Origin: Escherichia coli | GTDB taxonomy: Bacteria > Pseudomonadota > Gammaproteobacteria > Enterobacterales > Enterobacteriaceae | Direction: 5' to 3' (one strand) | Assembly (NCBI RefSeq): GCF_030013595.1 | Contig: NZ_CP122768.1 | Length of the DNA stretch: 64,000 nucleotides | In this document: positions 1 to 64,000 of the stretch, piece by piece | How the letters are laid out: every line of letters begins with the position of its first letter | Position numbering within the stretch: position 1 is the stretch's first letter | Notes under the pieces: model-generated | Seen by the model: the letters and a program-made list of their open reading frames with translations, nothing else | The model's database searches: none | Told to the model about the DNA's origin: nothing | Translations under genes and position numbers: made by a program

Positions 1-758
1 AACAGCGAGCCGTAACACGGCTTTGTATCCAGTGTGGATTATTTCTTTTGCAACATGGTGCGGAAAGCGCGTTGGTTGATGAGCTTTCCTCACGACTGGG
101 TCGGGCGCTGGGAATGGACAGCGTCGAAAGTTCTATCTCTTCGAACGCCATAGTGCTGACAACTATTAAAGATGGGCAATGCCTGACATCGACACGAAAA
201 AATCAAGATCGCGGCATTAATATGCATGTGGTGACTGAAGTCCAGCACATTGTGATTCTGGCGGAGCATCATCTGCTGGATTACAAAGGTGTAGAGAAAC
301 GATTTAGCCAAATTCAGCCATTACGTTACCCGAGATGGCTGGTAGCCTTAATGGTCGGCCTTTCTTGCGCCTGTTTCTGTAAACTCAATAAAGGTGGCTG
401 GGATGGTGCCGTCATCACCTTCTTTGCCAGTACGGTCGCGATGTATATCCGCCAGCTACTGGCACAGCGTCATCTTCATCCACAGATCAACTTTTGCCTC
501 ACCGCTTTCGCCGCCACCACCATTTCCGGATTGCTTTTGCAACTTCCCACTTTCAGCAATACCCCCACCATCGCGATGGCCGCCAGCGTTCTGCTGCTGG
601 TGCCGGGCTTTCCGTTGATTAATGCCGTCGCCGATATGTTTAAAGGCCACATCAATACCGGACTGGCACGCTGGGCGATCGCCAGTCTGCTGACACTGGC
701 TACCTGCGTCGGCGTGGTGATGGCACTGACGATTTGGGGGCTACGCGGATGGGTGTGA
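1..758 (+). CDS. yjjP: YjjP-like inner-membrane protein, 5' end probably beyond the window edge
   Basis: ORF to 758 in the track (TTG at 48); reading frame stays open back to position 3; hydrophobic product; synteny with yjjB-dnaT-dnaC. Confidence 0.7.
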
Positions 759-1222
759 TCGAATTTCTGTTAGCGTTGGCGCAGGATATGATCCTCGCCG
801 CCATTCCTGCGGTCGGCTTTGCGATGGTGTTCAACGTTCCCGTGCGGGCGTTACGCTGGTGTGCGCTGCTTGGCTCGATAGGTCATGGTTCCCGAATGAT
901 CTTAATGACCAGCGGGCTGAATATTGAGTGGTCAACTTTTATGGCTTCTATGCTGGTCGGCACCATTGGTATTCAATGGTCGCGCTGGTATCTGGCGCAT
1001 CCGAAAGTGTTTACCGTGGCGGCTGTTATTCCTATGTTCCCTGGCATATCGGCTTATACCGCAATGATTTCGGCGGTAAAAATCAGCCAGCTAGGTTACA
1101 GCGAACCGTTGATGATTACCCTGTTAACCAACTTTCTTACAGCTTCATCAATTGTTGGTGCGTTATCCATCGGTCTTTCCATTCCTGGATTATGGTTGTA
1201 CCGCAAGCGCCCTCGCGTATAA
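749..1222 (+). CDS. yjjB: YjjB-like inner-membrane protein
   Basis: ORF 734..1222; internal ATG at 749 gives 157 aa; overlaps the end of yjjP as in the known operon. Confidence 0.75.
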
Positions 1223-1328
1223 AATTGCCTCGCTTAAGCACACGGATGAGAGACAGCCTCCTCTCCTCCGTGTGTTACTATAAAAGTTATCTCCCTTCTC
1301 GTTCATCGTTCCATATTTGAGAAACAGT

Positions 1329-1868
1329 ATGTCTTCCAGAGTTTTGACCCCGGACGTCGTTGGTATTGACGCCCTGGTACACGATCACCAAACCGTTCTG
1401 GCAAAAGCTGAAGGCGGTGTGGTTGCCGTATTTGCTAACAATGCCCCGGCGTTTTATGCCGTCACGCCTGCACGCCTGGCTGAACTGCTGGCGCTGGAAG
1501 AAAAGCTGGCGCGTCCGGGAAGCGATGTCGCTCTGGACGATCAACTCTATCAGGAACCGCAAGCTGCTCCCGTTGCTGTACCCATGGGGAAATTCGCCAT
1601 GTATCCGGACTGGCAACCCGATGCCGACTTTATCCGCCTGGCGGCGCTATGGGGCGTGGCACTAAGAGAGCCGGTGACCACCGAAGAACTGGCCTCATTC
1701 ATTGCCTACTGGCAGGCGGAAGGTAAAGTCTTTCACCATGTTCAGTGGCAACAAAAACTGGCGCGCAGCCTGCAAATCGGTCGTGCCAGCAACGGCGGAC
1801 TGCCGAAACGAGATGTGAATACGGTCAGTGAACCTGACAGCCAAATTCCACCAGGATTCAGAGGGTAA
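1329..1868 (+). CDS. dnaT: primosomal protein DnaT
   Basis: ORF 1317..1868; product from ATG 1329 ([18 protein letters not shown]...) is 179 aa and matches DnaT from memory; 2-nt gap to dnaC. Confidence 0.9.
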
Positions 1869-1870
1869 CG

Positions 1871-2608
1871 ATGAAAAACGTTGGCGACCTGATGCAACGC
1901 CTGCAAAAAATGATGCCTGCCCATATCAAACCTGCTTTCAAAACGGGTGAAGAACTACTGGCCTGGCAGAAAGAACAAGGGGCGATCCGCTCCGCCGCTC
2001 TCGAACGTGAAAATCGGGCGATGAAAATGCAGCGCACCTTTAACCGCTCCGGTATTCGTCCACTGCATCAGAACTGCTCCTTTGAGAACTATCGCGTTGA
2101 GTGTGAAGGGCAAATGAATGCGTTAAGCAAAGCGCGCCAGTATGTCGAAGAGTTTGACGGCAACATCGCCAGCTTCATCTTTTCTGGTAAGCCAGGAACC
2201 GGCAAAAACCATCTGGCGGCGGCAATCTGCAACGAGCTGCTGCTACGCGGTAAATCCGTATTGATCATCACCGTGGCCGATATTATGTCGGCGATGAAAG
2301 ATACCTTCAGGAATAGCGGTACCAGCGAAGAACAACTGCTTAACGATCTGAGCAATGTTGATCTGCTGGTGATCGATGAGATCGGCGTGCAAACCGAATC
2401 GAAATACGAAAAAGTGATCATCAACCAGATCGTCGATCGCCGCTCTTCTTCCAAACGCCCAACCGGGATGCTGACCAACAGTAATATGGAAGAGATGACC
2501 AAGTTGCTGGGCGAACGCGTGATGGACCGTATGCGCCTGGGTAACAGTTTGTGGGTGATCTTCAACTGGGATAGCTACCGTAGCCGGGTAACGGGTAAAG
2601 AGTATTAA
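1871..2608 (+). CDS. dnaC: DNA replication helicase loader DnaC
   Basis: 245-aa ORF with Walker A (GKPGTGKNHLAAA) and Walker B (LLVIDEIG); immediately downstream of dnaT. Confidence 0.95.
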   Translation: MKNVGDLMQRLQKMMPAHIKPAFKTGEELLAWQKEQGAIRSAALERENRAMKMQRTFNRSGIRPLHQNCSFENYRVECEGQMNALSKARQYVEEFDGNIASFIFSGKPGTGKNHLAAAICNELLLRGKSVLIITVADIMSAMKDTFRNSGTSEEQLLNDLSNVDLLVIDEIGVQTESKYEKVIINQIVDRRSSSKRPTGMLTNSNMEEMTKLLGERVMDRMRLGNSLWVIFNWDSYRSRVTGKEY

Positions 2609-2656
2609 TCCTCGTTTCTGGCGGTATACTGCGACACAATTCCACCTTGAGTAATG

Positions 2657-3151
2657 ATGATGAAAACTGTTAAACATCTTCTGTGCTGTGCCATTGCCGC
2701 CAGCGCATTAATTTCCACCGGGGTGCATGCTGCGTCCTGGAAAGATGCGCTCTCCAGCGCCGCCAGCGAACTTGGCAACCAAAACAGCACGACACAGGAA
2801 GGCGGTTGGTCGCTCGCGTCATTAACTAACTTGCTTAGCAGCGGAAACCAGGCCTTAAGCGCAGATAACATGAACAATGCCGCAGGCATTCTGCAATACT
2901 GCGCGAAGCAAAAGCTGGCTTCGGTAACCGATGCCGAAAACATCAAGAATCAGGTACTGGAAAAACTGGGCCTGAACAGTGAAGAGCAAAAAGAAGACAC
3001 CAATTATCTGGATGGCATTCAGGGTTTGCTGAAAACTAAAGATGGTCAGCAACTCAATCTGGATAATATCGGAACGACTCCGCTGGCAGAAAAGGTGAAA
3101 ACCAAAGCCTGCGATCTGGTGTTAAAGCAGGGGCTGAACTTCATTTCCTGA
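2657..3151 (+). CDS. yjjA: YjjA-like secreted protein of unknown function
   Basis: ORF 2654..3151 with signal-peptide-like N-terminus (MKTVKHLLCCAIAASALISTGVHA); position after dnaC. Confidence 0.75.
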   Translation: MMKTVKHLLCCAIAASALISTGVHAASWKDALSSAASELGNQNSTTQEGGWSLASLTNLLSSGNQALSADNMNNAAGILQYCAKQKLASVTDAENIKNQVLEKLGLNSEEQKEDTNYLDGIQGLLKTKDGQQLNLDNIGTTPLAEKVKTKACDLVLKQGLNFIS

Positions 3152-3403
3152 ACCGCGAAACGCCGCGTTTTAGCTGTTACCGGCTGACGCGGCTCTCTCC
3201 TGCCCTTTTCCCTGCTCCTGGACGGTTTTACCCCTGTTACACGGGAAGCGACCGCGATCAAAAAAGTCTGTTTATAAACTAATTCCTAACAACATCGCAT
3301 TTTTTTGACACTAGAATTGCAGCAATATGGCGACGCCATTACATTGTGCTTCTCAAAAAGCTTAAACGTTGGCTAAACGGCCCGGTTTAGTGAGGATCGC
3401 CCG

Positions 3404-5695
3404 TTGTCAGAACTACTCTCTTTCGCCCTTTTTCTCGCCTCTGTGCTGATTTACGCATGGAAAGCGGGACGTAACACCTGGTGGTTTGCAGCCACGTTAA
3501 CGGTGCTGGGGCTATTTGTCGTTTTAAATATCACCCTGTTTGCCAGCGACTATTTTACTGGCGATGGTATTAACGACGCGGTTCTCTATACCTTAACCAA
3601 CAGCCTGACCGGTGCTGGCGTCAGCAAATACATCCTGCCGGGTATCGGCATTGTGCTGGGGCTGACGGCGGTGTTCGGTGCGCTGGGCTGGATCCTGCGC
3701 CGTCGTCGTCATCATCCGCACCATTTTGGTTACAGCCTGCTGGCACTCTTACTGGCGCTGGGTTCAGTGGATGCCAGCCCGGCATTTCGTCAGATAACGG
3801 AACTGGTGAAATCCCAGTCACGCGACGGCGACCCGGACTTTGCGGCTTATTATAAAGAGCCGTCGAAAACTATCCCTGACCCGAAACTCAACCTGGTTTA
3901 TATCTACGGCGAAAGTCTCGAGCGGACCTATTTTGATAACGAAGCTTTCCCGGATCTCACGCCTGAACTGGGCGCGTTGAAAAATGAAGGCCTGGATTTC
4001 AGCCACACGCAGCAGCTGCCGGGAACGGATTACACGATTGCAGGCATGGTGGCTTCTCAGTGTGGCATACCGCTGTTTGCCCCCTTTGAAGGCAACGCCT
4101 CCGCCTCTGTCTCCAGCTTCTTCCCGCAGAACATCTGTCTGGGCGATATCCTGAAAAACTCGGGTTATCAGAACTATTTCGTGCAGGGCGCGAATCTGCG
4201 TTTTGCCGGTAAAGATGTGTTCCTGAAATCGCACGGCTTCGACCACTTATACGGCTCAGAAGAGCTGAAAAGCGTGGTGGCCGACCCGCACTATCGCAAC
4301 GACTGGGGATTCTACGACGATACCGTTCTCGATGAAGCGTGGAAAAAGTTTGAAGAGCTTTCCCGCTCAGGTCAGCGATTCTCACTGTTTACCCTGACAG
4401 TCGATACCCATCACCCGGATGGTTTTATCTCGCGTACCTGTAACCGCAAAAAATATGATTTTGACGGTAAGCCGAATCAGTCATTCAGCGCGGTAAGTTG
4501 CAGCCAGGAGAATATCGCGACGTTTATCAACAAAATCAAAGCGTCACCGTGGTTTAAAGATACCGTCATCGTCGTCTCTTCTGACCATTTAGCGATGAAC
4601 AACACGGCGTGGAAATACCTTAATAAACAGGATCGCAATAACCTGTTTTTTGTCATTCGTGGCGACAAGCCGCAGCAAGAGACGCTGGCAGTGAAGCGTA
4701 ACACGATGGATAACGGCGCGACGGTGCTGGACATTCTCGGTGGCGATAACTATCTCGGACTTGGTCGTAGCAGTTTATCCGGGCAGTCGATGTCGGAAAT
4801 CTTCCTCAATATCAAAGAGAAAACATTGGCGTGGAAGCCGGATATCATCCGCCTGTGGAAATTCCCTAAAGAGATGAAAGAGTTCACCATCGACCAGCAG
4901 AAAAACATGATTGCCTTCTCGGGTAGCCATTTCCGTTTGCCATTGCTGTTGCGGGTTTCAGACAAACGCGTGGAACCGCTGCCGGAAAGTGAATACTCAG
5001 CACCGCTGCGTTTCCAGCTGGCCGATTTCGCTCCACGCGACAATTTCGTCTGGGTTGACCGTTGCTACAAGATGGCACAACTCTGGGCTCCGGAACTGGC
5101 ACTTTCCACCGACTGGTGTGTCTCGCAAGGGCAGCTTGGCGGTCAGCAAATTGTCCAGCATGTTGACAAAACAACATGGAAGGGCAAAACGGTATTTAAA
5201 GATACGGTCATCGACATGGCGCGTTACAAAGGCAATGTCGATACGCTGAAGATTGTTGATAACGATATTCGCTACAAAGCCGACAGTTTCATCTTTAACG
5301 TCGCCGGTGCGCCAGAAGAGGTGAAACAGTTTAGCGGAATTTCCCGTCCGGAGTCGTGGGGCCGCTGGTCCAACGCTCAGCTGGGCGATGAAGTAAAAAT
5401 CGAGTACAAGCATCCGCTGCCGAAGAAATTTGACCTGGTGATTACCGCCAAAGCATACGGCAATAACGCCAGCCGTCCTATTCCGGTACGCGTAGGCAAT
5501 GAAGAACAAACCCTTGTGCTGGGCAATGAAGTGACCACCACCACACTGCATTTCGATAACCCAACCGATGCAGACACACTGGTAATTGTGCCGCCGGAAC
5601 CTGTCTCAACCAACGAAGGGAATATCCTCGGACACTCGCCGCGTAAGCTCGGGATCGGCATGGTGGAAATTAAAGTGGTAGAACGTGAAGGGTAA
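3404..5695 (+). CDS. opgB: phosphoglycerol transferase I (sulfatase-family membrane enzyme)
   Basis: 763-aa ORF with TTG start; N-terminal TM helices followed by a sulfatase-like domain; matches OpgB/MdoB from memory. Confidence 0.9.
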
Positions 5696-5709
5696 TTCCT
5701 GACTGATGT

Positions 5710-5738
5710 GTAGGTCGCATAAGGTGCGACCTACACAC
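5710..5738. terminator. stem-loop between convergent opgB and lgoD
   Basis: inverted repeat gtgtaggtcgca / tgcgacctacac with loop taagg, seen directly. Confidence 0.5.
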
Positions 5739-5833
5739 CTTCTCCGGCCTACAAAACATCATTGAGAAACAGAAAAAAACAGCGCCCAACACTTCCCCGG
5801 ACGCTGCATGGCAACTTTAATAATCTCGCCTTA

Positions 5834-6856
5834 TCAGAAAGTAATTACACCCTTAATCAACTCACGATTGTTAATCACATCGCGCTCGTAGGTTTCTGCC
5901 AGCGTGGCGAACGGATAGCGATGGGTTAACATCATGTCGGCAGTGATTTTCCCTTCCGCCATCAGTCGACCGACTTTAGCGAAATCTTCCGGCGTGGCGT
6001 TGCGGCTGCCCATCATCGTCGTTTCTTTTTTATGGAATTCCGGATCGGAGAACTGCAACTCACCTTTAAACAGGCCGACAAATACCACCGTGCCGCCGTG
6101 ACGAATCAGATTCACGGTGTTATTCATCGCATGTTGATTACCTGTCGCGTCGATCACTTTCTGCGCCAGAGAACCACCAAACTGCGCCCGCAGCTGCGCG
6201 TCAAAATCTTCGGCTGACGGGTCCAGTACAGGTAATTCCAGACGTGTTGCCACATGTTCACGGCGCGCCGGACTGGTATCCGCCACCACCACCTGTGCGC
6301 CATCGGCTTTAGCGATTGCCGCCGCGCCCAGACCGATTGGCCCCGCCCCGACCACCAGCACCTGCTCGCCGGGAGCAATGGCTGCGCGACGCACCGCATG
6401 AGCGCTAATAGCGAAAGGTTCAATCAATGCTGCCGCCTGCGGGTCAATACCATCTGCGGGCAAAATGTTCGCCACCGGCACGCTCAAATACTCACTAAAA
6501 CCGCCATCCTGATGCACGCCAATGACTGAAATTTTTTCACAGCAATTGGTACGCCCGCTTTTACACGCCGGGCATTGCTGACAGGCAACATAAGGGATCA
6601 CAGCAACTTGCTGACCATTTTTAAGATCAGCAATATTTTTACCCAGCCCAACAATCTCCCCACATATTTCATGGCCTAAAACCCGTGGATAACTAAAAAA
6701 TGGTTGATTTCCACCCCAGGCATGAATATCGGTACCGCAAATCCCGACAGACTTAATTTTTATTAATGCTTCATTGTCACCCGGAATAGGTATCTCGCGT
6801 TGTTTCCAGACTAATTCTTTCGGCTGCTGGCAAATTAAAACATTCATCGTAGACAT
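5834..6856 (-). CDS. lgoD: L-galactonate 5-dehydrogenase (Zn-dependent MDR family)
   Basis: ORF 5834..6871 minus; start MSTMNV at 6856 gives 340 aa; Zn-ADH motifs (GHEICGE, CxxCxxC) and Rossmann VVGAGPIG. Confidence 0.85.
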   Translation of the reverse strand: MSTMNVLICQQPKELVWKQREIPIPGDNEALIKIKSVGICGTDIHAWGGNQPFFSYPRVLGHEICGEIVGLGKNIADLKNGQQVAVIPYVACQQCPACKSGRTNCCEKISVIGVHQDGGFSEYLSVPVANILPADGIDPQAAALIEPFAISAHAVRRAAIAPGEQVLVVGAGPIGLGAAAIAKADGAQVVVADTSPARREHVATRLELPVLDPSAEDFDAQLRAQFGGSLAQKVIDATGNQHAMNNTVNLIRHGGTVVFVGLFKGELQFSDPEFHKKETTMMGSRNATPEDFAKVGRLMAEGKITADMMLTHRYPFATLAETYERDVINNRELIKGVITF

Positions 6857-6994
6857 GATTCGGCTCTCCATTTTTTGTTGCCTTAGATATCAATGAAAAT
6901 GAAAAATGGCAGCGGAACGGAAAATCTGTTTTGTGAAAACACACGCATAAAAATGTTTTAAATCGGGTTTTAATGGACTCACAAGGAGGAAAAT

Positions 6995-7909
6995 ATGAGT
7001 CGTTCACAAAATTTACGCCACAATGTGATTAACCAGGTCATTGATGATATGGCGCGGGGTCATATCCCTTCCCCACTTCCATCGCAAAGTGCGCTGGCGG
7101 AAATGTACAACATCAGCCGCACTACAGTGCGTCATATTCTCAGCCACTTACGCGAATGCGGCGTCTTAACGCAGGTTGGAAACGACTATGTTATTGCGCG
7201 TAAACCTGACCATGATGACGGTTTCGCCTGTACTACCGCTTCAATGAGTGAACAAAACAAAGTGTTTGAGCAGGCTTTTTTCACGATGATAAACCAGCGC
7301 CAGTTACGCCCTGGGGAAACTTTTTCTGAACTGCAACTGGCTCGGGCCGCGGGTGTCAGCCCGGTTGTAGTAAGAGAATATCTTTTAAAATTCGGCCGTT
7401 ATAATCTTATTCAAAGCGAAAAGCGCGGCCAGTGGAGCATGAAGCAATTCGATCAATCCTACGCCGAGCAGCTGTTTGAACTACGCGAAATGCTCGAAAC
7501 ACATTCACTTCAGCACTTTCTCAACCTGCCTGATCATGATCCCCGCTGGCTGCAGGCGAAAACCATGCTCGAACGTCATCGGCTACTGCGTGACAACATC
7601 GGCAATAGCTTTCGCATGTTCTCGCAACTTGACAGAGATTTTCACTCCTTACTGCTTTCAGCTGCCGACAATATCTTTTTTGATCAATCTCTTGAGATCA
7701 TCTCAGTCATCTTTCATTTTCACTATCAATGGGACGAAAGCGATCTTAAACAGCGCAATATCATTGCCGTCGATGAGCATATGACCATTCTCAGCGCTCT
7801 GATTTGCCGCAGTGACCTTGATGCCACCCTTGCGCTCCGTAACCATTTGAATTCAGCTAAACAATCAATGATTCGATCCATTAATGAGAACACGCGTTAT
7901 GCTCATTAA
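6995..7909 (+). CDS. lgoR: GntR/FadR-family transcriptional regulator of L-galactonate catabolism
   Basis: 304-aa ORF with N-terminal wHTH; divergent from lgoD. Confidence 0.85.
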   Translation: MSRSQNLRHNVINQVIDDMARGHIPSPLPSQSALAEMYNISRTTVRHILSHLRECGVLTQVGNDYVIARKPDHDDGFACTTASMSEQNKVFEQAFFTMINQRQLRPGETFSELQLARAAGVSPVVVREYLLKFGRYNLIQSEKRGQWSMKQFDQSYAEQLFELREMLETHSLQHFLNLPDHDPRWLQAKTMLERHRLLRDNIGNSFRMFSQLDRDFHSLLLSAADNIFFDQSLEIISVIFHFHYQWDESDLKQRNIIAVDEHMTILSALICRSDLDATLALRNHLNSAKQSMIRSINENTRYAH

Positions 7910-8123
7910 GTACGGATTAAAAACAGCAAACTATTAGCGGGTGCACGGTTTTATCAAAAGATAAATACCGGGAAATTCCCGCTTACCTATGCTCACAATC
8001 AGTCGACTAAAAATGTTTTTGTGAGCGGTAGTAAAGTCCTAAAACTTTAACCTGCCGTTAATGTCAACCTTGCGTAATGCACAATTACGTAAACAATTAA
8101 AATTATAAATACAGGAGTCCGGC

Positions 8124-9485
8124 GTGGAAAAAGAAAATATCACCTTCGATCCGCGTTCTTCATTTACTCCATCTTCATCGGCAGATATTCCCGTGCCACC
8201 AGATGGATTAGTTCAACGCAGTACCCGAATTAAACGCATTCAAACCACCGCCATGTTGTTATTATTTTTTGCGGCGGTAATCAATTATCTCGACCGCAGT
8301 TCGCTGTCGGTAGCAAATTTAACGATTCGTGAAGAATTGGGATTAAGTGCCACCGAAATCGGCGCTTTGCTCTCCGTGTTTTCACTCGCTTACGGGATTG
8401 CGCAACTTCCTTGCGGCCCACTATTGGATCGTAAAGGCCCACGCCTGATGCTGGGACTGGGGATGTTCTTCTGGTCACTGTTCCAGGCCATGTCTGGCAT
8501 GGTGCACAGCTTTACGCAGTTCGTGTTGGTGCGTATTGGTATGGGGATTGGTGAAGCGCCGATGAACCCATGCGGTGTAAAAGTCATTAACGACTGGTTC
8601 AACATCAAAGAGCGCGGACGCCCGATGGGCTTCTTCAACGCAGCTTCTACCATTGGCGTTGCCGTAAGCCCACCGATTCTTGCGGCGATGATGCTGGTGA
8701 TGGGCTGGCGCGGGATGTTTATTACCATTGGTGTACTGGGGATTTTTCTCGCCATCGGCTGGTATATGCTCTATCGCAACCGCGAGCACGTAGAACTGAC
8801 TGCCGTTGAACAAGCTTATCTCAATGCAGGTAGCGTCAATGCCCGCCGAGATCCGCTCAGTTTTGCCGAATGGCGCAGCCTGTTCCGTAACCGCACAATG
8901 TGGGGAATGATGCTCGGATTCAGTGGCATCAACTACACTGCGTGGCTGTATCTGGCCTGGCTTCCTGGTTACCTGCAAACAGCCTATAACCTGGATTTAA
9001 AAAGCACAGGATTGATGGCGGCTATCCCTTTCCTGTTTGGGGCTGCCGGGATGCTGGTCAACGGTTACGTTACCGACTGGCTGGTCAAAGGGGGAATGGC
9101 TCCGATTAAAAGCCGTAAGATCTGCATTATTGCCGGGATGTTCTGTTCTGCCGCCTTTACGCTGGTCGTACCGCAAGCGACAACATCCATGACGGCGGTT
9201 CTGCTGATTGGCATGGCACTGTTCTGTATTCACTTTGCCGGAACATCCTGCTGGGGCTTGATCCACGTCGCAGTTGCTTCTCGCATGACTGCATCGGTGG
9301 GCAGTATCCAGAACTTTGCCAGCTTCATCTGCGCCTCTTTCGCGCCGATCATTACTGGTTTTATTGTTGATACCACCCACTCATTCCGTCTGGCACTAAT
9401 CATCTGCGGTTGCGTCACCGCAGCGGGGGCACTGGCGTACATCTTCCTGGTTCGTCAGCCGATCAACGACCCGCGTAAAGATTAA
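8124..9485 (+). CDS. lgoT: MFS transporter, L-galactonate:H+ symporter
   Basis: 453-aa ORF (GTG start), 12-TM MFS-like hydrophobicity; synteny with lgoR. Confidence 0.85.
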   Translation: MEKENITFDPRSSFTPSSSADIPVPPDGLVQRSTRIKRIQTTAMLLLFFAAVINYLDRSSLSVANLTIREELGLSATEIGALLSVFSLAYGIAQLPCGPLLDRKGPRLMLGLGMFFWSLFQAMSGMVHSFTQFVLVRIGMGIGEAPMNPCGVKVINDWFNIKERGRPMGFFNAASTIGVAVSPPILAAMMLVMGWRGMFITIGVLGIFLAIGWYMLYRNREHVELTAVEQAYLNAGSVNARRDPLSFAEWRSLFRNRTMWGMMLGFSGINYTAWLYLAWLPGYLQTAYNLDLKSTGLMAAIPFLFGAAGMLVNGYVTDWLVKGGMAPIKSRKICIIAGMFCSAAFTLVVPQATTSMTAVLLIGMALFCIHFAGTSCWGLIHVAVASRMTASVGSIQNFASFICASFAPIITGFIVDTTHSFRLALIICGCVTAAGALAYIFLVRQPINDPRKD

Positions 9486-9493
9486 ACTCCCTA

Positions 9494-9528
9494 TGCCCGA
9501 TAACATTTTGCTTATCGGGCATTTTTAT
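9494..9528 (+). terminator. rho-independent terminator after lgoT
   Basis: hairpin atgcccgataa / ttatcgggcat followed by ttttta. Confidence 0.6.
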
Positions 9529-9533
9529 GGCGA

Positions 9534-11198
9534 TTAAAACGTTTCCCAGTTCTCCCCGCTATCTGCCACGGCCATTTTACGCGGCGTAGCTGGCGTCACG
9601 GTTTTTACTACAGCCGATGTTTCACGCTGCTGTTGCTGCTGTTGCTGAATCCGGAACACTGCCACAGCTTCGGTCAGGCGACTGGCCTGCTCTTCCAGCG
9701 CGGCAGCGGCGGCGGCAGATTCTTCCACCAGCGCGGCGTTCTGTTGAGTTACCCGGTCCATCTCAGCAACCGCTAATCCAACCTGATCGATACCACGGCT
9801 CTGCTCATCAGAAGCAGAAGCAATTTCGCCCATAATGTCCGTCACGCGGGTCACGGCACTGACAATCTCCGCCATTGTTTCCCCTGCGCTTTCGACCAGC
9901 GTAGAGCCAACATCTACTTTCCCCACCGAGTCTTCAATCAGGCTTTTAATTTCACGAGCCGCCTGAGCGCTGCGCTGGGCCAGATTACGCACTTCACCCG
10001 CGACCACCGCAAAACCGCGCCCTTGCTCACCCGCGCGCGCTGCTTCAACCGCCGCGTTCAAAGCCAGAATATTGGTCTGGAAGGCAATGCCGTCAATTAC
10101 GCTGATAATATCGGCGATTTTCTGCGAACTGGTGGAGATATCGCGCATAGTCTGCACCACGTTATCTACCACTTTGCCGCCGCGTTGCGCCGTTTCGGAA
10201 GCACTTAACGCCAGGTGGCTGGCCTGACGCGCATTTTCGGCGTTCTGCTTCACCGTTGCGGTCAGTTGCTCCATGCTGGCTGCCGTCTCTTCCAGCGAAG
10301 CGGCCTGTTGCTCGGTGCGCGAAGAGAGATCGTTATTGCCGGTGGCGATTTCGCTGGCACCGCTATAGATGGCATTGGCCCCGTTGCGCACATCACCGAC
10401 GGTACGCATCAGCTCTCCCTGCATATGGCGCAAACTCTCTGCCAGTTGCCCCATCTCATTAGAGCCATCCACCTCAATCGGTTTCACCAGATCGCCGCCT
10501 GCAATATGACGAATGCTGTCAATCAGGCGATTCATTGGCGCTACCAACGAGGCTTTAATACCGAACCAGACGGCGAAGATGACCGCCAGTACGACGATCA
10601 TCACGCCCACCAGAATCCACATCGCCTGGCTGTAGGAGGCATTATTATCGCTGACGGCGATATCATAGAGCCGATCGTTTTGCTCCATGTAAGCCACATA
10701 CTGCTTCTCGAAACCGTCCTGATATCCCTGGGTTGGCTGATCAAAGAACTCGTTGATTTTGCCTGCACCTAACAGTTGGATCAGCTCCGCCAGCGCATTG
10801 TGATAAATATCGTAATTACGTTTGATCTCTGCCGCTGCGGCGGTGCTCTGACGCGGGTCACGCGGCAACGCTTCGTAATCCGCCCAGTTTTTTTCCGCCT
10901 GTTTCAGCGAAATACTGGCACTCTGCATTAGCTCAGCAACGGTTGAACCGCTACCAATATTATTCTGATCCATCATGTAGCGGATACCCGCGCGGTTGAG
11001 GGTGTTACGCGTCTGCAACAACGCAACCCAGCTGCCATTCAGCGTGGATTGCTGCTGGCGAATGGTTTGTAAAACAGTGAAATTTTCTTTGTCATTCTTT
11101 AAGGCATTAAAGAACAGACCGCCTGATGTCAGTTGTAAAAGGCCAAAAACGGCCAAAACCAGCAGTAAGCTGGTCACAATTTTGATACGTTTTAACAT
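9534..11198 (-). CDS. tsr: methyl-accepting chemotaxis protein I (serine chemoreceptor)
   Basis: 554-aa ORF with HAMP, methylation helices and C-terminal NWETF pentapeptide; poly-Q tract near the C-terminus. Confidence 0.95.
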
Positions 11199-11228
11199 GG
11201 TTTCTCTTTCCTGTGGACCGATGCAAGA

Positions 11229-11255
11229 TTTTCGGCCTGGAAAGGAAAAACTTTA
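11229..11255 (-). promoter_or_regulatory. sigma-28 (FliA)-type promoter upstream of tsr
   Basis: minus-strand TAAAGTTT, 11-nt spacer, GCCGAAAA, read directly; matches the class III flagellar promoter consensus TAAAGTTT-N11-GCCGATAA. Confidence 0.5.
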
Positions 11256-11341
11256 TGAATATCCCGCGGAGATTACGCCGAGTAATTTTATTCACACTCT
11301 GAATTTAAAAAACCATTATTTACATAAATTATTCACAATAT

Positions 11342-11367
11342 AAATATGTGATATGAATCACATATTT
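11342..11367. promoter_or_regulatory. CRP-binding site in the btsT upstream region
   Basis: perfect palindrome aaatatGTGATatgaaTCACAtattt (TGTGA-N6-TCACA core at 11347..11362). Confidence 0.55.
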
Positions 11368-11390
11368 ATCGTCACTTAAACGACGCCTTT

Positions 11391-11418
11391 GCCGCTCAAC
11401 CGCAAAACTGACCGCTTA
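11391..11418 (+). promoter_or_regulatory. putative BtsR (YehT, LytTR-type) direct-repeat operator
   Basis: direct repeats GCCGCTCA and ACCGCTTA 12 nt apart, resembling the ACC(G/A)CT(C/T)A repeats reported for the yjiY promoter. Confidence 0.4.
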
Positions 11419-11574
11419 CATCCCTAAAATAACCACTCAGTTATTTACCTTACTTTACGCGCGCGTAACTCTGGCAACATCACTGCAGGATAGCGGTCAA
11501 TTTACCTCCTCAAACGCAACGCAAACCTAGAACGGCTTCGGCCAACTATTAATCAATACATGCCAGGTTTTACT

Positions 11575-13725
11575 ATGGATACTAAAAAGATATTCAAGCA
11601 CATACCCTGGGTGATTCTCGGAATCATCGGTGCATTCTGCCTCGCGGTAGTTGCATTACGTCGGGGGGAGCACGTCAGCGCCCTGTGGATCGTGGTCGCC
11701 TCTGTGTCGGTGTATCTGGTGGCTTATCGCTACTACAGTCTGTACATCGCCCAGAAGGTAATGAAACTCGACCCCACGCGCGCGACGCCTGCGGTTATTA
11801 ACAACGACGGTCTGAACTATGTTCCGACCAACCGTTACGTGTTGTTTGGTCACCACTTCGCCGCTATCGCCGGTGCTGGTCCGCTGGTTGGTCCGGTGCT
11901 CGCCGCGCAGATGGGCTACCTGCCTGGCACGCTGTGGCTGCTGGCGGGGGTAGTACTGGCCGGTGCGGTTCAGGACTTTATGGTGCTGTTTATCTCCTCT
12001 CGCCGTAACGGCGCATCTCTCGGTGAGATGATCAAAGAAGAGATGGGACCAGTACCGGGGACTATCGCGCTGTTTGGCTGTTTCTTAATCATGATCATCA
12101 TCCTCGCCGTTCTGGCGCTGATTGTGGTTAAAGCCCTGGCCGAAAGTCCGTGGGGTGTCTTCACCGTTTGCTCAACCGTACCAATTGCGCTGTTTATGGG
12201 TATCTACATGCGCTTTATCCGTCCGGGGCGTGTGGGTGAAGTCTCTGTCATTGGTATCGTGCTGCTGGTTGCCTCTATCTACTTCGGTGGCGTGATTGCT
12301 CACGATCCGTACTGGGGTCCGGCACTGACCTTTAAAGACACCACCATTACCTTCGCGCTGATTGGCTATGCGTTTGTTTCCGCACTGCTGCCGGTGTGGC
12401 TGATCCTCGCACCGCGCGACTATCTGGCAACCTTCCTGAAAATCGGTGTTATCGTCGGCCTGGCGCTGGGTATCGTGGTGCTGAACCCGGAACTGAAAAT
12501 GCCTGCGATGACCCAGTACATTGACGGTACTGGCCCGCTGTGGAAAGGCGCTCTGTTCCCGTTCCTGTTCATCACCATCGCCTGTGGTGCGGTATCTGGC
12601 TTCCACGCACTGATCTCTTCCGGTACGACGCCGAAACTGCTGGCTAATGAAACCGACGCGCGTTTCATTGGCTACGGCGCAATGCTGATGGAGTCCTTCG
12701 TGGCGATTATGGCGCTGGTTGCAGCGTCCATCATCGAACCGGGTCTTTACTTCGCGATGAACACCCCGCCTGCGGGCCTTGGCATCACCATGCCTAACCT
12801 GCATGAAATGGGTGGCGAGAACGCGCCGATCATCATGGCGCAGTTGAAAGACGTTACCGCACACGCGGCGGCGACCGTCAGCTCCTGGGGCTTCGTGATT
12901 TCGCCAGAGCAGATCCTGCAAACCGCGAAAGACATTGGTGAGCCTTCTGTCCTGAACCGTGCAGGTGGTGCGCCGACACTGGCGGTAGGTATCGCTCACG
13001 TGTTCCACAAAGTGCTGCCGATGGCTGACATGGGCTTCTGGTATCACTTCGGTATTCTGTTCGAAGCCCTGTTCATCCTGACCGCGCTGGATGCCGGTAC
13101 CCGTTCTGGCCGCTTTATGCTGCAAGACCTGCTGGGTAACTTCATCCCGTTCCTGAAAAAAACCGACTCTCTGGTTGCTGGTATCATCGGTACTGCGGGC
13201 TGTGTGGGTCTGTGGGGCTACCTGCTGTATCAGGGCGTGGTCGATCCGCTGGGCGGCGTTAAGAGCCTGTGGCCGCTGTTCGGTATCTCCAACCAGATGC
13301 TGGCCGCCGTGGCGCTGGTACTGGGTACCGTTGTGCTGATTAAGATGAAGCGCACCCAATACATCTGGGTAACTGTTGTTCCGGCTGTATGGCTGCTTAT
13401 CTGCACCACCTGGGCGCTGGGCCTGAAACTGTTCAGTACCAACCCGCAGATGGAAGGCTTCTTCTACATGGCAAGCCAGTACAAAGAGAAGATTGCTAAC
13501 GGTACTGACCTGACGGCGCAGCAGATTGCCAACATGAACCACATCGTTGTGAATAACTACACCAACGCAGGTCTGAGTATTCTGTTCCTGATCGTGGTGT
13601 ACAGCATCATCTTCTATGGTTTCAAAACCTGGCTTGCGGTGCGTAACAGCGACAAACGTACTGACAAAGAAACACCGTACGTTCCAATCCCGGAAGGCGG
13701 CGTGAAGATCTCTTCGCACCACTAA
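11575..13725 (+). CDS. btsT: pyruvate/H+ symporter, CstA family
   Basis: ORF 11560..13725; start MDTKKIF at 11575 gives 716 aa; polytopic membrane protein. Confidence 0.9.
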   Translation: MDTKKIFKHIPWVILGIIGAFCLAVVALRRGEHVSALWIVVASVSVYLVAYRYYSLYIAQKVMKLDPTRATPAVINNDGLNYVPTNRYVLFGHHFAAIAGAGPLVGPVLAAQMGYLPGTLWLLAGVVLAGAVQDFMVLFISSRRNGASLGEMIKEEMGPVPGTIALFGCFLIMIIILAVLALIVVKALAESPWGVFTVCSTVPIALFMGIYMRFIRPGRVGEVSVIGIVLLVASIYFGGVIAHDPYWGPALTFKDTTITFALIGYAFVSALLPVWLILAPRDYLATFLKIGVIVGLALGIVVLNPELKMPAMTQYIDGTGPLWKGALFPFLFITIACGAVSGFHALISSGTTPKLLANETDARFIGYGAMLMESFVAIMALVAASIIEPGLYFAMNTPPAGLGITMPNLHEMGGENAPIIMAQLKDVTAHAAATVSSWGFVISPEQILQTAKDIGEPSVLNRAGGAPTLAVGIAHVFHKVLPMADMGFWYHFGILFEALFILTALDAGTRSGRFMLQDLLGNFIPFLKKTDSLVAGIIGTAGCVGLWGYLLYQGVVDPLGGVKSLWPLFGISNQMLAAVALVLGTVVLIKMKRTQYIWVTVVPAVWLLICTTWALGLKLFSTNPQMEGFFYMASQYKEKIANGTDLTAQQIANMNHIVVNNYTNAGLSILFLIVVYSIIFYGFKTWLAVRNSDKRTDKETPYVPIPEGGVKISSHH

Positions 13726-13733
13726 CCGTGTTT

Positions 13734-13761
13734 AGCCCCGCTTCGGCGGGGCTTTGTTCTT
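13734..13761 (+). terminator. rho-independent terminator after btsT
   Basis: hairpin agccccgc-ttcg-gcggggct followed by a T-rich tract. Confidence 0.6.
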
Positions 13762-13774
13762 ATCAGAGTGAACT

Positions 13775-13978
13775 ATGTTTGGTAACTTAGGACAGGCAAA
13801 AAAATATCTCGGCCAGGCGGCGAAGATGTTGATTGGCATTCCAGACTACGACAACTACGTCGAGCATATGAAGACCAACCATCCCGACAAGCCGTACATG
13901 AGCTATGAAGAATTCTTCCGCGAACGCCAGAACGCGCGCTACGGCGGCGATGGTAAAGGCGGTATGCGCTGTTGTTAA
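13775..13978 (+). CDS. yjiX: small CstA-associated protein (YbdD/YjiX family)
   Basis: 67-aa ORF directly downstream of btsT, conserved pairing with CstA-family transporters. Confidence 0.8.
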
Positions 13979-13988
13979 TGGAGAGAGC

Positions 13989-14945
13989 ATGAACCCGATT
14001 GCAGTGACCCTACTCACCGGTTTTTTAGGCGCGGGCAAAACTACCCTGCTGCGCCATATTCTTAACGAACAACACGGCTACAAGATTGCCGTGATTGAAA
14101 ACGAATTCGGCGAAGTCTCCGTTGATGATCAACTGATTGGCGACCGCGCCACGCAGATCAAAACGCTGACCAACGGCTGCATCTGCTGTTCGCGCTCCAA
14201 CGAGCTGGAGGACGCGCTACTCGACCTGCTGGACAATCTCGACAAGGGCAATATTCAGTTCGACCGTCTGGTCATTGAATGCACCGGCATGGCCGATCCT
14301 GGCCCGATTATTCAGACCTTTTTCTCCCATGAGATTTTATGCCAGCGCTACCTGCTGGACGGCGTGATTGCGCTGGTGGATGCGGTACATGCCGATGAGC
14401 AGATGAACCAGTTCACCATCGCCCAGTCCCAGGTTGGCTACGCCGACCGTATTCTGCTGACTAAAACCGACGTCGCAGGCGAAGCAGAGAAACTGCGTGA
14501 ACGTCTGGCACGCATCAACGCCCGCGCGCCGGTCTACACCGTCACCCACGGCGACATCGACCTGGGCCTGTTGTTCAACACCAACGGTTTTATGCTGGAA
14601 GAAAACGTCGTCAGCACCAAACCGCGTTTCCACTTTATCGCGGATAAACAAAACGATATTTCGTCGATTGTGGTGGAACTGGATTACCCGGTAGATATCA
14701 GCGAAGTTTCCCGCGTGATGGAAAACCTGCTGCTGGAATCGGCAGATAAACTGCTGCGTTACAAAGGGATGCTGTGGATTGACGGCGAACCTAACCGCCT
14801 GCTGTTCCAGGGCGTCCAGCGCCTCTACAGCGCCGACTGGGACAGGCCGTGGGGTGATGAAACACCGCATAGCACAATGGTGTTTATCGGGATTCAGCTG
14901 CCGGAGGATGAGATTCGGGCGGCGTTTGCGGGGTTGAGGAAGTAA
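13989..14945 (+). CDS. yjiA: COG0523 metal-chaperone GTPase
   Basis: 318 aa from MNPIAV at 13989; Walker A GFLGAGKTT and CxCC motif (GCICCS). Confidence 0.85.
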   Translation: MNPIAVTLLTGFLGAGKTTLLRHILNEQHGYKIAVIENEFGEVSVDDQLIGDRATQIKTLTNGCICCSRSNELEDALLDLLDNLDKGNIQFDRLVIECTGMADPGPIIQTFFSHEILCQRYLLDGVIALVDAVHADEQMNQFTIAQSQVGYADRILLTKTDVAGEAEKLRERLARINARAPVYTVTHGDIDLGLLFNTNGFMLEENVVSTKPRFHFIADKQNDISSIVVELDYPVDISEVSRVMENLLLESADKLLRYKGMLWIDGEPNRLLFQGVQRLYSADWDRPWGDETPHSTMVFIGIQLPEDEIRAAFAGLRK

Positions 14946-14949
14946 GGGG

Positions 14950-14990
14950 TTATGGGCCGGATAAGGCGCAGCCGCATCCGGCCTGATATT
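14950..14990. repeat. REP element between yjiA and mrr
   Basis: gccggataaggcgcagccgcatccggcc palindromic unit. Confidence 0.5.
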
Positions 14991-15905
14991 TCACTCAAAA
15001 TAGTCCATATCCAGTTTCGGCACCTTCAACAAACGTGAAGAAACCCCTACTTCGTTTTCGATCATTAAGTGCACCAGGCGTTCCCCATCAACCAACACCA
15101 TACCCTCAACGGATTGGGCAAAGTCACGCGCCTGAGAAGTAAATCCAGAAGTGGTAATAAACACCCCACGTTTCGCTTTTTGCCCAGCCAGTGCGCCGTA
15201 AAATGCCTGTAATTCTGGCCTGCCTACAGTATTCTGCCAACGTTTTGCCTGAACATAAACTTTCTCCAGGCCAAGTTTATCAAGCGATATCACACCATCG
15301 ATGCCACCATCTCCAGTACCGCCAACACGCTGCAAATCATCACGGTGGCCGCCATACCCCAGGCGATGCAAAACATCCAGAACAATGACTTCAAAGCGCG
15401 AAGGAGAAACCTGCAATAAGTTTTCCAGAACCTCATCAGCCACCGCATCACGAAGCTCTTTTAGCGCCTGATCTAACCGATCGTCCGGGCTGCTCTTTGC
15501 AAGTTCTTCATGATCGGGAGAGTCGGCTTTCGGATCTAAATCGACGGCATCCGGCCGTGACTTAAGTTTGACATTCACAAAATCGAAGGCCAGATGGTTC
15601 GTCTCCTGCTCCGTCATTGGCTGGGGATGAGACGCAACCCAGTCAAAACCCGCAGGAGTCAGGCACCATTTGCCACGCGACAAACTTTGCGACAACCCGG
15701 CACGTTTTAAACGGTCATGCGCCCAGCCTGCACGATTTTTATAAACAAGTTGTCCGCTGGTAATGACTTTCGCTCGCTGGCTGTCATCCAGTCCTAATGC
15801 ATCCGCGGCAGCCTCATGAACATCACGCGCGGCTGCACCTTCCGGTTTTGTCGCCAGATAACGCAGAACAGGTTCAATAAATTTGTCATAGGTTGGAACC
15901 GTCAT
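14991..15905 (-). CDS. mrr: Mrr type IV methylation-dependent restriction endonuclease
   Basis: 304-aa ORF; matches Mrr from memory; adjacent to hsdR. Confidence 0.9.
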   Translation of the reverse strand: MTVPTYDKFIEPVLRYLATKPEGAAARDVHEAAADALGLDDSQRAKVITSGQLVYKNRAGWAHDRLKRAGLSQSLSRGKWCLTPAGFDWVASHPQPMTEQETNHLAFDFVNVKLKSRPDAVDLDPKADSPDHEELAKSSPDDRLDQALKELRDAVADEVLENLLQVSPSRFEVIVLDVLHRLGYGGHRDDLQRVGGTGDGGIDGVISLDKLGLEKVYVQAKRWQNTVGRPELQAFYGALAGQKAKRGVFITTSGFTSQARDFAQSVEGMVLVDGERLVHLMIENEVGVSSRLLKVPKLDMDYFE

Positions 15906-16092
15906 AGTACATCCTTGCAGAATCAGGTAGATGTTTTTCGGCTACTATAACACTACCAAAATAGGCGAACACGTTAGAAATGAGTCAGTTGCTGTGACCG
16001 TGGTCATTGCCCGGAAAGGTACAGAAAGCTAAGATGCGATGTTATGGGCCTTAAATATTTGGACAGGCCCACACAGCAATGGATTAATAACA

Positions 16093-19000
16093 ATGATGAA
16101 TAAATCCAATTTTGAATTCCTGAAGGGCGTCAACGACTTCACTTATGCCATCGCCTGTGCGGCGGAAAATAACTACCCCGATGATCCCAACACGACGCTG
16201 ATTAAAATGCGTATGTTTGGCGAAGCCACAGCGAAACATCTTGGTCTGTTACTCAACATCCCCTCTTGTGAGAATCAACACGATCTCCTGCGCGAACTTG
16301 GCAAAATCGCCTTCGTTGATGACAACATTCTCTCTGTATTCCACAAATTACGCCGCATTGGTAACCAGGCGGTGCACGAATATCATAACGATCTCGACGA
16401 TGCCCAGATGTGCCTGCGGCTAGGCTTCCGTCTGGCTGTCTGGTACTACCGTCTGGTCACCAAAGATTATGACTTCCCGGTGCCGGTATTTGTGTTGCCA
16501 GAACGTGGCGAGAACCTCTATCACCAGGAAGTGCTGACGCTAAAACAACAGCTTGAACAGCAGGTGCGAGAAAAAGCGCAAACTCAGGCAGAAGTCGAAG
16601 CGCAACAGCAGAAGCTGGTTGCTCTGAACGGCTATATCGCCATTCTGGAAGGCAAACAGCAGGAAACAGAAGCGCAAACCCAGGCTCGCCTTGCGGCGCT
16701 GGAAGCACAGCTTGCCGAGAAGAACGCGGAACTGGCAAAACAGACCGAACAGGAACGTAAGGCTTACCACAAAGAAATTACCGATCAGGCCATCAAGCGC
16801 ACACTCAACCTTAGCGAAGAAGAGAGTCGCTTCCTGATTGACGCGCAACTGCGTAAAGCAGGCTGGCAGGCCGATAGCAAAACCCTGCGCTTCTCCAAAG
16901 GCGCACGCCCGGAACCCGGCGTCAATAAAGCCATTGCCGAATGGCCGACCGGGAAAGATGAAACGGGTAATCAGGGTTTTGCGGATTATGTGCTGTTTGT
17001 CGGCCTCAAGCCCATCGCGGTGGTAGAGGCGAAACGTAAAAATATCGACGTTCCCGGCAAGCTCAATGAGTCGTATCGCTACAGCAAATGCTTCGATAAT
17101 GGCTTCCTGCGGGAAACCTTGCTTGAGCATTACTCGCCGGATGAAGTGCATGAAGCGGTGCCGGAGTATGAAACCAGCTGGCAGGACACCAGCGGCCAAC
17201 AACGGTTTAAAATCCCCTTCTGCTACTCGACCAACGGGCGCGAATACCGCGCAGCAATGAAAACTAAAAGCGGCATCTGGTATCGCGACGTGCGTGATAC
17301 CCGTAATATGTCGAAAGCCTTACCCGAGTGGCATCGCCCGGAAGAGCTGCTGGAAATGCTCGGCAGTGAACCGCAAAAACAGAATCAGTGGTTTGCCGAT
17401 AACCCTGGCATGAGCGAGCTGGGCCTGCGTTATTATCAGGAAGATGCCGTCCGCGCGGTTGAAAAGGCAATCGTCAAGGGTCAACAAGAGATCCTGCTGG
17501 CGATGGCGACCGGTACCGGTAAAACCCGTACCGCAATCGCCATGATGTTCCGCCTGATCCAGTCCCAGCGTTTTAAACGCATTCTCTTCCTTGTGGATCG
17601 CCGTTCTCTTGGCGAGCAGGCGCTGGGGGCGTTTGAAGATACGCGTATTAACGGCGACACTTTCAACAGCATTTTCGACATTAAAGGGCTGACGGATAAA
17701 TTCCCGGAAGACAGCACCAAAATTCACGTTGCCACCGTACAGTCGCTGGTGAAACGCACCCTGCAATCGGATGAACCGATGCCGGTGGCCCGTTACGACT
17801 GTATCGTCGTCGATGAAGCGCATCGCGGCTATATTCTCGATAAAGAGCAGACCGAAGGCGAGCTGCAGTTCCGCAGCCAGCTGGATTATGTCTCTGCCTA
17901 CCGTCGCATTCTCGATCATTTCGATGCGGTAAAAATCGCCCTCACCGCCACCCCGGCGCTGCATACGGTGCAGATTTTCGGTGAGCCGGTTTACCGTTAT
18001 ACCTACCGGACCGCAGTTATCGACGGTTTTCTGATCGACCAGGATCCGCCGATCCAAATCACCACCCGCAACGCCCAGGAGGGAGTTTATCTCTCCAAAG
18101 GCGAGCAGATAGAGCGCATCAGCCCGCAGGGGGAAGTGATCAACGACACCCTGGAAGACGATCAGGATTTTGAGGTCGCCGACTTTAACCGTGGCCTGGT
18201 GATCCCGGCGTTTAACCGCGCCGTCTGTAACGAACTCACCAACTACCTTGATCCGACCGGGTCGCAAAAAACGCTGGTCTTCTGTGTCACTAATGCTCAT
18301 GCCGATATGGTGGTGGAAGAGCTGCGTACCGCATTCAAGAAAAAGTATCCGCAACTGGAGCACGACGCGATCATCAAGATCACCGGTGATGCCGATAAAG
18401 ACGCGCGCAAAGTGCAGACCATGATCACCCGTTTCAATAAAGAGCGGCTGCCCAATATCGTGGTAACCGTCGACCTGCTGACGACCGGCGTCGATATTCC
18501 GTCGATCTGTAATATCGTGTTCCTGCGTAAAGTACGCAGCCGTATTCTGTACGAGCAGATGAAAGGCCGCGCCACGCGCTTGTGCCCGGACGTGAATAAA
18601 ACCAGCTTTAAGATTTTCGACTGTGTCGATATCTACAGCACACTGGAGAGCGTCGACACCATGCGTCCGGTGGTGGTGCGTCCGAAGGTGGAATTACAAA
18701 CGCTGGTCAACGAAATTACCGATTCAGAAACCTATAAAATTACCGAAGCGGATGGCCGTAGCTTTGCCGAGCACAGCCATGAACAATTGGTGGCGAAGCT
18801 CCAGCGCATCATCGGCCTGGCCACGTTTAACCGTGACCGCAGCGAAACGATAGATAAACAGGTGCGTCGTCTGGATGAGCTATGCCAGGACGCGGCGGGA
18901 GTGAACTTTAACGGCTTCGCCTCGCGCCTGCGGGAAAAAGGGCCGCACTGGAGCGCCGAAGTCTTTAACAAACTGCCTGGCTTTATCGCCCGTCTGGAAA

Positions 19001-19605
19001 AGCTGAAAACCGACATCAACAACCTGAACGATGCGCCGATCTTCCTCGATATCGACGATGAAGTGGTGAGCGTAAAATCGCTGTACGGTGATTACGACAC
19101 GCCGCAGGATTTCCTCGAAGCCTTTGACTCGCTGGTGCAACGTTCCCCGAACGCACAGCCGGCATTGCAGGCGGTGATTAATCGCCCGCGCGATCTCACC
19201 CGTAAAGGGCTGGTCGAGCTACAGGAGTGGTTTGACCGCCAGCACTTTGAGGAATCTTCCCTGCGCAAAGCATGGAAAGAGACGCGCAATGAAGATATCG
19301 CCGCCCGGCTGATTGGTCATATTCGCCGTGCAGCGGTAGGCGATGCGCTGAAACCGTTTGAGGAACGTGTCGATCACGCGCTGACGCGCATTAAGGGCGA
19401 AAACGACTGGAGCAGCGAGCAATTAAGCTGGCTCGATCGTTTAGCGCAGGCGCTGAAAGAGAAAGTGGTGCTCGACGACGATGTCTTCAAAACCGGCAAC
19501 TTCCACCGTCGCGGCGGGAAGGCGATGCTGCAAAGAACCTTTGACGATAATCTCGACAACCTGCTCGATAAATTCAGCGATTATATCTGGGACGAGCTGG
19601 CCTGA
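16093..19605 (+). CDS. hsdR: type I restriction enzyme R subunit
   Basis: ORF 16039..19605; start MMNKS at 16093 gives 1170 aa; helicase motifs (MATGTGKT, VVDEAHR) and coiled-coil QQ-rich segment. Confidence 0.95.
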   Translation: MMNKSNFEFLKGVNDFTYAIACAAENNYPDDPNTTLIKMRMFGEATAKHLGLLLNIPSCENQHDLLRELGKIAFVDDNILSVFHKLRRIGNQAVHEYHNDLDDAQMCLRLGFRLAVWYYRLVTKDYDFPVPVFVLPERGENLYHQEVLTLKQQLEQQVREKAQTQAEVEAQQQKLVALNGYIAILEGKQQETEAQTQARLAALEAQLAEKNAELAKQTEQERKAYHKEITDQAIKRTLNLSEEESRFLIDAQLRKAGWQADSKTLRFSKGARPEPGVNKAIAEWPTGKDETGNQGFADYVLFVGLKPIAVVEAKRKNIDVPGKLNESYRYSKCFDNGFLRETLLEHYSPDEVHEAVPEYETSWQDTSGQQRFKIPFCYSTNGREYRAAMKTKSGIWYRDVRDTRNMSKALPEWHRPEELLEMLGSEPQKQNQWFADNPGMSELGLRYYQEDAVRAVEKAIVKGQQEILLAMATGTGKTRTAIAMMFRLIQSQRFKRILFLVDRRSLGEQALGAFEDTRINGDTFNSIFDIKGLTDKFPEDSTKIHVATVQSLVKRTLQSDEPMPVARYDCIVVDEAHRGYILDKEQTEGELQFRSQLDYVSAYRRILDHFDAVKIALTATPALHTVQIFGEPVYRYTYRTAVIDGFLIDQDPPIQITTRNAQEGVYLSKGEQIERISPQGEVINDTLEDDQDFEVADFNRGLVIPAFNRAVCNELTNYLDPTGSQKTLVFCVTNAHADMVVEELRTAFKKKYPQLEHDAIIKITGDADKDARKVQTMITRFNKERLPNIVVTVDLLTTGVDIPSICNIVFLRKVRSRILYEQMKGRATRLCPDVNKTSFKIFDCVDIYSTLESVDTMRPVVVRPKVELQTLVNEITDSETYKITEADGRSFAEHSHEQLVAKLQRIIGLATFNRDRSETIDKQVRRLDELCQDAAGVNFNGFASRLREKGPHWSAEVFNKLPGFIARLEKLKTDINNLNDAPIFLDIDDEVVSVKSLYGDYDTPQDFLEAFDSLVQRSPNAQPALQAVINRPRDLTRKGLVELQEWFDRQHFEESSLRKAWKETRNEDIAARLIGHIRRAAVGDALKPFEERVDHALTRIKGENDWSSEQLSWLDRLAQALKEKVVLDDDVFKTGNFHRRGGKAMLQRTFDDNLDNLLDKFSDYIWDELA

Positions 19606-19805
19606 CACGTATACACTTCATCCTTCAGGCTGCCTCTGCGTTGGCTGCGCTCGTTCACCCCGGTCACGTACTTCTGTACGCTCCCGGGGATTCACTCACT
19701 TGCCGCCTTGATGCAACCTGAATGATTTTGTGTATATTACCCTCGGCAATTTCTTCTTCTGCGGCCCGATGAATTTGGGCCGCTGCTTAATTTACGGAAC
19801 TCACA

Positions 19806-21395
19806 ATGAACAATAACGATCTGGTCGCGAAGCTGTGGAAGCTGTGTGACAATCTGCGCGATGGCGGCGTTTCCTATCAAAACTACGTCAATGAACTCGC
19901 CTCGCTGCTGTTTTTGAAAATGTGTAAAGAGACCGGACAGGAAGCGGAGTACCTGCCGGTAGGCTACCGCTGGGATGACCTGAAATCCCGTATCGGTCAG
20001 GAGCAGTTGCAGTTCTACCGTAATCTGCTGGTACATCTGGGCGCCGACAATCAAAAGCTGGTGCAGGCGGTGTTCCAGAACGTCAACACCACCATTACCC
20101 AGCCGAAACAGTTGACCGAACTGGTCGGCAATATGGATTCACTGGACTGGTACAACGGCGCACACGGTAAGTCGCGCGATGACTTCGGCGATATGTACGA
20201 AGGGCTGTTGCAGAAAAACGCCAACGAAACCAAGTCTGGCGCGGGCCAGTACTTCACCCCGCGTCCGCTGATTAAAACCATTATTCATCTGCTGAAACCG
20301 CAGCCGCGTGAAGTGGTGCAGGACCCGGCAGCCGGTACGGCGGGCTTTTTGATTGAAGCCGACCGCTACGTTAAGTCGCAGACCAATGATCTGGACGACC
20401 TTGATGGCGACACGCAGGATTTCCAGATCCACCGCGCGTTTATCGGCCTCGAACTGGTGCCCGGCACCCGTCGTCTGGCGCTGATGAACTGCCTGCTGCA
20501 CGATATTGAAGGCAACCTCGACCACGGCGGCGCAATCCGTCTGGGCAACACCCTGGGCAGCGACGGTGAAAACCTGCCGAAGGCGCATATTGTCGCCACT
20601 AACCCGCCGTTTGGCAGCGCCGCGGGCACCAACATTACCCGCACCTTTGTTCACCCGACCAGCAACAAACAGCTGTGCTTTATGCAGCATATTATCGAAA
20701 CGCTGCATCCCGGCGGTCGTGCGGCGGTAGTGGTGCCAGATAACGTGCTGTTTGAAGGCGGCAAAGGCACCGACATCCGTCGTGACCTGATGGATAAGTG
20801 TCATCTGCATACCATCCTGCGTCTGCCGACCGGTATTTTTTACGCTCAGGGCGTGAAAACTAACGTGCTGTTCTTTACCAAAGGGACGGTGGCGAACCCG
20901 CATCAGGATAAGAACTGCACCGATGATGTGTGGGTGTACGACCTGCGTACCAATATGCCGAGCTTCGGCAAGCGCACGCCGTTTACCGACGAGCATTTGC
21001 AGCCGTTTGAGCGCGTGTATGGCGAAGATCCCCACGGTTTAAGCCCGCGCACTGAAGGTGAATGGAGTTTTAACGCCGAAGAGACGGAAGTTGCCGACAG
21101 CGAAGAGAACAAAAACACCGATCAGCATCTGGCTACCAGCCGCTGGCGCAAGTTCAGCCGCGAGTGGATCCGCACCGCGAAATCCGATTCGCTGGATATC
21201 TCCTGGCTGAAAGATAAAGACAGTATTGATGCCGACAACCTGCCGGAGCCGGATGTATTAGCGGCAGAAGCGATGGGTGAACTGGTGCAGGCGCTGGGCG
21301 AACTGGATGCGCTGATGCGTGAACTGGGGGCGAGCGATGAGGCCGATTTGCAGCGTCAGTTGCTGGAAGAAGCATTTGGTGGGGTGAAGGAATGA
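19806..21395 (+). CDS. hsdM: type I restriction-modification N6-adenine methyltransferase M subunit
   Basis: 529-aa ORF with the NPPF catalytic motif (VATNPPFGS); 4-nt overlap with hsdS. Confidence 0.95.
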   Translation: MNNNDLVAKLWKLCDNLRDGGVSYQNYVNELASLLFLKMCKETGQEAEYLPVGYRWDDLKSRIGQEQLQFYRNLLVHLGADNQKLVQAVFQNVNTTITQPKQLTELVGNMDSLDWYNGAHGKSRDDFGDMYEGLLQKNANETKSGAGQYFTPRPLIKTIIHLLKPQPREVVQDPAAGTAGFLIEADRYVKSQTNDLDDLDGDTQDFQIHRAFIGLELVPGTRRLALMNCLLHDIEGNLDHGGAIRLGNTLGSDGENLPKAHIVATNPPFGSAAGTNITRTFVHPTSNKQLCFMQHIIETLHPGGRAAVVVPDNVLFEGGKGTDIRRDLMDKCHLHTILRLPTGIFYAQGVKTNVLFFTKGTVANPHQDKNCTDDVWVYDLRTNMPSFGKRTPFTDEHLQPFERVYGEDPHGLSPRTEGEWSFNAEETEVADSEENKNTDQHLATSRWRKFSREWIRTAKSDSLDISWLKDKDSIDADNLPEPDVLAAEAMGELVQALGELDALMRELGASDEADLQRQLLEEAFGGVKE

Positions 21396-22760
21396 GTGCG
21401 GAGAAATTGCCGGAGGGGTGGGTTGAGTGTGAATTATCCGAACTCGGTAACATTGTTACAGGGAAAACTCCCAGTACCAAGGAGCCTTCCAATTTTGGAG
21501 GCAGCATTCCTTTCATTAAACCAGGCGATCTTGATCTCGGTGGCTATATCATGAATACCGCCGATACTCTGACGGAGAAAGGGTTATCTCTTGTCCCCAC
21601 TCTTCCTGCCAATTCAGTCGTTGTGACGTGTATTGGAAATTTAGGAAAAGTTGGAATTACCGCTAAAAAATCAGCATCTAATCAACAAATAAATGCATTG
21701 ATCCCGTCAGAAAAGCTAAATGTAAAATTTGTTTATTACCAAATTTTAACATTAAAACCATGGTTAGAGTCTCAATCAGCAGCTACTACAATTGCGATTG
21801 TGAACAAGAGCAAATTTTCTCAGGCACCATTTAAATTCCCGTCGCTTGCCGAACAAAAAATCATCACTGAAAAACTCGATACGCTGCTGGCGCAGGTAGA
21901 CAGCACCAAAGCACGTCTTGAGCAAATCCCACAAATCCTGAATCGTTTTCGTCAGGCTATTCTAGCTAATGCTGTGGAAGGAAAATTGACCGACGAATGG
22001 CGAGCCGGAAAATGTTATATTACAGAAATCAAAAAATATCTGATATTATTCAGAATGCTCAAGTCGGATTAGTTCGTTCAGCTTCAGATCAAAGCGAAAT
22101 ATGCACTCAAAAAATGAGAACGCCTTACATAAAAATGAATAACATTCACAATGTTCTCGGAACAAATTTAGAAAAACTCGCTTATGTCAACTGTGATAGC
22201 TATGAACTGGAAAAATATAGATTAAAAAATGGAGATTGGCTCTTTAATACACGAAATAGTTATGAGTTAGTTGGTAAATCCTGTGTCTGGAATGGATGTA
22301 GCAATGCTGTATATAATAATAATATATTAAGAGTTAGACTAAAAGAAAACTACAATTCTGTTTTTTTAGATTATTGGTTTCACTCGTTCTATGGAGTGAG
22401 CATGCTTAATAGTATTAAATCCGCAACAACAAATGTTGCTGCGATATATCAGAAAGAACTCTTAAGTAAAAGTGTTCCATTCCCCCCCTTCCCGAACAAG
22501 CCGAGATTGTTCGCCGCGTCGAACAACTCTTCGCCTACGCCGACACCATAGAAAAACAGGTCAACAACGCCTTAGCCCGCGTTAACAACCTGACGCAATC
22601 CATCCTGGCAAAAGCGTTCCGTGGTGAACTCACCGCCCAGTGGCGGGCCGAAAACCCGGATTTAATCAGCGGAGAAAACAGCGCCGCCGCGTTGCTGGAA
22701 AAAATCAAAGCTGAACGCGCAGCCAGCGGGGGTAAAAAAGCCTCGCGTAAAAAATCCTGA
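21392..22760 (+). pseudogene. hsdS: type I specificity subunit HsdS, disrupted by two 1-bp homopolymer frameshifts; target-recognition domains differ from EcoKI
   Basis: three consecutive reading-frame pieces (21392..22072, 21997..22551, and a third frame to the TGA at 22758..22760); conserved central (LAEQKIITEKLDTLLAQVDSTKARLEQIPQIL) and C-terminal ([25 protein letters not shown]...) regions are recognisable. Confidence 0.8.
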
Positions 22761-22772
22761 TCATTATTTTCT

Positions 22773-22800
22773 GGCGCACCTTTCCGGTGCGCTTTTTATT
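22773..22800 (+). terminator. rho-independent terminator after hsdS
   Basis: hairpin ggcgcacc-tttcc-ggtgcgc followed by tttttatt. Confidence 0.6.
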
Positions 22801-22893
22801 ATTTTACGCCAATCATAACTCACGCAAATATATTTAAATCATTCCAGAAATTGCCTATTTTATTCTATTTTTAGCTGGACTTTCCCTGTATTT

Positions 22894-22911
22894 ACTGATG
22901 ATATATCCAGG
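22894..22911. promoter_or_regulatory. putative LexA box upstream of symE
   Basis: aCTGatgatatatcCAGg fits CTG-N10-CAG; symE is SOS-regulated. Confidence 0.35.
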
Positions 22912-22914
22912 TAT

Positions 22915-22995
22915 TTAGCGCGGTGCGGATGTGCGCCAACACACCCGCACCGCTCATCACAATCACTATTCCAGGAGAATAGCAGTTATGACTGA
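22915..22995 (-). ncRNA. symR: SymR antisense RNA (type I antitoxin) overlapping the symE 5' UTR and start codon; ends approximate
   Basis: established arrangement for symE; minus-strand TAAAAT -10-like hexamer at 23001..23006 and a hairpin (gcggtgcgg / ccgcaccgc) in the overlapped region. Confidence 0.4.
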
Positions 22996-23329
22996 CACGA
23001 ATTTTATTGCACAACCGTTCGAAGCAGAAGTCTCCCCGGCAAATAACCGTCAATTAACCGTGAGTTATGCGAGCCGCTACCCGGATTACAGCCGTATTCC
23101 CGCCATCACCCTGAAAGGTCAGTGGCTGGAAGCCGCCGGTTTTGCCACCGGCACGGCGGTAGATGTCAAAGTGATGGAAGGCTGTATTGTCCTCACCGCC
23201 CAACCCCCCGCCGCTGAAGAGAGCGAACTGATGCAGTCGCTGCGCCAGGTGTGCAAACTGTCGGCGCGTAAACAAAAGCAGGTGCAGGCGTTTATTGGAG
23301 TGATTGCCGGTAAACAGAAAGTCGCGTAA
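22988..23329 (+). CDS. symE: SOS-induced toxin SymE (AbrB-fold)
   Basis: 113 aa from [15 protein letters not shown] at 22988; position between hsdS and mcrB. Confidence 0.85.
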
Positions 23330-23490
23330 CAGCGTTTACTCCCGGTTAACCACCGGGAGCCTTCCACTGACTCAATAGAAACTTTCCCCCTCAGTAAATA
23401 TTTACCTGCCTGATTGTGCAGTAAAAATCTATTGTTTCAGTACGTTGCGAAAGCGATAATAGAGGCTTAGCAATGAGGAAGGCACATCTT

Positions 23491-24870
23491 ATGGAATCAA
23501 TTCAAGCCTGGATTGAAAAATTTATTGAGCAAGCACAGCAACAAAGTTCACAATCCACTAAAGATTATCCAACGTCTTACCGTAACCTGCGAGTAAAAGT
23601 GAGTTTCGGTTATGGCAATTTTACATCTATTCCCTGGTTTGCATTTCTTGGAGAAGGTCAGGAAGTTTCTAACGGTATATATCCCGTTATTCTCTATTAT
23701 AAAGATTTTGATGAGTTGGTTTTGGCTTATGGTATAAGTGACACGAATAAACCACATGCACAATGGCACTTTTCTTCTGACATACCTAAAACAATCGCAG
23801 AGTATTTCCAGACAACTTCGGGTGTATATCCTAAAAAATACGGACAGTCCTATTACGCCTGTGCCCAAAAAGTCTCACAGGGTATTGATTACACCCGGTT
23901 TGCCTCTATGCTGGACAACATAATCAACGACTATAAATTAATATTTAATTCCGGCGAGAGTGTTATTCCACCTATGTCAAAAACTGAATCATACTGTCTG
24001 GAAGATGCGTTAAATGATTTGTTTATCCCTGAAACCACAATAGAGACGATACTCAAACGATTAACCATCAAAAAAAATATTATCCTCCAGGGGCCGCCCG
24101 GCGTTGGAAAAACCTTTGTTGCACGCCGTCTGGCTTACCTGCTGACAGGAGAGAAGGCTCCGCAACGCGTCAATATGGTTCAGTTCCATCAATCTTATAG
24201 CTATGAGGATTTTATACAGGGCTATCGTCCGAATGGTGTCGGCTTCCGACGTAAAGACGGTATATTTTACAATTTTTGTCAGCAAGCTAAAGAGCAGTCA
24301 GAGAAAAAGTATGTTTTTATTATAGATGAAATCAATCGAGCCAATCTCAGTAAAGTATTTGGCGAAGTGATGATGTTAATGGAACATGATAAACGAGGCG
24401 AAAACTGGTCTGTTCCCTTAACCTACTCCAAAAACGATGAAGAACGATTCTATGTTCCGGAGAATGTTTATATTATCGGTTTAATGAATACTGCCGATCG
24501 CTCTCTGGCCGTTGTTGATTATGCCCTGCGCAGACGATTTTCTTTCATAGATATTGAGCCAGGTTTTGATACGCCACAGTTCCGGAATTTTTTACTGAAT
24601 AAAAAAGCAGAACCTTCATTTGTTGAATCTTTATGCCAAACAATGAACGAGTTAAACCAGGAAATCAGCAAAGAGGCCACTATCCTTGGGAAAGGATTCC
24701 GCATTGGGCATAGTTACTTCTGCTCCGGGTTAGAAGATGGCACCTCTCCGGATACGCAATGGCTTAAGGAAATTGTGATGACGGATATCGCGCCTTTACT
24801 CGAAGAATATTTCTTTGATGACCCCTATAAACAACAGATATGGACCGACAGATTATTAGGTGACTCATAG
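23491..24870 (+). CDS. mcrB: McrB GTPase subunit of the 5-methylcytosine-specific restriction system
   Basis: 459 aa from MESIQAW at 23491; AAA+ GTPase motifs (LQGPPGVGKT). Confidence 0.9.
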   Translation: MESIQAWIEKFIEQAQQQSSQSTKDYPTSYRNLRVKVSFGYGNFTSIPWFAFLGEGQEVSNGIYPVILYYKDFDELVLAYGISDTNKPHAQWHFSSDIPKTIAEYFQTTSGVYPKKYGQSYYACAQKVSQGIDYTRFASMLDNIINDYKLIFNSGESVIPPMSKTESYCLEDALNDLFIPETTIETILKRLTIKKNIILQGPPGVGKTFVARRLAYLLTGEKAPQRVNMVQFHQSYSYEDFIQGYRPNGVGFRRKDGIFYNFCQQAKEQSEKKYVFIIDEINRANLSKVFGEVMMLMEHDKRGENWSVPLTYSKNDEERFYVPENVYIIGLMNTADRSLAVVDYALRRRFSFIDIEPGFDTPQFRNFLLNKKAEPSFVESLCQTMNELNQEISKEATILGKGFRIGHSYFCSGLEDGTSPDTQWLKEIVMTDIAPLLEEYFFDDPYKQQIWTDRLLGDS

Positions 24871-25916
24871 TGGAACAGCCCGTGATACCTGTCCGTAATA
24901 TCTATTACATGCTTACCTATGCATGGGGTTATTTACAGGAAATTAAGCAGGCAAACCTTGAAGCCATACCCGGTAACAATCTTCTTGATATCCTGGGGTA
25001 TGTATTAAATAAAGGGGTTTTACAGCTTTCACTCCGAGGGCTTGAGCTTGATTACAATCCTCATACCGGGATCATTCCTGGCATCAAAGGGCGAATAGAG
25101 TTTGCTAAAACAATACGCGGCTTCCATCTTAATCATGGGAAAACCGTCAGTACTTTTGATATGCTTAATGAAGACACGCTGGCTAACCGAATTATAAAAA
25201 GCACATTAGCCATGTTAATTAAGCATGAAAAATTAAATTCAACCATCAGAGATGAAGCTCGTTCACTTTATAGAAAATTACCGGGCATTAGCACTCTTCA
25301 TTTAACTCCGCAGCATTTCAGCTATCTGAACGGCGGAAAAAATACGCGTTATTATAAATTCGTTATCAGTGTCTGCAAATTCATCGTCAATAATTCTATT
25401 CCAGGTCAAAACAAAGGACATTATCGTTTCTATGATTTTGAAAGAAACGAAAAAGAGATGTCATTACTTTATCAAAAGTTTCTTTTTGAATTTTGCCGCC
25501 GTGAATTAACGTCTGCAAACACAACCCGCTCTTATTTAAAATGGAATGCATCAAGCATATCGGATCAGTCACTTAATTTGTTACCTCGAATGGAAACGGA
25601 CATCACCATTCGCTCATCAGAGAAAATACTTATCGTAGACGCAAAATACTATAAAAGCATTTTTTCACGACGAATGGGCTCAGAAAAATTTCATTCTCAA
25701 AATCTTTATCAACTGATGAATTACTTATGGTCGTTAAAGCCTGAAAATGGCGAAAACATAGGGGGGTTATTAATATACCCCCACGTAGACACCGCAGTGA
25801 AACATCGTTATAAAATTAATGGCTTCGATATTGGCTTGTGTACCATCAATTTAGGTCAGGAATGGCCGTGTATACATCAAGAATTACTCGACATTTTCGA
25901 TGAATATCTCAAATAA
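24870..25916 (+). CDS. mcrC: McrC nuclease subunit
   Basis: 348-aa ORF, GTG start overlapping the mcrB stop by 1 nt. Confidence 0.9.
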   Translation: MEQPVIPVRNIYYMLTYAWGYLQEIKQANLEAIPGNNLLDILGYVLNKGVLQLSLRGLELDYNPHTGIIPGIKGRIEFAKTIRGFHLNHGKTVSTFDMLNEDTLANRIIKSTLAMLIKHEKLNSTIRDEARSLYRKLPGISTLHLTPQHFSYLNGGKNTRYYKFVISVCKFIVNNSIPGQNKGHYRFYDFERNEKEMSLLYQKFLFEFCRRELTSANTTRSYLKWNASSISDQSLNLLPRMETDITIRSSEKILIVDAKYYKSIFSRRMGSEKFHSQNLYQLMNYLWSLKPENGENIGGLLIYPHVDTAVKHRYKINGFDIGLCTINLGQEWPCIHQELLDIFDEYLK

Positions 25917-25938
25917 GCGGTAAGTTTTATAGAAAATA

Positions 25939-25965
25939 CCGCTCCCGACACGACGTCGGGAGCGG
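25939..25965. terminator. bidirectional stem-loop between convergent mcrC and the large helicase gene
   Basis: perfect 11-bp inverted repeat ccgctcccgac / gtcgggagcgg. Confidence 0.55.
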
Positions 25966-25972
25966 CACATCA

Positions 25973-28900
25973 TCAGGAGGCGAGCACCTCCACCAGCACA
26001 TCCGTTGCCCAGCTCTCTTCACTGTTGACCACATTCCCTTCCTGACAAGCTTGATCCATTTTGACTAACTGGAAAGAAACGTCATCGCGGAAGTCAAAGT
26101 AATGCCATTGCGATGCAAAGTTGATACGCCAGTAGCCCATCCCCTGATCGAAGCGGATCTTCAATACCTGACCATCCTCAAAAGTCACCGTCAGTTTACG
26201 ATGGTGAGGGATATCGCGCGGCGAGTCGAACACCGCCAGTTCTACCGGCCTGCCCAGCGCAGCTGCAAACCACTGATCAGCGAAATCCTGAAAATCCGCT
26301 ATGCTCATCCAGTCATGAAAAGGCCGGTTACCGGGGCGATCTTTATCTTTAAACAGCGTATCCAGCGTCACTTCAGCGCCATCGGTCAGCTTTGTTTTTA
26401 GCGGTCTCAGAATTGATCCCAACAACGCCAGCGCAACCGGGTTTTGCAGATAGCGATCGGTATAGTGAACGCCGGTAATTCGCGTATTTTTCATCAGTGA
26501 CTGCGCTTCTTCATGGTCGTTAAACAGCACGTCCCAGAAGCGTTGCCCAAACTGCGACAACGGTCCATTCAACTGTTTGTGGATCTGGATGTCTTTGACC
26601 CGCTCGACAGCGTTGGCGGCTTTAGCTGGCAGAATAAACTCGCTCAGTTCTACCGTTTTATAACCGAGGCTACGCACTACCAGTTCGTCATTCAGGTGCC
26701 ACTCCGGCCCCGGAATCGTTGCCTGCTGACTGCGAGAGGCCAGCGTCATCACGCGATCGGCAAAGGTAACCTGGGCAACAATCGGTAATTGCAGATCCTG
26801 TTCAACATGGCACAGTCGCACACCCAGCGCAGTAAATTGCGATAGTTCATGCAACAGGTCCGGATCATCCACTCCCGCAGGAATAACAAGATCGACCTCG
26901 ACGTTGTCTTTTAGCCGATAGCTCTGAATAGCCGCGCGGAACTGACGGGCGTATAAATCCCACTCATTGGGCGCGCCAGTCATCCACAGGGTGAGCTTTT
27001 CAGCGCCTTCGTTAATCGCCCGGCGAATCGTATCGCCAATAGCGCCAGGGCAGTAGCGGGCATCCGGCAGCGAGAATGTCTCTTCATCCGGTAAACCGAT
27101 GTAATACGTGAAGTCATCGCCAAGCCAGGCCAGCGCCGCTTTGCGATCCAGCAAATCATGATCGTGGCGAGTCTGGGAATCAAGCAGGCATTCACTGCAT
27201 GCAGTATCACAATGGCGGCAGCCTAACTGTTTCACCATTCCCTGCAAAATAGCTTCAATGTGTACCGGTGCGCTGGAGGCAAAACCTGCACCACCGCTGA
27301 TCACATCATAAAGCTGTACGGCTAATACCGATTGCCCATCCTCCAGTCTGACCGGACGTACAGAATAGCCGAGTTCTGCGGTGGAGATACCCAGAACGCC
27401 CGCCAGCGCCTGACGCAGAGCAACCGCCAGAGTCATGGCGACAATCCGCCCCTCTTCTGTGTTATCTGGCAGATACTCGCCATTTTGTGGTTTGCGCAGA
27501 ACCATTTCAAAGACATCGGTGCGCGCCAGTGCGCCCAGGGTGACTTTCTTCACGAGTGCCGTCGAACCTGGGCAAATCAGACGATGATTCTGGCTGTCGC
27601 GGTCCGCTTTACCCGGACGCGGTGGATAGTGAGCTTCCATACTTTTCGGCGCATCATTTTCATTCAGCATCGACTCCGCACGGCCACAGCTCAGACACAA
27701 TGCATAACCGTGTCCACCTTCCCCCAGACTTTGCTGGAAAACATGCCCATCAGCCCCAGAAGCCATATAACCCATTAGCGGGTTAGGCAACGGTACGGGC
27801 TCTGCTTTAACAAAGACCCACGCGGGGACAACCGGGACGAATTTCATGGTTTCAATATTGTTCGTTACCGGAGCATGTGCATCGGTAACAAACCCGGCAG
27901 GCTGCAGCACCTGACGGCGATTATCCAGGATGATTTTTTCGCCGCAGGCGCTGTTGGAGCAAAAGAGCATCCCGGAACTGCTCATCCCCTCTTCATAGCC
28001 AATGGTCCCGCATTTATGACAGCGCCAGGCGCAATCCAGACGCTGGGCTTCATTGGTATCAGCATTAATGTTGTGCCAGTGCAGTGAGACACCGGCAGAG
28101 CGGAAGACACGGCCATCAAGAATGATCTCTGCTCCCGGTGCATATTCACGAATGGCAACACCGAGGTTACGGGAAGGTAATCCTTTATAACGGGAGACGT
28201 TATCTTCACGGTCCTTTTTATCACGACTTTTCTGCGATTTTTCGCGGATATAATCTTCCATCGTGAAGTTATCAAACGTCACTACATCTGTCGGGAAACC
28301 GTATCCCGGCAGGAAGGTTCTGGCAGCCAGATCGCGCAGCAGATACTCGCCACAGTGCCGTTTCTTCTCCAGCTCTATGCGCTTACGATAAGGCGTTTGC
28401 GGCTGCGACTCACGCTCCTGGGTCACGAGATCGCGATAAACGGAGAGCCACCGCTGTTGCAGGAAGGTGATCGCGTTGATTGTTTTGTCCCGCAGATGTT
28501 CGGCTCTTGCGCCATGCAATGCCGTACCTTTCACCAGCCGTTCCAGCGCCGTGTCGATATCAAGAACAGAGCGTTCCAGCCAGACTTTGAAGCGTTCGCA
28601 TTTTGACTCCCCGTCATCTTCACCGAAAAACCAGAGGCTATCGAGGCTGGTTTTCTCTTTATCGGTTTCGCCAATAACGTTACATAAAAAGTCGGACAGT
28701 AATAATGCATTGACGTGACGTTGCACCAGTCGGGCGGAGTTCATCGCGACCATGGGTGCCGGGATCATGGTTTCAAACGGCCAGAGTGGGTTGGCAAAAA
28801 CCTGTTGGTCGTGTGGGTTACCCTTACATAGGGTGTAAGAGATCGCGCGCGATTCTTTACTACGCCCGGCTCGCCCGGCGCGCTGTAAATAGTTGGCCGG

Positions 28901-31900
28901 ATGTGGCGGTACGTTGTTCATTACCACCGCAGTAATGCCCCCGATATCAACCCCCATTTCCATGGTGGTGGAACAGTTGAGAACATTTAGTTGCCCATTC
29001 TTGAACATCTTTTCATAGCTTTGCAGACGTTCTGACGACTGCTGGGCAGAGTGCTCGGCAGTGCGATAGTAGAAACCGCCTTCCACGACACGATCGTTGA
29101 TGTCTGTCCAGACGTTTTCCGACCGCAATTGTGCGATCAGCGGATCATTGCTGACCCAGTCGCGTGCTTTTGCCAGACCCTCTGCGTAGTCTTCCTGTGA
29201 ACGATCCAGCTTCCAGATTTCCGGCATGGTGACTTTCTGCGCGACAAAAGTGTCATATTGCGCCTGGGTAAGATGCTCGAACGAAATATGGGTAGGCAGA
29301 TAAGGGGTTAAGCCTTTAAAAGCCGTATCCAGGATTTTATTGGTTACCGGGCAAATCCAGGCATCCGTGATTAAAGAAAAAGTCATATGCTCTTTCGGTA
29401 AATAAAAACGGTTGCCATCGGGTTTCAGTACTGCAAGCGGTCCGGTAAGTTGGGCCCATGCTTCTTTCAGCCATGTATTGATAATATCAATAGTCGCCGT
29501 ATTGACGGTTTTGAATCCAGCCCCCAGCATCAGTAACTTCGCTAAACGATGGGATACGTTGCCATTACGAATTTGAGGCCAGCGTCTGTTCTGATTATCT
29601 TCAGGATCTTTTGATTCCGGGTTACGGACGAATTTTGATGAAAAACGGCTACCAATCCAGTTTTTCAGCTCATCATCCAGCTGTGTGAAGTTGCTTTCGC
29701 GAACATAAAGATCCAACGTAACCTTGAGAAAATCGCGCCAGTCATCCAGCGTTAATCCTTTTTCCTGCCAGTGCAAGGGGCTCTTATGTATTTTCTCCAG
29801 CCCCTGGTAACCAACCTGAACCAGCCCCTGTGTTTCCAGGCTGTTAGTCCGTTTAGGGCGACGCATGAATTCCCGGAACAACAACATTTCCGAAAGCTTT
29901 AGTGGCCCGCCGTTTTTATTAAACACTTCAGGCTGCAAATAGTGGTTATATTTCAGTACCGGGCCACGGATATCGGCTTTATCTTTAAGCTCGTTAACCA
30001 TTTCTGTCCAGGTGCGGGATACCAGGGTAGTTGCTGCTTTTCCACCGGTTGCAGCCTGATAAGCCTGTTCAAGCTGTTCAGCCTGCGCTTGTGACAATTT
30101 CGCCTGGTCTGGCATTCCCCAGCTTCGATATTCTTCTGCCTGCTCACGGGCTTGCTTCGCCCTGGCCGCTAATTTTTCCAGATCGGCATTGGCATTCGGC
30201 GCCGTGGACGTTTGCGTCCGTTGATGCCAGCTCAGAATTTCGACTACGCTTCCGCGTAAGAGACTGCGTTCTGCTTCTTGCTGCATACGCACCGCCATTC
30301 GAGCTGTACCTTGTCGACTGTCCGTAAAGGTAATGAGTCGACGTCCTCGCCCTGGCAACGAATCTGGTCCGACGCCCTCTTTGCCTTCATCACTGGTAAA
30401 GTCCTGACAATACTCAAGAACGGTAGGCACGATGTTAGTAACGTAAAATGGCCCACCTAATAATGCACGCCGGAAGGGTTGTTTCCCACTCATGCCTCGG
30501 TAGCCACAGCCGCTGGCGCTACAAACCTTTTTATCATTAATAATCAGCGGAATGCTGTCATTATTAATAACGCCAATACGGCGCGTCTGACGGTCGAGGC
30601 GTTGTAGGGTATAGCCTGTCTCGCTGGTCTCTCCTGCGGCAATAATCAACGGAGGCAGGAAACCGTTCTCTTTTTCGACTTTTTCCTCTGTAGTGTCATG
30701 TTCAACAGGTACTTCATCCTGCAAGGAGAACTCATCGCCACCTTTATTTTCCCATTGGACAAGTTTGCCCTTTTTGTCCTGCGCCAGAAGATGAGGCTCA
30801 TTACAATCATTACAGAACGCCACTTCGTAGACAGGGCTTCCACAGTCGCAATTTTGTCGCTGGTTCACATACACATAGCCAAAGGGCCAGCCTTTTTCGA
30901 GCGGTGTACCGTGCTTTAATCTGCAATCTTTATCAACACAAGCCCATATTCCTTGGGTATTACGCTGGAAGATATGCGCCCTGACTTTAAGAAATGCGGG
31001 ATCCTTTGCATTAGGTTGAGTCCCTGAACAGACATCGATCCAACGCAGTACTTCCTGCTGGCTGTAATGCTGTTTTGTCAGCGCATTTAACCGCTGCGTC
31101 ATCTCATCCAGTTTCATTGGATTAGGTTGGCTAACCAACATTTCACGTATGTAACGCGCTTCGGGGGAGTGCGTAAGCGCATAAAAGCGCTCAGGACTTA
31201 TCCCTTTAATTTTATTATCATTTTTATCTTTTAGATCCAGATCAGGTATTTGCTCTATTTCGTCTAACGGAACAGAAACGTTTTTGGATGGTTCCAGTTC
31301 AGGAATCACCCGACTTCCGTCCAGAACATCGATGCGCTCCTGCGGGATACCGGATAATTCAGAGAGAAATTTTTTCAGCTGTTTTTCGGCGTCGCTGCCG
31401 GCAATGGTCGCAGAGGTCGCTACAAAGCGCACATCATCTGGCGTCACGCCAAACGCTGTCATCACACGACGCAGCTGGAGTGCCAGTTCAGCGGCCTGCG
31501 ACCCGACATAGGTATGCGCTTCATCCAGTACAATCCAGCGTAGTGATTTTTGTGCTTTGGATTGCTGGATAATCGGGGCGTCGACCTGGCGAACCATCAT
31601 ATATTCCAGCATCGTGCCGTTGGTCACCAGAATCGGGGCAGGCTCCAGACGCATCTTTTCACGGGATAAGACTTCATTTGGTCTATTATCCTGCACTGTT
31701 TTCATTTTTGCGTGGAGCTCTTCTGTATTTCCGTTATACAAGCAGTAGCGGATCCCAGTACCAAAACCACGCGTCCAGGCATCCAGACGCTCGCGCTGTG
31801 AATTAATCAAGGCGTTCAATGGATAGAGAAAAAGGGCTCGGACACCAACCAACGGATTGTTGCCATTTTCATGCAGTTCCCGGTAAAGATCTTCCAGCAC

Positions 31901-32314
31901 CGGAACCATAAAACATTCCGTTTTACCTGAACCCGTACCACTGGTTACCACCACTGAATGTTTCTTTTCCAGCAAAGCTTTCCAACTGGCTAACTGGTGT
32001 GTAAAAGGCTTCCAGTCAGCACCAAATCGGTACCGGCCATTACTCTGATTATCCAGTGAATCAACCACTGCTTTGCTCAACAATGCGTTGCCTTCCGTCA
32101 GACTGCGCATCGTGTGGTTTGACTCCTTCCAGCCAAACATTTGCTGGAATACCGGAGAAGCAAGGAATGAGCCCGGTTTCCCACAATCAGCCCCCATTTG
32201 TTGCGCGAGATGTTCACGCAGCTGCGGGTTGGTTACGCCCATGATACTGAGCGTTGCTTCAGTTGAACGAGACAACGATTGTTCAATAAGTGACGAAAAA
32301 TAGCGTGTAGTCAT
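25973..32314 (-). CDS. 2113-aa DEAD/DEAH-box helicase with Cys-rich zinc-ribbon-like modules (DruE-like defence helicase; inferred)
   Basis: Walker A SGTGSGKT (31919..31945), DEAH (31514..31525), SAT motif, helicase motif V MEMGVDIG and [10 protein letters not shown] (28862..28885), Cys clusters [45 protein letters not shown] before the ATG. Confidence 0.85.
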
Positions 32315-32326
32315 CCTTATTCCTTT

Positions 32327-35300
32327 TTATTTTTTAGCAACATAACGCAACAGGCTGCACTGAAAGATGGTCTTAAACCAGCGGGAATCGAAGTCCCTGA
32401 CTTGCCTCAGGAAAAATACGGCACCGGGTTTACGGTCAAATACAGCTTCAAAAGAAGTATTTCCGCTTGCCACAGCTGCAGCGAAGACGGGTAACCAGGC
32501 CACGGAATAGCGGTGATTTGCGTCAGGATTAATACCAATCACTGGATTTTTTTGTGACATCATCCATTTATACAGACGCTTGCAGCCATATTCAGGCCAG
32601 CGAGCTTCACTGTGCTCACGTAAAAGCTCCTGATACCACCCGTGGACACAAGATTCAGGAATAGACGGAGGGAGATATCCGTTACTTAACCATTTCTCAA
32701 TTTCATCGGCATATGTCGGGAACACGAGCCCCAGCCGTTGAAACATATTAGTAACCAGTAATTTCTGGGTTTCCTCCGGTGCACCTTTTTGGCTCAGGAA
32801 CAATTTGAAACGCTCAGATGCAGCTTTGATCTCAAAGATGGGGAAAAACTCCCATAGAATAGGGAACTCATTCTCAATACGACTCAGGTACTCTGCTGAC
32901 ATTTCAAATTTGAAGAGCGACATCGCCAATGCCTGCGGATGCTGCACTAGTGCACGCCATACTTCAAAGGTTGCCAGCGGTAAATAACCAAATTGATCGT
33001 ACAGGCTACGCATAAATTGCCAGCCGGAATGGGCAGGATCGTTAGCCATCTGTCCGAGAACCAGTGTGATGGTATTAACTTCTGCCTGTGGATTAAAAAG
33101 CTGGGTCGCTTTCTGCAATGAGCGGATGTTGCTTTCTTCTACCGGTAACGAAGATTCGCCACGAATGAAGCAGGGGCGAAAAGCCATCTCCTCACCCGGT
33201 TTAGGAACAACCAACCATGGCCCATTTTTGTTAACGATTGAGCTCAACTCATATTCACCGACAGGCACTCCCTCGCTCATTCTTGATGCTAAGGGGATGG
33301 ATTTCCTCTCGGGTTCACTTAACAGCATGATAACGGGGGAAGGAATCTGCCCAGCACGATGGTTCACTGACTGGCTGAGTAATAGTTCTTTTTCATAATC
33401 ATAGCGCAGGCTGTATTTATAGCGACGAATTTGCCAGGCCATGACCACACCTGCCCCCGTAATACGCATCTCAACAACCTGATCAATACCTGCCTCAAGT
33501 GAAATCAGGTTCTCAATATGTTCGCGCAGACTATAGAGATTCAATTCAACAGGACGATCGCTCTACGCCGTATAACACCATTCATGCCATGCCTGTAATC
33601 CACTAACGGAGCGCAAATACAACTGCAATGTATATTTTGTCGGCTCACCATTTCTGGAGAACAGAAACGCTCTGGAACCCAGCAGATCATGCAGCGTAAT
33701 GTTTTTATCCAGAGGACGTCCGTTTACATCAAGAGCGAGACAGCCTTTAGCGGGAAAAGGTAACTCAATGTCGATGGGGTCAGCCGCCAAATTAGGCAGA
33801 ACTTGTAATGTAATAAATGCCGGAGGTACCCCTTCCGCTTTAAGTTGTATCTCTGTTCGCCCCTCAGTACGCTTACGTGTAGCCTCCAATGTTTTATCTT
33901 TAAGTTTTGCTACACAAGGATGCTGTGTGGTGATTAAGATAGTGCCTTCATTTGCGTGCATTCCACCTTTTATCTCAATACTGAAATCAGCAGGCAAGAT
34001 ACCGATTTTGCGACGCAAGAGCGTTTCATTGTTACTATTACGGATAGAAAGATATTGAGCCCCCAGCATCTCTTGTATATGACATTGCTCAATTGAAATT
34101 CCGCTCAGGTAACGCGTTACATCAATGCTTTGAATATCCGGTAGTGTAGAAATGACTTTTGGTACACCAATAAATGTTTCATCTGGATGACAAACCCAGC
34201 TTGCACGCTTTCCATTTAGAGCAAACCTTCCGATGCTGATTTGTTCTCTTCCGGTGCGAATCCGATAAGTTTCATTTGCTGTAACTGTAACGTCCTGACA
34301 TCCCTTCACAGGTAGTGCTTTTAGTCCTAATACGTTTACTGCGCTCGATTGGCCATCAAAACCAGCAACATTGCTATTATCCCGAGGGAGTACAATCAGA
34401 ACATCGCTGCTTCGCACACTGCAAGAAGCCTGTCCCTGTAACAGCCATTGATCTGCATCAACGATGAAGGTTAACGGCACCTCACCAATGGCAATTTCAC
34501 TGTCATCAAGTTTAATGCTCCCAACAATCATCCCTCCAGCACGAGCCACTAATGACAAACCAGCCGATGGATTTTGCCTGACAAATCTCACTTCGCTTTT
34601 ACGTAATCGAACTGTTGCCTGTCTGTTTTCCAGGGAAGCATAGGCTGGCCCAAGGCCAGAGACTTCCTCACCATCTTCACAAATGGCAAGTTCAAAGCGC
34701 GTAGTTGACGGCTCGCTTGTTACAGGAAAGGAAACTTCGTCCGGAAGAGATACTATCACCCTAAGCTCATCTGGATGCTTTTCTGACCAATAGAATTGGC
34801 AACGCGTACTCTTATTTTTTTGTAGTCGAGGCTTAGCCTCTACAGAGGCTGCGCATAGCAGTCCATTCAAAAAATGCGTTCCTGTTTCATCATCTAACGG
34901 TATTGGAAACTCGCTTCGCCAGGTAGGGTGAACCTTCTCAAGCTGTTGTACTGGTTCTTTGTGATTTATTAGGTTGTGAGTAAGTACTAAGGAATTGAGG
35001 TTATCAGCCATATGACTGATAAGTTCTACAGAGGTATCTTCGCTAAAAACAGTTGGCAGCGCTGATTTTTCTATGACAGCTCTTGCCAGCGAAAGGGCAG
35101 AAAAACCTGACTGCTTTGCTTGCTCATATTGTCCAAGGATCCTGGAGAAAACAGCCAGAAAGCGACTGTCTGATTCTTTGAGTAGCCGGAAAGGTAAACC
35201 ACCTTCACTGAATAATGTTCCGAGAAAATTGCGTCGTTCAGATTCATAAAATCGAATTGGGCGCAGCCAGTAATCTTCCATCCCTTTCGGTACGATAGTA

Positions 35301-35617
35301 CCAAGCTCTGTGGCGGTGAATGAAATCCCTATTTTTTTATATATAGGGTCCCACGTCCATCCGCATTGCCGTTCATAATCCCTGCGGTACCACTCAGAGC
35401 AAAAAAGAACAAAACAGGCAGCAAAGTCCCTATTACATATATTAGATTGTGATTGACCGACCGCACGGAGTAGCTGCGTTAATTGGGTATATTCATCATT
35501 GGTTGCATGATATTCATAAAGAGGACGGCCATCCGGTTGTCTCAACCCTCTAAGATTCACAAAGTTACTTAGCCAGGAAGTACATTTTACCCATGAAATG
35601 TATTCTGATTGACCCAA
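32327..35617 (-). pseudogene. ~1096-aa protein of unknown function (DruH-like by position) interrupted by one in-frame TAG at 33563..33565
   Basis: ORFs 33563..35617 (684 aa) and 32327..33544 (405 aa) are in the same frame, separated only by TAG plus six sense codons; no Shine-Dalgarno precedes the downstream TTG; 12-nt gap with RBS to the helicase gene. Confidence 0.75.
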
Positions 35618-36115
35618 AGCAAGCTCCTTAGAGATAAAAGATACAAAAACAAAACCCTACAATACTTCTAATTTGAAAGAAAACTTTTCAAAATATCGTA
35701 TAATTAATCAGGCGGCAACAACTAATTTTTCAGGTCGGTACTATAAATTAATTTTAGATAAAAATGATATCAACTATCTATTAATCACAACTCATTTATC
35801 ACCTGGTTTTATAATTTCAAATGAAAATAAATCTCAAACAATCAAAAAGTATGCAGTAGCTAACATTTAACTTTCCAGGATATAAAACAATTAGAGAAAC
35901 TGCACAATAGCGAATAATGAGAGTTGTAAAGTCAGTCAAAAAACACAAGTAATCAGTGTGCGTTTTTTGACCGTTATCGACATGAGTTTAAAGAGTTTAG
36001 TGAAGAAGATATTCCTGTACACTCCATACCTATTGATGAATTGTCTCGGGAAAATTTTTATAACTTAATTTAAAAACATAAAAACGTTTTATTATATATA
36101 AATCTATAACCCCCA

Positions 36116-36280
36116 TCACTCCACATCCTCCCTGCGTAACCCGATATCCTTCAACCGCTCATCACTCATCTGCTGTAACACCCGCCGGGCCTGCATTTGC
36201 CGCCGCCAACGCCTCACTGCCTGCCAGAGTTGCACAAGTCCAATAAACGGTGCTTTAGCTTTGTTTTCGTGAAATTCCAT
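36116..36280 (-). CDS. yjiS: DUF1127 small protein
   Basis: 54-aa ORF below the track cutoff (MEFHENKAKAPFIGLVQLWQAVRRWRRQMQARRVLQQMSDERLKDIGLRREDVE), GAGGAGG Shine-Dalgarno, divergent from yjiR. Confidence 0.7.
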   Translation of the reverse strand: MEFHENKAKAPFIGLVQLWQAVRRWRRQMQARRVLQQMSDERLKDIGLRREDVE

Positions 36281-36456
36281 CTGCTGCCTCCTCATCTTTC
36301 AGAGGCTTCATCATCCGCCTTCTGGCAGTTCACAATACAGATGCAAATATTAGTTTTATTTAACATACAGACAGGTTAAAACAGCATCTGCATCCGGTTT
36401 TTTAGCCTCATCTGTACCGGTTTTTCTCTCTGTATGGTCCAAATAAGGAATACAGC

Positions 36457-37869
36457 ATGACGCGTTATCAACATCTGGCAACTCTGCTTGCCGAGCGGAT
36501 TGAGCAAGGGCTGTATCGTCACGGGGAGAAATTGCCGTCGGTGCGCAGCTTAAGTCAGGAGCACGGCGTCAGCATCAGCACCGTGCAGCAGGCGTATCAG
36601 ACGCTGGAGACGATGAAGCTCATCACTCCGCAGCCGCGTTCGGGGTATTTTGTCGCACAACGTAAAGCCCAGCCGCCAGTGCCGCCGATGACGCGTCCGG
36701 TGCAGCGCCCGGTGGAAATTACCCAGTGGGATCAGGTGCTGGATATGCTGGAGGCGCATAGCGACAGTTCCATTGTTCCGTTAAGCAAAAGCACGCCGGA
36801 TGTCGAAACGCCCAGCCTGAAACCGCTCTGGCGGGAGCTAAGCCGGGTAGTGCAGCATAATCTGCAAACCGTTCTCGGTTATGACTTGTTAGCCGGTCAG
36901 CGGGTATTGCGCGAGCAGATTGCCCGCCTGATGCTCGACAGCGGCTCGGTAGTCACCGCCGATGACATCATCATTACCAGCGGCTGCCATAACTCGATGT
37001 CGCTGGCGTTAATGGCGGTGTGTAAACCGGGCGATATTGTCGCGGTCGAATCACCCTGTTATTACGGTTCGATGCAGATGCTGCGCGGCATGGGCGTGAA
37101 AGTGATTGAAATCCCAACCGATCCAGAAACTGGCATCAGCGTTGAAGCGCTGGAACTGGCGCTGGAACAGTGGCCGATTAAAGGCATCATTCTGGTGCCA
37201 AACTGTAATAATCCGCTGGGATTTATTATGCCGGACGCGCGCAAACGGGCCGTTCTCTCTCTCGCTCAGCGTCATGATATTGTGATTTTTGAAGATGATG
37301 TCTATGGCGAACTGGCAACGGAGTATCCGCGCCCGCGGACCATTCATTCCTGGGATATCGACGGGCGAGTGCTGTTGTGCAGCTCGTTCAGTAAAAGTAT
37401 TGCACCTGGCCTGCGTGTGGGCTGGGTCGCGCCGGGACGTTATCACGATAAACTGATGCATATGAAATACGCCATCAGCAGCTTTAATGTACCGTCCACG
37501 CAAATGGCGGCGGCAACGTTTGTGCTGGAAGGTCACTATCATCGCCATATCCGGCGGATGCGGCAGACTTATCAGCGCAATTTGGCGCTTTATACCTGCT
37601 GGATACGGGAATATTTTCCCTGCGAAATCTGTATTACGCGCCCGAAAGGCGGATTTTTACTGTGGATAGAATTGCCTGAACAGGTCGATATGGTCTGCGT
37701 CGCGCGGCAGCTGTGCCGCATGAAAATCCAGGTGGCGGCAGGCTCGATTTTCTCAGCTTCCGGCAAATACCGTAATTGTCTGCGCATCAACTGCGCTTTG
37801 CCGCTCAGCGAAACCTATCGCGAAGCACTGAAGCAAATTGGCGAGGCAGTGTATCGGGCAATGGAATGA
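36457..37869 (+). CDS. yjiR: MocR-family regulator (GntR wHTH fused to aminotransferase-like domain)
   Basis: 470-aa ORF with N-terminal HTH and PLP-fold C-terminal domain. Confidence 0.85.
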   Translation: MTRYQHLATLLAERIEQGLYRHGEKLPSVRSLSQEHGVSISTVQQAYQTLETMKLITPQPRSGYFVAQRKAQPPVPPMTRPVQRPVEITQWDQVLDMLEAHSDSSIVPLSKSTPDVETPSLKPLWRELSRVVQHNLQTVLGYDLLAGQRVLREQIARLMLDSGSVVTADDIIITSGCHNSMSLALMAVCKPGDIVAVESPCYYGSMQMLRGMGVKVIEIPTDPETGISVEALELALEQWPIKGIILVPNCNNPLGFIMPDARKRAVLSLAQRHDIVIFEDDVYGELATEYPRPRTIHSWDIDGRVLLCSSFSKSIAPGLRVGWVAPGRYHDKLMHMKYAISSFNVPSTQMAAATFVLEGHYHRHIRRMRQTYQRNLALYTCWIREYFPCEICITRPKGGFLLWIELPEQVDMVCVARQLCRMKIQVAAGSIFSASGKYRNCLRINCALPLSETYREALKQIGEAVYRAME

Positions 37870-37929
37870 ATTCGAAATAGTGGCGAAGCGCCTGATTTAC
37901 TCTCACGAATCGCCTGTAACTCGTTTTAT

Positions 37930-38010
37930 CTTTATAGCGACATCGCCACGTTCTGGCATGGCTCAGGCAAAGTGTGCTTCGTTCATGCCGGATGCGGCGT
38001 CAACGCCTTA
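37930..38010. repeat. REP-like palindromic units downstream of yjiR
   Basis: catgccggatgcggcgtcaacgccttaccaggtctac. Confidence 0.4.
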
Positions 38011-38111
38011 CCAGGTCTACAAAATCTTTAAAGTTCAATATATTGAATGGGTTATGTAGACTTGATAAGCGTAGCGCACCAGGCAGCTTTGCGTTTGTCA
38101 TAAGTCTCTGA

Positions 38112-39032
38112 TTAGTACTCGAGCCATGAATCGTGCTCACGGTCAGGCAGGGGCTGCACTAATGCCTGTATTTGCTCTGCCGAAAGTCCGGTAATCTTTT
38201 GTATCCATTCAGGATCTACCCCATTCTGCAAAAACAATCGAAGAATGCGCTGTTCCCCTTTTATACATCCATCATTATGAATTCGCTCTGCAATTGTCAT
38301 TATTCGCTCCCTGTGGTGTGGCATTCGCCTGGTAAGTTCGCTGATAAACTTCTTAAAACGCGCTTCATCGCCAGTCAGTAAAATGTAATTTAACAGCGCG
38401 GTTATCTGGCTGTCATTAGCGCACCCTGTAACCAATAATACTGCCAGTTGATCAATAAGCCCCATTAGATCGCGCTGGCGAATATGCTTTTGGATCAACT
38501 CCAACAGGGCGACTCTGCGGTGCTGCACAATCTCGTCGTCTGGCACGACAGTGACATCCACCAGCGGGAACGCTGCAGTATAAAGCTTCCGTGCAGTAGT
38601 CGGGTCGGCAAATTCGTCCAGCCAGCACAAAGACCAGGGATAAGGACTACGGCTACCGTGATAAAACAGCATCGGGATGACCAGCGGTAGCGGCCGGCGT
38701 TTATCATGCTCGATATGGCGCTGCATCACCGCCATGGAATATCGCATCAGGCGAAAGGCCATATGGATATCCTCGCGGCTCTGATGTTCAATCACTACGT
38801 AAATATAACCATCACCTTCACGGGTCTTTACCGACCACAGAATATCGGAGTGTAGCGCCCGCAATTTTTCATCGACGAAGCTGGCGGATTCCAGTTTTAA
38901 GCTGTCGAGATCGCACAGTTCACGTAAATCTTTGGGTAAGTGGATCTCCATAAAATCCCGCGCGGTGTCAGGGTGCGTGAGAAAGGACTTAAATAATGCG
39001 TCATGCGGCGTGCTGGTCGTGAAGTTTGTCAT
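38112..39032 (-). CDS. rpnD: Rpn-family recombination-promoting nuclease (PD-(D/E)xK, transposase_31-like), apparently intact
   Basis: 306-aa uninterrupted ORF ([17 protein letters not shown]...); the K-12 counterpart yjiP/yjiQ is split, from memory. Confidence 0.7.
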
Positions 39033-39498
39033 GGCGATCCGTCACCTGTTGATAAGATGGCCCGACTTTAGCGACTAACAAAACCATTCTCACCCGGCAA
39101 TTTCTCGTTCCCCGAGGCACTTTCCAGGCTATTTTTATTCTTCTGCAAACGATACATTTTTCCGGAAACAGGCTCGCATTTTACATTTCCTGTACCCGGC
39201 AGATATTTCCCTTTCCACCGCACTCTTTTGATTAACCGCAAATTTTAATTACACTTAAGGTGTATATTTTCTATGCAACCCATCAATTCAAGAGGTGTAA
39301 TGTGCTGATGACTATTTGTAATCGTTATACATTCTGACCTGGAGTCAGAAGGTATTTCTCTGTCTGTGTGTTCACAGGCAGTGTGGTTGATTACATGAAA
39401 TTCAGTACATTTGTCCTTCTCGCCTGCCTTTAGTCATTACCGACGGTATTGAATTTCGTTTTCTCCATTGGGGTTCTCCGGACAAGGAGTTGTTTGTT

Positions 39499-40731
39499 AT
39501 GCCACGTTTTTTTGCTCGCCATGCCGCCACGCTGTTTTTCCCGATGGCGTTGATTTTGTATGACTTTGCCGCGTACCTGTCGACGGATCGGATCCAGCCA
39601 GGGATCATTAATGTGGTCCGTGATTTTAATGCCGATGTCAGTCTGGCCCCTGCTGCCGTCAGTCTCTATCTTGCTGGCGGTATGGCGTTACAGTGGCTGC
39701 TGGGGCCGCTTTCCGACAGAATTGGCCGCAGGCCGGTGCTGATTACCGGGGCGTTAATTTTTACCCTTGCCTGCGCCGCGACAATGTTCACCACGTCAAT
39801 GACACAATTTCTTATCGCGCGTGCAATTCAGGGCACCAGTATCTGTTTTATTGCCACCGTTGGTTATGTCACGGTGCAGGAGGCGTTCGGACAGACAAAA
39901 GGGATCAAGTTGATGGCGATTATCACCTCCATCGTACTGATTGCGCCGATTATCGGCCCGCTTTCCGGCGCAGCTCTGATGCACTTTGTGCACTGGAAAG
40001 TCCTTTTTGCCATCATTGCGGTTATGGGTTTTATCTCATTTGTTGGCTTACTGCTGGCGATGCCAGAGACGGTGAAGCACGGCGCGGTTCCATTTAGCGC
40101 CAAAAGCGTCTTGCGCGATTTTCGTAATGTCTTTTGCAATCGGCTGTTCCTCTTTGGCGCAGCAACCATCTCTTTAAGCTATATCCCAATGATGAGCTGG
40201 GTGGCTGTCTCGCCGGTGATCCTGATTGACGCAGGCGGCTTAACGACCTCGCAGTTCGCCTGGACACAGGTTCCGGTGTTCGGCGCGGTGATTGTCGCGA
40301 ATGCCATCGTGGCGCGTTTCGTTAAAGATCCGACCGAACCGCGGTTTATGTGGCGTGCCGTACCCCTTCAACTGGTCGGCCTCGCGCTGTTGATTATCGG
40401 CAATCTGCTGTCGCCGCACGTCTGGCTGTGGTCGGTGCTGGGCACCAGTCTGTATGCTTTCGGGATTGGTTTGATTTTCCCGACCTTATTCCGCTTTACG
40501 CTGTTTTCCAATAACTTACCGAAAGGGACCGTCTCCGCATCGCTGAATATGGTGATCCTGATGGTGATGTCTGTCTCGGTCGAAATCGGCCGCTGGCTGT
40601 GGTTTAACGGCGGTCGCTTGCAGTTTCATCTGTTAGCCGTTGTGGCAGGCGTTATCGTCGTTTTCACCCTGGCCGGATTGCTTAATCGCGTGCGCCAACA
40701 TCAGGCTGCCGAGCTGGCGGAGGAGCGGTGA
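39499..40731 (+). CDS. mdtM: MFS multidrug efflux transporter
   Basis: 410 aa from MPRFF at 39499; 12-TM MFS profile. Confidence 0.85.
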
Positions 40732-40771
40732 TTTTTGCGCGATCCTGCCGCCAGGCTCTATTCTTAACGTT

Positions 40772-42052
40772 ATGAATAAACTCATTGAACTCAGACGCGC
40801 CAAAATGTTGGCGCTCTCTTTACTGCTTATCGCCGCTGCTACCTTTGTCGTTACGCTGTTTTTGCCGCCCAATTTTTGGGTGAGCGGCGTGAAGGCGATT
40901 GCTGAAGCGGCGATGGTCGGCGCGCTGGCGGACTGGTTTGCGGTGGTGGCGCTGTTTCGCCGCGTGCCGATTCCGATCATTTCTCGTCATACGGCGATTA
41001 TCCCGCGTAATAAAGACCGGATTGGCGAAAATCTCGGTCAGTTCGTGCAGGAAAAATTTCTCGATACCCAATCGCTGGTGGCATTGATTCGACGTCACGA
41101 ACCGGCGTTGTTGATTGGCAACTGGTTTAGTCAGCCAGAAAACGCCCGCCGCGTTGGTCAGCATCTGTTGCAGATCATGAGCGGTTTTCTTGAACTGACC
41201 GATGATGCGCGTATTCAGCGCCTGCTTAAGCGCGCGGTCCACCGGGCGATTGATAAGGTTGATCTTTCTGGCACCAGTGCGTTGATGCTGGAGAGTATGA
41301 CCAAAAACGATCGTCATCTGGTGCTGCTGGATACGCTGATCGCACAGTTGATCGCCCTTCTCCAGCGCGATAAATCGCGCAAGTTTATCGCCCAGCAAAT
41401 TGTTCGCTGGCTGGAGAGCGAGCATCCACTGAAAGCCAAAATTTTGCCCACTGAATGGCTGGGCGAACATAGCGCGGAGTTGGTTTCTGACGCGGTGAAT
41501 TCTTTGCTTGATGATATCAGCAGCGATCGTGCGCATCAGATCCGCCATGCGTTTGATCGCGCCACCTTTGCCCTGATCGACAAGTTGAAAAACGATCCTG
41601 AAATGGCAGCGCGAGCCGATGCCGTAAAAAGCTATCTGAAAGAAGACGAAGCTTTTAACCGCTATCTCAGTGAATTGTGGGGAGATTTACGGGAATGGCT
41701 GAAAGCGGATATCAACAGTGAAGATTCTCGAGTGAAAGAACGTATCGCGCGGGCGGGTCAATGGTTTGGCGAAACGTTAATTGCCGATGATGCCTTGCGG
41801 GCGTCGTTAAATGGTCATCTGGAACAAGCCGCGCACCGCGTCGCGCCTGAGTTTTCCGCATTCCTGACGCGACATATCAGCGATACGGTAAAAAGCTGGG
41901 ATGCGCAGGATATGTCGCGGCAAATCGAGTTAAATATCGGCAAAGATCTGCAGTTTATCCGTGTCAACGGTACGCTGGTTGGCGGTTGTATTGGGCTAAT
42001 TTTGTATTTGCTTTCGCAGCTCCCGGCCTTGTTCCCCCTCGGCAATTTTTAG
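40772..42052 (+). CDS. yjiN: DUF445 inner-membrane protein
   Basis: 426 aa from [11 protein letters not shown] at 40772 (track ORF begins earlier, overlapping mdtM). Confidence 0.8.
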
Positions 42053-42167
42053 AAATCCATGAAAAACTAAGTGGCTAACCGCGAGAGAGATCAAATAAAC
42101 CACACTAAAAGAATGGTAATAATGTGGCCTCTTTTCATTATCTCCCGTGGTACGGGGAAGGAAAATC

Positions 42168-43319
42168 ATGTCACTTGTCACCGATCTACCCGCCATTTTC
42201 GATCAGTTCTCTGAAGCTCGCCAGAAAGGCTTTCTCACCGTCATGGATCTCAAGGAGCGCGGCATTCCGCTGGTTGGCACCTACTGCACCTTTATGCCGC
42301 AAGAGATTCCGATGGCAGCCGGTGCAGTTGTGGTTTCGCTCTGTTCCACCTCTGATGAAACCATTGAAGAAGCCGAGAAAGATCTGCCGCGCAACCTCTG
42401 CCCGCTGATTAAAAGCAGCTACGGCTTCGGCAAAACCGATAAATGCCCCTACTTCTACTTTTCTGATCTGGTGGTCGGTGAAACCACCTGCGACGGCAAA
42501 AAGAAAATGTATGAATACATGGCGGAGTTTAAGCCTGTTCATGTGATGCAGTTACCGAACAGCGTTAAGGACGATGCCTCGCGTGCATTGTGGAAAGCCG
42601 AGATGCTGCGCTTGCAAAAAACGGTAGAAGAACGTTTTGGGCACGAAATTAGCGAAGATGCTCTGCGCGATGCCATTGCGCTGAAAAACCGCGAACGTCG
42701 CGCACTGGCTAATTTTTATCATCTTGGGCAGTTAAATCCTCCGGCGCTTAGCGGCAGCGACATTCTGAAAGTGGTTTACGGCGCAACCTTCCGGTTCGAT
42801 AAAGAGGCGTTGATCAATGAACTGGATGCAATGACCGCCCGCGTTCGTCAGCAGTGGGAAGAAGGCCAGCGACTGGACCCGCGTCCGCGCATTTTAATCA
42901 CCGGCTGCCCGATTGGCGGCGCAGCAGAAAAAGTGGTGCGCGCGATTGAAGAGAATGGCGGCTGGGTTGTCGGTTATGAAAACTGCACCGGGGCGAAAGC
43001 GACCGAGCAATGCGTGGCAGAAACGGGCGATGTCTACGACGCGCTGGCGGATAAATATCTGGCGATTGGCTGCTCCTGTGTTTCGCCGAACGATCAGCGC
43101 CTGCAAATGCTCAGCCAGATGGTTGAAGAATATCAGGTCGATGGCGTAGTTGATGTGATTTTGCAGGCGTGCCATACCTACGCGGTGGAATCGCTGGCGA
43201 TTAAACGTCATGTGCGTCATCAGCACAACATTCCTTATATCGCTATTGAAACAGACTACTCCACCTCAGATATCGGGCAGCTCAGCACCCGTGTCGCGGC
43301 CTTTATTGAGATGCTGTAA
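42168..43319 (+). CDS. yjiM: 2-hydroxyacyl-CoA dehydratase-like protein (HgdB-like)
   Basis: 383 aa from MSLVTDLP; paired with the downstream activator-ATPase-like gene. Confidence 0.8.
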   Translation: MSLVTDLPAIFDQFSEARQKGFLTVMDLKERGIPLVGTYCTFMPQEIPMAAGAVVVSLCSTSDETIEEAEKDLPRNLCPLIKSSYGFGKTDKCPYFYFSDLVVGETTCDGKKKMYEYMAEFKPVHVMQLPNSVKDDASRALWKAEMLRLQKTVEERFGHEISEDALRDAIALKNRERRALANFYHLGQLNPPALSGSDILKVVYGATFRFDKEALINELDAMTARVRQQWEEGQRLDPRPRILITGCPIGGAAEKVVRAIEENGGWVVGYENCTGAKATEQCVAETGDVYDALADKYLAIGCSCVSPNDQRLQMLSQMVEEYQVDGVVDVILQACHTYAVESLAIKRHVRHQHNIPYIAIETDYSTSDIGQLSTRVAAFIEML

Positions 43320-43328
43320 GGAGTGGCA

Positions 43329-44092
<764 letters not shown>

Positions 44093-44096
<4 letters not shown>

Positions 44097-44359
44097 AAGA
44101 GTTTTTATTTTTATTTCACTCCACGGTCGGCGTCATACAAACCCGTAAGGCGTTGCAGGCAGCGGGCATGACTTTTCGCGTCAGCGATATTCCCCGTGAT
44201 TTACGCGGCGGCTGCGGGTTATGCATTTGGCTGACCTGTCTGCCCGGCGAGGAAATACAATGGGTGATCCCTGGGCAGACCGAAGCGATATATTGCCAGC
44301 AGGGCAGCGACTGGCAGTGTGTGGTGCATTACGATTCAGAAGCGTCAACCAGGCAATAG
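44093..44359 (+). CDS. small Cys-containing protein (DUF3343-like), translationally coupled to yjiL
   Basis: 88-aa ORF overlapping the yjiL stop by 4 nt (ATGA); contains a GGCGLC motif. Confidence 0.5.
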
Positions 44360-44668
44360 GACCTTTAAATATAAAGCCCGGATATTTGGCTGCACATAAT
44401 CCTGCATGAAGGAAGTTGTATTAAATATCTCGCCTGATGTGAAATATTTCCCATCCACAAAATGAGCGATTTTTGATAGCACCTTACTATTGCGCGTCTA
44501 AAATACAATATACATTGTATTATACTTAAACCATAATTATACATAAAGAAATAAAATGATTACCGGGTGTGGTTATGATAAAGATAAGTTTCAGCGTGAA
44601 GCTTATCTTTCCCCACCCCCTGATTATTTTAGATTTAGAAGAACATTTCACAATTCAAGGATAAAAAT

Positions 44669-64000: not shown

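Follow-up and report, generated by a model that had tools for sequence, protein, structure and literature searches.

High-abundance chemoreceptors such as Tar and Tsr end in a pentapeptide of the form xWxxF, which binds both CheR and CheB (PMC7390727, PMC4692393). The pentapeptide is connected to the signaling bundle by a tether of about 30-35 residues that is described as unstructured (PMC7390727). The experimental evidence for disorder of this linker is EPR on Tar, as cited in PMC7390727 and PMC10561060 from Bartelli & Hazelbauer 2011 and Li & Hazelbauer 2006. In Tsr, residue 517 is the end of the conserved part of the protein (PMC4692393), and I517 is taken as the first residue of the tether (PMC10561060). 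The receptors of a single genome have tethers of 29 to 39 residues, and the sole conserved tether feature reported is a pattern of charge (bioRxiv 10.1101/2024.03.07.583918). When the Tar tether was set to 22, 29, 34 or 46 residues, the CheR distribution shifted linearly by 0.128 +/- 0.048 nm per residue; the shorter tether of Tsr has been attributed to methylation-site geometry in this receptor (PMC10561060).

The second class of systems relevant here is the bacterial coding VNTRs, in which perfect repeats whose unit length is divisible by 3 change through slipped-strand mispairing. We analyzed a 64-kb stretch of Escherichia coli DNA (the window) that contains a short repeat at the beginning of the Tsr tether, encoding seven consecutive glutamines (Q7). 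In our assessment, this tract is very probably the prevailing allele of a short in-frame VNTR in tsr, which has retained the ancestral length, gives rise to forms with four or 10 glutamines by slippage, and is near-neutral. The gene, the tether, the pentapeptide, the exact protein sequence and the kind of variation are all already known. A limited literature search found no published description of the tsr repeat polymorphism, its matches being unrelated uses of "TSR" for a reagent or primer and of "QQQQ" for a methylation state; this points only weakly to a polymorphism not yet reported.

The tsr gene and its glutamine tract

The features of the gene are listed in Table 1. The encoded protein has the TarH-HAMP-MCPsignal architecture of Tsr/MCP-I, with Pfam domains at residues 1-176 (TarH, E 9e-55), 217-263 (HAMP) and 327-484 (MCPsignal, E 2e-62), and terminates in SGENWETF, which includes the xWxxF pentapeptide. 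The gene is 97.8% identical in DNA to MG1655 tsr over its full length and is convergent with lgoT, the same arrangement as in K-12. By both sequence and genomic position, it is the ortholog of K-12 tsr, and serine sensing is predicted from this orthology. RefSeq entry WP_000919571.1 is the identical protein, and the annotation is tsr in 5,385 of the 5,426 complete E. coli genomes.

Table 1. Positions of the tsr features within the window.
Feature	Position	Strand	Basis
tsr CDS (554 aa + stop; serine chemoreceptor / methyl-accepting chemotaxis protein I)	9534..11198	-	ORF, Pfam, tsr annotation
Ala run, residues 495-500, GCC/GCT/GCG codons, methylation helix	9699..9716	-	TRF period 6 at 9700-9718
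C-terminal tether, I517-E549, 33 aa, non-conserved linker from signaling bundle to pentapeptide	9552..9650	-	
Gln tract, seven codons CAG CAA CAG CAG CAA CAG CAG, residues 518-524	9627..9647	-	
9-bp unit copy 1 (CAGCAACAG)	9639..9647	-	
9-bp unit copy 2 (CAGCAACAG)	9630..9638	-	
Partial third copy CAG, end of tract	9627..9629	-	
NWETF pentapeptide, residues N550-F554	9537..9551	-	sequence; CheR/CheB docking from literature

The preliminary description of this locus had reported seven consecutive glutamine codons, and reading the minus strand confirms the observation. The tract reads ctgctgttgctgctgttgctg on the plus strand; on the coding strand, an ATT codon (Ile, 9648..9650) comes before it and CGT GAA (Arg-Glu, 9621..9626) after it. 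It forms a perfect 9-bp tandem, with two head-to-tail copies of the unit completed by a final CAG. Tandem Repeats Finder delimits the repeat as 9626..9647, with a period of 9, 2.4 copies and 100% matches. No other perfect period-9 span of at least 21 nt is present within the window, and none was generated in 200 Markov-1 simulated windows. Given the CAG/CAA usage of tsr, however, codon choice alone would render a Q7 peptide perfectly periodic at 9 nt with a probability of ~0.11, so duplication is not proven by the periodicity itself. It is the series of alleles with four, seven and 10 codons described below that identifies 9 bp as the mutational unit. Scans of both strands for RNA families and for promoter-like and terminator-like sites gave no match overlapping the tract. 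The sole Rfam line concerns the region upstream of tsr, where Pistol is listed at chance level (E 0.99, 20 bits vs a threshold of 34.5).

Short repeats are sometimes miscalled, and the tract length might in principle reflect a sequencing or assembly error at a low-complexity repeat. We regard this as extremely improbable. At 21 nt, the repeat is only a small fraction of the length of any read, and the frame stays open as far as NWETF. Furthermore, two separate assemblies of pig-fecal E. coli from the UK are 100.0% identical to the window over its initial 25 kb, a stretch that contains the tract, and the identical tract is found in 3,801 independent complete genomes.

Across the window protein and 80 orthologs, conservation is lost beyond I517 and returns only at R540/K541 and at N550-F554. 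Together with the literature boundary at I517, this makes the tract the first element of the tether. The preliminary description had likewise assigned the gene to tsr and placed the tract in the NWETF tether, and the domains, orthology and conservation all bear it out. NWETF itself is present in 78 of the 80 orthologs, and the 33-residue tether of the window protein has the size expected of the non-conserved linker of ~30-35 residues. An AF2 monomer computed from the ortholog alignment has a low mean pLDDT of 65.5 and shows residues 528-554 as coil with pLDDT below 50. The same model draws the last bundle helix through the glutamine tract to residue 528 with pLDDT of only ~50-67, so the tract may perhaps not be a simple random coil and might instead be a short helical extension.

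Tract length in E. coli and related species

The tsr gene of K-12 MG1655 is 1656 bp long and encodes 551 residues, with the tract CAG CAA CAG CAG. The preliminary description had given four glutamines and 551 vs 554 residues for K-12, and was correct on both. The alignment of the window gene to that of K-12 contains a clean 9-bp gap and no other difference at the tract. Other substitutions are few, and include the region near the C-terminus, where the K-12 PAAP/SEENWETF differs from the window sequence.

The distribution of tract lengths was determined in the complete E. coli genomes (5,426, with tsr present in 5,385), using a short query specific to each allele, for which full coverage requires a tract of matching length (Table 2). 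The 10-codon count is derived, and two routes agree on it: partial matches to the Q7 query (3,876 - 3,801) and identity bands (1,283 - 1,208). Tracts of this length were also read directly in strain HS, which has a perfect Q10, and in 2014C-3338, which has QQQQQQQQHQ. The latter, a His-interrupted derivative of QQQQQHQ, is found in 7 genomes. The allele classes total within ~5 of 5,385, and other tract lengths can therefore account for at most a handful of genomes.

Table 2. Tract alleles among complete E. coli genomes with tsr.
Allele	Genomes	Share of 5,385
Perfect Q7	3,801	70.6%
K-12-type, four Gln	1,208	22.4%
QQQQQHQ (CAG to CAT, codon 6)	250	4.6%
10 codons	about 75	1.4%
QQEQQRQ, seven-codon length, imperfect	about 40 (41 in the 90-95% identity band)	0.7%
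Divergent N50-type allele	6	0.1%

Seven glutamines had been described as an expansion, which would make the window an unusual departure from a tract that normally has four. The familiar references do give this impression, as MG1655, W3110, BL21, B and 042 all have four glutamines and the Tsr literature is almost all K-12. Against the census, the reading is very unlikely. Q7 is carried by 70% of complete genomes (3,801 of 5,426, vs 1,208 with four glutamines) and the seven-codon length by ~76% of E. coli tsr genes. Reference proteins with seven glutamines, which the preliminary description itself had named as evidence that would overturn its reading, include those of SE11 (NC_011415.1) and of O157:H7 strains, and WP_000919571.1, the exact window protein, occurs on at least 1,000 contigs. 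O55:H7 strains and one O25b:H4-ST131 strain also carry Q7. Orthologs of equal length and the QQEQQRQ allele of E. coli, which keeps an imperfect seven-codon motif, also argue against an expansion. The term "expanded" is true only relative to K-12 and has the direction wrong. On the sequence comparison, the K-12 allele is the minority and apparently contracted form.

The direction of change was assessed with Tsr orthologs from 80 other Enterobacteriaceae species, in which the tether was taken to begin at the residue equivalent to I517 and to end immediately ahead of the pentapeptide. The modal ortholog has 554 residues and a 33-residue tether (47 of 80). Tethers of 32-34 residues are found in 71 of the 80 species, with a range of 30-36 and one outlier of 48. 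At the tract, the orthologs have a seven-codon motif, QQxQQRx. Salmonella and Citrobacter have QQEQQRA, and two Escherichia lineages outside E. coli have QQTQQRQ or QQAQQRQ. In Salmonella, Citrobacter, Enterobacter and cryptic Escherichia alike, the motif resembles the window tract in its position right after VFRI, its seven codons and the protein length of 554 residues, but it is broken by E/T/A and R and is imperfect as a DNA repeat. None of the 80 orthologs has a run of more than 3 consecutive glutamines, and in this comparison the homopolymeric, slippage-prone form is specific to E. coli.

E. coli TUM9803 links the two forms. Its tract, CAG CAA GAG CAG CAA CGC CAG, has the seven-codon length within an otherwise typical E. 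coli linker. Three nucleotides separate this QQEQQRQ type from the perfect repeat, and the scaffold CAG CAA xxx CAG CAA xxx CAG is already there. The deepest E. coli tsr branches also carry seven glutamines, though the tree of 19 sequences is shallow and was used as weak support. Based on the ortholog length, the TUM9803 allele and these branches, we take seven codons as the ancestral state and four and 10 glutamines as derived. A history in which QQQQQRARE lost 9 bp to give four glutamines and was then re-duplicated to Q7 is less parsimonious and less likely, being unneeded given the TUM9803 allele. The window thus carries the modal allele, of ancestral length, which points to no unusual event in this genome.

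Whole-unit changes on shared backgrounds

Recurrence was examined with synthetic Tsr proteins in which the glutamine count was varied and all else kept constant, each looked up as an exact sequence among ~15 billion proteins. The background of the window protein is found with four glutamines on 154 contigs, with seven on at least 1,000, with nine on 17 and with 10 on 129; versions with five, six or eight glutamines are absent from that collection. Some of the 154 contigs are labelled O157:H7. The K-12 background is present with four glutamines on at least 1,000 contigs, with seven on 8 (WP_395491712.1) and with 10 on 1. At the DNA level, a single identical 3' SNP haplotype carries four glutamines in CX12, seven in SE11 and 10 in HS. 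Since both backgrounds and the haplotype are shared across lengths, many length changes must have taken place, overwhelmingly by one 9-bp unit. The natural alleles differ by whole units (four, seven and 10 codons) and the changes recur on the same background, which upholds the short tandem-repeat length polymorphism proposed in the preliminary description. With the tract masked, the 19 full-length tsr genes form mosaic haplotypes and a shallow gene tree, and some of the changes that look recurrent may have come from recombination over very short distances and not from new slippage events.

We propose the following course of events. The ancestral imperfect seven-codon motif would have become a perfect tandem through three nucleotide changes or by homogenization of the units. 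The perfect repeat would then misalign in replication or recombination, and strand slippage or unequal exchange between units is the probable mechanism. The products observed are of two kinds: K-12, B and 042 have lost one unit, leaving four glutamines and a 30-residue tether, and HS has gained one, giving 10 glutamines and a 36-residue tether. Every allele read across the tract keeps the frame through NWETF. For this reason, the repeat is not a phase-variable contingency locus that turns expression on and off by frameshift or promoter spacing.

The Ala run located 50 bp upstream of the tract (Table 1) serves as an internal control. It comprises 6 alanines in both the window and K-12 and is invariant or nearly so in 81 sequences. 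The run is flanked by E493 and E502, which we take to be methylation sites 4 and 5 of Tsr. A form with 8 alanines is present in cluster member P0010, and one with 4 solely in strain A34 (1 of 5,426 genomes); as a singleton, the latter was rejected as a second common polymorphism. The near-fixation of a repeat in a structured helix supports the view that changes in length are tolerated in the glutamine tract.

Functional effect and comparison with known systems

Tract length probably has a near-neutral effect. The added or lost residues are in-frame and uncharged and lie in a non-conserved segment, so the receptor would stay functional, with a small effect on adaptation being probable. As glutamine is uncharged, the charge pattern reported as conserved among tethers would not be altered by tract length. 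If the slope measured for Tar is extrapolated to Tsr, one 9-bp unit would shift CheR by roughly 0.4 nm. The clustering of ortholog tethers at 32-34 residues hints at stabilizing selection, under which gaining or losing 3 residues may be less than fully neutral.

The same clustering, by suggesting that length may matter, lends some weight to a different reading, in which the repeat is a selected tuning knob: tethers of 30, 33 and 36 residues would set the reach of CheR and CheB along their own receptor and to its neighbors, and slippage would shift the kinetics or precision of serine adaptation heritably and reversibly. The predicted displacement of CheR, the recurrence of one protein background with four, seven and 10 glutamines, and the 22% share of the four-glutamine allele, which is not rare, are compatible with such a role. 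We nevertheless consider it unlikely. With 1.3 to 3.3 copies of the 9-bp unit, the slippage rate is expected to be low vs true contingency loci, and one unit is predicted to move CheR by only ~4% of the peak position reported for Tar, roughly 10.5 nm (PMC10561060). Inspection of the census match lists reveals no apparent association with phenotype, ecology or host, and drift with clonal expansion would produce such allele frequencies too. If the length did act as a switch, natural E. coli lineages would differ in chemotactic behavior through one locus, and decades of K-12 Tsr work would describe a short-tether minority state.

The preferred reading, a near-neutral VNTR with seven codons as its ancestral length, has its own implications. 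For this genome there is no special consequence, as it encodes the standard E. coli Tsr. The K-12 protein used in almost all experiments would have a contracted tether of 30 residues, whereas about three quarters of E. coli and most of the sampled Enterobacteriaceae species have 33, which nearly equals the 34 of Tar. The geometric rationale for a shorter Tsr tether (PMC10561060) fails for most E. coli, because 30 residues is the minority allele and the usual values are 33 and 34. The natural series of 30-, 33- and 36-residue tethers on otherwise identical proteins could be used to test the tethered-enzyme model directly.

Compared with K-12 Tsr (MCP-I, UniProt MCP1_ECOLI, 551 aa), the window protein shares the lgoT-side locus, the domain architecture and NWETF; K-12 has one 9-bp unit fewer, giving four glutamines and a 30-residue tether as opposed to seven and 33. 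Like other bacterial coding VNTRs, the tsr repeat is perfect, has a unit length divisible by 3, and shows recurrent whole-unit alleles. It differs from them in its very low copy number (1.3, 2.3 and 3.3 units) and in having no on/off switching; a literature search found no use of it in a typing scheme. Finally, the segment corresponds to the described Tar/Tsr linker in being non-conserved, ~30-35 residues long and able to hold CheR and CheB near the methylation sites. In the literature, however, this tether has a fixed length (30 residues in Tsr and 34 in Tar; PMC10561060), while in E. coli Tsr the repeat at its proximal end makes it polymorphic within the species, at 30, 33 or 36 residues.

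Codon repeats within tsr

In addition to length variation, the seven-codon glutamine tract exhibits a histidine interruption in some genomes. This interruption, a CAT codon, occurs in a seven-codon tract (QQQQQHQ) in 250 genomes and in a 10-codon tract (QQQQQQQQHQ) in seven; interrupted alleles were taken from the compared tsr loci L102/L088 (E. coli 2014C-3338), L106, and L107. Because CAT is found in tracts of both lengths, the additional repeat unit in QQQQQQQQHQ is a gain 5' of the histidine, on an allele that was already interrupted.

The gene also contains a second short codon repeat, consisting of six Ala codons in the window (Table). The repeat is reduced to four Ala codons in strain A34 (tsr of 1659 bp, locus L002), and this form is a singleton among the 5,426 complete E. 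coli genomes. Eight Ala residues are present in P0010, a 556-residue cluster member represented on five contigs. The Ala repeat falls between E493 and E502 in the structured methylation helix, and a two-residue indel here should therefore shift the helix register.

Coordinates of the features discussed in and around tsr
Feature	Sequence	Position	Strand	Description
Hairpin	window	9493..9522		11-bp stem (ATGCCCGATAA...TTATCGGGCAT), then T run; in the lgoT-tsr gap
Ala-codon repeat	window	9699..9716	-	six Ala codons, GCC/GCT/GCG; Tsr residues 495-500
btsT	window	11560..13725
tsr of E. coli N50	locus L086 (from NZ_CM165889.1)	280..1941		553 aa

Disrupted and divergent alleles

In the tsr gene of E. 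coli MDK9L1 (locus L003), a T run near the start has lost one base, at about position 41 of the coding sequence (GGTTTTGG to GGTTTGG). This tsr is annotated as a frameshifted pseudogene, and its Q7 tract is still intact. No match to at least 80% of tsr is found in 41 of the 5,426 complete genomes. In strain a7 the match is limited to the first 212 bases of the gene, and the matching part carries the annotation 'Tar ligand binding domain-containing protein'. These results point to disruption or loss of tsr in a small minority of E. coli.

A strongly divergent allele is present in six genomes. The N50 protein is identical to the window's Tsr at 510 of 555 aligned positions (stop codons counted); it reads QQEQQRQRE at the tract and has a linker unlike that of the window, ALAVNSVAPVAPRKIAVADSGDNWETF. 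The N50-type allele looks like an import or a very old allele.

Neighborhood of tsr

Hits covering at least 80% of window positions 1..25000 in one place, a region that features hsdR and hsdM (type I restriction-modification), opgB, and btsT around tsr, are found in only 884 of the 5,426 genomes, so parts of the region are variable. The best matches, HCP5S3_I2 and LCP30S3_I5, span 25,002 bases at 100.0% identity to the 25,000-base query, indicating a small indel somewhere.

Upstream of tsr, btsT is the next large ORF in the window; in A34, CX12, ECCRA-119, JNEC-KY174, and HS, hpaR lies upstream at a distance of about 120 bp. For the downstream gene, loci L086, L090, L098, and L100 were set against window positions 8124..9485. 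In the window, K-12, SE11, and others this gene is lgoT, which encodes an MFS transporter; strains 1579, 405, PK8217, and N50 have a TRAP transporter permease gene in its place. In the window lgoT and tsr are convergent, ending at 9485 and 9534, respectively, and are separated by a 48-bp gap. The hairpin within this gap is probably a bidirectional terminator common to both genes.

Follow-up and report, generated by a model that had tools for sequence, protein, structure and literature searches.

A conserved sigma-28-dependent class 3 promoter upstream of the serine chemoreceptor gene tsr in Escherichia coli

In the 64-kb stretch of Escherichia coli DNA analyzed here (hereafter the window), the serine chemoreceptor gene tsr occupies positions 9534–11198 of the minus strand, as a 554-residue open reading frame opened by the ATG at 11198. 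A 701-bp region of this locus matches 5389 of the 5426 complete E. coli genomes and is 100% identical to E. coli chromosomes including that of strain MEI003, where tsr is annotated with btsT as its divergent neighbor. The RefSeq annotation of the identical region places tsr on the minus strand, btsT (formerly yjiY) divergently on the plus strand and lgoT downstream of tsr as its convergent neighbor. The Tsr protein of the window is identical to that of K-12 at 547 of 554 positions (99%). It is 554 residues long versus 551 in K-12, the only length difference being a glutamine tract in the C-terminal linker (around codons 518–524), which counts seven residues (Q7) here and four (Q4) in K-12; besides this tract, there are four substitutions relative to K-12. 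The btsT open reading frame that begins at the ATG at 11560 (plus strand) would encode 721 residues; RefSeq BtsT has 716 residues (2151 nt), and its start would therefore lie 15 nt further in, at 11575 instead of 11560. Two features stand out in the DNA between the two genes. One is a perfect CRP core, TGTGATTCATATCACA, at 11362–11347, which is palindromic and can be read on either strand. The other, upstream of btsT at about 11398–11430 (plus strand), is a direct repeat, GCCGCTCA ... ACCGCTTA, whose copies start 20 bp apart and which we take to resemble the YehT/BtsR (LytTR-type) binding repeat of the yjiY promoter.

The tsr promoter region, read on the minus strand, is attcaTAAAGTTTttcctttccagGCCGAAAAtcttgcatcggtccacaggaaagagaaaccATG. 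Its parts follow one another in the order ATTCA, TAAAGTTT, TTCCTTTCCAG, GCCGAAAA, TCTTGCATCGGTCCACAGGAAAGAGAAACC and ATG, and the 27 bp at 11229–11255 (minus strand) have the organization of a sigma-28 promoter: (i) the -35 element TAAAGTTT (11255–11248) is identical to the consensus at eight of eight positions, including the TAAA core; (ii) the spacer TTCCTTTCCAG (11247–11237) is 11 nt long; (iii) the -10 element GCCGAAAA (11236–11229) agrees with GCCGATAA at seven of eight positions, with an intact GCCGA core and, at position 6, an A in place of the consensus T. A sequence-only reading of this DNA had described two boxes on the minus strand at 11229–11255, 11 nt apart and ending about 30 nt upstream of the tsr start codon. 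Its coordinates, strand and spacing prove exact on reading the sequence, and the distance from the end of the -10 box to the ATG at 11198 is exactly 30 nt (11228–11199).

We scanned both strands of the whole window with TAAAGTTT-N11-GCCGATAA. The tsr site agrees with this query at 15 of 16 positions and is the sole match when up to three mismatches are allowed. At this threshold, a match is in itself unremarkable, because 0.62 matches are expected by chance in a window of this size and at least one occurs in 45 of 100 shuffled versions. With at most one mismatch, as at tsr, there is no match in any of 100 dinucleotide-preserving shuffles of the window.

Conservation of the site was assessed in 80 orthologous loci from at least 18 genera, which were retrieved with the N-terminal 200 residues of Tsr as a query; the genera include Escherichia, Citrobacter, Salmonella, Enterobacter, Leclercia, Lelliottia, Kluyvera, Buttiauxella, Cedecea, Trabulsiella, Franconibacter, Siccibacter, Pseudocitrobacter and Hafnia, among others. 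In each locus, the 200 nt upstream of the ATG were searched for the best match to the motif, with spacers of 10–12 nt allowed. The best match reaches 15/16 in 63 loci, 14/16 in 13 and 13/16 in the remaining four. Its spacer is 11 nt long in all 80 loci, despite a variable sequence, and its end lies 28–35 nt from the ATG, again in all 80. The -35 box is unchanged in 76 of these loci and carries a single substitution in the other four, its columns being 96–100% conserved among the 78 distinct orthologous sequences. As for the -10 box, its GCCGA is invariant (80/80), and its position 6 is mostly A (78%) or C, not the consensus T. When the sequences are aligned on the motif, the information content per column amounts to 1.96 bits in the -35 box, 1.69 bits in the -10 box and 0.81 bits in the spacer, compared to 0.24 bits in the 40 nt upstream of the motif and 0.64 bits downstream. 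Anchoring the alignment on the best match raises the apparent conservation of the boxes somewhat. This bias is far too small to explain what is observed, as indicated by two controls: in shuffled upstream regions, the most frequent best score is 10 and the highest is 13, obtained in only 4 of 2000 cases, and on the opposite strand of the genuine upstream regions the best scores peak at 10. Altogether, the tsr site combines the -35 and -10 elements, the 11-nt spacing and the placement of a sigma-28 class 3 promoter with a match better than chance and with purifying selection. As a side observation, a tsr gene of the enterobacterial type (82% identity), preceded by the same sigma-28 promoter, is present on contig CACSKA010000015.1, labeled ‘Chryseobacterium sp. 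18061’; this assembly is probably mislabeled or contaminated.

Within E. coli, the DNA upstream of the promoter is far from uniform. A 111-nt query spanning 11300–11190 finds a match in 5192 of 5426 E. coli genomes, but this match covers at least 80% of the query in only 2756 of them. In the remaining genomes, the similarity starts at query positions 42–45, i.e. at positions 11259–11256 of the window, 1–4 nt upstream of the -35 box. A haplotype junction thus adjoins the -35 box (11256–11259, minus strand) in about half of the complete E. coli genomes. Apart from the arrangement of the window, tsr is preceded in one haplotype by hpaR, which ends the hpa (4-hydroxyphenylacetate) cluster, and in another, found in an O157 strain and in strain 6EVA, by a gene for a hypothetical protein of 180 residues located between btsT and tsr. 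The three upstream haplotypes are unrelated to one another, and both boxes are kept in all of them. In an alignment of five E. coli sequences, the two boxes and their 11-nt spacing are invariant and the sequences further upstream are unrelated; the O157-type haplotype has several substitutions in the spacer but intact boxes. The upstream neighbor of tsr varies across species as well: the adjacent gene is a divergent btsT in 12 loci and hpaR in 14, a hypothetical gene in a few and something else in most. The genomes with hpaR next to tsr include several of Enterobacter, Leclercia and Lelliottia, so that the hpaR–tsr arrangement is not confined to E. coli. Since all the DNA upstream of the -35 box has proved replaceable in nature, the tsr promoter appears to be self-sufficient, with no need of an upstream activator site.

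The linkage of tsr expression to flagella has been textbook knowledge on E. coli for decades, and the sigma-28 promoter of tsr is already known and experimentally characterized. Sigma-F-dependent transcription of tsr was reportedly described by Kundu in 1997, as cited by Fitzgerald et al. All the experiments considered below were carried out in K-12, a strain distinct from that of the window but with an identical promoter-to-ATG sequence; the window and K-12 MG1655 are identical over a segment that begins 5 nt before the -35 box and runs to the end of the ATG. The FliA ChIP-seq peak assigned to tsr has a FAT score of 94, among the strongest of the published table (Fitzgerald 2014, PMC4183435), and the 28-nt motif derived for it, TAAAGTTTTTCCTTTCCAGGCCGAAAAT, is identical to the sequence of the window (PMC4183435). 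In genomic SELEX with the RpoF holoenzyme alone, a peak was found at 4589632, in the yjiY/tsr spacer (Shimada 2017, PMC5493296); in NC_000913.2 coordinates, this position falls within the motif. Hollands et al. counted tsr as one of eight well-characterized sigma-28 operons and marked the -35 and -10 elements of ptsr on these very two boxes in their Fig. S2 (Hollands 2010, PMC2859248). Expression follows binding: tsr RNA dropped from 630 in motile MG1655 to 9 upon deletion of fliA, a difference of about 70-fold flagged as significant (PMC4183435), and in another study tsr was 5.4-fold down in a fliA mutant and 3.1-fold up upon induction of sigma-F (Zhao 2007, PMC1935009). A preprint on Salmonella FliA contains nothing specific to the tsr promoter.

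The rare and conserved match in the sequence, on the one hand, and the published FliA binding, fliA dependence and binding by the holoenzyme alone in K-12, on the other, lead us to conclude that 11229–11255 (minus strand) is almost certainly the sigma-28 (FliA, sigma-F)-dependent class 3 promoter of E. coli tsr. The sequence-only reading, which had proposed a class III flagellar promoter for this chemoreceptor gene and suggested examining tsr expression in a fliA mutant, is thereby supported: the site matches at 15/16 positions, agrees with the K-12 literature and is kept in 80 of 80 orthologous loci, and tsr is strongly dependent on fliA.

The position of the transcription start can be narrowed down from the K-12 literature. 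The supplements of Kim 2012, Ettwiller 2016 and Mendoza-Vargas 2009 contain no single-nucleotide start for tsr. According to Hollands et al., transcription of tsr from the sigma-28 promoter starts 132.5 bp downstream of the CRP site in K-12 (Hollands 2010, PMC2859248). In K-12 coordinates, the CRP core TGTGATTCATATCACA spans 4591492–4591507 and the -10 box ends at 4591626; a CRP site at -132.5 therefore puts +1 at C 4591632, 6 nt past the -10 box, which corresponds to position 11223 of the window. Transcription would thus start within 11221–11224 (minus strand), most likely at C 11223 (6 nt past the -10 box) or at A 11222 (7 nt past it). The window is 1 nt shorter than K-12 between the CRP site and the tsr promoter, so that the CRP site lies here at about -131.5/-132.5. 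The predicted 5' untranslated region (11199–11223, minus strand) would be about 24–25 nt long; it contains the Shine-Dalgarno-like sequence AGGAAAGAG and, from TCGG to ATG, is identical in all five aligned E. coli sequences.

Based on these elements, the promoter would work as follows. RNA polymerase carrying FliA binds both boxes, TAAAGTTT at -35 and GCCGAAAA at -10, which lie a constant 11 nt apart; it opens the DNA and would initiate 6–7 nt past the -10 box (around 11223/11222), the product being a tsr mRNA with a 24–25-nt leader. FliA is encoded by a class 2, FlhDC-dependent gene, and FlgM keeps it inactive as long as the hook-basal body is unfinished. As FliA is released from FlgM only upon completion of this structure, expression of tsr should be restricted to late flagellar assembly, alongside that of the flagellin, motor and chemotaxis genes; this timing by FlgM is what the established flagellar cascade of enterobacteria (summarized in PMC4183435) predicts. 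The promoter accounts for the co-expression of the major serine/energy-taxis receptor with flagella.

With respect to known promoters, the closest counterpart is ptsr of K-12 itself (PMC4183435, PMC2859248), which has the same promoter sequence, the same gene and the same divergent btsT. There is no difference in the promoter; the loci differ in that the CRP site lies 1 nt closer to the promoter in the window, and in that Tsr has Q7 there instead of Q4. The promoters ptar (TAAAGTTT-N10/11-GCCGATAA), pfliC, pmotA and pflgM are, like ptsr, dependent on FliA and built of two blocks with 8-mer boxes, the -35 boxes of tar and tsr being identical. Compared to canonical class 3 promoters, tsr has GCCGAAAA as its -10 element, with A for T at position 6, a position occupied by A or C in most orthologues.

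Three alternative readings of the region were weighed. According to the first, a sigma-70 promoter located further upstream contributes substantially to tsr transcription, the sigma-28 site being one of two promoters. Two weak sigma-70-like sites are indeed present on the tsr strand, at 11357–11328 and 11344–11315, each with 9 of 12 matching positions. However, the region as a whole holds four such sites, compared to 2.5 ± 1.6 in shuffled sequences, which is no excess; moreover, both sites overlap the CRP/btsT control region, which about half of the E. coli genomes lack. Finally, tsr RNA drops roughly 70-fold in the absence of FliA, so that a second promoter could contribute little in the conditions of that experiment (PMC4183435). 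We therefore consider a substantial sigma-70 contribution to be very unlikely.

The second alternative places tsr under a sigma-28 promoter activated by CRP, as at aer and trg, with CRP acting from the perfect site TGTGATTCATATCACA. The tsr promoter resembles those of aer and trg (PMC2859248) in that it is a sigma-28 promoter of a chemoreceptor/aerotaxis gene located outside the main flagellar regions, with a perfect CRP core upstream on the same intergenic fragment. Unlike at tsr, however, the CRP site of aer and trg is centered at -49.5 and is required (PMC2859248), whereas the center of the site considered here lies about 131.5–132.5 bp upstream of the tsr start. Hollands et al. observed very tight binding of CRP to the tsr–btsT fragment but, citing unpublished data, reported no detectable effect of CRP on tsr expression (Hollands 2010, PMC2859248). 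Thus, neither a CRP site at -49.5 nor CRP-dependent expression, the two marks of the aer/trg type, is found at tsr. The distribution of the site points the same way. Defining a CRP-like site as a sequence with at most one mismatch in TGTGA-N6-TCACA, no more than 300 nt from the tsr ATG, we examined 85 loci: such a site is present in all 12 cross-species loci with an adjacent btsT and in the two E. coli loci of that arrangement, and in none of the 71 remaining loci within this distance. CRP-like sites are thus restricted to loci in which tsr has btsT as its divergent neighbor, and the E. coli haplotypes with hpaR or the hypothetical gene upstream keep the tsr promoter without having a CRP site. 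Since the site co-occurs with btsT, since btsT (yjiY) is known to be regulated by cAMP/CRP (PMC5431176), and given the distance of about 130 bp and the lack of a CRP effect on tsr, we assign the CRP site to the control of btsT and not of tsr; activation of tsr by CRP is highly improbable.

The third alternative, namely that the sigma-28 match arose by chance in an AT-rich intergenic region and that tsr is transcribed from some other promoter, could appeal only to the loose threshold of three mismatches and is effectively refuted, as the actual site has a single mismatch, is kept in every orthologous locus at a fixed position relative to the ATG despite diverged flanks, and is the exact sequence to which the ChIP-seq and fliA-deletion RNA-seq data point (PMC4183435).

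Returning to the sigma-28 class 3 promoter, its evolutionary setting suggests a further, tentative idea. In E. coli, homology breaks 1–4 bp upstream of the -35 box, and across genera the neighbors of tsr change repeatedly while the two boxes, their spacing and their position relative to the ATG remain fixed. It is conceivable, although somewhat doubtful, that the tsr promoter is a minimal, fully portable module of about 57–60 bp, extending from the -35 box to the ATG, which has been carried along with tsr through repeated rearrangements; under the same proposal, the conserved departure from the consensus at position 6 of the -10 box could have been selected because it sets the promoter at a defined, sub-maximal strength and so tunes the stoichiometry of the receptors. 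If true, the portable module would be an evolutionary footnote to a known promoter and would bring no new mechanism. What the present analysis adds to earlier work is the breadth of the conservation, the finding that haplotype junctions coincide with the upstream limit of the -35 element, and the attribution of the CRP site to btsT on phylogenetic grounds. Beyond correct annotation, the significance is small; a compact conserved promoter and a CRP site attributed to btsT are nevertheless useful for the automatic annotation of intergenic regions and for the design of reporter fusions.

Two minor observations concern the flanks of tsr. An Rfam scan of 9300–11700 for structured RNAs returned only a sub-threshold Pistol hit (20.4 bits versus a gathering threshold of 34.5, E = 0.88), which we attribute to chance. 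At the other end of the gene, between the convergent lgoT and tsr, the sequence AAAGATTAAACTCCCTATGCCCGATAAC (9477–9504, plus strand) is the counterpart, with two mismatches, of a weak FliA ChIP-seq site described as ‘tsr/yjiZ convergent’ with a FAT score of 3 (Fitzgerald 2014, PMC4183435). This sequence runs across the stop codon of lgoT (9485) and into a hairpin at 9493–9522, and its orientation is such that it would drive transcription antisense into the 3' end of tsr.

Follow-up and report, generated by a model that had tools for sequence, protein, structure and literature searches.

A CRP site and phased BtsR-type boxes upstream of btsT in Escherichia coli: the probable upstream half of a known promoter

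The interval 11342-11418 of the 64,000-nucleotide stretch of Escherichia coli DNA analysed here (hereafter the window) very probably is the upstream half of the btsT promoter and belongs to an AND gate that combines CRP and BtsR. The first-pass annotation had taken this interval to mark the likely promoter; it does cover the upstream half of it, whereas the core promoter is predicted further downstream, at about 11443-11487. In the mechanism that we favour, cAMP-CRP would bind a near-consensus site centred at 11354.5 and would act directly at this site, and phosphorylated BtsR, a regulator of the LytTR type, would bind direct repeats at 11391, 11411 and 11432, whose spacing of 20-21 bp (two helical turns) would place them on one face of the DNA. 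Phosphorylated on the pyruvate signal, BtsR would recruit RNA polymerase to a weak extended -10 promoter, TGGCAACAT, with box 3 at a fixed 43 bp before it and transcription starting near 11487. Both inputs would be needed, external pyruvate through BtsS/BtsR and carbon limitation through cAMP-CRP, and CRP would serve as a far-upstream co-activator that acts through its fixed geometry with the BtsR array, not from a class I or class II position.

Genomic context of the control region

The control region lies between two divergent genes:

9534-11198, minus strand: tsr, chemoreceptor gene, divergent from btsT
11575-13725, plus strand: btsT (yjiY) coding sequence from the open reading frame list, 716 aa, translation beginning MDTKKIFKHI, 'pyruvate/proton symporter BtsT' in RefSeq

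The divergent intergenic region between tsr and btsT spans 376 bp and contains the whole array of CRP site and boxes. Window positions 11150-11650 are 100% identical to E. coli strain MEI003, in which the features beneath are annotated as tsr and btsT, and positions 11300-11440 share 99.3% identity with K-12 MG1655. The window strain is separated from K-12 by few SNPs and indels, all of them outside the control elements; in the alignment, both strains have the same letters in the CRP site, in all three boxes and in the predicted -10. The start codon of btsT is the ATG at 11575, which is annotated and conserved, and other genera do not share the in-frame ATG at 11560. From the centre of the CRP site (11354.5) to the ATG at 11575 the distance is 220.5 bp; the palindrome had been correctly placed upstream of btsT in the first pass, but at about 210 bp from the start of the gene.

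A near-consensus CRP site

Two overlapping symmetric features, neither assigned to a strand, define the upstream end of the array:

11344-11365: CRP site, 22-mer ATATGTGATATGAATCACATAT, with TGTGA at 11347-11351 and TCACA at 11358-11362, centre 11354.5
11340-11369: extended inverted repeat from the inverted-repeat search, arms ATAAATATGTGAT and ATCACATATTTAT, centre ATGA

The sole match to TGTGA-N6-TCACA in the 64-kb window is TGTGATATGAATCACA at 11347-11362, with 0.07 matches expected in 64 kb and at least one match in 7 of 100 shuffles. The 22-mer agrees with the CRP consensus AAATGTGATCTAGATCACATTT at 17 of 22 positions, all of TGTGAT...ATCACA included; with a perfect core, it bears out the initial description of a near-consensus CRP site. 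It is a two-fold symmetric 22-bp site built on the TGTGA-N6-TCACA core, it is conserved in the orthologous promoters (79 of 79 regions, see below), and the gene next to it depends on crp and cAMP according to the literature. The same first reading had described a perfect 26-bp palindrome at 11342-11367. This 26-mer is laid out as 11+4+11 nt; symmetry extends to only 22 of the 26 positions, and it is not strictly perfect because the central ATGA is not self-complementary. The longer inverted repeat consists of two 13-nt arms (11340-11352 and 11357-11369) that are 100% complementary and 4 nt apart; only in the tsr-adjacent haplotype of Escherichia does it extend beyond the CRP 22-mer. The available part of the supplementary files of the Crp ChIP-exo paper contains no yjiY, btsT or tsr entry.

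The DNA on the tsr side of the site holds a weak second CRP-like site, AGTAATTTTATTCACA, with two core mismatches (11281-11296), as well as a direct repeat beginning with TTATTCACA at 11288-11304 and 11329-11345. Neither is conserved elsewhere, and the segment that holds them is haplotype-specific and AT-rich (70% AT).

Three phased BtsR-type boxes

Downstream of the CRP site, a series of direct repeats follows on the plus strand:

11371-11378, plus strand: degenerate 'box 0', GTCACTTA, 20 bp upstream of box 1
11391-11398, plus strand: BtsR box 1, GCCGCTCA, 7/8 to ACC[G/A]CT[C/T]A, the first repeat of the first-pass annotation
11411-11418, plus strand: BtsR box 2, ACCGCTTA, 8/8 to the motif, the second repeat of that annotation
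11432-11439, plus strand: BtsR box 3, ACCACTCA, 8/8 to the motif, absent from that annotation

Boxes 1 and 2 have a period of 20 with a 12-nt spacer, and boxes 2 and 3 are 21 bp apart with a 13-nt spacer, which is the layout of a LytTR site, namely direct repeats of about 8-11 nt with 11-13 nt between them (PMC4847170). The one mismatch of box 1 to the motif is at position 1, where it has a G; box 1 in E. coli haplotype B (described below) is a perfect 8/8 match. With 11 occurrences of ACCRCTYA in the window against 6.1 expected, a single 8-mer is weak evidence. In the window there is a single occurrence of the three-box array RCCRCTYA-N12-ACCRCTYA-N13-ACCRCTYA, even when two mismatches are allowed, and 0 of 100 shuffles contain it.

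The repeats GCCGCTCA and ACCGCTTA are present at 11391-11398 and 11411-11418, exactly where they had been reported. The distance given for them, about 30 bp after the palindrome, was too long, the measured gap to box 1 being 21-23 bp, and the extent of two repeats was too short, with the third box, ACCACTCA, at 11432-11439 beyond its end coordinate. Their assignment to the YehT/BtsR type holds in so far as both are BtsR-type boxes, but the pair of the published type is boxes 2 and 3. The abstract of Kraxenberger 2012 reportedly describes two direct repeats ACC[G/A]CT[C/T]A that are 13 bp apart. The boxes match this motif. We take boxes 2 and 3, ACCGCTTA-N13-ACCACTCA, to be the pair that fits the YehT/BtsR motif and the 13-bp spacer so reported; the pair GCCGCTCA and ACCGCTTA does not fit it, because of its 12-bp spacer and the G at position 1.

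The array coincides with DNA used experimentally as a YehT site: the Jung-laboratory oligonucleotide 'yjiY YehT bs', the YehT binding site in their experiments (PMC4847170), is identical to window 11386-11443. It comprises a 25-nt upstream flank with box 1, then box 2, the 13-nt spacer, box 3 and 4 nt. This layout parallels the design of the YpdB oligonucleotide and suggests that the site intended by the authors was boxes 2 and 3.

Conservation across Enterobacterales

The btsT loci were taken from 80 Enterobacterales species genomes, and 78 upstream regions together with the window, 79 in total, were analysed. A CRP-like core is present in all 79 regions, without mismatch in 29, with one mismatch in 46 and with two in 4. 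Measured from start to start, the core is followed by box 1 at 44 bp in 70 regions, at 43 bp in 7 and at 45 bp in 2. Box 2 starts 20 bp after box 1 in 74/79 and 21 bp after it in 5/79; box 3 starts 20 bp after box 2 in 53/79, 21 bp after it in 25/79 and 22 bp after it in 1/79. The motif is perfect in 55 of the 79 regions for box 1, in 70 for box 2 and in 56 for box 3, and in some species the series numbers four or five phased boxes.

Information content follows the same elements. It is 1.56 bits for TGTGA and 1.98 bits for TCACA, 0.33 bit for the 25-bp gap between the CRP site and box 1, 1.63 bits for box 1, 0.49 bit for the spacer between boxes 1 and 2, and 1.54 bits for box 2; within the CRP/box part of the 79 upstream regions, no blocks other than the CRP core and the boxes are conserved. 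The 37 bp upstream of the CRP site have an information content of 0.09 bit, and since that sequence is unconserved, the CRP site is, judged by these profiles, the sharp upstream edge of the conserved btsT control region. At the 'box 0' offset, 22 of 68 unique species sequences (about one third) score at least 6/8 against the box consensus, and the mean score is 4.15 versus about 2.7 at other offsets, which is weak evidence for 'box 0'; any function of it would be putative.

Box 1 is an additional upstream box outside the pair of the published type, as conserved as box 3 of that pair. Conservation favours box 1 as a putative third BtsR site, one that is reportedly absent from the published two-repeat description. 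We consider it rather unlikely that only boxes 2 and 3 bind BtsR, with box 1 (GCCGCTCA) conserved for another reason and the pair of the first-pass annotation not the operative one. That reading would account for the fit of the reported motif and 13-bp spacer to just boxes 2 and 3 and for the departure of box 1 from the motif at position 1 in the window; it also agrees with the oligonucleotide, where box 1 falls into the 25-nt upstream flank in parallel to the YpdB design, and with LytTR sites in general, which typically consist of two repeats with 11-13 nt spacers (PMC4847170). It sits poorly, however, with a box 1 that is perfect about as often as box 3 (55/79 vs 56/79), that keeps a strict 20 bp from box 2 in 74/79 regions and that in some species belongs to a series of four or five phased boxes, and flanking DNA matters for LytTR binding according to the same laboratory (PMC4847170). 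The more ambitious proposal, that the btsT promoter is a rigid Enterobacterales module in which box 1 is a functional third BtsR site and CRP acts through the 44-bp geometry, we put forward tentatively, as a serious possibility that falls somewhat short of probable. Such a module would read, in order, CRP site, degenerate box 0, three phased BtsR boxes and extended -10, and CRP would work by bend-assisted or cooperative assembly with the BtsR array and not by classical contact.

Predicted core promoter and btsT leader

The conserved blocks that follow box 3 are all on the plus strand:

11443-11459, plus strand: ATTTACC / ACTTTAC block, -35 region, a high-information block just after box 3
11472-11480, plus strand: predicted extended -10, TGGCAACAT, placed by conservation, with the start expected near 11487
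11487-11574, plus strand: predicted btsT 5' UTR, with blocks conserved across genera
11488-11490, plus strand: GGA, in the predicted 5' UTR
11534-11543, plus strand: GGCTTCGGCC hairpin, in the predicted 5' UTR
11563-11568, plus strand: CCAGGT, Shine-Dalgarno region, in the predicted 5' UTR

The core promoter of btsT would consist of an extended -10 and a poor -35 with a start near 11487, the position of the -10 being derived from conservation. In 72 of 79 species the pattern TGnCAnnnT is found 38-40 bp downstream of the first base of box 3, CAnnAT is kept as far as Pantoea, Erwinia and Rahnella, and the hexamer of TGGCAACAT is the most consistently -10-like position, with 72% of species scoring positive; as a -10 hexamer, CAACAT is poor. 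TTTACC, which agrees with TTGACA at four of six positions, is a candidate -35 element. A sigma-70 consensus scan detected no plus-strand promoter downstream of the boxes, as would be expected for an activator-dependent promoter. For the btsT transcription start, Table S1 of Kim 2012 has no yjiY entry or coordinate.

With a start at 11487, the centres would lie near -51.5 for box 3, -72.5 for box 2, -92.5 for box 1 and -132.5 for the CRP site. Window positions 11480-11490, around this predicted start, map to about 4,591,364-4,591,374 in K-12 (U00096.3). Alternatively, TTTACC (11444-11449) combined with a weak -10 at about 11466-11472 would give a start near 11479 and a CRP site near -124.5. Class I CRP sites are centred at -61.5 and further upstream in helical-turn steps, and class II sites at -41.5. 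Neither -132.5 nor -124.5, both counted from predicted starts, is a classical class I or class II position, and a CRP site about 125-133 bp upstream of the predicted start is unusual and has no clear phase relation to the class I positions. The rigid 44-bp spacing, maintained over DNA that is itself not conserved, argues for a geometric constraint, which could be a bend or cooperative assembly. The CRP arrangement looks like that of a co-activator, of class III type.

Several other candidates for promoter elements were considered and rejected. A sigma-54 promoter, TGGCAACATCACTGCA (TGGCA-N7-TGCA, 11472-11487), does not keep its GG-N10-GC spacing outside Escherichia, and BtsR is not an enhancer-binding protein but a regulator of the LytTR type. 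Immediately downstream of the CRP site, a class I or class II promoter would require a -10, and no conserved one was found there on either strand. Consensus promoter matches on the minus strand fall into haplotype-specific AT-rich DNA and are near chance (3 vs 1.4 expected). A fourth box in the ACTTTAC block has poor spacing (17 bp from box 3) and a poor match (4/8).

The predicted leader has features of its own. The conserved block ACCTCCTCAAAC at 11504-11515 resembles the anti-Shine-Dalgarno sequence, and the conserved hairpin GGCTTCGGCC at 11534-11543 has a UUCG loop. A structured or riboswitch-like leader was rejected, the fold being no more stable than that of shuffled sequences (z = +1.1), as was an Rfam family, the only match in the leader being a sub-threshold one to Pistol (20.4 bits vs a gathering score of 34.5). 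The predicted 5' UTR also contains a near-copy of box 2 plus flank in inverted orientation, with AGCGGTCAATTT at 11492-11503 complementary to AAACTGACCGCT at 11405-11416 at 11 of 12 positions; GCGG is replaced there by GCAG in other genera, and this near-copy is probably due to chance. About 2060 E. coli genomes carry an insert of roughly 125-140 bp in the btsT 5' UTR, just before the Shine-Dalgarno region. The same insert, located after the equivalent of about window position 11545, is also present in E. albertii and Escherichia sp. E1V33 (locus L001, positions 1353-1492). It resembles the ERIC/IRU repeat (GTGAATCCCC..GGGGTGA) and may be a copy of it. Megablast found one copy of the insert per genome.

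Assignment of the CRP site to btsT

The CRP site could in principle serve either of the two divergent genes. On the side of tsr, one promoter was recognized:

11255-11229, minus strand: tsr sigma-28 (FliA) promoter, TAAAGTTT-N11-GCCGAAAA, -35 at 11255-11248 and -10 at 11236-11229

From this promoter, tsr would start near 11221, with the CRP site about 133 bp upstream of that start; in the tsr-adjacent haplotype, the two genes are at about the same distance from the site. A published SELEX peak of the RpoF holoenzyme in the yjiY/tsr spacer agrees with the sigma-28 promoter, and tsr is, again from published work, a FliA-dependent gene.

Three haplotypes can be distinguished by the DNA upstream of btsT in E. 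coli. Haplotype A, tsr-adjacent as in the window, is found in about 2750 complete genomes; haplotype B, with other DNA upstream of btsT, in about 2226 genomes; and haplotype C, of the O55/O157 type, in about 362 genomes. Strain EC01307 exemplifies haplotype B, with an 11-kb hpaR-hpaC 4-hydroxyphenylacetate cluster between tsr and btsT (locus L086, positions 1906-13126). The flanks of the three haplotypes are unrelated, and in each of them TGTGAT-N4-ATCACA is retained exactly 44 bp ahead of box 1. The 132 bp at window 11260-11391, which include this version of the palindrome, are specific to the tsr-adjacent haplotype, and the replacement DNA of each haplotype carries its own CRP core at the same spacing. 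On the tsr side of haplotype B, only 11199-11259 with the sigma-28 promoter is kept and the palindrome is lost. Across 78 species loci, tsr is adjacent in about 22 and at least 1 kb away in 13, and in the rest there is mostly no tsr within 2.5 kb. Because it is retained in three haplotypes whose upstream neighbours differ, the CRP site is, on this comparative evidence, that of btsT and not of tsr.

In haplotype B, a hairpin with a T-run (CCCCTTC..GAAGGGGCATTTTTAT) ends the upstream hpa operon and directly adjoins the CRP site (locus L001, positions 1118-1156). This hairpin was not called by the terminator scan, which was limited to loops of 3-8 nt; judged by eye, the hairpin has a loop of 11 nt.

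Two other accounts of the palindrome have to be weighed against direct CRP action on btsT. That it serves the divergent tsr, or both genes, instead of btsT would be in keeping with its distance of about 133 bp from the sigma-28 start of tsr, similar to that from the predicted btsT start, and with binding of the RpoF holoenzyme in the tsr/yjiY spacer. This is nonetheless very improbable, considering that in haplotype B the tsr side has no palindrome and btsT retains its own CRP site, that about half of the species have no tsr within 2.5 kb and the site is still 43-45 bp from box 1, and that tsr is FliA-dependent. We judge it likewise very improbable that CRP controls btsT indirectly, for example through btsSR expression or pyruvate metabolism, and that the palindrome belongs to another factor or is non-functional. 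The crp dependence shown in the literature is genetic (PMC7730263; PMC5431176; PMC10653868), with which an indirect effect would be compatible, and the site is unusually distant from the predicted start. Against this, it is at or near consensus at every informative position, in the GTGA...TCACA form that is specific to CRP; it has the highest information content of the region and keeps a fixed distance to the boxes across a bacterial order; and it coincides with an independent, top-ranked Crp prediction (PMC1794230).

Published regulation of btsT

Experimental work on btsT is consistent with an AND gate of CRP and BtsR. Deletion of crp abolishes PbtsT-lux activity (PMC7730263), btsT requires both cAMP-CRP and BtsS/BtsR (PMC5431176; PMC10653868), and it is repressed by CsrA (PMC7730263; PMC5431176; PMC10653868). 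In Salmonella, deletion of btsSR abolishes btsT expression. PhyloScan ranked yjiY 4th to 7th genome-wide for Crp sites in 2007 (PMC1794230). The arrangement had been proposed at the outset to fit the known catabolite and pyruvate control of this transporter, and the published dependence on crp and on BtsS/BtsR agrees with that proposal.

Comparison with known promoters

The CRP/BtsR control region of btsT is already known and ordinary, its control in K-12 having been published since 2012. What the present analysis adds is a conserved third box, a rigid spacing between the CRP site and the boxes, and the retention of the site in three E. coli haplotypes. The anatomy is corrected accordingly to three boxes instead of two, with boxes 2 and 3 as the pair of the published type and a core promoter that is predicted to lie downstream. 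Given the comparative footprint, in which 79 species have the CRP site 43-45 bp from box 1, the third box and the spacing can be tested in the existing PbtsT-lux reporters.

The closest relative is the yjiY (btsT) promoter of E. coli K-12 itself, which is the same locus with identical elements and published dependence on crp and btsSR. The yjiY promoter and its YehT/BtsR site are said to have been described by Kraxenberger et al. in 2012 (in J Bacteriol 194:4272). The published description reportedly has two repeats and is without box 1; nothing else of substance differs. In the rhaSR, rhaBAD, araBAD and uhpT promoters, too, a CRP site lies distal to the tandem sites of a specific activator, and both activators are needed. 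CRP is positioned at about -92 to -112 in promoters of this type; in btsT, by comparison, the predicted CRP position is -124 to -133, and three or four activator boxes lie between.

The promoter of cstA, which encodes the paralogous pyruvate transporter of E. coli, is likewise CRP-dependent with an unusually far CRP site, about 80 nt from the start, and cstA is repressed post-transcriptionally by CsrA, as in the CsrA control of btsT (PMC7730263). Unlike btsT, it is without BtsR boxes and is driven by sigma-70, with Fis as a repressor, and the signal to which it responds is growth phase, not pyruvate (PMC7730263). The second LytTR system of E. coli provides the other parallel. In the yhjX promoter, the target of YpdB, two copies of GGCATTTCAT form direct repeats on the same DNA face, with an 11-nt spacer and a 21-bp period, and YpdB binds to them sequentially and cooperatively (PMC4847170). 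The repeat differs in sequence from the BtsR boxes, and the literature covered here reports no CRP site for yhjX. The YpdB oligonucleotide also has a third, degenerate repeat, CGTCATTCAT, which precedes site A by 21 bp (PMC4847170), and three phased sites may be common to both LytTR systems of E. coli.

Follow-up and report, generated by a model that had tools for sequence, protein, structure and literature searches.

Among the described type I systems, EcoKI of E. coli K-12 (HsdS model PDB 2Y7C/2Y7H) is closest to the operon studied here: it occupies the same locus with the same gene order, has near-identical HsdR and HsdM subunits and shares the conserved regions of HsdS. Our locus differs from EcoKI in that both target-recognition domains (TRDs) of HsdS have diverged and in that hsdS is frameshifted. 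In the latter respect it resembles ordinary E. coli hsdS null alleles and pseudogenes, in which hsdR and hsdM remain intact but, for lack of HsdS, restriction and modification are both abolished. We see no substantive difference from these, except that the present case is natural and that its mutational path is documented within one clone.

Parallels of another kind come from type IC systems with truncated specificity subunits. In NgoAV of Neisseria gonorrhoeae, too, hsdS is split by a homopolymer frameshift that directly follows the first TRD and the central helix, and what results is again an N-terminal half-HsdS (about 210-226 aa) and, downstream, a remnant without function. Strains differ in the length of the NgoAV poly-G tract (6 to 9), and the truncated form is active with a palindromic specificity (PMC9577141), whereas the system described here belongs to type IA and carries an A7 to A6 change of single origin. 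In EcoR124I(delta50), EcoDXXI(deltaC) and EcoDXXI(deltaN), loss of the C-terminal TRD leaves TRD1 and the central helix D1; these EcoR124I and EcoDXXI truncations are engineered or transposon-derived type IC variants with proven activity, and no type IA equivalent of them is known (PMC3874165).

An hsdRMS operon at the EcoKI locus

We analysed a 64-kb stretch of E. coli DNA, hereafter called the window. The type I operon that it contains and the parts of its HsdS are the following:

16093..19605, + strand: hsdR, type IA restriction/translocase subunit, intact, 1170 aa
19806..21395, + strand: hsdM, type IA methyltransferase subunit, intact, 529 aa
21392..22760, + strand: hsdS, probable pseudogene of 1369 bp (the intact allele has 1371 bp and encodes 456 aa)
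21422..21840, + strand: TRD1 (N-terminal), approximate limits, GC 0.39, diverges from EcoKI
21841..22005, + strand: central conserved region (helix D1), approximate limits, whole in the first ORF of hsdS
22006..22480, + strand: TRD2 (C-terminal), approximate limits, GC 0.31, read in the -1 frame
22489..22760, + strand: C-terminal conserved region (helix D2 and tail), in the -2 frame only and without a usable start codon
22773..22801, + strand: terminator-like hairpin and T-run closing the hsdMS transcription unit, from a consensus scan only

HsdR is identical to its K-12 EcoKI counterpart at 1157 of 1170 residues (99%) and fully identical to the copy in the closest complete genome, while HsdM matches K-12 at 514 of 529 residues (97%) and differs from the closest complete genome by one substitution, H4N. 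The order of the locus is mrr - hsdR - hsdM - hsdS - symE - mcrBC, with neighbours as in K-12. The intact form of HsdS aligns with EcoKI HsdS end to end, and EcoKI is also its best PDB match. The overall identity of 43% lies almost entirely in the conserved parts: the central region is highly identical (LAEQKII.EKLDTLLAQVDSTKAR.EQIPQIL.RFRQA...), and residues 363-456 of the intact form, the last 94 of the protein, are 100% identical to the EcoKI C-terminus. NF007278 matches residues 1-456 of intact HsdS at 469 bits, which falls below the 662-bit equivalog cut-off because the TRDs differ. Subunit identity, HsdS layout and chromosomal position all assign the system, by sequence comparison, to type IA (EcoKI family), as the original prediction had proposed for hsdR and hsdM. 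Its description of HsdS, with recognisable central and C-terminal conserved regions and two TRDs unlike those of EcoKI, agrees with our alignment to EcoKI HsdS.

Both TRDs are only weakly similar to those of EcoKI, and since both have diverged, the recognition sequence is expected to differ from the AAC N6 GTGC of EcoKI. DNA searches found TRD1 in 5 and TRD2 in 3 of 5,426 complete E. coli genomes. Outside E. coli, the nearest relatives in protein searches were at most 65% identical for TRD1 and at most 50% identical for TRD2, and all of them are uncharacterised. Protein searches, DNA searches and the PDB, where only generic HsdS folds were matched, gave no assignment of a recognition sequence for these TRDs. 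The earlier suggestion that the TRDs are novel is thus right insofar as they are rare and distant from their relatives. The allele is not new sequence, however, since its intact form is already present on about 100 public contigs.

A real and a possible second single-base deletion in hsdS

The start codon of hsdS (ATG at 21392) overlaps the stop codon of hsdM in an ATGA motif. From there the gene is split over three reading frames, with breaks at an A6 run and at a C7 run:

21392..22072, + strand: first ORF of hsdS, 226 aa, made up of 215 native residues (TRD1 and D1) and an out-of-frame tail
22031..22036, + strand: A6 run, -1 frameshift (A7 in intact alleles), directly after D1 and between the TRDs
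22482..22488, + strand: C7 run, at which the frame shifts by -1 for the second time (intact alleles and the A6 sister genomes have C8)

Frame 0 leads to a stop at 22070-22072 after 226 aa, the last 11 of which form the out-of-frame tail YLILFRMLKSD. The native sequence resumes in the -1 frame (ISDIIQNAQ...), which stops at 22549-22551, and it is the -2 frame that reaches the native stop at 22758-22760. The two deletions sum to -2 and do not restore the frame; interrupted by two -1 frameshifts, the window holds no continuous hsdS reading frame with both TRDs and both conserved helices. Reading of the ORFs reproduced the coordinates, the frames and both breaks that had been called from the letters alone. 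The further claim that one added base per tract would restore a full-length protein has a natural counterpart in A7/C8 copies that encode 456 aa without interruption, and the peptides reconstructed at that time (...TEIKKISDIIQNAQ... and a second one) are exactly those of natural intact HsdS.

The same hsdS allele is found in three complete E. coli genomes, where it has A7 and C8 and encodes an uninterrupted 456-aa HsdS. Our copy differs from these three only in A6 for A7, C7 for C8 and one synonymous C/T difference at 22128. The exact intact 456-aa protein occurs in 217 blocks of the collection we searched and on 97 contigs. Besides the three complete genomes, about 100 draft contigs show the intact state, compared with 9-13 contigs that have A6 and 2 that have only C7. 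A7/C8 is the ancestral and dominant form of this hsdS. We rejected the idea that the A7/C8 allele is itself broken, a reading that its RefSeq annotation as "two partial pseudogenes" might suggest: its ORF is uninterrupted, and GenBank submitters annotate the 456-aa protein. Another candidate was programmed ribosomal or transcriptional slippage, with -1 movement of tRNA-Lys on the A run, or of tRNA-Pro on the C run, which would recreate the native protein. As a designed mechanism it was rejected on the grounds that the tracts are short, that no obvious stimulatory element was seen by eye and that the intact A7/C8 form is ancestral and dominant.

Inheritance of the A6 deletion and status of the C7 tract

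In independent assemblies (NCBI and Logan), at least 13 contigs code for an identical 226-aa truncated HsdS. These contigs are 99.9-100% identical to the window over the aligned flanks, and all of them carry the same base at a marker position:

22128..22128, + strand: synonymous SNP that serves as a marker of the A6 sub-lineage (C here; all A7 alleles have T)

We found 22128C in 8/8 A6 sequences and in 0/11 A7 sequences (Fisher p = 1.3e-5). Because the same truncated product recurs in independent assemblies and is always linked to 22128C, we count the A6 frameshift as real and as one mutation inherited in a sub-lineage, not as a sequencing error. The original prediction had offered an inactivated gene or sequencing errors as its two options, and for A6 the recurrence on at least 13 contigs and the linkage to 22128C show that the mutation is real and inherited.

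The accuracy of the surrounding assembly was judged against the closest complete genome, NZ_CM149870.1, as the reference for an indel census. A census against 18KM2445 had been dropped, given that this strain is only about 98% identical and that the many small indels reflect strain divergence; for this purpose it was replaced by the 99.9%-identical HCP5S3_I2. Over the 64 kb, the aligned sequence of the window and NZ_CM149870.1 differs by 26 SNPs and two indels only, namely the pair in hsdS, while an A9 run, an A8 run and 19 further A/T runs, each 7 nt long, agree between the two. The window holds 23 homopolymers of at least 7 nt, and the probability that two hits placed at random among these would both fall inside hsdS is p = 0.012; their joint location in hsdS is not chance. 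Both nonsense SNPs of the window, in druH and hypT, are confirmed in independent assemblies, and for this reason the assembly looks accurate.

These data bear directly on the idea that both frameshifts stem from mistakes in sequencing or assembling homopolymers and that the real gene is an intact A7/C8 copy. Each change does have the form of a 1-nt under-call in a homopolymer, no other G/C run of the 64-kb window would be as long as the C8 of the intact state, C7 is absent from the other A6 assemblies with a resolved C tract, and the second-ORF products of the window are not on record. We nevertheless regard this idea as very improbable, given that A6 recurs across different projects in perfect linkage to 22128C, that the comparison with the closest genome revealed no other indel even in the A9 and A8 runs, and that the druH and hypT nonsense SNPs were both confirmed. 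For A6 taken by itself, an error is effectively excluded.

The C tract is a different matter. Among the A6 genomes, C7 is unique to the window, as the four A6 sisters with a resolved tract have C8; the short-read contigs L010-L014 break within TRD2. Sisters of the A6/C8 type include GCA_021649405.1 and GCA_008326365.1. The product of the second ORF, for which alternative starts give 179, 184 or 145 aa, has no exact match on record. Since C7 is unique among the A6 genomes and its ORF products are not on record, the second hit to hsdS may not exist. Within the same clone, P0004/L025 combines C7 with A7. The C tract, which in the intact state is the window's longest run of G or C, has therefore either slipped or been miscalled more than once. 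That C7 alone is an error is a serious prospect to which we give somewhat less than an even chance.

Variable tract lengths within one gene also raise the question of phase variation, in which the A and C tracts would be contingency sites with a reversible effect, turning the system off and on or altering its specificity in the manner of the NgoAV poly-G tract. The A run directly follows the central conserved region and lies between the two TRDs, which is the position of repeat tracts in phase-variable hsdS genes (PMC7383803), and the haplotypes A7/C8, A7/C7, A6/C8 and A6/C7 all occur within one near-identical clone. It follows from these four haplotypes that the C tract has changed at least twice in this clone, provided that the calls are real and not miscalls. 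The C run, however, is placed after TRD2 and not between the TRDs, and tracts of 7 and 8 nt are shorter than the 9-nt criterion applied to phase-variable hsd genes (PMC7383803). Moreover, A6 arose once, in linkage with 22128C, the cluster members listed include none with A8 or C9, and the two deletions total -2 without restoring the frame. The intact state dominates here, whereas NgoAV shows a broad spread of tract lengths (PMC9577141). On balance, we consider phase variation unlikely.

Expected loss of activity and erosion of the defence island

We think it probable that hsdS is a pseudogene of a chromosomal type IA operon with a rare TRD pair and that the system is devoid of both restriction and modification. 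In the course of events that we infer, replication slippage would have dropped one A from the A7 tract at codons 214-216, just after the central helix, with the consequence that translation would end after 226 residues. A second base is missing from the C8 run where TRD2 meets the C-terminal conserved helix, owing either to a later slippage or to a base-calling error; such a slippage would have been neutral once hsdS was already dead. Since the M2S1 methyltransferase and the R2M2S1 endonuclease should both be unable to assemble on a target when full-length HsdS is missing, the intact HsdR and HsdM would be orphaned. Because both complexes need full-length HsdS, the strain most likely lacks restriction as well as modification by its type I system. 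Type IA systems tolerate the loss of HsdS, since restriction alleviation keeps HsdR under control. Restriction alleviation is described in general terms only in PMC3874165.

The strain and its A6 relatives are thus predicted to be without a type I barrier and without the matching m6A pattern. Loss of this barrier would affect transformability, the uptake of plasmids and phages and the reading of the methylome, and intact clone-mates would permit determining the specificity of the allele. Intact copies are carried by SRR30668523 within the clone and by HCP5S3_I2, which lacks the druH amber. Our understanding of type I systems as such is left unchanged; this would be an ordinary decaying defence gene and not a new type of system.

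Loss of activity would be incomplete if the 226-aa product, with its TRD1 and D1, acted as a half-subunit. Such a half would homodimerise and, together with HsdM, methylate and perhaps restrict a palindromic TRD1 half-site, while in A6/C8 genomes the two halves would reassemble the wild-type specificity. Truncated HsdS of EcoR124I, EcoDXXI and NgoAV behave in this way (PMC3874165, PMC9577141), and co-expressed EcoDXXI halves, which correspond to the A6/C8 state of the sister genomes, regenerate wild-type activity (PMC3874165). The architecture of our locus is compatible with this, as the break follows exactly on D1, both hsdR and hsdM have stayed intact, and the A6/C8 genomes have an ORF of 249 or 254 aa, with ATG codons at 21997 and 22012, that covers TRD2 and D2. 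The precedents, however, are all of type IC, and homodimers are not known in other families; in type IA, D1 and D2 were judged too dissimilar to substitute for each other in a 2014 review (PMC3874165), and here they are 36% identical. Furthermore, C7 takes D2 away from the C-terminal half in the window, no good Shine-Dalgarno sequence was found upstream of the C-half ATGs when the sequence was read by eye, and in so young a lineage the intactness of hsdR and hsdM does not signal selection. We therefore view half-subunit activity as improbable, although a complete TRD1 and D1 in the first ORF may allow some residual methylation of altered specificity. Slightly more doubtful still is that the change from A7 to A6 would convert the system, by a self-paired TRD1-D1 half or by a TRD2-D2 partner in the A6/C8 sisters. 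If true, type IA would thereby gain its first natural example of a half-size or split specificity subunit, and together with a variable C8 tract E. coli would have a homopolymer-driven switch of type I specificity.

The preferred reading of hsdS as a decaying gene fits the state of its neighbours. The adjacent type III Druantia system carries a nonsense mutation of its own:

32327..35617, - strand: druH (yjiT), with an amber codon at 33563-33565 (TTG to TAG)

A frameshift in mcrC (CCC to CC) is present in sister strains, and this frameshift as well as the druH amber are confirmed in independent assemblies. As judged from the sequences, the hsdS mutations arose in a clone that has the druH amber as its marker, and this amber appears as the earliest event because it is common to every clone member examined; it would have been followed by hsdS A6, hsdS C7 and the mcrC frameshift, each in a separate branch. 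The loss of hsdS is part of a stepwise erosion of the defence island in one clone, which offers a mutation-by-mutation record of such decay in E. coli. In the collection, 29 blocks list the 405-aa druH fragment. The island itself has the arrangement mrr - hsdRMS - symE - mcrBC - Druantia III and corresponds to the "immigration control region" of E. coli.

Family and reading frames of hsdS

The hsd genes of the window and the frame changes in hsdS are as follows.

hsdR, 16093..19605: intact; HsdR 99% identical to the EcoKI subunit of K-12
hsdM, 19806..21395: intact; HsdM 97% identical to the EcoKI subunit of K-12
hsdS start, 21392, + strand: ATG overlapping the hsdM stop codon
hsdS frame 0, 21392 to stop 22070-22072, + strand: 226 aa
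First frame change, 22031..22036, + strand: run of six A (A6)
hsdS -1 frame, stop at 22549-22551, + strand: continues ...ISDIIQNAQVGLV...
Second frame change, 22482..22488, + strand: run of seven C (C7)
hsdS -2 frame, stop at 22758-22760, + strand: rest of the protein

The gene order mrr - hsdRMS - symE - mcrBC, with a type III Druantia pair after it, identifies this neighbourhood as the E. coli immigration control region. Once repaired, HsdS can be aligned with EcoKI HsdS over its whole length, being nearly identical in the central conserved region and 100% identical over the last 94 residues; the EcoKI subunit (PDB 2Y7C) is also its top solved-structure match, and NCBIfam NF007278 covers its full length. 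Judged by sequence, every testable feature of type IA membership is thus present, and the originally proposed assignment to the EcoKI family holds for HsdR, HsdM and the conserved regions of HsdS. Both target-recognition domains (TRDs) show weak similarity to their EcoKI counterparts and are rare, with TRD1 found in 5 and TRD2 (AT-rich, GC 0.31) in 3 of 5,426 complete E. coli genomes. Their nearest relatives elsewhere are uncharacterised proteins of at most 65% (TRD1) and 50% (TRD2) identity, which suggests that the specificity probably differs from that of every classical type IA enzyme. The TRDs had been predicted to be novel; they are indeed rare and diverged from EcoKI, but the allele is already deposited in public databases.

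This exact allele occurs in 3 complete E. coli genomes, namely 18KM2445 (dog, Switzerland), HCP5S3_I2 and LCP30S3_I5 (both pig, UK), whose 1371-bp hsdS copies carry A7 and C8 and translate without interruption into 456 aa. The exact 456-aa protein was further found in 217 blocks of a public assembly collection, on 97 contigs and in several flanking backgrounds. Compared with the intact allele, the hsdS of the window lacks two bases and has one synonymous C/T difference at 22128, and nothing else. Frame translations and this comparison confirm the two frame breaks of the original prediction, with coordinates right to the base. The native part of the 226-aa product ends in ...TEIKK and is followed by the out-of-frame tail YLILFRMLKSD. 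In the intact allele, the Pro-Pro of "PFPPLPEQ", where TRD2 meets the C-terminal conserved helix D2, is encoded by the C8 tract.

In RefSeq (PGAP), the 456-codon A7/C8 gene is entered as a pair of overlapping "partial" pseudogenes ("missing C-terminus", "missing N-terminus") at 6001..7371 of locus L001 (NZ_CP151004.1) and 22142..23512 of the HCP5S3_I2 locus (NZ_CM149870.1). The ORF is uninterrupted at both loci and the 456-aa protein is present in GenBank records, and the split appears to be an artefact of annotation, caused by a mosaic combination of TRDs that lacks a full-length reference protein.

Origin of the two frameshifts

HCP5S3_I2, the closest complete genome, is >99.9% identical to the window over all 64 kb; the alignment contains 26 SNPs and just two indels, both of which lie in hsdS. 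The remaining length differences are only two IS elements present in its genome and absent from the window: an IS3-family insertion beside yjiS (window about 36272) and an IS1 that splits a pentapeptide-repeat/type III effector-like gene (window about 45875), a region uninterrupted in the window. Among the 22 homopolymers of at least 7 nt in the window, the A9, the A8 and the 19 A/T runs of length 7 match HCP5S3_I2; C8, the intact state, would be the longest G/C run, with the next being 6. The chance that two random hits among 23 long runs both fall in hsdS is p = 0.012. Furthermore, two nonsense SNPs of the window, druH L685amber and hypT W129*, were each seen in many independent assemblies. 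Since the only indels are the hsdS pair, the long runs agree and the nonsense SNPs are reproduced, the assembly looks accurate.

hypT, 57780..58691, + strand: hypochlorite-responsive LysR-type regulator; SNP at 58165, W129* relative to the closest genome

With 253 blocks of the public collection containing the truncated 128-aa HypT, W129* is no error but a null allele that is common in nature.

The exact 226-aa HsdS product is encoded by at least 13 contigs of varied origin (GCA_021649405.1, GCA_036246625.1, GCA_036246605.1, GCA_008326365.1 and several Logan sequencing-run assemblies), at loci identical or near-identical to the window. All of these have C at 22128 and every A7 sequence examined has T (22128C in 8/8 A6 versus 0/11 A7 sequences; Fisher p = 1.3e-5). 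Because A6 is shared by different assemblies and linked to 22128C, it is a real, inherited, single mutation that marks a sub-lineage and no sequencing artefact. Of the two readings first offered, an inactivated specificity subunit is therefore supported for A6, and sequencing error is possible only for C7.

C8 is present in the A6 genomes with contigs extending to the C tract (L009/L027, L016/L029 and L030); their hsdS consists of the 226-aa ORF and an overlapping 249- or 254-aa ORF with TRD2 and the C-terminal helix. Exact product look-ups found the A6/C7 combination nowhere besides the window. A7/C7, with a 386-aa product, occurs in the same clone in SRR14510402 and one further contig, giving three C7 contexts within one clone, and the C8 tract may be a local slippage hotspot. 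All four tract haplotypes exist among near-identical genomes, and the C tract must therefore either have slipped at least twice or have been miscalled repeatedly. We lean towards C7 being real in this isolate; the functional conclusion does not depend on it because A6 lies upstream. Five independent short-read contigs (L010-L014) end inside TRD2 (window about 22316..22420, near TATATAATAATAATATATTAAG), one of them (L010) with four mismatches within its final 40 bases. Evidently, short-read assemblies break in TRD2, masking the C-tract state of many genomes.

Predicted consequence of HsdS truncation

Slippage at A7 would have caused the -1 frameshift, leaving an HsdS that is presumably truncated after TRD1 and the central helix. 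Because a two-TRD specificity subunit would be missing, neither an M2S1 methyltransferase nor an R2M2S1 nuclease should assemble on a target, and the strain is expected to lack both restriction and modification from the hsd system with hsdR and hsdM still intact. Type IA systems tolerate the loss of HsdS because HsdR activity is curbed by restriction alleviation. A review covers restriction alleviation in a general way and also bears on whether truncated HsdS could remain active as a half-subunit, either as homodimer or by reassembly of split halves (PMC3874165). Both are documented in type IC alone, no truncated-HsdS homodimers are known in other families, and the central and C-terminal helices D1 and D2 of type IA are dissimilar (PMC3874165). 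With D1 and D2 sharing 36% identity here and D2 lost from the C-terminal half through C7 in the window, such activity appears very improbable.

Phase variation through the hsdS tracts would resemble NgoAV, the type IC system of Neisseria gonorrhoeae, in that the A run lies between the TRDs as in phase-variable hsdS tracts (PMC7383803; PMC9577141). Unlike in phase-variable hsdS, however, both tracts are shorter than the 9-nt criterion (PMC7383803); A6 arose once, no longer tract variants were seen among the sequences examined, and the intact form is dominant, making a switch of this kind highly unlikely. Instead, hsdS is an ordinary pseudogene; the system it belongs to is a known one, its specificity is uncharacterised and the allele is already public.

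Further losses in the defence island

DruE helicase gene, 25973..32314, - strand: 2113 aa, intact; type III Druantia, adjoins mcrC
druH (yjiT), 32327..35617, - strand: partner of DruE; amber codon at 33563-33565 (TTG to TAG)

The window druH is broken into 684 + 405 aa, compared with an intact 1096 aa in the closest complete genome. Because the 405-aa fragment was found in 29 blocks of the collection, the amber is real and marks the clone.

hsdS tract states and other changes within the druH-amber clone
A7/C8 (intact): L026 (and 14 similar places), L028; other change, none
A7/C7: SRR14510402; other change, none
A6/C8: GCA_008326365.1; other change, none
A6/C8: GCA_021649405.1, ERR4421132; other change, mcrC -1 frameshift (CCC to CC at 25525)
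A6/C7: window; other change, none

The mcrC frameshift (loci L027, L030 and L033) yields 222 + 108 aa and is another independent defence-gene hit in the same island and clone, with mcrC being intact in the window; ERR4421134 (L033) carries it on a contig that ends short of hsdS. One clone is thus losing several defence genes of one island by point mutations, a pattern more in keeping with genuine pseudogenisation than with a designed switch.

Follow-up and report, generated by a model that had tools for sequence, protein, structure and literature searches.

Between the hsdS and mcrB genes of the window, the 64,000-nucleotide stretch of Escherichia coli DNA that was analysed as a whole, lies a short gene, symE, whose 5' end is overlapped on the opposite strand by the gene for a small antisense RNA, symR. 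The features of this locus, with the evidence on which each was placed, are the following.

22893..22912, no strand assigned: LexA operator (SOS box) of the symE promoter, TACTGATGATATATCCAGGT, placed by LexA matrix and K-12 homology; its cores are CTG at 22895-22897 and CAG at 22908-22910.
22917..22993, minus strand: symR gene, encoding a 77-nt cis-antisense RNA; Rfam RF01809, alignment with K-12 b4625, and fold energy.
22920..22953, minus strand: 3' hairpin of SymR (hairpin 2), in which arms 22920-22933 and 22940-22953 form a stem of 14 bp around a 6-nt loop; a 9-bp repeat reported earlier lies within it.
22957..22991, minus strand: 5' hairpin of SymR (hairpin 1), a weaker inverted repeat, 22957-22971/22977-22991; Rfam consensus structure and minimum-free-energy fold.
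22973..22977, plus strand: Shine-Dalgarno sequence of symE, AGGAG, 10 nt upstream of the ATG and within the region covered by SymR; read from the sequence.
22988..23329, plus strand: symE coding sequence, 113 aa, an AbrB/MazE-fold protein; open reading frame translation, Pfam, NCBIfam, identity with K-12, and annotation in the closest genomes.
23001..23006, minus strand: -10 hexamer of symR, TAAAAT, in symE codons 5-7; aligns with TAGAAT in K-12.
23024..23029, minus strand: candidate -35 hexamer of symR, TTCTGC, placed by its 17-nt spacer to the -10.

We regard it as close to certain that 22893..23329 is the E. coli symE/symR locus, the ortholog of K-12 b4347/b4625. It shares with K-12 symE/symR (formerly yjiW/RyjC; Kawano, Aravind and Storz 2007, PMC1891008) its position, the hsdS-symE-mcrB order and the strands, and is the same locus rather than a mere relative of it. 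K-12 MG1655, in which symE (b4347) and the ncRNA symR (b4625) are both annotated, has the same gene order and relative orientation; the order hsdM-hsdS-symE-mcrB-mcrC is collinear between K-12 and the window, and the hsdS-mcrB interval has 96% DNA identity. The annotated order in the closest genomes is yjjP ... mrr, hsdR, hsdM, hsdS, symE, mcrB, mcrC. The chromosomal setting is the mrr-hsdRMS-symE-mcrBC 'immigration control' region, in which symE is located between the hsd and mcrBC restriction genes. Across bases 1-25000 the window differs from the pig-faeces isolates HCP5S3_I2 and LCP30S3_I5 by 6 mismatches and 2 single-base gaps, and the symER region is ~100% identical to these two isolates and 96% identical to K-12.

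An earlier note on this DNA, made from the letters alone, had proposed a symE/SymR type I toxin-antitoxin module at this place, with a candidate LexA box, an antisense promoter and an inverted repeat. All the features that it listed are real, and Rfam, the K-12 alignment and the SymE family models support its interpretation. The module was already characterized in 2007 and is annotated in K-12, and there is nothing new in that finding. As a re-identification from raw sequence, the locus carries little weight as a discovery and is a clean positive control in which each sub-feature can be checked independently. What the wider survey described below adds is covariation and strand-specific support for the 3' hairpin of SymR, and conservation of the LexA box and of the -10 within the reading frame over ~100 variants.

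The product of symE is well matched by family models. It scores 76.8 bits against Pfam PF08845, SymE_toxin (cutoff 29), and 224.2 bits against the NCBIfam equivalog NF010128 (cutoff 132), the latter over residues 1-112 of 113. Identity with K-12 SymE extends to 108/113 residues (96%), and the substitutions, H5N, S6F, H22Q, V23L and G26S, all fall in the N-terminal tail (first 26 residues).

The candidate LexA box had been noted at 22894..22911. The CTG-N10-CAG motif proper occupies 22895..22910, inside that interval, and is homologous to the box published for yjiW/symE. Scoring with a LexA matrix, which the earlier note had suggested as a check, was carried out with a palindromic weight matrix derived from 28 LexA boxes of K-12 known from the literature, from which symE was left out. 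The 20-mer at 22893..22912 ranks first in the entire 64 kb window with 16.9 bits; the runner-up reaches 11.3 bits, and the training sites range from 12.3 to 27.1 bits. Such a matrix is needed, since the bare CTG-N10-CAG motif has 29 copies in the window where 12.4 would be expected, and on its own is non-specific. The sequence resembles the SOS consensus TACTG(TA)5CAGTA and lies in the promoter region, 76 nt upstream of the symE ATG. The K-12 box, TACTGATGATATATACAGGT, occupies the same position relative to the gene and is the same at 19/20 positions, with A instead of the C of the window at position 15; it scores 18.1 bits. Among distinct related loci from metagenomes, 79/94 have a box of at least 10 bits whose offset is the same to within 3 nt (median 15.4 bits), whereas random 130-nt segments of the same contigs, taken as a control, average -3.4 bits. 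The symE promoter of K-12 is known to carry a LexA site, and LexA binding and induction by DNA damage are reported for that strain (PMC1891008). The heterology index of that box is 7.9, LexA dependence is 2.5-fold and induction by AZT only 1.5-fold (PMC11228462); it is a box of middling strength.

Some further observations concern the box and its surroundings. At ~10/94 distinct metagenome loci the box position is occupied by GCCTGATTAAATGTTCCGGT, with CTG-N10-CGG in place of CAG and scores of -5 to 7 bits, which suggests that LexA control may have been lost or weakened in this lineage. The second-best 20-mer of the window in the matrix scan, TACTGAATAAAAAAGCAGAA at 24593..24612, is probably due to chance, as its 11.3 bits are below the weakest training box and it lies inside mcrB. 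Candidate symE promoters picked by eye (TGGACT at 22876 with TGATAT at 22899; TATATC at 22902) are weak and we do not claim them.

A gathering-threshold Rfam scan over the whole window returned a sole match, RF01809 symR, at 22993..22917 on the minus strand. The covariance score is 93.5 bits (gathering score 61) and the match covers model positions 1-77 of 77; the same family also matches the equivalent site in K-12 and eight other E. coli genomes with 83-97 bits. The reading proposed earlier hinged on K-12 symR aligning to the minus strand at this place, and b4625 (NC_000913.3 4579835..4579911) aligns to minus-strand 22993..22917 with 3 substitutions in 77 nt. Both results position the antisense transcript over the symE start codon, as had been suggested. 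SymR is encoded in cis opposite the 5' end of symE, with its promoter within the symE reading frame, and is complementary to the symE 5' UTR, the Shine-Dalgarno sequence (22973-22977), the ATG (22988-22990) and codon 2. In K-12 the same 77-nt, two-hairpin antisense RNA is found, and in both strains its 5' end is 3 nt beyond the ATG of symE. The minimum-free-energy fold of the 77-nt minus-strand RNA consists of two hairpins and has an energy of -43.7 kcal/mol (z = -6.9 relative to shuffles); the inverted repeats therefore exceed chance. Of the three SymR bases that differ from K-12, nt 44 is A in K-12 and G in the window, and an A-C mismatch becomes a G-C pair; the K-12 RNA is predicted to fold at -37.8 kcal/mol, so that the window RNA is the more stable of the two.

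The 9-bp inverted repeat that had been placed at 22920..22954 in the 5' UTR forms part of hairpin 2. The left arm, GCGGTGCGG at 22920..22928, does pair with CCGCACCGC at 22945..22953; the right-hand end, however, had been set one base too far, and the arms are really 14 nt long. They are 93% complementary according to a repeat finder and correspond to Rfam model positions 41-74. In hairpin 1, the apical loop (~22972-22976) is the anti-Shine-Dalgarno sequence.

Is this structure maintained by selection? Among ten E. coli genomes no double-sided changes were found in SymR; the divergence between them is too low to test structure, and a metagenome scan was therefore used instead. Metagenome contigs, which carry no taxonomy, were scanned with the exact-flank pattern CACAATCNCTATT-N6-GAATAG, and 117 loci with usable flanks were recovered. 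These comprise 106 distinct 190-mers, and the loci with the symE ATG in register yield 75 distinct SymR sequences, the most divergent of which is 61% identical to that of the window. The set was thus ascertained with fixed flanks and de-duplicated afterwards. Over the 75 variants, 94.0% of cells are paired on the Rfam-like structure. In hairpin 2 the figure is 98.4%, with double-sided compensatory changes at 10/14 pairs; this covariation score was reached by 0/500 shuffles, and slide controls, in which the register is shifted, leave only 24-50% of cells paired. Hairpin 1 is largely invariant, in part since the search pattern fixed it, and says little on covariation.

Pairing is also better on one strand than on the other. 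The whole structure is 94.0% paired when read on the SymR strand versus 80.7% on the symE-mRNA strand, a gap due to G-U pairs, and hairpin 2 is 98.4% paired on the minus (SymR) strand versus 89.4% on the plus strand. It follows that selection acts at least on SymR. We also considered hairpin 2 as a terminator and rejected this idea, as no T-run is present 3' of the stem on either strand and a terminator scan of the region finds nothing there. On the minus strand hairpin 2 is followed by GCU and then by AAAUACCUGG (AAAUACC in the RNA; minus strand 22900..22916) rather than by a U-run, and is thus not a canonical intrinsic terminator. The 3' end of SymR is 5 nt from the LexA box; antisense transcription from symR heads into the symE promoter. 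A separate peculiarity of hairpin 2 concerns its 6-nt loop (22934..22939 in the window), which in some lineages is exactly reverse-complemented (TTGGCG to CGCCAA, TTGCCC to GGGCAA) while the stem is kept. The inverted loop is found in strain S4 (381..457 of its extracted locus, L010) and in metagenome loci, and looks like the signature of template-switch mutation at a palindrome.

The antisense -10 element lies where it had been proposed. The plus strand at 23001..23006 reads ATTTTA, which gives TAAAAT on the minus strand; the Rfam 5' end of SymR, at 22993, follows 7 nt downstream. The hexamer is the positional homologue of the K-12 element TAGAAT, mutation of which (CATTCT to CACTCC) abolished SymR (Kawano et al. 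2007, PMC1891008), which agrees with its reading as the symR -10. Nearly all metagenome loci (114/117) have the hexamer as TA[G/C/A]AAT: TAGAAT in 95, TACAAT in 18 and TAAAAT in 1. The allele of the window is therefore rare, being seen in that one locus out of 117 and in the closest RefSeq genomes (18KM2445, HCP5S3_I2). Third-codon positions in and beside the -10 (23002, 23005 and 23008) are invariant or nearly so, whereas neighbouring ones vary, which indicates a constraint beyond coding. As for the -35, a consensus scan of 22700..23500 on both strands called no full sigma-70 promoter, a -35 for symR included. TTCTGC matches TTGACA at 2/6 positions, and its first two T's (23029, 23028) are invariant, one of them at a third-codon position; from this and the spacing we infer, tentatively, that it might serve as a weak -35. 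Across the -10 stretch HCP5S3_I2 differs from the window only at 23000, where the window has a private C-to-A SNP relative to its closest genomes. This SNP changes SymE His5 to Asn and falls directly downstream of the symR -10, at the first discriminator base.

How would these elements work together? Based on the circuit described in K-12, we propose that in undamaged cells LexA bound at 22893..22912 would repress transcription of symE. The promoter within symE codons 5-7 (-10 at 23006..23001) would drive synthesis of the 77-nt SymR from 22993 to 22917, an RNA that is predicted to fold into two stable hairpins and is perfectly complementary to the symE 5' UTR, Shine-Dalgarno sequence and start codon. 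Pairing of SymR with symE mRNA would block ribosome binding and modestly lower the level of the mRNA. Upon DNA damage, LexA self-cleavage would raise symE mRNA, part of which would escape SymR and allow SymE to be made; Lon would then degrade the protein. In K-12, SymR is constitutive, stable and in ~10-fold excess, and mainly blocks translation across the Shine-Dalgarno sequence and AUG; its loss raises SymE protein ~7-fold and mRNA ~3-fold, independently of RNase III (PMC1891008, PMC4147584). In the same strain, LexA represses symE, Lon degrades SymE, and SymE is toxic when overproduced, a toxicity that SymR prevents (PMC1891008, PMC4147584). All cis elements of the K-12 symER circuit are present in the window, intact, correctly placed and under selection, and the identity, position, strand and conservation of each, as well as the RNA structure, are observed directly. 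By analogy with K-12 we infer that LexA binding, SymR expression, translational repression and turnover by Lon would take place in this strain too.

The circuit has relatives among other toxin genes of E. coli. Like tisB/istR-1 and dinQ/agrB, it comprises a LexA-repressed toxin gene and a small RNA that blocks toxin translation (PMC4147584). The toxins of those systems, however, are small hydrophobic membrane peptides, whereas SymE is a 113-aa soluble AbrB-fold protein, and IstR-1 and AgrB are encoded beside their targets, whereas SymR fully overlaps the ribosome-binding site in cis. With ibs/sib and hok/sok the locus shares an antisense RNA encoded across from the 5' portion of the toxin message, whose translation it blocks (PMC4147584). 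In ibs/sib and hok/sok it is the antitoxin RNA that is unstable, and the mRNA of the toxin is stable; in symER, by contrast, SymR is stable and in ~10-fold excess, and it is the protein that is labile, via Lon (PMC1891008).

Two other readings of the non-coding elements were weighed against this model. One holds that CTG-N10-CAG is a chance motif and that symE here is without LexA control. The abundance of the bare motif, 29 copies in the window, is in keeping with this, and so are the one-base departure of the box from the K-12 allele, the related lineage with CTG-N10-CGG at -5 to 7 bits, and the weak induction in K-12 (PMC11228462). A chance motif would nevertheless have to outscore every other 20-mer in 64 kb with a value in the range of genuine boxes, to lie at the position homologous to that of the published K-12 box (PMC1891008), and to recur at the same offset in most of the diverse loci, where random segments average -3.4 bits; we consider it very improbable. 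The other reading takes the repeat at 22920..22953 to act as DNA, as a protein operator or a terminator for hsdS/symE, and not as a SymR hairpin. The repeat is indeed a GC-rich palindrome between promoter and gene, and would form in the symE 5' UTR as well. Yet what is conserved is the pairing and not the sequence, given compensatory changes at 10/14 pairs, and G-U pairs favour the SymR strand (98.4% versus 89.4%). The repeat coincides with positions 41-74 of the Rfam model, neither strand has a T-run, and a terminator-like hairpin for hsdS lies elsewhere, at 22773-22793. We therefore give a DNA-level role hardly any credence, and retain the LexA operator and the SymR hairpin as the reading of both elements.

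The remaining alternative accepts the locus and questions its label: SymE would be a nucleoid-associated protein that binds DNA and is induced in the SOS response, and SymR would be a constitutive translational throttle, rather than an antitoxin against post-segregational killing or RNA cleavage. SymE was first described as promoting RNA cleavage and as toxic on overproduction (PMC1891008, PMC4147584). According to the summary in PMC11894785, Thompson et al. (2022) report no endoribonuclease activity, non-specific DNA binding and compaction of the nucleoid upon overexpression, and the product name in K-12 RefSeq is now nucleoid-associated protein SymE. The kinetics, with a stable SymR and a Lon-labile SymE, are moreover the reverse of those of a classical toxin-antitoxin pair (PMC1891008). 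On the other side, overproduced SymE is toxic and SymR prevents this (PMC1891008, PMC4147584), and the two are still classed as toxin and antitoxin in Rfam, Pfam and NCBIfam. We view the relabelling as a serious contender that falls somewhat short of an even chance. It bears on the function of the protein and not on the sequence features: the part of the earlier proposal that concerns the identity of the locus stands, while its 'type I toxin-antitoxin' wording is now debated, and the endoribonuclease or 'toxin' role of SymE is disputed.

A strikingly variable patch of 6 nt, 22971..22976, corresponds to the apical loop of hairpin 1 in SymR; it also overlaps the Shine-Dalgarno sequence of symE together with the nucleotides immediately before it. 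The patch has 9 haplotypes among 10 RefSeq E. coli genomes. Its pairwise divergence there, 0.548 versus 0.058 elsewhere, or ~10-fold, is higher than that of any other 6-nt stretch in the 190-nt region. The 117 metagenome loci of the fixed-flank, de-duplicated set contain 30 alleles; in pairs of metagenome variants that differ by no more than 2% elsewhere, the patch differs at 42% of sites, ~33x as often as sites outside it. A 4-mer that is rich in purines and resembles a Shine-Dalgarno sequence is kept in 102/104 variants. The founding paper (PMC1891008) makes no mention of a hypervariable SymR loop, and a literature search for it found nothing relevant. The patch may be under diversifying or balancing selection, acting on the specificity of antisense-target recognition or on the level of SymE translation; we think this unlikely, though worth stating. 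In the specificity version, symER alleles would be mutually orthogonal, in the manner of the antisense incompatibility loops of plasmids. The competing accounts are a localized mutational hotspot at the hairpin loop and relaxed constraint alone. If selection were at work, a hypervariable anti-Shine-Dalgarno loop could bear on the way in which cis-antisense pairs diversify.

Several observations concern the wider surroundings of the locus. The symER cassette (~22856 to the stop codon, ~23325) is present in 2872/5426 complete E. coli genomes, and both of its flanks are common to only 594 of them; the neighbours differ and include mcrB, GmrSD, yjiS and other hsdS/hsdR families. The immigration control region is known to be variable, and the pattern is in keeping with that. 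Relative to HCP5S3_I2, the adjacent hsdS (21392..22760) lacks one base in each of two homopolymer runs, A7 to A6 at ~22030 and C8 to C7 at ~22481, and is thereby split over three reading frames. In HCP5S3_I2 hsdS reads through (457 aa), and PGAP still annotates this intact-looking copy as two partial pseudogenes. The break in the window could be a real inactivation, slippage of a phase-variation-like kind, or a sequencing error in the homopolymers. Further downstream, the 25,000 bases of the window from 25001 to 50000 correspond in its closest genome to 27,113 bases in 3 aligned pieces. The annotation of that genome shows transposases of IS3 and IS1 in this stretch, and a type III effector/pentapeptide-repeat gene is interrupted by one of them; the alignment suggests that the window may be without ~2.1 kb of insertion sequences found there.

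Follow-up and report, generated by a model that had tools for sequence, protein, structure and literature searches.

Druantia type III-A is represented in Escherichia coli by the OI-172 lineage (strains ATCC 8739, EDL933, ECOR19 and NCTC12923; PDB 9tu7 and 9tud), in which druH and druE, in this order and closely spaced, form a two-gene operon on a mobile island, with Zorya II and ARMADA II on either side. A type III Druantia from Pseudomonas aeruginosa also consists of DruH and DruE, both of which are required, and acts in a non-abortive manner (Loeff, Chanez and Jinek, 10.64898/2026.05.13.724313). The fork-processing model which we use for an intact system comes from that work. Structures (cryo-EM) and biochemistry of Druantia III are the subject of at least five papers from 2025-2026, so that the view taken in the sequence-only reading, according to which the mechanism still had to be elucidated, is out of date. 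The 2026 preprints disagree on DruH: 3'-5' exonuclease activity, ATP-gated binding of ssDNA and sensing of phage proteins have each been ascribed to it, the last together with dimer-dependent nuclease activity. They also disagree on DruE, which is described either as a nuclease or as a protein without nuclease activity and with dispensable PLD domains.

As judged from these homologues, an intact Druantia III would target DNA and confer immunity in a direct, non-abortive manner. DruE would be a dimeric, autoinhibited SF2 helicase of the YprA/MrfA type, which would load on exposed ssDNA, 3' tails or fork junctions of phage replication or recombination intermediates and would translocate in 3'-to-5' direction by means of its RecA core, zinc modules and MZB domain. 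DruH, in which probably six Ig-like domains lie between helical N- and C-terminal domains, would process or bind the single-stranded 3' end, and engagement of DruE by its C-terminal domain would license unwinding and degradation of the phage DNA. Both proteins would be required. All mechanistic data come from systems with ~33% (DruE) and ~21% (DruH) sequence identity to the one described here, or from Pseudomonas and Mycolicibacterium, and a literature search retrieved no paper in which the lineage from the immigration control region is tested directly.

The window, a stretch of 64,000 nucleotides of E. coli DNA, carries a two-gene operon of Druantia type III (DruH plus DruE) on the minus strand between mcrC and yjiS. 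This site is the E. coli restriction island (immigration control region), the usual place for Druantia type III. The annotated features are as follows.

25936..25968, minus strand: terminator-like hairpin with 15 pairs (9 of them G-C), then a T-run; consensus scan, a pattern match only
25973..32314, minus strand: druE (yjiV-type), intact ORF of 2113 aa with ATG start
25976..27091, minus strand: C-terminal region of DruE, aa about 1742-2113; homologue of the PLD1/PLD2-like region on which the definition of subtype III-A rests
27185..27427, minus strand: MZB domain (MrfA Zn-binding, former DUF1998) of DruE, aa about 1630-1710; Pfam PF09369, E 7.9e-9
28859..29065, minus strand: RecA2 (Helicase_C) of DruE, aa about 1084-1152; Pfam Helicase_C, E 9.8e-12
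31385..31999, minus strand: RecA1 (DEAD domain) of DruE, aa 106-310; Pfam DEAD, E 1.7e-22
32315..32326, minus strand: druH-druE spacer of 12 nt, AAAGGAATAAGG, carrying the druE ribosome-binding site, read from the sequence
32327..35617, minus strand: full frame of druH (yjiT), 1097 codons including TAA, with a single internal stop
32327..33562, minus strand: 3' part of druH, codons 686-1096 plus TAA, frame still open
33563..33565, minus strand: in-frame amber TAG, druH codon 685, read from the sequence
33566..35617, minus strand: 5' part of druH, codons 1-684, 684 aa, TTG start
35751..35780, minus strand: weak sigma-70-like promoter candidate with 9 of 12 consensus matches in the AT-rich yjiS-druH spacer

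The TTG start of druH is preceded at 6 nt by AAGGAG. At the junction of the genes, the druH stop codon TAA (32327-32329) is followed by the 12-nt spacer and by the druE ATG at 32314. The downstream piece of druH was called as an ORF of 405 aa (32327..33544, minus strand), and the upstream piece, in the same frame, as one of 684 aa (33563..35617, minus strand). On one side, the operon has mcrB (23473..24870, plus strand) and mcrC (24870..25916, plus strand) as neighbours, which are convergent with druE, and the terminator-like hairpin between druE and mcrC begins 5 nt past the druE stop codon. The other flank consists of yjiS and yjiR. The genes hsdR, hsdM, hsdS and mrr are located further upstream. 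As the yjiS-druH spacer (GC 0.37) contains fewer sigma-70-like sites than shuffled sequence, the evidence for a promoter is weak. The coordinates given in the sequence-only reading all agree with the ORF listing and the sequence, and so do its minus-strand operon between mcrC and yjiS, supported by the ORF and neighbour calls, and its 12-nt gap with a ribosome-binding site in front of a helicase of 2113 aa. Its protein of ~1096 aa stands as a frame of 1096 codons; it is not an open ORF because of the internal TAG at codon 685.

The operon is a Druantia type III homologue in a pseudogenised copy. DruE matches the PADLOC model DruE3 (PDLC00037) with 2693 bits over residues 1-2109 of 2113, and DruE3 is the only one of the PADLOC DruE models to span the protein end to end, while those for types I, II and IV reach 360-543 bits and cover the C-terminal half only. 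The PADLOC model DruH3 (PDLC00049) is matched by both druH products, with 1107 bits at profile positions 1-684 of 1100 for the 5' product and with 696 bits at positions 691-1099 for the 3' product. Both parts also score above the cut-off of NCBIfam NF038336 (YjiT_fam; 754 and 485 bits, respectively), and the Pfam domains YjiT_N and YjiT_2nd are found on a public protein identical to the 5' product. Among PDB entries, 9tu7 is matched by DruE with 1025 bits over residues 5-2081 and 9tud by DruH with 80.8 bits. With an ORF of 2113 aa and HMM E-values of 0, a chance match can be discounted. The 1096-codon frame of a YjiT-family DruH lies directly upstream of druE on the same strand, the arrangement by which type III, with a DruH of about 1100 aa, is recognised. 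The PADLOC and NCBIfam models thus bear out what had been proposed from the layout of the two genes, and a search with DruE and DUF1998 models, named beforehand as a possible refutation, yielded matches to DruE3 and MZB. The suspicion that the exact variant might be undescribed did not hold, since models exist in PADLOC, NCBIfam and Pfam (YjiT_N, YjiT_2nd, YjiV_N). A link between DruH and the YjiT family from the immigration control region had already been made (PMC13192584), and a protein identical to DruE is RefSeq WP_064225811.1, annotated in NZ_CM149870.1.

DISARM (DrmA/DrmB) and MrfA/YprA belong to the same helicase family, with an SF2 core and an MZB/DUF1998 zinc module. In DISARM, helicase and DUF1998 are distributed over two proteins and are accompanied by a methyltransferase and DrmC, whereas the partner of MrfA in repair is the exonuclease MrfB and that of DruE is DruH. 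DISARM was rejected as an assignment: a single protein combines helicase and MZB, a methyltransferase is missing from the operon, and the PADLOC models for DrmA reach only ~33-35 bits. An OI-172-type island (Zorya II - Druantia III - ARMADA II) was rejected as well, the neighbours being mcrC and yjiS/yjiR. ARMADA-type helicase and methyltransferase genes occur beside the OI-172-type lineage in comparison locus L004.

DruE is a YprA/MrfA-like SF2 helicase, related to the repair helicase YprA/MrfA (PDB 6znp). It is colinear with OI-172 DruE over its full length (RecA1, Zn modules, RecA2, OB/Zn, MZB and the putatively PLD-like C-terminal region), with which it shares the catalytic motifs of the helicase and the cysteines of MZB. 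Motif I (GSGKT, 128-132) and motif II (DEAH, 264-267) align with G118/K121 and D251/E252 of the OI-172-type protein, mutation of which abolishes defence. In the RecA2 segment, which is 60% identical to that of the studied DruE, the RAGR motif is at 1145-1148, with R1148 and R1151 aligned to R1135 and R1138. Cysteines 1699, 1702, 1706 and 1709 align with the essential cysteines C1681, C1683, C1687 and C1690 of the studied DruE, and the residues by which the latter contacts ssDNA are mostly kept (N167, R218, N232, Y238, R242, R667, R672, R1382). As all helicase and zinc motifs are present, DruE looks competent. Its C-terminal ~370 aa are colinear with residues 1724-2104 of OI-172-type DruE (26.5% identity), with DRYL, LTVTF-x-DG and YWR as common motifs. 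Two PLD-like domains at the C terminus of DruE distinguish subtype III-A from III-B. The PLD-like fold of this region is taken from the literature on homologues; a Pfam search of DruE gave no PLD match, and the classical HxK(x)4D motif is absent according to a motif and alignment check.

For DruH, the structure of the repaired 1096-aa protein was predicted with AF2 (pLDDT 83), as the sequence-only reading had suggested for this protein. The model has two helical domains, one N-terminal (1-267) and one C-terminal (about 834-1096), which enclose a beta-rich part with Ig-like repeats (272 to about 820). It has this layout in common with OI-172 DruH, and the layout agrees with the published cryo-EM descriptions. 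Ig-repeat ectodomains were the only matches of the model in Foldseek. The first Ig-like domains are encoded by the 5' part of druH along with the helical N-terminal domain, the last ones by the 3' part along with the helical C-terminal domain. When the family profile was compared to the studied DruH by hhalign, the two aligned with 99.8% probability over columns 15-946, and codon 685 was placed near residue 689 of the studied protein. The residues at the far C-terminal end of the studied DruH gave no significant mapping onto the DruH described here, and the active-site residues R22, K28, E64 and E220 of P. aeruginosa DruH could not be placed on any aligned DruH.

The lengths of the proteins differ from those in the OI-172 lineage (1096 vs 1119 aa for DruH, 2113 vs 2104 aa for DruE), and the identity is only 33% over the full length for DruE and about 21% for DruH, where BLASTP detects just the N-terminal 245 aa. 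Several residues for C-terminal domain assembly and of the dimer domain in the OI-172 lineage are not conserved, and the stop codon in druH is a further difference. Much closer are Salmonella Typhi STY4851 and other enterobacterial YjiT-family proteins (NF038336; YjiT_N, YjiT_2nd), which represent the same DruH sub-lineage. Over its full length, DruH shares 60-77% identity with the proteins of Salmonella, Klebsiella, Serratia, Pantoea and Cronobacter; for those of Pseudomonas, Azotobacter and Aeromonas, the values are 41-48%. These relatives are intact, with 1094-1117 aa, whereas druH is interrupted in the window. No paper with a functional test of these YjiT-family proteins was found in the literature search.

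DruH is thus not encoded by a single intact reading frame. The amber codon results from a TTG (Leu)-to-TAG change, a single base at 33564 relative to the nearest genome. The phrase "TAG repaired" in the sequence-only reading already hinted at this stop. It was treated there as a detail to be repaired; it is rather the main feature of this druH copy and probably inactivates it. The exact 81 bp around the stop occur in none of the 234 complete E. coli genomes carrying this stretch. The window also differs from the nearest genome by two indels of 1 base each, located in homopolymer runs of hsdS, as is typical of long-read errors, and the changed base is 4 nt away from a GATC site, so that one might think of a sequencing or assembly error in an otherwise intact and functional Druantia III. 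We consider this highly improbable, as the TAG recurs in independent assemblies from several projects. The exact 684-aa product is found on at least 24 public contigs, and the stop was confirmed in the five of these loci that were inspected. Carriers include SRR30668523 and five further samples, SRR30668489, ERR4421134, GCA_021649405.1 and GCA_008326365.1; they differ from the window by 0-1 mismatch over 5-8 kb, and independent carriers share the gene calls of 684, 405 and 2113 aa. The TAG therefore is a real clonal allele.

In published homologues, defence is abolished by deletion of druH, of its N-terminal domain or of the C-terminal remainder, and the C-terminal domain mediates contact with DruE. 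The ssDNA/ATP site of the studied DruH (Y733, R1031, H1062, R1064, K1067) lies completely downstream of the break at codon 685. The TAG would end DruH within the fifth Ig-like domain. As DruH would then lack both the ssDNA/ATP pocket and the C-terminal domain that contacts DruE, the system is most likely inactive despite an intact druE, as far as can be judged from these homologues. Taken as a whole, we read the locus, with a probability of about 0.8, as a Druantia III of the immigration-control-region lineage with a broken druH that is likely non-functional. It is unlikely that the operon still works, be it by amber readthrough or by a restart at the TTG at 33544, the first possible one at 6 codons past the TAG, with reassembly of a split DruH. 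The frame past the TAG is wholly open, so that low-level readthrough or reinitiation may occur; its 411 codons are free of further lesions and retain the family-consensus residue at position 1070. According to the AF2 model, codon 685 falls between predicted beta-strands (677-684 and 690-693) and not within a helix, druE is wholly intact, and the allele has been maintained in at least 24 contigs, a persistence in the clone that also fits a tolerated residual function. However, no Shine-Dalgarno sequence is seen before the TTG, the break lies inside an Ig-like domain in the region which forms the ssDNA/ATP pocket of the studied DruH, and a recent origin, with 0-1 mismatch among carriers, explains the absence of decay equally well. 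Amber suppressors are rarely carried by wild E. coli.

Slightly less likely still is that DruE has been kept for a role independent of DruH, either in repair like MrfA/YprA or by feeding DNA to McrBC or the type I enzyme. The intact motifs and the kinship with the repair helicase would be in line with this, as would the observation that OI-172 DruE can add to Zorya synergy by engagement of DNA rather than by cleavage. However, DruE without DruH gave no defence in every published test, and the nonsense codon 1.2 kb upstream may reduce druE expression by polarity. In addition, it is often druE that is lost at this locus: locus H9 has a stop, H8 a frameshift and K-12 a deletion. Such losses speak against a conserved role of DruE on its own. 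We thus prefer to regard this Druantia III copy as an ordinary, catalogued system that is probably dead.

Decay is common at the mcrC-yjiS Druantia locus. Of the 9.7 kb, E. coli K-12 MG1655 keeps only 47%, with annotations as pseudogene yjiV and as yjiT, in line with the sequence-only reading, according to which K-12 has only remnants of these genes. Slot and lineage are the same, with about 97% nucleotide identity where sequence is present. In K-12, druH lacks its 3' part and druE its 5' part owing to an internal deletion, while the copy in the window has its full length and one nonsense codon; the K-12 pseudogenes yjiT/yjiV have their counterpart of intact length in this copy. Within a spread sample of 11 near-complete loci, seven are interrupted, be it by an IS3 element, by a frameshift or by a stop, and deletion remnants of the K-12 type occur in about 440 genomes.

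The operon lies on the minus strand of the window and comprises the following features, as taken from the ORF listing and from domain matches:

24870..25916, plus strand: mcrC, which bounds the operon opposite the yjiS/yjiR side
25936..25968: strong hairpin followed by a T-run, beginning 5 nt past the druE stop codon
25973..32314, minus strand: druE, an ORF of 2113 aa with an ATG start
DruE residues 106-310: Pfam DEAD
DruE residues about 1084-1152: Pfam Helicase_C
DruE residues about 1630-1710: Pfam MZB (MrfA Zn-binding, formerly DUF1998)
32327..33544, minus strand: 3' ORF of druH, 405 aa, in the same frame as the 684-aa ORF
33563..35617, minus strand: 5' ORF of druH, 684 aa, with a TTG start

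The ORF listing and a reading of the strand confirmed the coordinates and the operon description of the sequence-only reading. The 1096-aa protein that it had described corresponds to a single frame (32327..35617) which indeed has 1096 codons but is not open, its sole interruption being a TAG at codon 685 (33563-33565). This frame starts with TTG, with AAGGAG six bases upstream, and closes on TAA; twelve bases (AAAGGAATAAGG) separate the TAA from the ATG of druE. The spacer upstream of druH is AT-rich, and its sole promoter-like candidate is considered weak because shuffled sequence contains more sigma-70-like matches than the region does.

DruE matches the PADLOC model DruE3 (PDLC00037) end to end with 2693 bits; its type I, II and IV counterparts reach 360-543 bits. 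The two halves of druH match DruH3 (PDLC00049) at profile positions 1-684 and 691-1099 of 1100, and both are above the curated cut-off of NCBIfam NF038336 ('YjiT_fam, STY4851/ECs_5259 family'). Pfam YjiT_N, YjiT_2nd and YjiV_N are assigned on the public gene calls of identical proteins. On these profile matches, we assign the operon to Druantia type III. The sequence-only reading had made the same assignment and let it hinge on matches to DruE or DUF1998 models; such matches were found, to DruE3 and to MZB. It had also called the mechanism unknown, which is outdated as of 2026 with an active structural study and 2026 preprints, and the variant possibly undescribed, while PADLOC, NCBIfam and Pfam models dedicated to the lineage already exist. 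The high interest attached to the locus had rested on these two points, neither of which holds as of 2026. The locus is a known, catalogued defence system at a known chromosomal site with a pseudogenised allele, and is new neither in kind nor as a variant. It carries little weight as a discovery, being a common system of a catalogued lineage whose mechanism is under structural study.

Among complete genomes, NZ_CM149870.1 (of pig origin, UK) is nearest to the window, with three base differences in the 9728-bp operon. One of these is the stop, as druH codon 685 is TTG (Leu) in that genome and TAG in the window, a difference of one base. An exact match to the 81 bp around the TAG was found in none of the 234 complete genomes which carry that stretch. 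The exact 684-aa protein occurs on at least 24 public contigs from several projects, and on each of them the gene calls are 684, 405 and 2113 aa. The carrier loci that were fetched have the TAG in five of five cases and deviate from the window by at most one mismatch in 5-8 kb. Judged from these alleles, the druH stop codon is real, recent and clonal. That the TAG is a sequencing error might be suspected because the window also differs from the nearest genome by two homopolymer indels in hsdS, but the identical allele is found in independent assemblies, so that an assembly error is ruled out and we give this explanation practically no chance.

All three differences from NZ_CM149870.1 (at 32410, 33564 and 35545) are in druH and all are protein-changing (V25L, L685*, M1070L). 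The window matches the family consensus at DruH residues 25 and 1070, and thus it is the nearest genome that carries two derived substitutions at conserved sites. Small as the numbers are, the confinement of all three differences to druH fits the fast DruH evolution described in PMC13192584.

In an AlphaFold2 model of the repaired DruH (pLDDT 83), the N-terminal domain (NTD, 1-267) and the C-terminal domain (CTD, about 834-1096) are helical, and the part between them (272 to about 820) is beta-rich and Ig-like. When compared by Foldseek to the PDB (to 2026-04-08, without DruH entries), the model retrieved only Ig-repeat ectodomains. This supports the predicted fold class of DruH, and published cryo-EM work on DruH likewise reports Ig-repeat ectodomains as fold matches. 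In the model, codon 685 comes just after the strand at 677-684; when aligned to the studied DruH, it falls near residue 689, which would place the break inside Ig5. According to the model, the 684-aa product (76 kDa) would keep the NTD and some four and a half of the Ig-like domains, and would be devoid of the rest of Ig5, of Ig6 and of the entire CTD. Comparison of the CTD to the studied DruH by BLASTP gave only non-significant alignments (E 0.013-0.6); in one of these, R1036 stands opposite the base-stacking R1031, a pairing on which we do not rely. The residues R22, K28, E64 and E220 of the active site of Pseudomonas DruH are not present at those numbers in any member of the DruH alignment.

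DruE looks competent from its motifs. Motif I (GSGKT, 128-132), motif II (DEAH, 264-267) and RAGR (1145-1148) are present, and the MZB cysteines 1699, 1702, 1706 and 1709 as well as most of the ssDNA-contacting residues are conserved with the solved DruE. Conservation with the studied DruE is highest in the RecA domains (48% and 60% identity) and lowest in the dimerisation domain (22%) and the PLD-like region at the C-terminus (26.5%). For a PLD domain in DruE there is no Pfam match even at E <= 10, nor was a classical HKD motif found, and membership in subtype III-A would thus rest on the colinear homology of the C-terminal 370 residues. The lone C-terminal HxK (H2038-R-K2040) is not conserved; the studied DruE reads H-G-R-E there.

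The effect of the stop has to be judged from the mechanism of the homologues, which would apply here by analogy. The 2026 preprints agree that Druantia III defence is direct and not abortive, that both druH and druE are needed, and that DruE is a dimeric, regulated 3'-to-5' helicase which engages ssDNA-containing substrates via its RecA core, Zn modules and MZB domain. Some groups report that DruE has nuclease activity; another group did not reproduce this and, in addition, describes the PLD domains as dispensable. DruH is described by one group as a 3'-5' exonuclease with a putative active site in the NTD and a CTD that binds DruE, by another as an ATP-gated ssDNA binder with a pocket between Ig5 and CTD (pocket residues R1031, H1062, R1064 and K1067), and by a third as a sensor of phage proteins that has dimer-dependent nuclease activity. 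In the ATP-gated-binder study, defence was abolished by loss of the DruH NTD or of the remainder. Under each published model, the C-terminal part of DruH would be required, and this makes the window copy most likely inactive. Defence might persist if the TAG is read through or if DruH works as a split protein, which we regard as improbable; that DruE has a role which is independent of DruH seems very improbable to us. Our main reading, with a probability of about 0.8, is a Druantia III system with druH broken by the TAG and a copy that is most likely inactive.

In the E. coli structural and functional work that we found, the system came from ATCC 8739, EDL933, ECOR19 or NCTC12923 throughout. 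In this studied system, which is encoded on the OI-172 island with Zorya II and ARMADA II on either side, DruH is 1119 aa long and DruE 2104 aa. A plasmid copy (L004, on CP057056.1) is of the OI-172 type and has every residue named in the papers at the identical number. The window DruE is colinear with the OI-172-type DruE over residues 5-2086 with only 33% identity. For DruH, BLASTP detects just the first about 245 residues (27% identity), while a profile of 48 family members aligns with OI-172-type DruH over columns 15-946 (99.8% probability, 21% identity). A PDB sequence search, with 1025 bits for DruE (9tu7) and 80.8 bits for DruH (9tud), agrees with the profile comparison. Identities of 33% and about 21% place the window operon in a second Druantia III lineage, which appears deeply diverged from the studied one. 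STY4851 from Salmonella Typhi belongs to the same lineage as the window (63% identity), and relatives are spread across Enterobacterales and Pseudomonas.

In E. coli, the window lineage is found in the immigration control region, and DruH has already been assigned to the YjiT family of that region (PMC13192584). At least 80% of the window operon is present in 231 of 5426 complete E. coli genomes, and operon remnants occur in about 440, including K-12, where yjiT and yjiV cover 47% of the operon; 674 complete genomes match in total. The OI-172 lineage is found in 506 of the 5426. Druantia III is among the commonest defence systems of E. coli. We rejected an origin of the window lineage from a plasmid or mobile element, as it is chromosomal in all 684 E. 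coli places found; the single close match in the plasmid collection (H46) is a 4.9-Mb record and evidently a chromosome. OI-172-type Druantia III, with an ARMADA-type helicase and a methyltransferase as neighbours, is also found on plasmids of E. coli and Klebsiella, both conjugative IncY plasmids and others (CP057056.1, IncY, and 17 plasmid places in the search). The OI-172 lineage is thus mobile, whereas the window lineage was found on chromosomes only.

We sampled 11 near-complete loci, chosen for spread from the genome-search matches, a small set in which assembly errors may underlie some of the frameshifts. The operon is intact in four (H1, H3, H4, H7) and has IS3-family insertions in another four (H2, H5, H6, H11). 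Two have druE lesions, a frameshift in H8 (2021CK-00607) and an internal stop in H9 (APEC E16002), and one has a druH frameshift (H10, B1.H1.18). The disrupted set includes the loci L003, L007 and L008. Together with the about 440 K-12-type deletions, the disrupted loci suggest that the immigration-control-region lineage is often lost. The protein cluster P0117 (921 aa, 229 members), with YjiT_N/YjiT_2nd and an MZB domain, looks like an in-frame DruH-DruE fusion resulting from the K-12-type deletion.

Inactivations thus include the K-12 deletion, IS3 insertions, frameshifts and stop codons, among them the clonal amber allele. As the lineage is so diverged, chromosomal and without Zorya II/ARMADA II, it is possible that it represents a functionally distinct stand-alone variant, with another DruH trigger or phage range and no partner systems, and that its repeated inactivation in E. 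coli reflects a fitness cost (e.g. self-damage during DNA stress) and not neutral decay. We consider this speculative and rather unlikely. Toxicity that depends on mitomycin C, which has been reported for the OI-172 type, is a candidate for such a cost. The remaining interest is modest: the lineage is strongly diverged from the studied one and often decayed, and we found no paper in the searchable literature that directly tested it. HMM-based defence finders would score the locus as a complete Druantia III, because both DruH fragments match the DruH model, though the copy is probably dead; counts of defence repertoires which ignore internal stops overstate immunity. An inexpensive system for comparison would be an allele that is either repaired or intact by nature (the nearest genome, HCP5S3_I2, is one base away at the stop), and such an allele could help to settle the conflicting DruH models.

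In the neighbourhood, hsdS of the type I restriction system (21392-22760, plus strand) is split into the out-of-frame ORFs 21392..22072 and 21997..22551. Two runs are each one base shorter in the window than in the nearest genome, one of A at about 22030 and one of C at about 22481, and hsdS is likewise annotated as two partial pseudogenes in that genome. Genuine frameshifts, phase variation or homopolymer assembly errors could each account for these indels. In the yjiS-yjiR interval, the nearest genomes HCP5S3_I2 and LCP30S3_I5 have an IS3-family element (22317-23545 of the NZ_CM149870.1 locus) that is absent from the window (about 36272). A gene for an Rpn-family recombination-promoting nuclease is found nearby (38112..39032, minus strand). 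A 1746-aa inverse autotransporter adhesin (49194-54434, plus strand) resembles IatC in its N-terminal part, with 1128 bits, a score that does not reach the equivalog cut-off. An intact 656-aa pentapeptide-repeat protein with weak similarity to PipB2/HetL is encoded at 44669-46639 (plus strand), and its counterpart in the nearest genome is annotated as a truncated 'type III effector' pseudogene beside an IS1.

Follow-up and report, generated by a model that had tools for sequence, protein, structure and literature searches.

A gene identified as druE in the Escherichia coli immigration control region encodes a single superfamily 2 helicase motor split by two modules

Introduction

Phage resistance requiring both DruE and DruH has been shown for the Druantia homologues from E. 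coli, Pseudomonas aeruginosa and Mycobacterium smegmatis. The split architecture of DruE is already known: it was predicted in 2025 (PMC12458937), and several preprints of 2026 give cryo-EM structures of homologous proteins. In these homologues the inserted double-zinc and Cap/DBD domains bind the DNA duplex and wedge it open, a helical sub-domain mediates dimerization, and 3'-to-5' DNA helicase activity has been shown biochemically (10.64898/2026.05.12.722862; 10.64898/2026.05.13.724758). Two zinc sites are present in the double-zinc domain (dZBD or ZBM_L), which makes contact with the duplex (10.64898/2026.05.13.724758; 10.64898/2026.05.12.722862). Mutation of three cysteines in the MZB domain of the E. 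coli protein (EcDruE) abolishes defence (10.64898/2026.05.13.724758). Published reports disagree on the polarity of the activating overhang. In the Druantia/ARMADA lineage of YprA helicases, a helical BrxA-like domain follows RecA1, and a β-barrel zinc module and a further domain are inserted in RecA2 (Bell et al., PMC12458937).

Identification of the gene and its locus

The window analysed here is a stretch of 64,000 nucleotides of E. coli DNA (contig NZ_CP122768.1, assembly GCF_030013595.1). An open reading frame on its minus strand, at positions 25973–32314 (full coding sequence including the stop codon), encodes a protein of 2113 residues. This protein matches the PADLOC model DruE3 (PDLC00037) end to end, with residues 1–2109 on profile positions 1–2053 of 2055 (2693.5 bits), and is also strongly matched by PDLC00035 and PDLC00036. 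It is collinear with EcDruE in PDB entry 9tu7 (2108 residues) over residues 5–2081 (1025 bits) and is 59% identical to a P. aeruginosa DruE. The partner gene druH (yjiT) lies on the same strand, 12 nucleotides upstream, in a two-gene operon arrangement. Because the DruE3 match runs from end to end, a DruH/YjiT gene lies upstream and the product is collinear with 9tu7, the open reading frame is identified, by sequence comparison, as DruE, the large signature helicase of the Druantia type III-A anti-phage system (druH–druE). The protein carries two C-terminal PLD-like domains, the feature that distinguishes type III-A from type III-B. An SNF2_N-type ATPase lobe is absent from the product, although the PADLOC DruE models carry an SNF2 family descriptor. 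At the DNA level, druE is 100% identical to the gene for WP_064225811.1 in the complete genome of E. coli HCP5S3_I2, a protein that RefSeq still labels only as ‘DEAD/DEAH box helicase’, which leaves room for a better annotation. The sequence-only reading that first drew attention to this gene had placed it at 27180–32314, which is the same open reading frame but covers residues 1–1711 only, so that the C-terminal region of about 400 residues (25976–27179) falls outside.

The druH–druE pair is part of the E. coli immigration control region, with mcrBC and hsdRMS as neighbours; the NCBIfam families found in the neighbourhood are YjiT_fam, McrB, McrC, HsdR/M/S and SymE. The features flanking druE are the following.

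32327–35617, minus strand: druH (yjiT), the partner gene, with an in-frame amber codon at 33563–33565 (codon 685 of 1096), giving two open reading frames of 684 and 405 residues
25936–25968, minus strand: terminator-like hairpin (15 bp stem) directly 3' of the druE stop codon, between the convergent mcrC and druE genes, from a consensus scan only

A single helicase motor

A motif scan of the druE product places motif I (SGTGSGKT) at residues 125–132, motif II (DEAH) at 264–267 and motif III (SAT) at 301–303, and motifs V (MEMGVDIG) and VI (QRAGRAGR) only at 1118–1125 and 1144–1151, in agreement with the residue ranges first proposed (about 124–303 and 1117–1151). In the gap, both members of the Cys cluster described as CDCG-x12-CNDC are there (489–492 and 501–504), but their spacer is of eight residues and not 12. 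The insert holds two more Cys pairs, C459/C464 and C598/C603, which had been overlooked, as had a motif IV-like strand, an 11-residue segment at about 658–668, within a 16-residue strand–helix element at 658–673. The downstream Cys clusters were correctly anticipated, and the scan finds them at 1432–1436 (CHKCG), 1452–1458 (CSNSACG), 1540–1544 (CLSCG) and 1699–1709 (an 11-residue cluster).

Such a wide separation of the motifs might mean that motifs I–III and V–VI belong to two different helicase cores, complete or degenerate. The Pfam matches could be taken in this sense, as the Helicase_C match at 1084–1152 is limited to the second half of the model (positions 41–109) and nothing is seen between 310 and 1084, which leaves room for missing or degenerate lobes. 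However, Walker A, the DExH box and motif VI each occur once in the whole protein, and a spliced mini-core (residues 95–340, 645–692 and 1076–1200) aligns with the Lhr core in one continuous phmmer alignment, motif IV included. In Pfam, the Helicase_C match of this mini-core still covers only model positions 39–109, not the full model, so that here the phmmer alignment is the informative comparison and the Pfam match is not. Two complete cores, the finding that the sequence-only reading had named as fatal to its proposal, are thus not seen, and we reject the two-core explanation as extremely improbable. A superfamily 2 DEAH helicase resembling YprA/MrfA, the druE product has one split ATPase motor: its DExH core brings motifs I–VI together in one ATP site, as in the YprA/MrfA (DUF1998) helicase family.

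The gap of about 800 residues had been described as one insertion. The gap between the motifs is real, but since the motif IV strand sits in the middle of it, the ‘insertion’ is in fact two modules, parted by motif IV and both embedded in RecA2. The same reading had proposed nucleic acid-sensing or effector domains inserted into one motor; the single split core holds, and the inserts bind DNA in the homologues, but the candidate effector domains, which are PLD-like, are C-terminal and not inserted.

Domain organization

The domain map of the druE product is given below, with approximate break points in RecA2.

32018–32314, minus strand: N-terminal region (residues 1–99), helical in the AF2 model and equivalent to the NTR of MrfA/DruE (10.64898/2026.05.12.722862, PMC12458937); boundary approximate
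31334–32017, minus strand: RecA1 lobe (100–327) with motifs I (126–132), II and III; contiguous; Pfam DEAD at 106–310 (E = 1.9e-22); 80% mean identity across homologues
31295–31333, minus strand: probable first RecA2 strand (328–340, 13 residues), with an AF2 strand at 328–331, aligning where RecA2 begins in Lhr; boundary approximate
30458–31294, minus strand: insertion module A (341–619), with a helical WH/BrxA-like part (about 341–440) and a double zinc-binding β-barrel (about 441–619)
30245–30457, minus strand: RecA2 middle piece (620–690), with a helix at 621–633 and the motif IV strand–helix at 658–673 (AF2 strand 660–663)
29078–30244, minus strand: insertion module B (691–1079), with a helical dimerization bundle (about 691–775) and a Cap/duplex-binding domain (about 776–1079)
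28730–29077, minus strand: RecA2 C-terminal piece (1080–1195) with motifs V and VI; Pfam Helicase_C at 1084–1152 (model positions 41–109 only); 86% identity
28310–28729, minus strand: extended winged-helix/HTH domain (1196–1335), helical in the AF2 C-terminal model, followed by the strand-separating loop F1340-P1341
27440–28309, minus strand: OB fold (1336–1625) with two zinc motifs, C1432/C1435/C1452/C1457 and C1540/C1543/C1581
27125–27439, minus strand: MZB/DUF1998 four-Cys zinc domain (1626–1730); Pfam MZB PF09369 at 1630–1710 (E = 6.2e-9)
25976–27124, minus strand: two PLD-like domains (1731–2113) with conserved Y1951-x-D1953-R1954-Y1955 and H2037-x-R2039

No Pfam family matches module A. 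Its AF2 model has helices at 374–430 and then strands at 444–616, and the β-barrel is predicted to carry two Cys4 zinc sites, formed by C459, C464, C489, C491, C501, C504, C598 and C603, with only an approximate assignment of each cysteine to a site; module A is the equivalent of the double-zinc domain of the solved proteins. The RecA2 middle piece aligns with the Lhr motif IV ‘ssIvFanSRrlaERL’ and with residues 638–673 of 9tu7, and its residues 651–690 form the most conserved block (89% identity). Around module B, AF2 gives helices at 667–702, 712–732 and 735–755 and then a mixed fold; the wedge and Cap functions attributed to this module are taken from the homologue study (10.64898/2026.05.12.722862). 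Equivalences with EcDruE were read from HMMER alignments to 9tu7: the wedge R886-F887-P888 corresponds to R890-F891-S892 here, R809 to R818, F1327-P1328 to F1340-P1341, and the MZB cysteines C1681/C1683/C1687/C1690 to C1699, C1702, C1706 and C1709.

Conservation of the split architecture

Conservation was assessed in 36 full-length homologues of 51–88% identity. Of the 34 cysteines, 26 are invariant in this set, among them every cysteine of the clusters, including the eight of module A and the four of MZB; the wedge-loop F891 and F1340-P1341 are invariant too. The residues tested functionally in EcDruE are kept here, namely the wedge F891, F1340-P1341, the MZB cysteines and H1717. More widely, 2870 cluster representatives were found at E ≤ 1e-30, and the N-terminal 1200 residues form one collinear alignment with most of the 150 representatives listed, a minority aligning in two stretches. 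The architecture is common to DruE1, DruE2/4 and DruE3 relatives and to thousands of cluster representatives. A scan of viral contigs found only distant relatives (22–36% identity), in 25 of which the distance from Walker A to motif VI is 919–1138 residues, which shows the split to be a property of the whole family. With the Cys clusters invariant and the alignment collinear across homologues, the split arrangement is therefore not due to chance.

These data also bear on whether the intervening segment could be a mobile or selfish insertion (an intein, an inserted gene or an assembly chimera) that contributes nothing to the helicase. In favour of this are its length of about 800 residues and the weak conservation of some parts, with 33% identity in 691–775 and 43% in 341–440. 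Yet thousands of homologues, spread over many phyla, and every Druantia type have the segment in collinear form, it holds Cys pairs that are invariant, as are its wedge and DNA-contact residues, it has no Pfam match to Hint/intein or transposase families, its DNA is 100% identical to that of an independent complete genome, and AF2 confidently makes it part of one compact assembly (pTM 0.84). We thus reject an intein or mobile-element origin, whose probability we regard as close to nil.

State of the partner gene

The two druH open reading frames match PADLOC DruH3 (PDLC00049) at profile positions 1–684 and 691–1099, and the gene belongs to NCBIfam YjiT_fam (NF038336). Codon 685 is TAG here and TTG in E. 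coli HCP5S3_I2; the amber allele is found in none of 176 complete genomes with this segment, and is therefore private. Because of this premature amber codon in druH, the Druantia system is probably non-functional as a defence in this genome.

It could further be argued that the locus no longer has a function and is a pseudogene cluster in decay, druE having stayed intact only because the nonsense mutation in druH arose recently. Besides the amber codon itself, defence needs both genes in the published studies of homologues, the same locus is partly deleted in the K-12 and BL21 lineages, and the adjoining hsdS likewise reads as two open reading frames. On the other hand, druE has kept its full length and does not differ from the druE of a strain whose druH is intact, and an allele private to this genome may just as well reflect a sequencing error or a mutation of very recent date. 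We consider the chances of such decay to be even; this explanation bears on activity in one strain and not on the identity of the protein as DruE.

Proposed mechanism

Identity, the single split core, conservation and the fold assignments of DruE are established by the analyses above. The complete reading (a druE gene, a split motor with two modules in RecA2 and a mechanism based on homology) is one that we hold with high confidence. The mechanism draws on published work (10.64898/2026.05.12.722862, 10.64898/2026.05.13.724758, 10.64898/2026.05.13.724313, PMC13192584, PMC12458937), and we infer DNA polarity, the roles of the inserts and dimerization for the present protein by transfer from its homologues. 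DruE would most likely load at forks or overhangs, on the 3' single-stranded DNA exposed there. The tracking strand would be threaded through a tunnel formed by RecA1/2, eWH, OB and MZB, with ATP driving 3'-to-5' translocation, while the double-zinc and Cap domains would grip the duplex as it comes in and over-twist it, and the wedge phenylalanine would split it. DruH would be required alongside, as a sensor and/or a 3'–5' exonuclease.

The role of the C-terminal domains bears on whether DruE here might be a pure helicase/translocase that clears phage by unwinding or displacing, with its PLD-like domains as non-catalytic scaffolds, rather than a helicase-nuclease. In two E. coli studies the PLD domains are dispensable and nuclease activity was not detected. 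The C-terminal 400 residues or so, initially described as devoid of any recognizable motif, indeed show no canonical HxK(x)4D of PLD-superfamily nucleases (Nuc/BfiI/Zucchini type), which was found nowhere in the protein, H2037-H-R2039 being all that is seen, but they can be assigned as two PLD-like folds. DruE is nuclease-active in PMC13192584, and in the P. aeruginosa study it is nuclease-active and essential. The nuclease pocket of the P. aeruginosa protein (D1740, H1830, D1917-R-Y, H1999 and R2001) may have its counterpart here in W1785-D1786, D1953-R-Y and H2037/R2039, a resemblance of motifs only. We are inclined to doubt the pure-helicase explanation, while granting it a real share of the probability.

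We may wonder whether the DruHE of the immigration control region is functionally coupled to mcrBC/hsdRMS, with DNA ends or single-stranded overhangs left by McrBC or EcoKI-type cleavage as the natural loading substrates of DruH and DruE. The idea stems only from gene adjacency (mcrBC tail to tail, hsdRMS nearby) and from published work in which Druantia III acts preferentially against restriction-sensitive phages, and we think it improbable. If it were true, the inserted modules that clamp the duplex might, in this clade, be adapted to the products of restriction and not to replication forks.

A reading of the raw sequence had thus correctly picked out a real and unusual helicase architecture. 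At the locus where E. coli K-12 and BL21 carry the remnants of deleted DruE and yjiT genes, the window shows their intact chromosomal ancestor. It also adds a DruE clade other than that of the solved E. coli protein, and its natural druH nonsense allele could serve as a ready-made loss-of-function control.

Comparison with known systems

Hachiman HamB and Lhr also have large inserts in their RecA lobes, but these are not homologous to those of DruE and the partners differ; HamB also lacks an MZB domain. DISARM DrmA/DrmB (PDB entry 7S9W) and DpdJ are other points of comparison: DISARM has its helicase and its DUF1998 module on two distinct polypeptides, and its accessory insertions and partner genes (a methyltransferase and the PLD protein DrmC) differ from those of DruE. 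MrfA/YprA, the Bacillus subtilis DUF1998 helicase (PDB entries 6ZNP and 6ZNS), is of about 750 residues, and its RecA2 is contiguous. About 60% of DruE consists of domains that MrfA does not have (WH, double-zinc, Cap, dimerization and PLD-like), and the role of MrfA is in mitomycin C repair, not phage defence. At the level of secondary structure and order, the druE product is compatible with the layout of Bell et al., with the helices at 374–430, the strands with eight invariant cysteines at 444–616 and a helical/mixed region at 691–1079.

The closest systems are DruE of E. coli EDL933/ATCC 8739 (PDB entries 9tu7–9tuc) and of P. aeruginosa, both collinear with the present protein over their full length. 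The DruE described here and the solved E. coli protein nevertheless fall into different clades (the best PADLOC model of the former is PDLC00037, not PDLC00036), and the match between the two is only moderate, with 1025 bits over 2077 aligned residues. The present DruE is encoded in the chromosomal immigration control region by mcrBC, whereas the solved E. coli DruE comes from O-island 172, with Zorya II and ARMADA II, and its druH carries an amber codon, unlike the Druantia type III-A system of the solved protein. The order of domains is the same in both, namely NTR, RecA1, WH, double zinc domain, RecA2 pieces, dimerization bundle, Cap/DBD, eWH, OB-Zn, MZB, PLD1 and PLD2, and they have in common the five Cys clusters, the wedge and clamp residues and the DruH partner.

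Open reading frame and motifs

The DruE helicase of the window is encoded by a single open reading frame, in which the helicase and cysteine motifs quoted by the sequence-only reading are all found:

25973-32314, minus strand: druE, 2113 aa

This frame encloses the range 27180-32314 considered in that reading, which corresponds to residues 1-1711 only; the C-terminal region of about 400 aa that it named lies outside, at 25976-27179. The spacer between CDCG and CNDC had been given as 12 residues and counts 8. That reading also passed over two further cysteine pairs, C459/C464 and C598/C603, within the insert and, at 658-673, an element resembling motif IV.

Motifs and cysteine clusters of DruE (residue numbers of the window's protein)
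SGTGSGKT, 125-132
DEAH, 264-267
SAT, 301-303
MEMGVDIG, 1118-1125
QRAGRAGR, 1144-1151
Cys cluster CDCG, 489-492
Cys cluster CNDC, 501-504
Cys cluster CHKCG, 1432-1436
Cys cluster CSNSACG, 1452-1458
Cys cluster CLSCG, 1540-1544
Cys cluster [11 protein letters not shown], 1699-1709

One helicase core, interrupted within RecA2

The entire protein contains one Walker A motif, one DExH motif and one motif VI. Pfam detects a DEAD domain at residues 106-310; of Helicase_C it recovers the second half alone (model positions 41-109, residues 1084-1152), and it matches nothing between the two (310-1084). A 419-aa mini-core, made by joining residues 95-340, 645-692 and 1076-1200, was placed by phmmer on the Lhr core in one unbroken alignment (query 9-371, chain 48-419), with [16 protein letters not shown] of DruE facing the Lhr motif IV region ssIvFanSRrlaERL. 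The proposal of a single core split by an insertion is thus upheld, both by the motif counts and by the continuous alignment of the spliced core with Lhr. An AlphaFold2 model of residues 1-1200, built from an alignment of 39 sequences including 13 close-to-medium homologues and 25 distant relatives from viral contigs, has a mean pLDDT of 86.2 and a pTM of 0.84, with disorder at 531-551 only. Foldseek, a sequential method, returned only RecA1-sized local matches for this model and did not bridge the insert.

In the solved E. coli DruE (PDB entry 9tu7), the mini-core pieces are 97-340, 638-673 and 1072-1191. Residues 651-690 are the best conserved stretch of the protein (89% identity over 36 homologues); in the AlphaFold2 model they include a strand (660-663) that leads into a long helix. 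The strand 328-331 aligns with the beginning of the second lobe of Lhr. Given these observations and the mini-core alignment, RecA2 most likely comes in three pieces, at about 328-340, 620-690 and 1080-1195. The announced insertion of about 800 aa is therefore not a single block but two modules, both within RecA2:

Module A, about 341-619: a helical domain, then a β-rich domain with eight invariant cysteines
Module B, about 691-1079: a helical bundle, then a mixed α/β domain

This layout agrees with the ‘INS’ and ‘Stalk’ domains that sit inside RecA2 according to Loeff et al. (10.64898/2026.05.13.724313), and with the BrxA-like domain after RecA1 and the zinc-binding β-barrel and MarR-like domain inserted into RecA2 described by Bell et al. 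(PMC12458937).

Conservation across the family

In an alignment of 36 full-length DruE homologues (51-88% identity), 26 of the 34 cysteines are invariant, all of the cluster cysteines among them. Residues 1-1200 used as a query retrieved 2870 representatives of 50%-identity clusters at E ≤ 1e-30; most of the 150 cluster representatives listed match in one collinear stretch and a minority in two. The distance from Walker A to motif VI is 919-1138 aa in the 25 distant viral-contig relatives, examples of which PADLOC assigns to DruE1, DruE2/4 and DruE3. Judging from these comparisons, the split-core arrangement is above chance and common to the family.

Distant DruE-like helicases of 1729-2129 aa are encoded on 28 contigs from the IMG/VR viral collection. 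Besides the DruE1, DruE2/4 and DruE3 types, some are left unclassified by PADLOC, and many have a large open reading frame directly upstream. Such genes on viral contigs fit reports of these systems moving on mobile elements.

Genomic setting and state of the locus

PADLOC assigns the protein, over its full length, to the DruE family of Druantia type III: residues 1-2109 match positions 1-2053 of the 2055-position profile PDLC00037 at 2693.5 bits. The PADLOC models PDLC00013-00051 describe DruE as ‘SNF2 family N-terminal domain’; this label does not suit the motor, which Pfam and fold comparison place with DEAD/DEAH, MrfA and Lhr-type SF2 helicases instead. Directly upstream, PADLOC finds the two parts of DruH, both assigned to the YjiT family by NCBIfam:

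33563-35617, minus strand: N-terminal part of DruH, 684 aa
32327-33544, minus strand: C-terminal part of DruH, 405 aa

The convergent genes downstream are McrB and McrC (NCBIfam), followed by HsdR, HsdM, a split HsdS and SymE; the neighbourhood is the E. coli immigration control region. The convergent mcrC (ending at 25916) and druE (ending at 25973) are 56 bp apart, and the interval contains a terminator-like hairpin with a 15-bp stem (25936-25968, minus strand) that may end both transcripts.

The druE DNA is 100% identical to the copy in E. coli HCP5S3_I2, labelled there in RefSeq merely as ‘DEAD/DEAH box helicase’. Among 5426 complete E. coli genomes, 652 contain sequence of this druE, and 237 have it almost whole. 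In the K-12 strains MG1655, BW2952 and DH5alpha 46% of the gene survives, as two pieces adjoining yjiT, and in BL21(DE3) 53%; these laboratory strains therefore hold deleted remnants of the window's Druantia III locus.

The two DruH frames result from an in-frame amber codon (TAG, 33563-33565, minus strand) at codon 685 of 1096. HCP5S3_I2, the closest genome, has TTG (Leu) at this codon, and no more than three positions in the druH region distinguish it from the window; of the 176 complete E. coli genomes with the segment, not one has the amber allele. The stop follows closely on the N-terminal scaffold (residues 1-676 of the DruH in PMC13192584), at its boundary with the C-terminal region, which would be lost. 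Because druH is interrupted and both druH and druE are necessary for defence in published Druantia III studies, the locus is probably inactive in the window's strain, unless the TAG is a sequencing error.

Other features of the window

21392-22551, plus strand: hsdS of the adjacent type I restriction-modification system, two overlapping frames of 226 and 184 aa in different reading frames
35618-36456: yjiS–yjiR gap, whose counterpart in HCP5S3_I2 (12304-14478) contains an IS3-family element absent here
38112-39032, minus strand: Rpn-family recombination-promoting nuclease between yjiR and mdtM, RpnA-like but under the equivalog cut-off
44669-46639, plus strand: 656-aa pentapeptide-repeat protein, unrelated to druE
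49194-54434, plus strand: 1746-aa inverse autotransporter adhesin with an IatC/intimin-like N-terminus, unrelated to druE

The hsdS frames match profile positions 1-215 and 221-374 of 461, and two ‘subunit S’ coding sequences are likewise found at this place in the three closest genomes, which have a 2-nt indel relative to the window; the specificity gene may be frameshifted or of half size. The yjiS–yjiR gap measures 840 nt, compared with 2176 nt in HCP5S3_I2, and the window's strain is thus related to, but distinct from, HCP5S3_I2.

C-terminal region

Pfam places an MZB domain at residues 1630-1710, and the AlphaFold2 model of residues 1190-2113 has a pLDDT of 85.5 and a pTM of 0.71. A search for the canonical HxK(x)4D motif across DruE found none, only H2037-H-R2039. 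W1785-D1786, Y1951, D1953-R1954-Y1955, H2037, R2039 and D2056-Q-G are invariant among the 36 homologues. Published studies conflict on this region: two on E. coli DruE found the C-terminal PLD-like domains dispensable and detected no nuclease activity, whereas Pseudomonas aeruginosa DruE was described as an ATP-dependent nuclease, essential for defence, and nuclease activity was likewise reported in PMC13192584. We lean slightly towards the window's DruE being a helicase-nuclease.

Comparison with the solved DruE structures

The window's DruE belongs to a described and structurally solved family and is in this sense already known. The E. coli DruE structures (PDB entries 9tu7-9tuc, 2108 aa) are collinear with its residues 5-2081. 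Hu et al. (10.64898/2026.05.12.722862) distinguish a core resembling MrfA (RecA1, RecA2, OB, connector, zinc module and atypical winged helix) from domains specific to DruE, which contribute about 60% of the mass. The latter are a large module that has two zinc sites, a Cap from which a four-helix dimerization sub-domain protrudes, and a pair of PLD-like domains. When DNA is bound in their complex, the large zinc module and the Cap grip the duplex and over-twist it, the strands are wedged apart by the Cap loop R886-F887-P888, and the 3′ tracking strand threads the toroidal core; removal of the dimerization sub-domain abolishes defence. Aligned to 9tu7 (E. coli numbering marked Ec), the wedge Ec R886-F887-P888 becomes R890-F891-S892, with F891 invariant; Ec R809 is R818, Ec F1327-P1328 is the invariant F1340-P1341, the MZB cysteines are C1699/C1702/C1706/C1709 and the clamp histidine Ec H1698 is H1717. 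From these domain roles and residue correspondences, the suggestion that nucleic-acid-sensing domains are inserted into the motor is correct in substance, by homology. The original observation is confirmed and its interpretation supported, with the refinements of two modules, both inside RecA2, and a spacing of x8. A second description distinguishes eleven domains (RecA1, RecA2, WH, dZBD, DBD, DD, eWH, OBZ, MZB, PLD1 and PLD2) and five zinc motifs, of which dZBD and OBZ each contain two and MZB one (10.64898/2026.05.13.724758); this number agrees with the five cysteine clusters of the window's DruE.

Follow-up and report, generated by a model that had tools for sequence, protein, structure and literature searches.

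The druH-druE locus and codon 685 in its orthologues

The window analysed here is a stretch of 64,000 nucleotides of Escherichia coli DNA (contig NZ_CP122768.1), and all coordinates refer to it unless another sequence is named. Its minus strand carries the two genes yjiT (druH) and druE, which form a type III Druantia module within the E. coli immigration control region (Table 1). The gene order mrr, hsdR, hsdM, hsdS, symE, mcrB, mcrC, druE, yjiT, yjiS, yjiR of the closest complete genome, HCP5S3_I2 (NZ_CM149870.1), is shared by the window and by WP2-S18-ESBL-07 (NZ_AP021944.1).

Table 1. Features at the druH-druE locus. Positions are those of the window, or residues of DruH where indicated.
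Feature	Position	Strand	Description
Promoter-like site upstream of druH	35751..35780	-	consensus match only
yjiT/druH	32327..35617	-	1096 codons and a stop, broken by amber codon 685; orthologues are a single 1096-aa 'protein YjiT'; PADLOC DruH3 PDLC00049
druH 5' part	33566..35617	-	684 codons; N-terminal alpha-helical domain and most of the Ig-like beta region; predicted truncated product
Amber TAG, codon 685	33563..33565	-	window letters 'cta'; orthologues have TTG (Leu)
druH 3' part	32327..33562	-	out of reach of translation from the druH start
First in-frame start after the amber, TTG codon 692	33542..33544	-	window letters 'caa'; start of the mechanically called 405-aa ORF
In-frame ATG, codon 726	33440..33442	-	AGGTG 5 nt upstream; only downstream start with a plausible ribosome-binding site
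druE	25973..32314	-	intact, 2113 aa; starts 12 nt past the druH stop codon
Terminator-like hairpin directly after druE	25936..25968	-	15-bp stem
N-terminal helical domain of DruH	residues ~1-260		AlphaFold model
Long beta-rich region of DruH	residues 272-818		AlphaFold model
C-terminal all-helical domain of DruH	residues 834-1095		AlphaFold model

Translation of yjiT/druH gives one frame of 1097 codons, running from 35617 to 32327, with a sole internal stop at codon 685. The list of minus-strand open reading frames accordingly holds entries of 684 aa (33563..35617) and 405 aa (32327..33544), followed by one of 2113 aa (25973..32314). A first-pass annotation, made from the letters alone, had described the two shorter frames as lying in the same frame, parted only by the TAG and six sense codons, and both the coordinates and the letters confirm this: the 18 bases at 33545..33562 read AGC GAT CGT CCT GTT GAA (S D R P V E). 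The two frames are not chance neighbours, since both match consecutive parts of a single PADLOC DruH profile (PDLC00049), the N-terminal piece at profile positions 1-684 (E = 0) and the C-terminal piece at positions 685-1099 (E = 1.8e-212). The Pfam families YjiT_N and YjiT_2nd also match the N-terminal piece. For DruE, the PADLOC profile DruE3 (PDLC00037) covers residues 1-2109 (E = 0), and precomputed Pfam matches on the identical druE of sister loci comprise DEAD, YjiV_N, Helicase_C and MZB.

Type III Druantia is recognized by a large DruE helicase of ~2,000 aa (DEAD/DEAH core, YprA/MrfA-type, MZB/DUF1998) and by a ~1,100-aa DruH (YjiT-family) gene directly upstream of druE on the same strand, and both are present here. 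Both frames should also be uninterrupted; in the window this holds for druE, but druH has the TAG at codon 685. The locus is therefore a member of type III Druantia by descent, but a disrupted copy. The two genes look like one two-gene operon, as a promoter scan found no promoter-like site between the amber codon and druE, and a strong terminator follows druE.

Codon 685 is TTG (Leu) in both orthologous genes that were compared base by base, those of HCP5S3_I2 and WP2-S18-ESBL-07. These druH genes are collinear with that of the window and 99.5-99.9% identical to it at the DNA level; unlike it, they encode a single 1096-aa YjiT. The difference between TTG and TAG is a T>A transversion on the coding strand, at position 33564. 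The druH of HCP5S3_I2 differs from the window's at three bases which, besides the stop, give L25V and L1070M. At both of these sites the window agrees with WP2-S18-ESBL-07, so the two substitutions are derived in HCP5S3_I2. Between the window and WP2-S18-ESBL-07, 15 bases of druH differ, and the 14 besides the stop are all synonymous. By these comparisons, the amber codon is the sole derived change in the window's druH.

The same picture was obtained in wider searches. A 61-mer centred on the TAG was searched in 5,426 complete E. coli genomes; it had no exact match among them, while 176 matched with one mismatch. In the complete genomes inspected, the orthologue is annotated as a single 1096-aa CDS, yjiT, followed by a DEAD/DEAH box helicase gene. 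A protein search returned 163 homologues, and nearly all of the 120 listed (40-98% identity) are single proteins of ~1090-1120 aa with 98-100% query coverage, the exceptions being a few partial or truncated entries and one 921-aa fusion. Residue 685 itself is unconserved, being Leu in E. coli and mostly Gly elsewhere in the homologue consensus. Repair of the stop in silico (TAG to TTG, Leu685) yields exactly a very common E. coli YjiT, which occurs in 1,211 index blocks from varied backgrounds, against 26 for the 684-aa truncated product. The first-pass annotation had proposed a nonsense mutation in one ~1096-aa DruH-like gene; orthologues one base apart, with TTG at codon 685 and a single 1096-aa YjiT, bear this out. 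It had also named the observation that would speak against such a mutation, namely many strains with the same two-ORF layout; this layout was looked for, and the TAG occurs in 0 of the 5,426 complete genomes.

HCP5S3_I2 differs from the window by ~21 substitutions and two single-base indels over 47 kb, and its druH is intact. The lesion in druH is recent, with no decay after it: druE is intact and does not differ from the HCP5S3_I2 gene, and druH holds no other derived change. HCP5S3_I2 also carries two insertion sequences that are absent from the window. A ~1.33-kb IS3-family element lies between yjiS and yjiR (window 36272..36277), and a 768-bp IS1 (window 45871..45879, where the alignments on its two sides overlap by 9 bp) splits a gene annotated as type III effector / pentapeptide-repeat protein, which is an intact 656-aa ORF in the window (44669..46639).

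Predicted product and possible routes around the stop

An AlphaFold model of DruH was built from a 56-sequence alignment (mean pLDDT 82) and divides the protein into the three regions given in Table 1. Residue 685 sits between the beta strands 677-684 and 690-693 of the model, within the Ig-like region. A Foldseek search of the model against a PDB library without a DruH entry returned generic multi-Ig arrays (titin, cytokine receptors) at very low TM-scores, which adds only that the middle of DruH is Ig-like. Ribosomes that start at the normal druH start should halt at codon 685 and yield a 684-aa fragment. [quoted passage not shown]

The importance of the missing part has been described in homologous systems. 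[quoted passage not shown] In Pseudomonas aeruginosa DruH, the C-terminal helical domain makes the contact with the DruE stalk; defence is lost in mutants of this interface, and neither DruH alone nor DruE alone protects (10.64898/2026.05.13.724313). Because the C-terminal part of these homologues forms the ssDNA/ATP pocket and the DruE contact surface, the 684-aa fragment should neither bind DNA/ATP at the pocket nor engage DruE. The Druantia system of the clone is thus most probably non-functional despite the intact druE, since the C-terminal part is lost and the homologues need both DruH and DruE, defence being abolished when either gene is deleted. Published deletion and interface mutants of homologous DruH proteins give good support to the earlier suggestion that the defence system could be inactivated by the mutation, and by analogy with them this probably applies to the present allele.

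The characterised DruH proteins are only distant sequence relatives of the one studied here. Transferring the numbering of the ATCC 8739 pocket residues (Y670, N672, H689, Y733, R1031, H1062, R1064, K1067) onto the YjiT-type DruH was rejected, as the residues mismatch. The pocket signature occurs in none of the 120 retrieved homologues, indicating that the ATCC 8739 protein belongs to another clade. A sequence search against solved structures found one DruH, 9tud_A, whose significant alignment is confined to the N-terminal domain (residues 14-266, E = 4e-22). What is expected of the truncated protein would therefore follow from collinearity and from the shared architecture and domain order.

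The stop may also act on the downstream gene. Between it and druE lie 1.25 kb of message that would be left untranslated, which may lower druE expression via transcriptional polarity. Such polarity is plausible, and is put no higher because even the best C-rich, G-poor (rut-like) stretch found past the stop is modest (C-G = 0.14).

Loss of function would be avoided if translation restarted at TTG692 or ATG726 and the resulting fragments, of 684 aa and 371-405 aa, reassembled into active DruH. E. coli is known to restart translation after amber codons, as in the lacI restart proteins. TTG692 lies only 18 nt downstream of the stop, ATG726 has an SD-like AGGTG at the canonical 5-nt spacing, and the break falls between two beta strands of the model. 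However, as the first-pass annotation had remarked, no Shine-Dalgarno sequence precedes the TTG: the 20 upstream bases, AGAGCGATCGTCCTGTTGAA, hold no GGAGG/AGGA/GAGG-type motif. The break also lies inside an Ig-like domain, beside the published ssDNA/ATP pocket region, and even terminal tags on DruH abolish defence (10.64898/2026.05.13.724758). In addition, no other genome is broken at codon 685 among the complete genomes and the 120 listed homologues, and the restriction of the allele to one near-identical clone gives no sign of long-term maintenance. A functional split DruH is therefore considered very unlikely.

The ATG at codon 726 is preceded by GGGGGCAGGTG (33440..33462, minus strand), in which the SD-like site could support a putative internal start. 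A 371-aa product from this codon is sometimes called by gene callers and is on record (P0136). As a class, a naturally split two-subunit DruH was tried and rejected, with nearly all of the 120 listed homologues being full-length, the split confined to one clone and TTG692 lacking a Shine-Dalgarno sequence.

Slightly less credible still is a leaky stop, in which amber suppression or natural read-through of UAG-A would supply full-length DruH sufficient for a defence that is attenuated or regulated. In E. coli, UAG followed by A terminates less efficiently than UAG-U or UAG-G, and the amber codon here is indeed followed by A. Basal read-through is typically <1%, which speaks against this route. 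Nothing points to a suppressor either, and the window contains no tRNA gene, suppressor or otherwise. The stop is also unconserved, with a sense codon in other strains. DruH is reportedly needed only at low copy number, ~1:2 relative to DruE (10.64898/2026.05.12.722862), and this counts in favour of the leaky stop. Programmed read-through or recoding was considered separately and rejected; the orthologues examined have a sense codon at this place, TTG in E. coli and mostly Gly farther out.

Clonal carriers of the allele and the hsdS lesion

The exact 684-aa product (P0121) and the exact 405-aa product are both on record in a large protein collection. The 684-aa product was found on at least 24 contigs (26 index blocks), some assembled in Logan from separate runs and others belonging to NCBI assemblies; independent carriers include the runs SRR30668523, SRR30668489 and ERR4421134 and the assemblies GCA_021649405.1 and GCA_008326365.1. 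On every carrier contig, the 405-aa ORF and the 2113-aa druE adjoin it. Over 6-10 kb, five carrier loci match the window at 99.98-100% identity, and two of these have one flanking SNP each. The TAG thus marks one near-identical clone.

These carriers also decide the second possibility raised in the first-pass annotation, a point sequencing or assembly error in a genome that truly has TTG and an intact druH. The window is one base apart from all 176 complete genomes that match the 61-mer, and it has a private 1-bp homopolymer difference in hsdS (C7 vs C8), so that its sequence may contain errors; yet an error at codon 685 is scarcely credible, because the change is a substitution and not a typical homopolymer-type error, and because the same truncated products in many independent read sets and assemblies exclude a single-assembly error.

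The preferred reading, to which we give a probability of roughly 0.88, is that the amber codon is a genuine, recent and clonally inherited nonsense mutation that makes druH (yjiT) a pseudogene. It is an ordinary lineage-specific pseudogenisation of a gene in a well-known defence system.

A second defence gene of the same region is also damaged. Compared with HCP5S3_I2, in which hsdS is an uninterrupted 456-aa ORF, the window's hsdS (21392..22760), encoding the specificity subunit of a type I R-M system, is broken by two 1-bp homopolymer deletions, A6 vs A7 and C7 vs C8, in homopolymers ending at ~22030 and 22481. The A6 frameshift, giving a 226-aa product, recurs in independent assemblies, where at least 13 contigs show it; one of them is the contig of GCA_021649405.1 on which druH also has its amber codon. 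The C7 tract is private to the window, GCA_021649405.1 having C8, and may reflect either a slip or faulty assembly. PGAP splits the hsdS of HCP5S3_I2 (NZ_CM149870.1, L003 18893..20263) into two partial pseudogene pieces despite its uninterrupted frame.

The A-tract lesion lies 11.5 kb from the druH amber, and neither gene is broken in the closest complete genome. In this one lineage, therefore, the immigration control region has lesions in two of its defence systems, the druH amber and hsdS A6. One could propose that the clone was selected for disarming this region, with the amber being adaptive and not neutral decay, or, as a weaker variant, that a split DruH made by restart works; this proposal is regarded as improbable. 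If adaptive loss were true, it could for example ease plasmid or prophage uptake or relieve a cost of Druantia III.

The main use of the finding is in annotation and phenotype prediction. PADLOC or DefenseFinder would probably still call Druantia III here from HMM matches, and the clone is most likely Druantia-negative. The amber codon bears on no open mechanistic question, and the allele, a single-base knockout adjoining an intact druE, could be used as a clean natural control.

Decayed and characterised Druantia III systems

This Druantia III copy is commonly decayed in E. coli, as seen in the yjiT/yjiV remnant of K-12, and the druH amber adds one example beside that remnant and IS insertions. 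Among complete genomes, 634 match druH, and only 222 of them cover at least 80% of the gene; several of the best-matching genomes carry IS3-family or IS100 insertions in druH. Two further observations were made at related loci. A 921-aa protein cluster (P0116, 229 members) combines YjiT domains with the MZB domain of DruE and looks like a yjiT-druE deletion fusion. In CP098927.1 (L022 13304..19700), the common yjiT allele is intact and no gene is called at the place of druE, which suggests a different decay of Druantia III in which druE is disrupted.

In E. coli K-12 MG1655, the same locus and system are present and likewise inactivated, as yjiT (b4342, 505 aa) and the pseudogene yjiV (b4486), with the remnant at L009 6415..10856. 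The two cases differ in extent: K-12 has lost large parts of both genes, whereas the window shows only one point nonsense mutation and keeps every other codon and druE intact.

Characterised type III Druantia systems are EcDruIII of E. coli ATCC 8739 and EDL933 (10.64898/2026.05.12.722862, 10.64898/2026.05.13.724758, PMC13192584) and PaDruantia of P. aeruginosa (10.64898/2026.05.13.724313). The locus described here shares with them the two-gene druH-druE module, recognized by the PADLOC DruH3 and DruE3 profiles. Its DruH also has, according to the AlphaFold model, the same domain succession: helical at the N-terminus, then an Ig-like string, then helical again at the C-terminus. It differs from EcDruIII and PaDruantia in belonging to another DruH sequence clade and in its premature stop, whereas both of those systems are intact and active.

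Follow-up and report, generated by a model that had tools for sequence, protein, structure and literature searches.

A probable H-NS-silenced promoter region with a long untranslated leader upstream of the Druantia III druH-druE operon in Escherichia coli

The AT-rich segment between yjiS and druH (yjiT) in this E. coli strain is very probably the 5' regulatory region of the Druantia type III operon druH(yjiT)-druE, consisting of a promoter and a long untranslated leader and silenced several-fold by H-NS under aerobic conditions. The binding and expression evidence for the leader comes from E. coli K-12, in which yjiT and yjiV are truncated pseudogenes, and is extended to the present strain through orthology; we infer the choice of promoter, a direct action of H-NS, and the same behaviour in this strain.

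Results

Gene context, composition and coding potential of the leader

Coordinates are those of the window, by which we mean the whole 64-kb stretch of DNA that was analysed. The window contains the E. coli 'immigration control region'. From the yjiS stop codon to the TTG start of yjiT/druH the spacer measures exactly 498 bp (35618-36115, minus strand), and it is framed by the following genes and signals:

36457-37869, plus strand: yjiR (gene table)
36116-36280, minus strand: yjiS, a core gene of 54 aa (DUF1127), upstream of and co-directional with druH (RefSeq annotation of near-identical genomes)
36116-36118, minus strand: yjiS stop codon (sequence)
35618-36115, minus strand: AT-rich, probable leader/promoter region of the druHE (yjiT-druE) cassette (G+C content, K-12 orthology, cargo status)
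35624-35629, minus strand: Shine-Dalgarno sequence AAGGAG, 6 nt before the TTG start (sequence; kept in all lineages)
35617-35615, minus strand: druH TTG start codon (sequence; identical start in RefSeq)
32327-35617, minus strand: yjiT/druH, 3291 nt, amber-interrupted (PADLOC DruH3 for both halves)
25973-32314, minus strand: druE, a helicase-nuclease of 2113 aa (PADLOC DruE3, ORF table)

PADLOC assigned the two halves of druH to DruH3 (1107 and 974 bits) and the adjacent druE, which starts 12 nt past the druH stop, to DruE3 (2693 bits), an arrangement of neighbouring genes that identifies Druantia type III. The DruH reading frame is not intact in this strain, being interrupted by an amber codon at 33563-33565 (Leu685, TTG>TAG) relative to the closest genomes, in which the frame is intact. 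Since yjiS lies on the minus strand like druH and druE, it is the upstream co-directional neighbour of druH; the initial annotation, which had called the segment a divergent region toward yjiS, was mistaken on this point, as yjiS and druH are not arranged back to back and the true divergent spacer is the one between yjiS and yjiR (36281-36456).

The same annotation had described the segment as about 500 bp of strongly AT-rich DNA above druH, with A/T tracts and no convincing coding potential, and in these respects it was accurate. The G+C content of the leader is 28.1% (A+T 71.9%) vs 49.4% (A+T 50.6%) across the 64-kb window. Among all stretches of 498 bp in the window the minimum, 27.7%, starts at 35612, and only 0.085% of such stretches have a G+C content as low as that of the leader, every one of them overlapping it. 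The leader holds 20 runs of A or T, each of at least 4 bases, and no clear 10-11-bp AA/TT periodicity was found in it. A Pfam search with the seven leader ORFs (20-65 aa) returned nothing significant, the best E-values of 0.035 and 0.11 being far below the curated cut-offs. Furthermore, in K-12 or E. whittamii these ORFs are interrupted by stop codons, or else they change mostly non-synonymously: ORF43 carries a stop codon in K-12, ORF36 and ORF65 carry stop codons in E. whittamii, and the ORF65 product is only 81.5% identical between the window and K-12 at 96% DNA identity. Altogether, the leader showed neither a conserved ORF nor a match in Rfam nor a conserved RNA fold.

The leader is part of the Druantia cassette

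Among 5426 complete E. coli genomes, the spacer was found in 631 and the yjiS side of the query in 4160, and at every locus inspected the spacer adjoins yjiT or a yjiT remnant. In genomes with other cargo, BLAST matches begin at query positions 493-499, corresponding to 36110-36116 of the window and to 0-6 bp past the yjiS stop. Alignments with O157:H7, STEFF_1 and O166:H15 showed identity up to the yjiS stop plus at most a short C-run, followed by full divergence; the cargo that follows yjiS in these genomes is DUF262/GmrSD in O157:H7, symE in STEFF_1 and a penicillin G acylase gene in O166:H15. The boundary was placed as follows:

36110-36118, no strand: junction of the core genome (yjiS) with the variable cargo of the immigration control region (BLAST match starts, alignments)

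Because homology ends at the yjiS stop, the whole AT-rich segment is part of the Druantia cassette, and the leader is mobile-cassette DNA rather than E. coli core genome. The proposal that the region was horizontally acquired is thus supported by its accessory distribution, by the break at the yjiS stop and by the occurrence of leader plus druH in other genera. We rejected the leader as a mobile or repeated element in its own right: it is found in one copy per genome, two at most, and hence is not a repeat, it has no phage match, and its sole 'plasmid' match is a 4.9-Mb record that resembles a chromosome. Two insertion sequences were found in the leader: strain AMSCJX03 carries IS1 at ~35821, and a contig from a gut metagenome has an IS3-family element at ~35817. 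These insertions are accompanied by deletion or fragmentation of druH, not by activation.

To follow the leader beyond E. coli, species-representative genomes were scanned for the DruH N-terminus, which gave four loci, in E. whittamii, Citrobacter amalonaticus, Pseudenterobacter timonensis and Serratia sp. Ag1, with DruH protein identities of 77-95%; a DNA-pattern scan of metagenomes added two types, one Citrobacter-like (L020) and one unassigned (L015). In every lineage the 400-500 bp above the conserved TTG are AT-rich (24-39% G+C in 100-bp bins), and beyond them G+C rises to 45-60%. The leader of E. whittamii is 81% identical to that of E. coli, and those of the remaining lineages are 62-65% identical. 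The genomic surroundings differ from lineage to lineage: a phage-type integrase gene lies directly upstream in Serratia, genes for AlpA and a YagK/YfjJ-domain protein are found in Citrobacter, for Mrr-like and HNH nucleases in Pseudenterobacter, and for an HNH nuclease and a methyltransferase in L015.

Sequence conservation is concentrated in islands within the proximal ~230 bp, namely ATAAA (35812-35808), TGnTAT(C/T)AT (35772-35764), AAAAATTAGTnGTTG (35730-35716) and a GTTTT block, together with the start codon and its Shine-Dalgarno sequence. The distal leader, from about 35975 to 36115, is Escherichia-specific. One of the islands was recorded as a separate feature:

35716-35730, minus strand: conserved block AAAAATTAGTTGTTG, putatively part of the 5'UTR or a protein-binding site (nine invariant columns in six lineages)

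This block is polymorphic within E. coli and lies near the centre of a K-12 FNR ChIP-seq peak (~35727). Within E. coli, nucleotide diversity (pi) is 0.037 in the leader and 0.049 in its proximal half, vs 0.017 at third codon positions of yjiT; as the leader exceeds the yjiT third positions, most of it seems to be free of purifying selection. The least diverse stretches of the leader are 36018-36067, 35918-35967 and 35768-35817, and the promoter-like elements lie in the third of these.

RNA polymerase and H-NS bind the orthologous leader in K-12

K-12 MG1655 carries an orthologous spacer of 498 bp (U00096.3 4571916-4572413) that is 96.2% identical and has the same flanking genes. The 19 substitutions between the two leaders fall mostly in the proximal half, and both candidate promoters described below are identical. 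Shimada et al. (2014) reported a genomic-SELEX site for the RpoD holoenzyme in the K-12 yjiS>yjiT spacer, with the predicted promoter TTGAGA-18-TATAAA, and the same spacer is flagged there as containing an H-NS SELEX site (PMC3946193). With the sequence of the RpoD site intact in the present strain, these data favour the initial annotation's view of the segment as a promoter region that may carry the regulation of the defence operon.

In vivo H-NS data are available from Myers et al. (2013), whose coordinates refer to U00096.2; the offset to U00096.3 is 1977 bp and was verified with two FNR sites (PMC3688515). Under aerobic conditions an H-NS ChIP-chip region of ~10.6 kb (4569372-4579946, U00096.2; PMC3688515 Table S3) spans the leader (4569939-4570436) and takes in the yjiR 5' end, yjiS, the leader, yjiT, yjiV and mcrCB. 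The anaerobic H-NS regions (4569051-4569540, 4570576-4570998 and 4574494-4580063) flank the leader and omit it (PMC3688515).

Expression of yjiT responds to the loss of H-NS. In the K-12 Δhns RNA-seq data of Forrest et al. (2022), yjiT has a log2 fold change of 2.81 (~7-fold; P=1.3e-4, logCPM 7.3), and yjiS one of 1.19 (P=0.067, logCPM 0.9) (PMC8894471 Supplementary Data 2). The difference in abundance between yjiT (logCPM 7.3) and yjiS (0.9) argues for a promoter belonging to yjiT itself. Myers et al. tabulate one known yjiT transcription start site, for which they cite Wade et al. 2006 (PMC3688515). The derepression of yjiT in Δhns could be an indirect effect. The initial annotation had called the region typical of H-NS-silenced promoters and had proposed H-NS ChIP data from related strains as a check; in K-12 the SELEX site, the aerobic ChIP-chip coverage and the rise of yjiT in Δhns all speak for silencing, with binding that depends on the condition, the leader being covered in air and uncovered anaerobically.

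The supplement of Higashi 2016 does not mention the yjiT leader. A preprint claim that YiaU/LpsR controls yjiT was treated as unsupported, yjiT being absent from the passages available from the journal version.

FNR occupies the leader in K-12

A third protein, FNR, has been mapped to the leader in K-12. Under anaerobic growth, an FNR ChIP-seq/ChIP-chip peak at 4570327 with its summit at 4570275 (U00096.2) lies 110-162 bp above the start codon, which corresponds to about 35727-35779 of the window (PMC3688515). The peak is similar in wild type and Δhns/ΔstpA (0.54 vs 0.59), and the yjiT FNR sites are annotated as having no overlap with nucleoid-associated proteins (NAPs) (PMC3688515). In vivo occupancy in K-12 was not matched by an FNR-dependent change in expression: yjiT is among the FNR peaks for which no such change was seen (PMC3688515 Table S9), and it is absent from the tables of FNR-dependent and O2-dependent expression (PMC3688515). 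A predicted site was found at the start codon:

35609-35622, minus strand: FNR-like site TTGCTTTGGGTCAA across the druH start codon, two mismatches to TTGATnnnnATCAA (predicted, PMC3688515 Table S6)

This is the best match to the FNR consensus in the leader, and a site with three mismatches overlaps the TATCAT element; both are candidate sites only. A perfect FNR site inside yjiT was rejected as a conserved element, since it is E. coli-specific and missing even in E. whittamii. FNR is thus an additional, already catalogued occupant of the leader.

Promoter candidates, predicted curvature and RNA-level elements

The promoter-like and structural features of the leader are these:

35808-35837, minus strand: candidate sigma-70 promoter TTGAGA (35837-35832)-18-TATAAA (35813-35808) (prediction of Shimada et al. 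for K-12)
35764-35772, minus strand: extended -10-like element TGaTATCAT (PWM match with TG extension; cross-genus conservation)
35753-35774, no strand: strongest predicted intrinsic curvature, reaching 34 degrees at 35762 within the TATCAT element (wedge model)
35933-35973, minus strand: 15-bp hairpin with an A6/U6-containing stem and an 11-nt loop (MFE -17.6 kcal/mol, z=-4.55, 0/200 shuffles)

A PWM scan showed that promoter-like hexamer pairs are ~4-fold denser in the leader than in the window as a whole. On the druH strand, pairs with a spacing of 15-19 bp cluster at 35745-35837 and include many near-equivalent candidates; TTGAGA-18-TATAAA and TGaTATCAT were singled out because they are also phylogenetically conserved. 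A simple consensus scan was uninformative: it gave a single promoter-like site in the leader, whereas shuffled sequences gave more. TTGAGA-18-TATAAA is intact in the window with a PWM score of 7.9, its ATAAA core is nearly invariant in six lineages, and it would imply a transcription start near 35801, about 184 nt above the start codon. TGaTATCAT appears to be the best phylogenetically conserved promoter-like element in the leader: E. coli, Citrobacter amalonaticus, Pseudenterobacter and Serratia all retain TGnTAT(C/T)AT, of which E. whittamii, L015 and the Citrobacter-like L020 have weaker versions. The start implied by this element would lie near 35757, with a putative 5'UTR of about 140 nt. 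A scan of the leader with the sigma-32 consensus, motivated by the Wade 2006 citation, gave a best score of 10/14, which is attained by 52% of random 530-bp chunks, and is therefore uninformative.

The curvature prediction suggested in the initial annotation returned high values in the proximal half of the leader. The mean for the leader is in the top 0.44% of 498-bp stretches, its peak is 2.3 sd above composition-matched shuffles, and three more peaks above the 95th percentile lie at 35627-35737; these wedge-model values are approximate. The high-affinity H-NS motif of Lang, TCGATAAATT, was not enriched, the leader holding two matches with two mismatches and none better; we regard this nucleation motif as a supporting feature that is not obligatory.

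At the RNA level, the hairpin at 35933-35973 lies 143-183 nt past the yjiS stop and upstream of both candidate promoters, is found in Escherichia only, and may be a structure of the yjiS 3' end. It was rejected as a canonical terminator, as its U-run lies inside the stem, its core stem is A/U-rich and no terminator was called there; indeed, a search for intrinsic terminators after yjiS called none before druH. An Rfam search of 35000-37000 at E<=1 gave no match in the leader and only sub-threshold chance matches to archaeal snoRNAs at 36278-36319, which are in or just beyond the yjiS 5' end and outside the leader. Consensus folding of the putative 5'UTR across seven lineages gave -0.43 kcal/mol and zero covarying pairs.

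Discussion

Proposed mode of control

Taking the K-12 and comparative data together, we propose that sigma-70 RNA polymerase can initiate inside the leader, the candidates being TGnTATCAT (35772-35764) and TTGAGA-18-TATAAA (35837-35808), and that initiation at either would produce an untranslated leader of 140-185 nt. H-NS would bind the very AT-rich leader DNA, which is predicted to be curved. In air, the leader would lie within an H-NS domain of roughly 10 kb that stretches between the 5' end of yjiR and mcrB, with yjiS and yjiT also inside it, and that would reduce yjiT transcription about 7-fold. Anaerobically, FNR would be present on the leader and the H-NS signal gone there, with no measured change in yjiT RNA.

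A bolder extension of this proposal would make the leader an oxygen-responsive anti-silencing switch for phage defence. In the anaerobic gut, FNR at 35727-35779 would exclude H-NS from the druHE promoter, leaving Druantia III expressed or ready for expression; with oxygen present, the promoter would be covered by the H-NS domain; and the conserved islands TGnTATCAT and AAAAATTAGTnGTTG would be the working parts. We consider this unlikely, because the K-12 data show no FNR- or O2-dependent change in expression.

Alternative readings of the spacer

The position of yjiS, co-directional and directly upstream of druH, raises the question of whether the spacer is just a long intercistronic region, most druHE transcripts reading through from the yjiS promoter, with no relevant promoter in the leader. 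Such read-through would suit the lack of a predicted canonical intrinsic terminator between the two genes, as well as the SELEX promoter and the sigma-70 ChIP peak located in the yjiR/yjiS spacer. Yet the yjiS>yjiT spacer is itself bound by RpoD holoenzyme, K-12 yjiT stands ~6.5 log2 units above yjiS (~3 when length-corrected), and yjiT responds to Δhns whereas yjiS does not. Furthermore, the leader precedes druH where there is no yjiS, for example right after the Serratia integrase gene, and in E. coli a stable 15-bp hairpin separates the two genes. Transcription of druHE mainly from yjiS is therefore quite improbable in our judgement. A further reading would have the spacer inert, a piece of decayed cargo or a gene remnant that is AT-rich by mutational bias and to which RNA polymerase, H-NS and FNR bind non-productively, as to a 'sponge'. 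That K-12 yjiT is expressed and H-NS-responsive is not what such filler would lead one to expect, nor is the finding that islands in the proximal ~230 bp (TGnTATCAT, ATAAA, Shine-Dalgarno sequence and start) can be aligned across genera at 62-65% identity, and that every lineage keeps both the length of the leader and its AT-richness; no sign of a protein-coding remnant was seen. In its favour are a leader diversity within E. coli that exceeds synonymous-like sites, many equivalent hexamers on both strands, including a perfect TATAAT on the plus strand, an FNR peak that has no consequence for expression and a distal part of 140-260 bp that is Escherichia-specific. We regard inert filler as very improbable.

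Least credible of all, in our view barely worth entertaining, is that the leader encodes an RNA or peptide element (a riboswitch, an RNA thermometer, an sRNA or a small protein) that controls the operon. No leader match was obtained in Rfam at E<=1, the 5'UTR consensus fold of -0.43 kcal/mol comes with no covariation, and all ORFs are interrupted or unconstrained in relatives. In favour of such an element are a 5'UTR that, at 140-185 nt, would be long for E. coli, a 198-nt leader ORF that a few RefSeq genomes label 'hypothetical protein', and the significant hairpin at 35933-35973; this hairpin lies above both candidate promoters and is not kept outside Escherichia. An H-NS-silenced 5' regulatory region thus continues to be the reading that we prefer.

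Significance and comparison with known systems

As an H-NS-silenced regulatory region, the leader is an ordinary case of xenogeneic silencing, and its K-12 orthologue is already known from published tables of binding and expression. The new elements are the leader's connection with Druantia III, the finding that the cargo boundary falls at the yjiS stop, and a footprint that extends across genera. Druantia III has been much studied, with several mechanism papers in 2025-2026, some of which use inducible promoters and do not address native control. The native control of the system would reside in this leader, for which the K-12 datasets indicate dampening by H-NS and binding of FNR. Owing to the dampening, defence phenotypes recorded in aerobic laboratory culture or in hns-proficient strains may understate the capacity of the native operon; and as the leader moves with the cassette, the cassette would bring its own silencing-prone promoter wherever it lands. 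Beyond this, the leader is textbook xenogeneic silencing and opens no new question by itself.

The closest comparison is the K-12 yjiS-yjiT spacer. In K-12 yjiT is cut to 505 aa and yjiV is a pseudogene, whereas here druE is intact and druH is of full length save for one amber codon. The bgl operon is silenced by H-NS and relieved by IS insertion. Like bgl, druHE has an AT-rich, H-NS-bound upstream region that is curved (in the leader, by prediction) and in which IS elements land; unlike in bgl, the IS events in the leader go with deletion or fragmentation of druH, and the leader is not known to have a downstream silencer element or an activation phenotype.

A second parallel is Pcas of the E. 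coli K-12 type I-E CRISPR-Cas operon, which Pul et al. and Westra et al. are said to have reported in 2010 to be silenced by H-NS. Both systems are anti-phage operons with an AT-rich, H-NS-bound upstream region and increased transcription when hns is missing. Pcas has a dedicated anti-silencer, LeuO, and mapped promoters; we know of no anti-silencer for druHE. In contrast to Pcas, published in vivo ChIP places a single specific factor on the druHE leader, FNR, which has no effect on expression there, and yjiT keeps substantial expression in the wild type (logCPM 7.3). The Δhns table that lists yjiT also lists casA and casB (PMC8894471). Finally, FNR sites elsewhere are masked and unmasked by H-NS, for example at hlyE (Myers et al. 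2013, PMC3688515). The leader resembles these sites in that FNR and H-NS are found on the same AT-rich DNA in an oxygen-dependent and mutually exclusive manner (PMC3688515), and it differs from them in that typical masked sites are bound by FNR only in Δhns/ΔstpA, whereas the yjiT site is bound already in the wild type.

Probable cargo exchange, and insertion sequences, around the yjiS-druH junction

In the immigration control region, we compared the boundary between yjiS and the variable cargo among loci carrying Druantia III, DUF262/GmrSD, symE or penicillin G acylase. In every type examined, the cargo lay 0-6 bp from the yjiS stop codon (36110-36118 in the window; comparison loci L004, L005 and L006). 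That cargo of all these types abuts the yjiS stop implies that cassettes are exchanged via recombination in the conserved flank.

The AT-rich leader between yjiS and druH also contained two independent IS-associated breakpoints, at most 5 bp apart (~35817-35821). At the first, in E. coli AMSCJX03 (L037), an IS1 was present and everything from hsdS through the proximal leader was deleted; at the second, in a gut metagenome contig (L027), an IS3-family element, itself interrupted by a group II intron, adjoined a fragment comprising the leader and the 5' part of druH. E. coli HCP5S3_I2 (L038) carried a leader 100% identical to that of the window, a yjiS annotation 12 nt longer, and an IS3-family transposase inserted in the yjiS/yjiR spacer (L038 11172-12400), an insertion absent from this spacer in the window.

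A nonsense mutation in druH

33563-33565, minus strand: amber codon in yjiT/druH (codon 685, TTG>TAG, Leu685stop)

Leu685stop divided druH into two ORFs of 684 aa and 405 aa. The frame was unbroken in the closest genomes, which differed from the window druH at only 3 of 3291 nt. Barring a sequencing error at the amber codon, Druantia III of this strain is probably inactive.

Candidate regulatory elements in the leader and in yjiT

35933-35973: hairpin of 15 bp, A6/U6 in the stem; MFE -17.6 kcal/mol, z=-4.55
35699-35704, plus strand (opposite druH): perfect TATAAT hexamer
35810-35815, plus strand (opposite druH): perfect TATAAT hexamer
34448-34461: perfect FNR consensus site TTGATGCAGATCAA, inside yjiT/druH

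The hairpin, located between yjiS and the candidate druH promoters and conserved only within Escherichia, could be a yjiS 3'-end structure. The second hexamer overlaps the TATAAA -10 element predicted for the druH promoter; without H-NS, this layout could permit antisense or bidirectional initiation.

The FNR site lies 1157 nt into the gene, and a strong FNR ChIP-seq peak covers it in K-12 (PMC3688515 Table S6). It is probably fortuitous, since cross-lineage comparison found it to be E. coli-specific and missing in E. whittamii, Citrobacter, Serratia and others. A preprint (bioRxiv 10.1101/2021.12.22.473864) claims that YiaU (LpsR) binds at yjiT in ChIP-exo and regulates it; yjiT is not among the YiaU targets in the accessible portion of the journal version, where the other targets are given (Sci Rep PMC9068703).

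Diversity of the proximal leader

Within E. coli, nucleotide diversity (pi) in the proximal leader (35655-35760) was 0.049, compared to 0.017 at third codon positions of yjiT, a roughly threefold excess that was surprising for a regulatory region. Horizontally acquired DNA bound by H-NS has been reported to diversify faster, and the high pi of the proximal leader is reminiscent of these reports.
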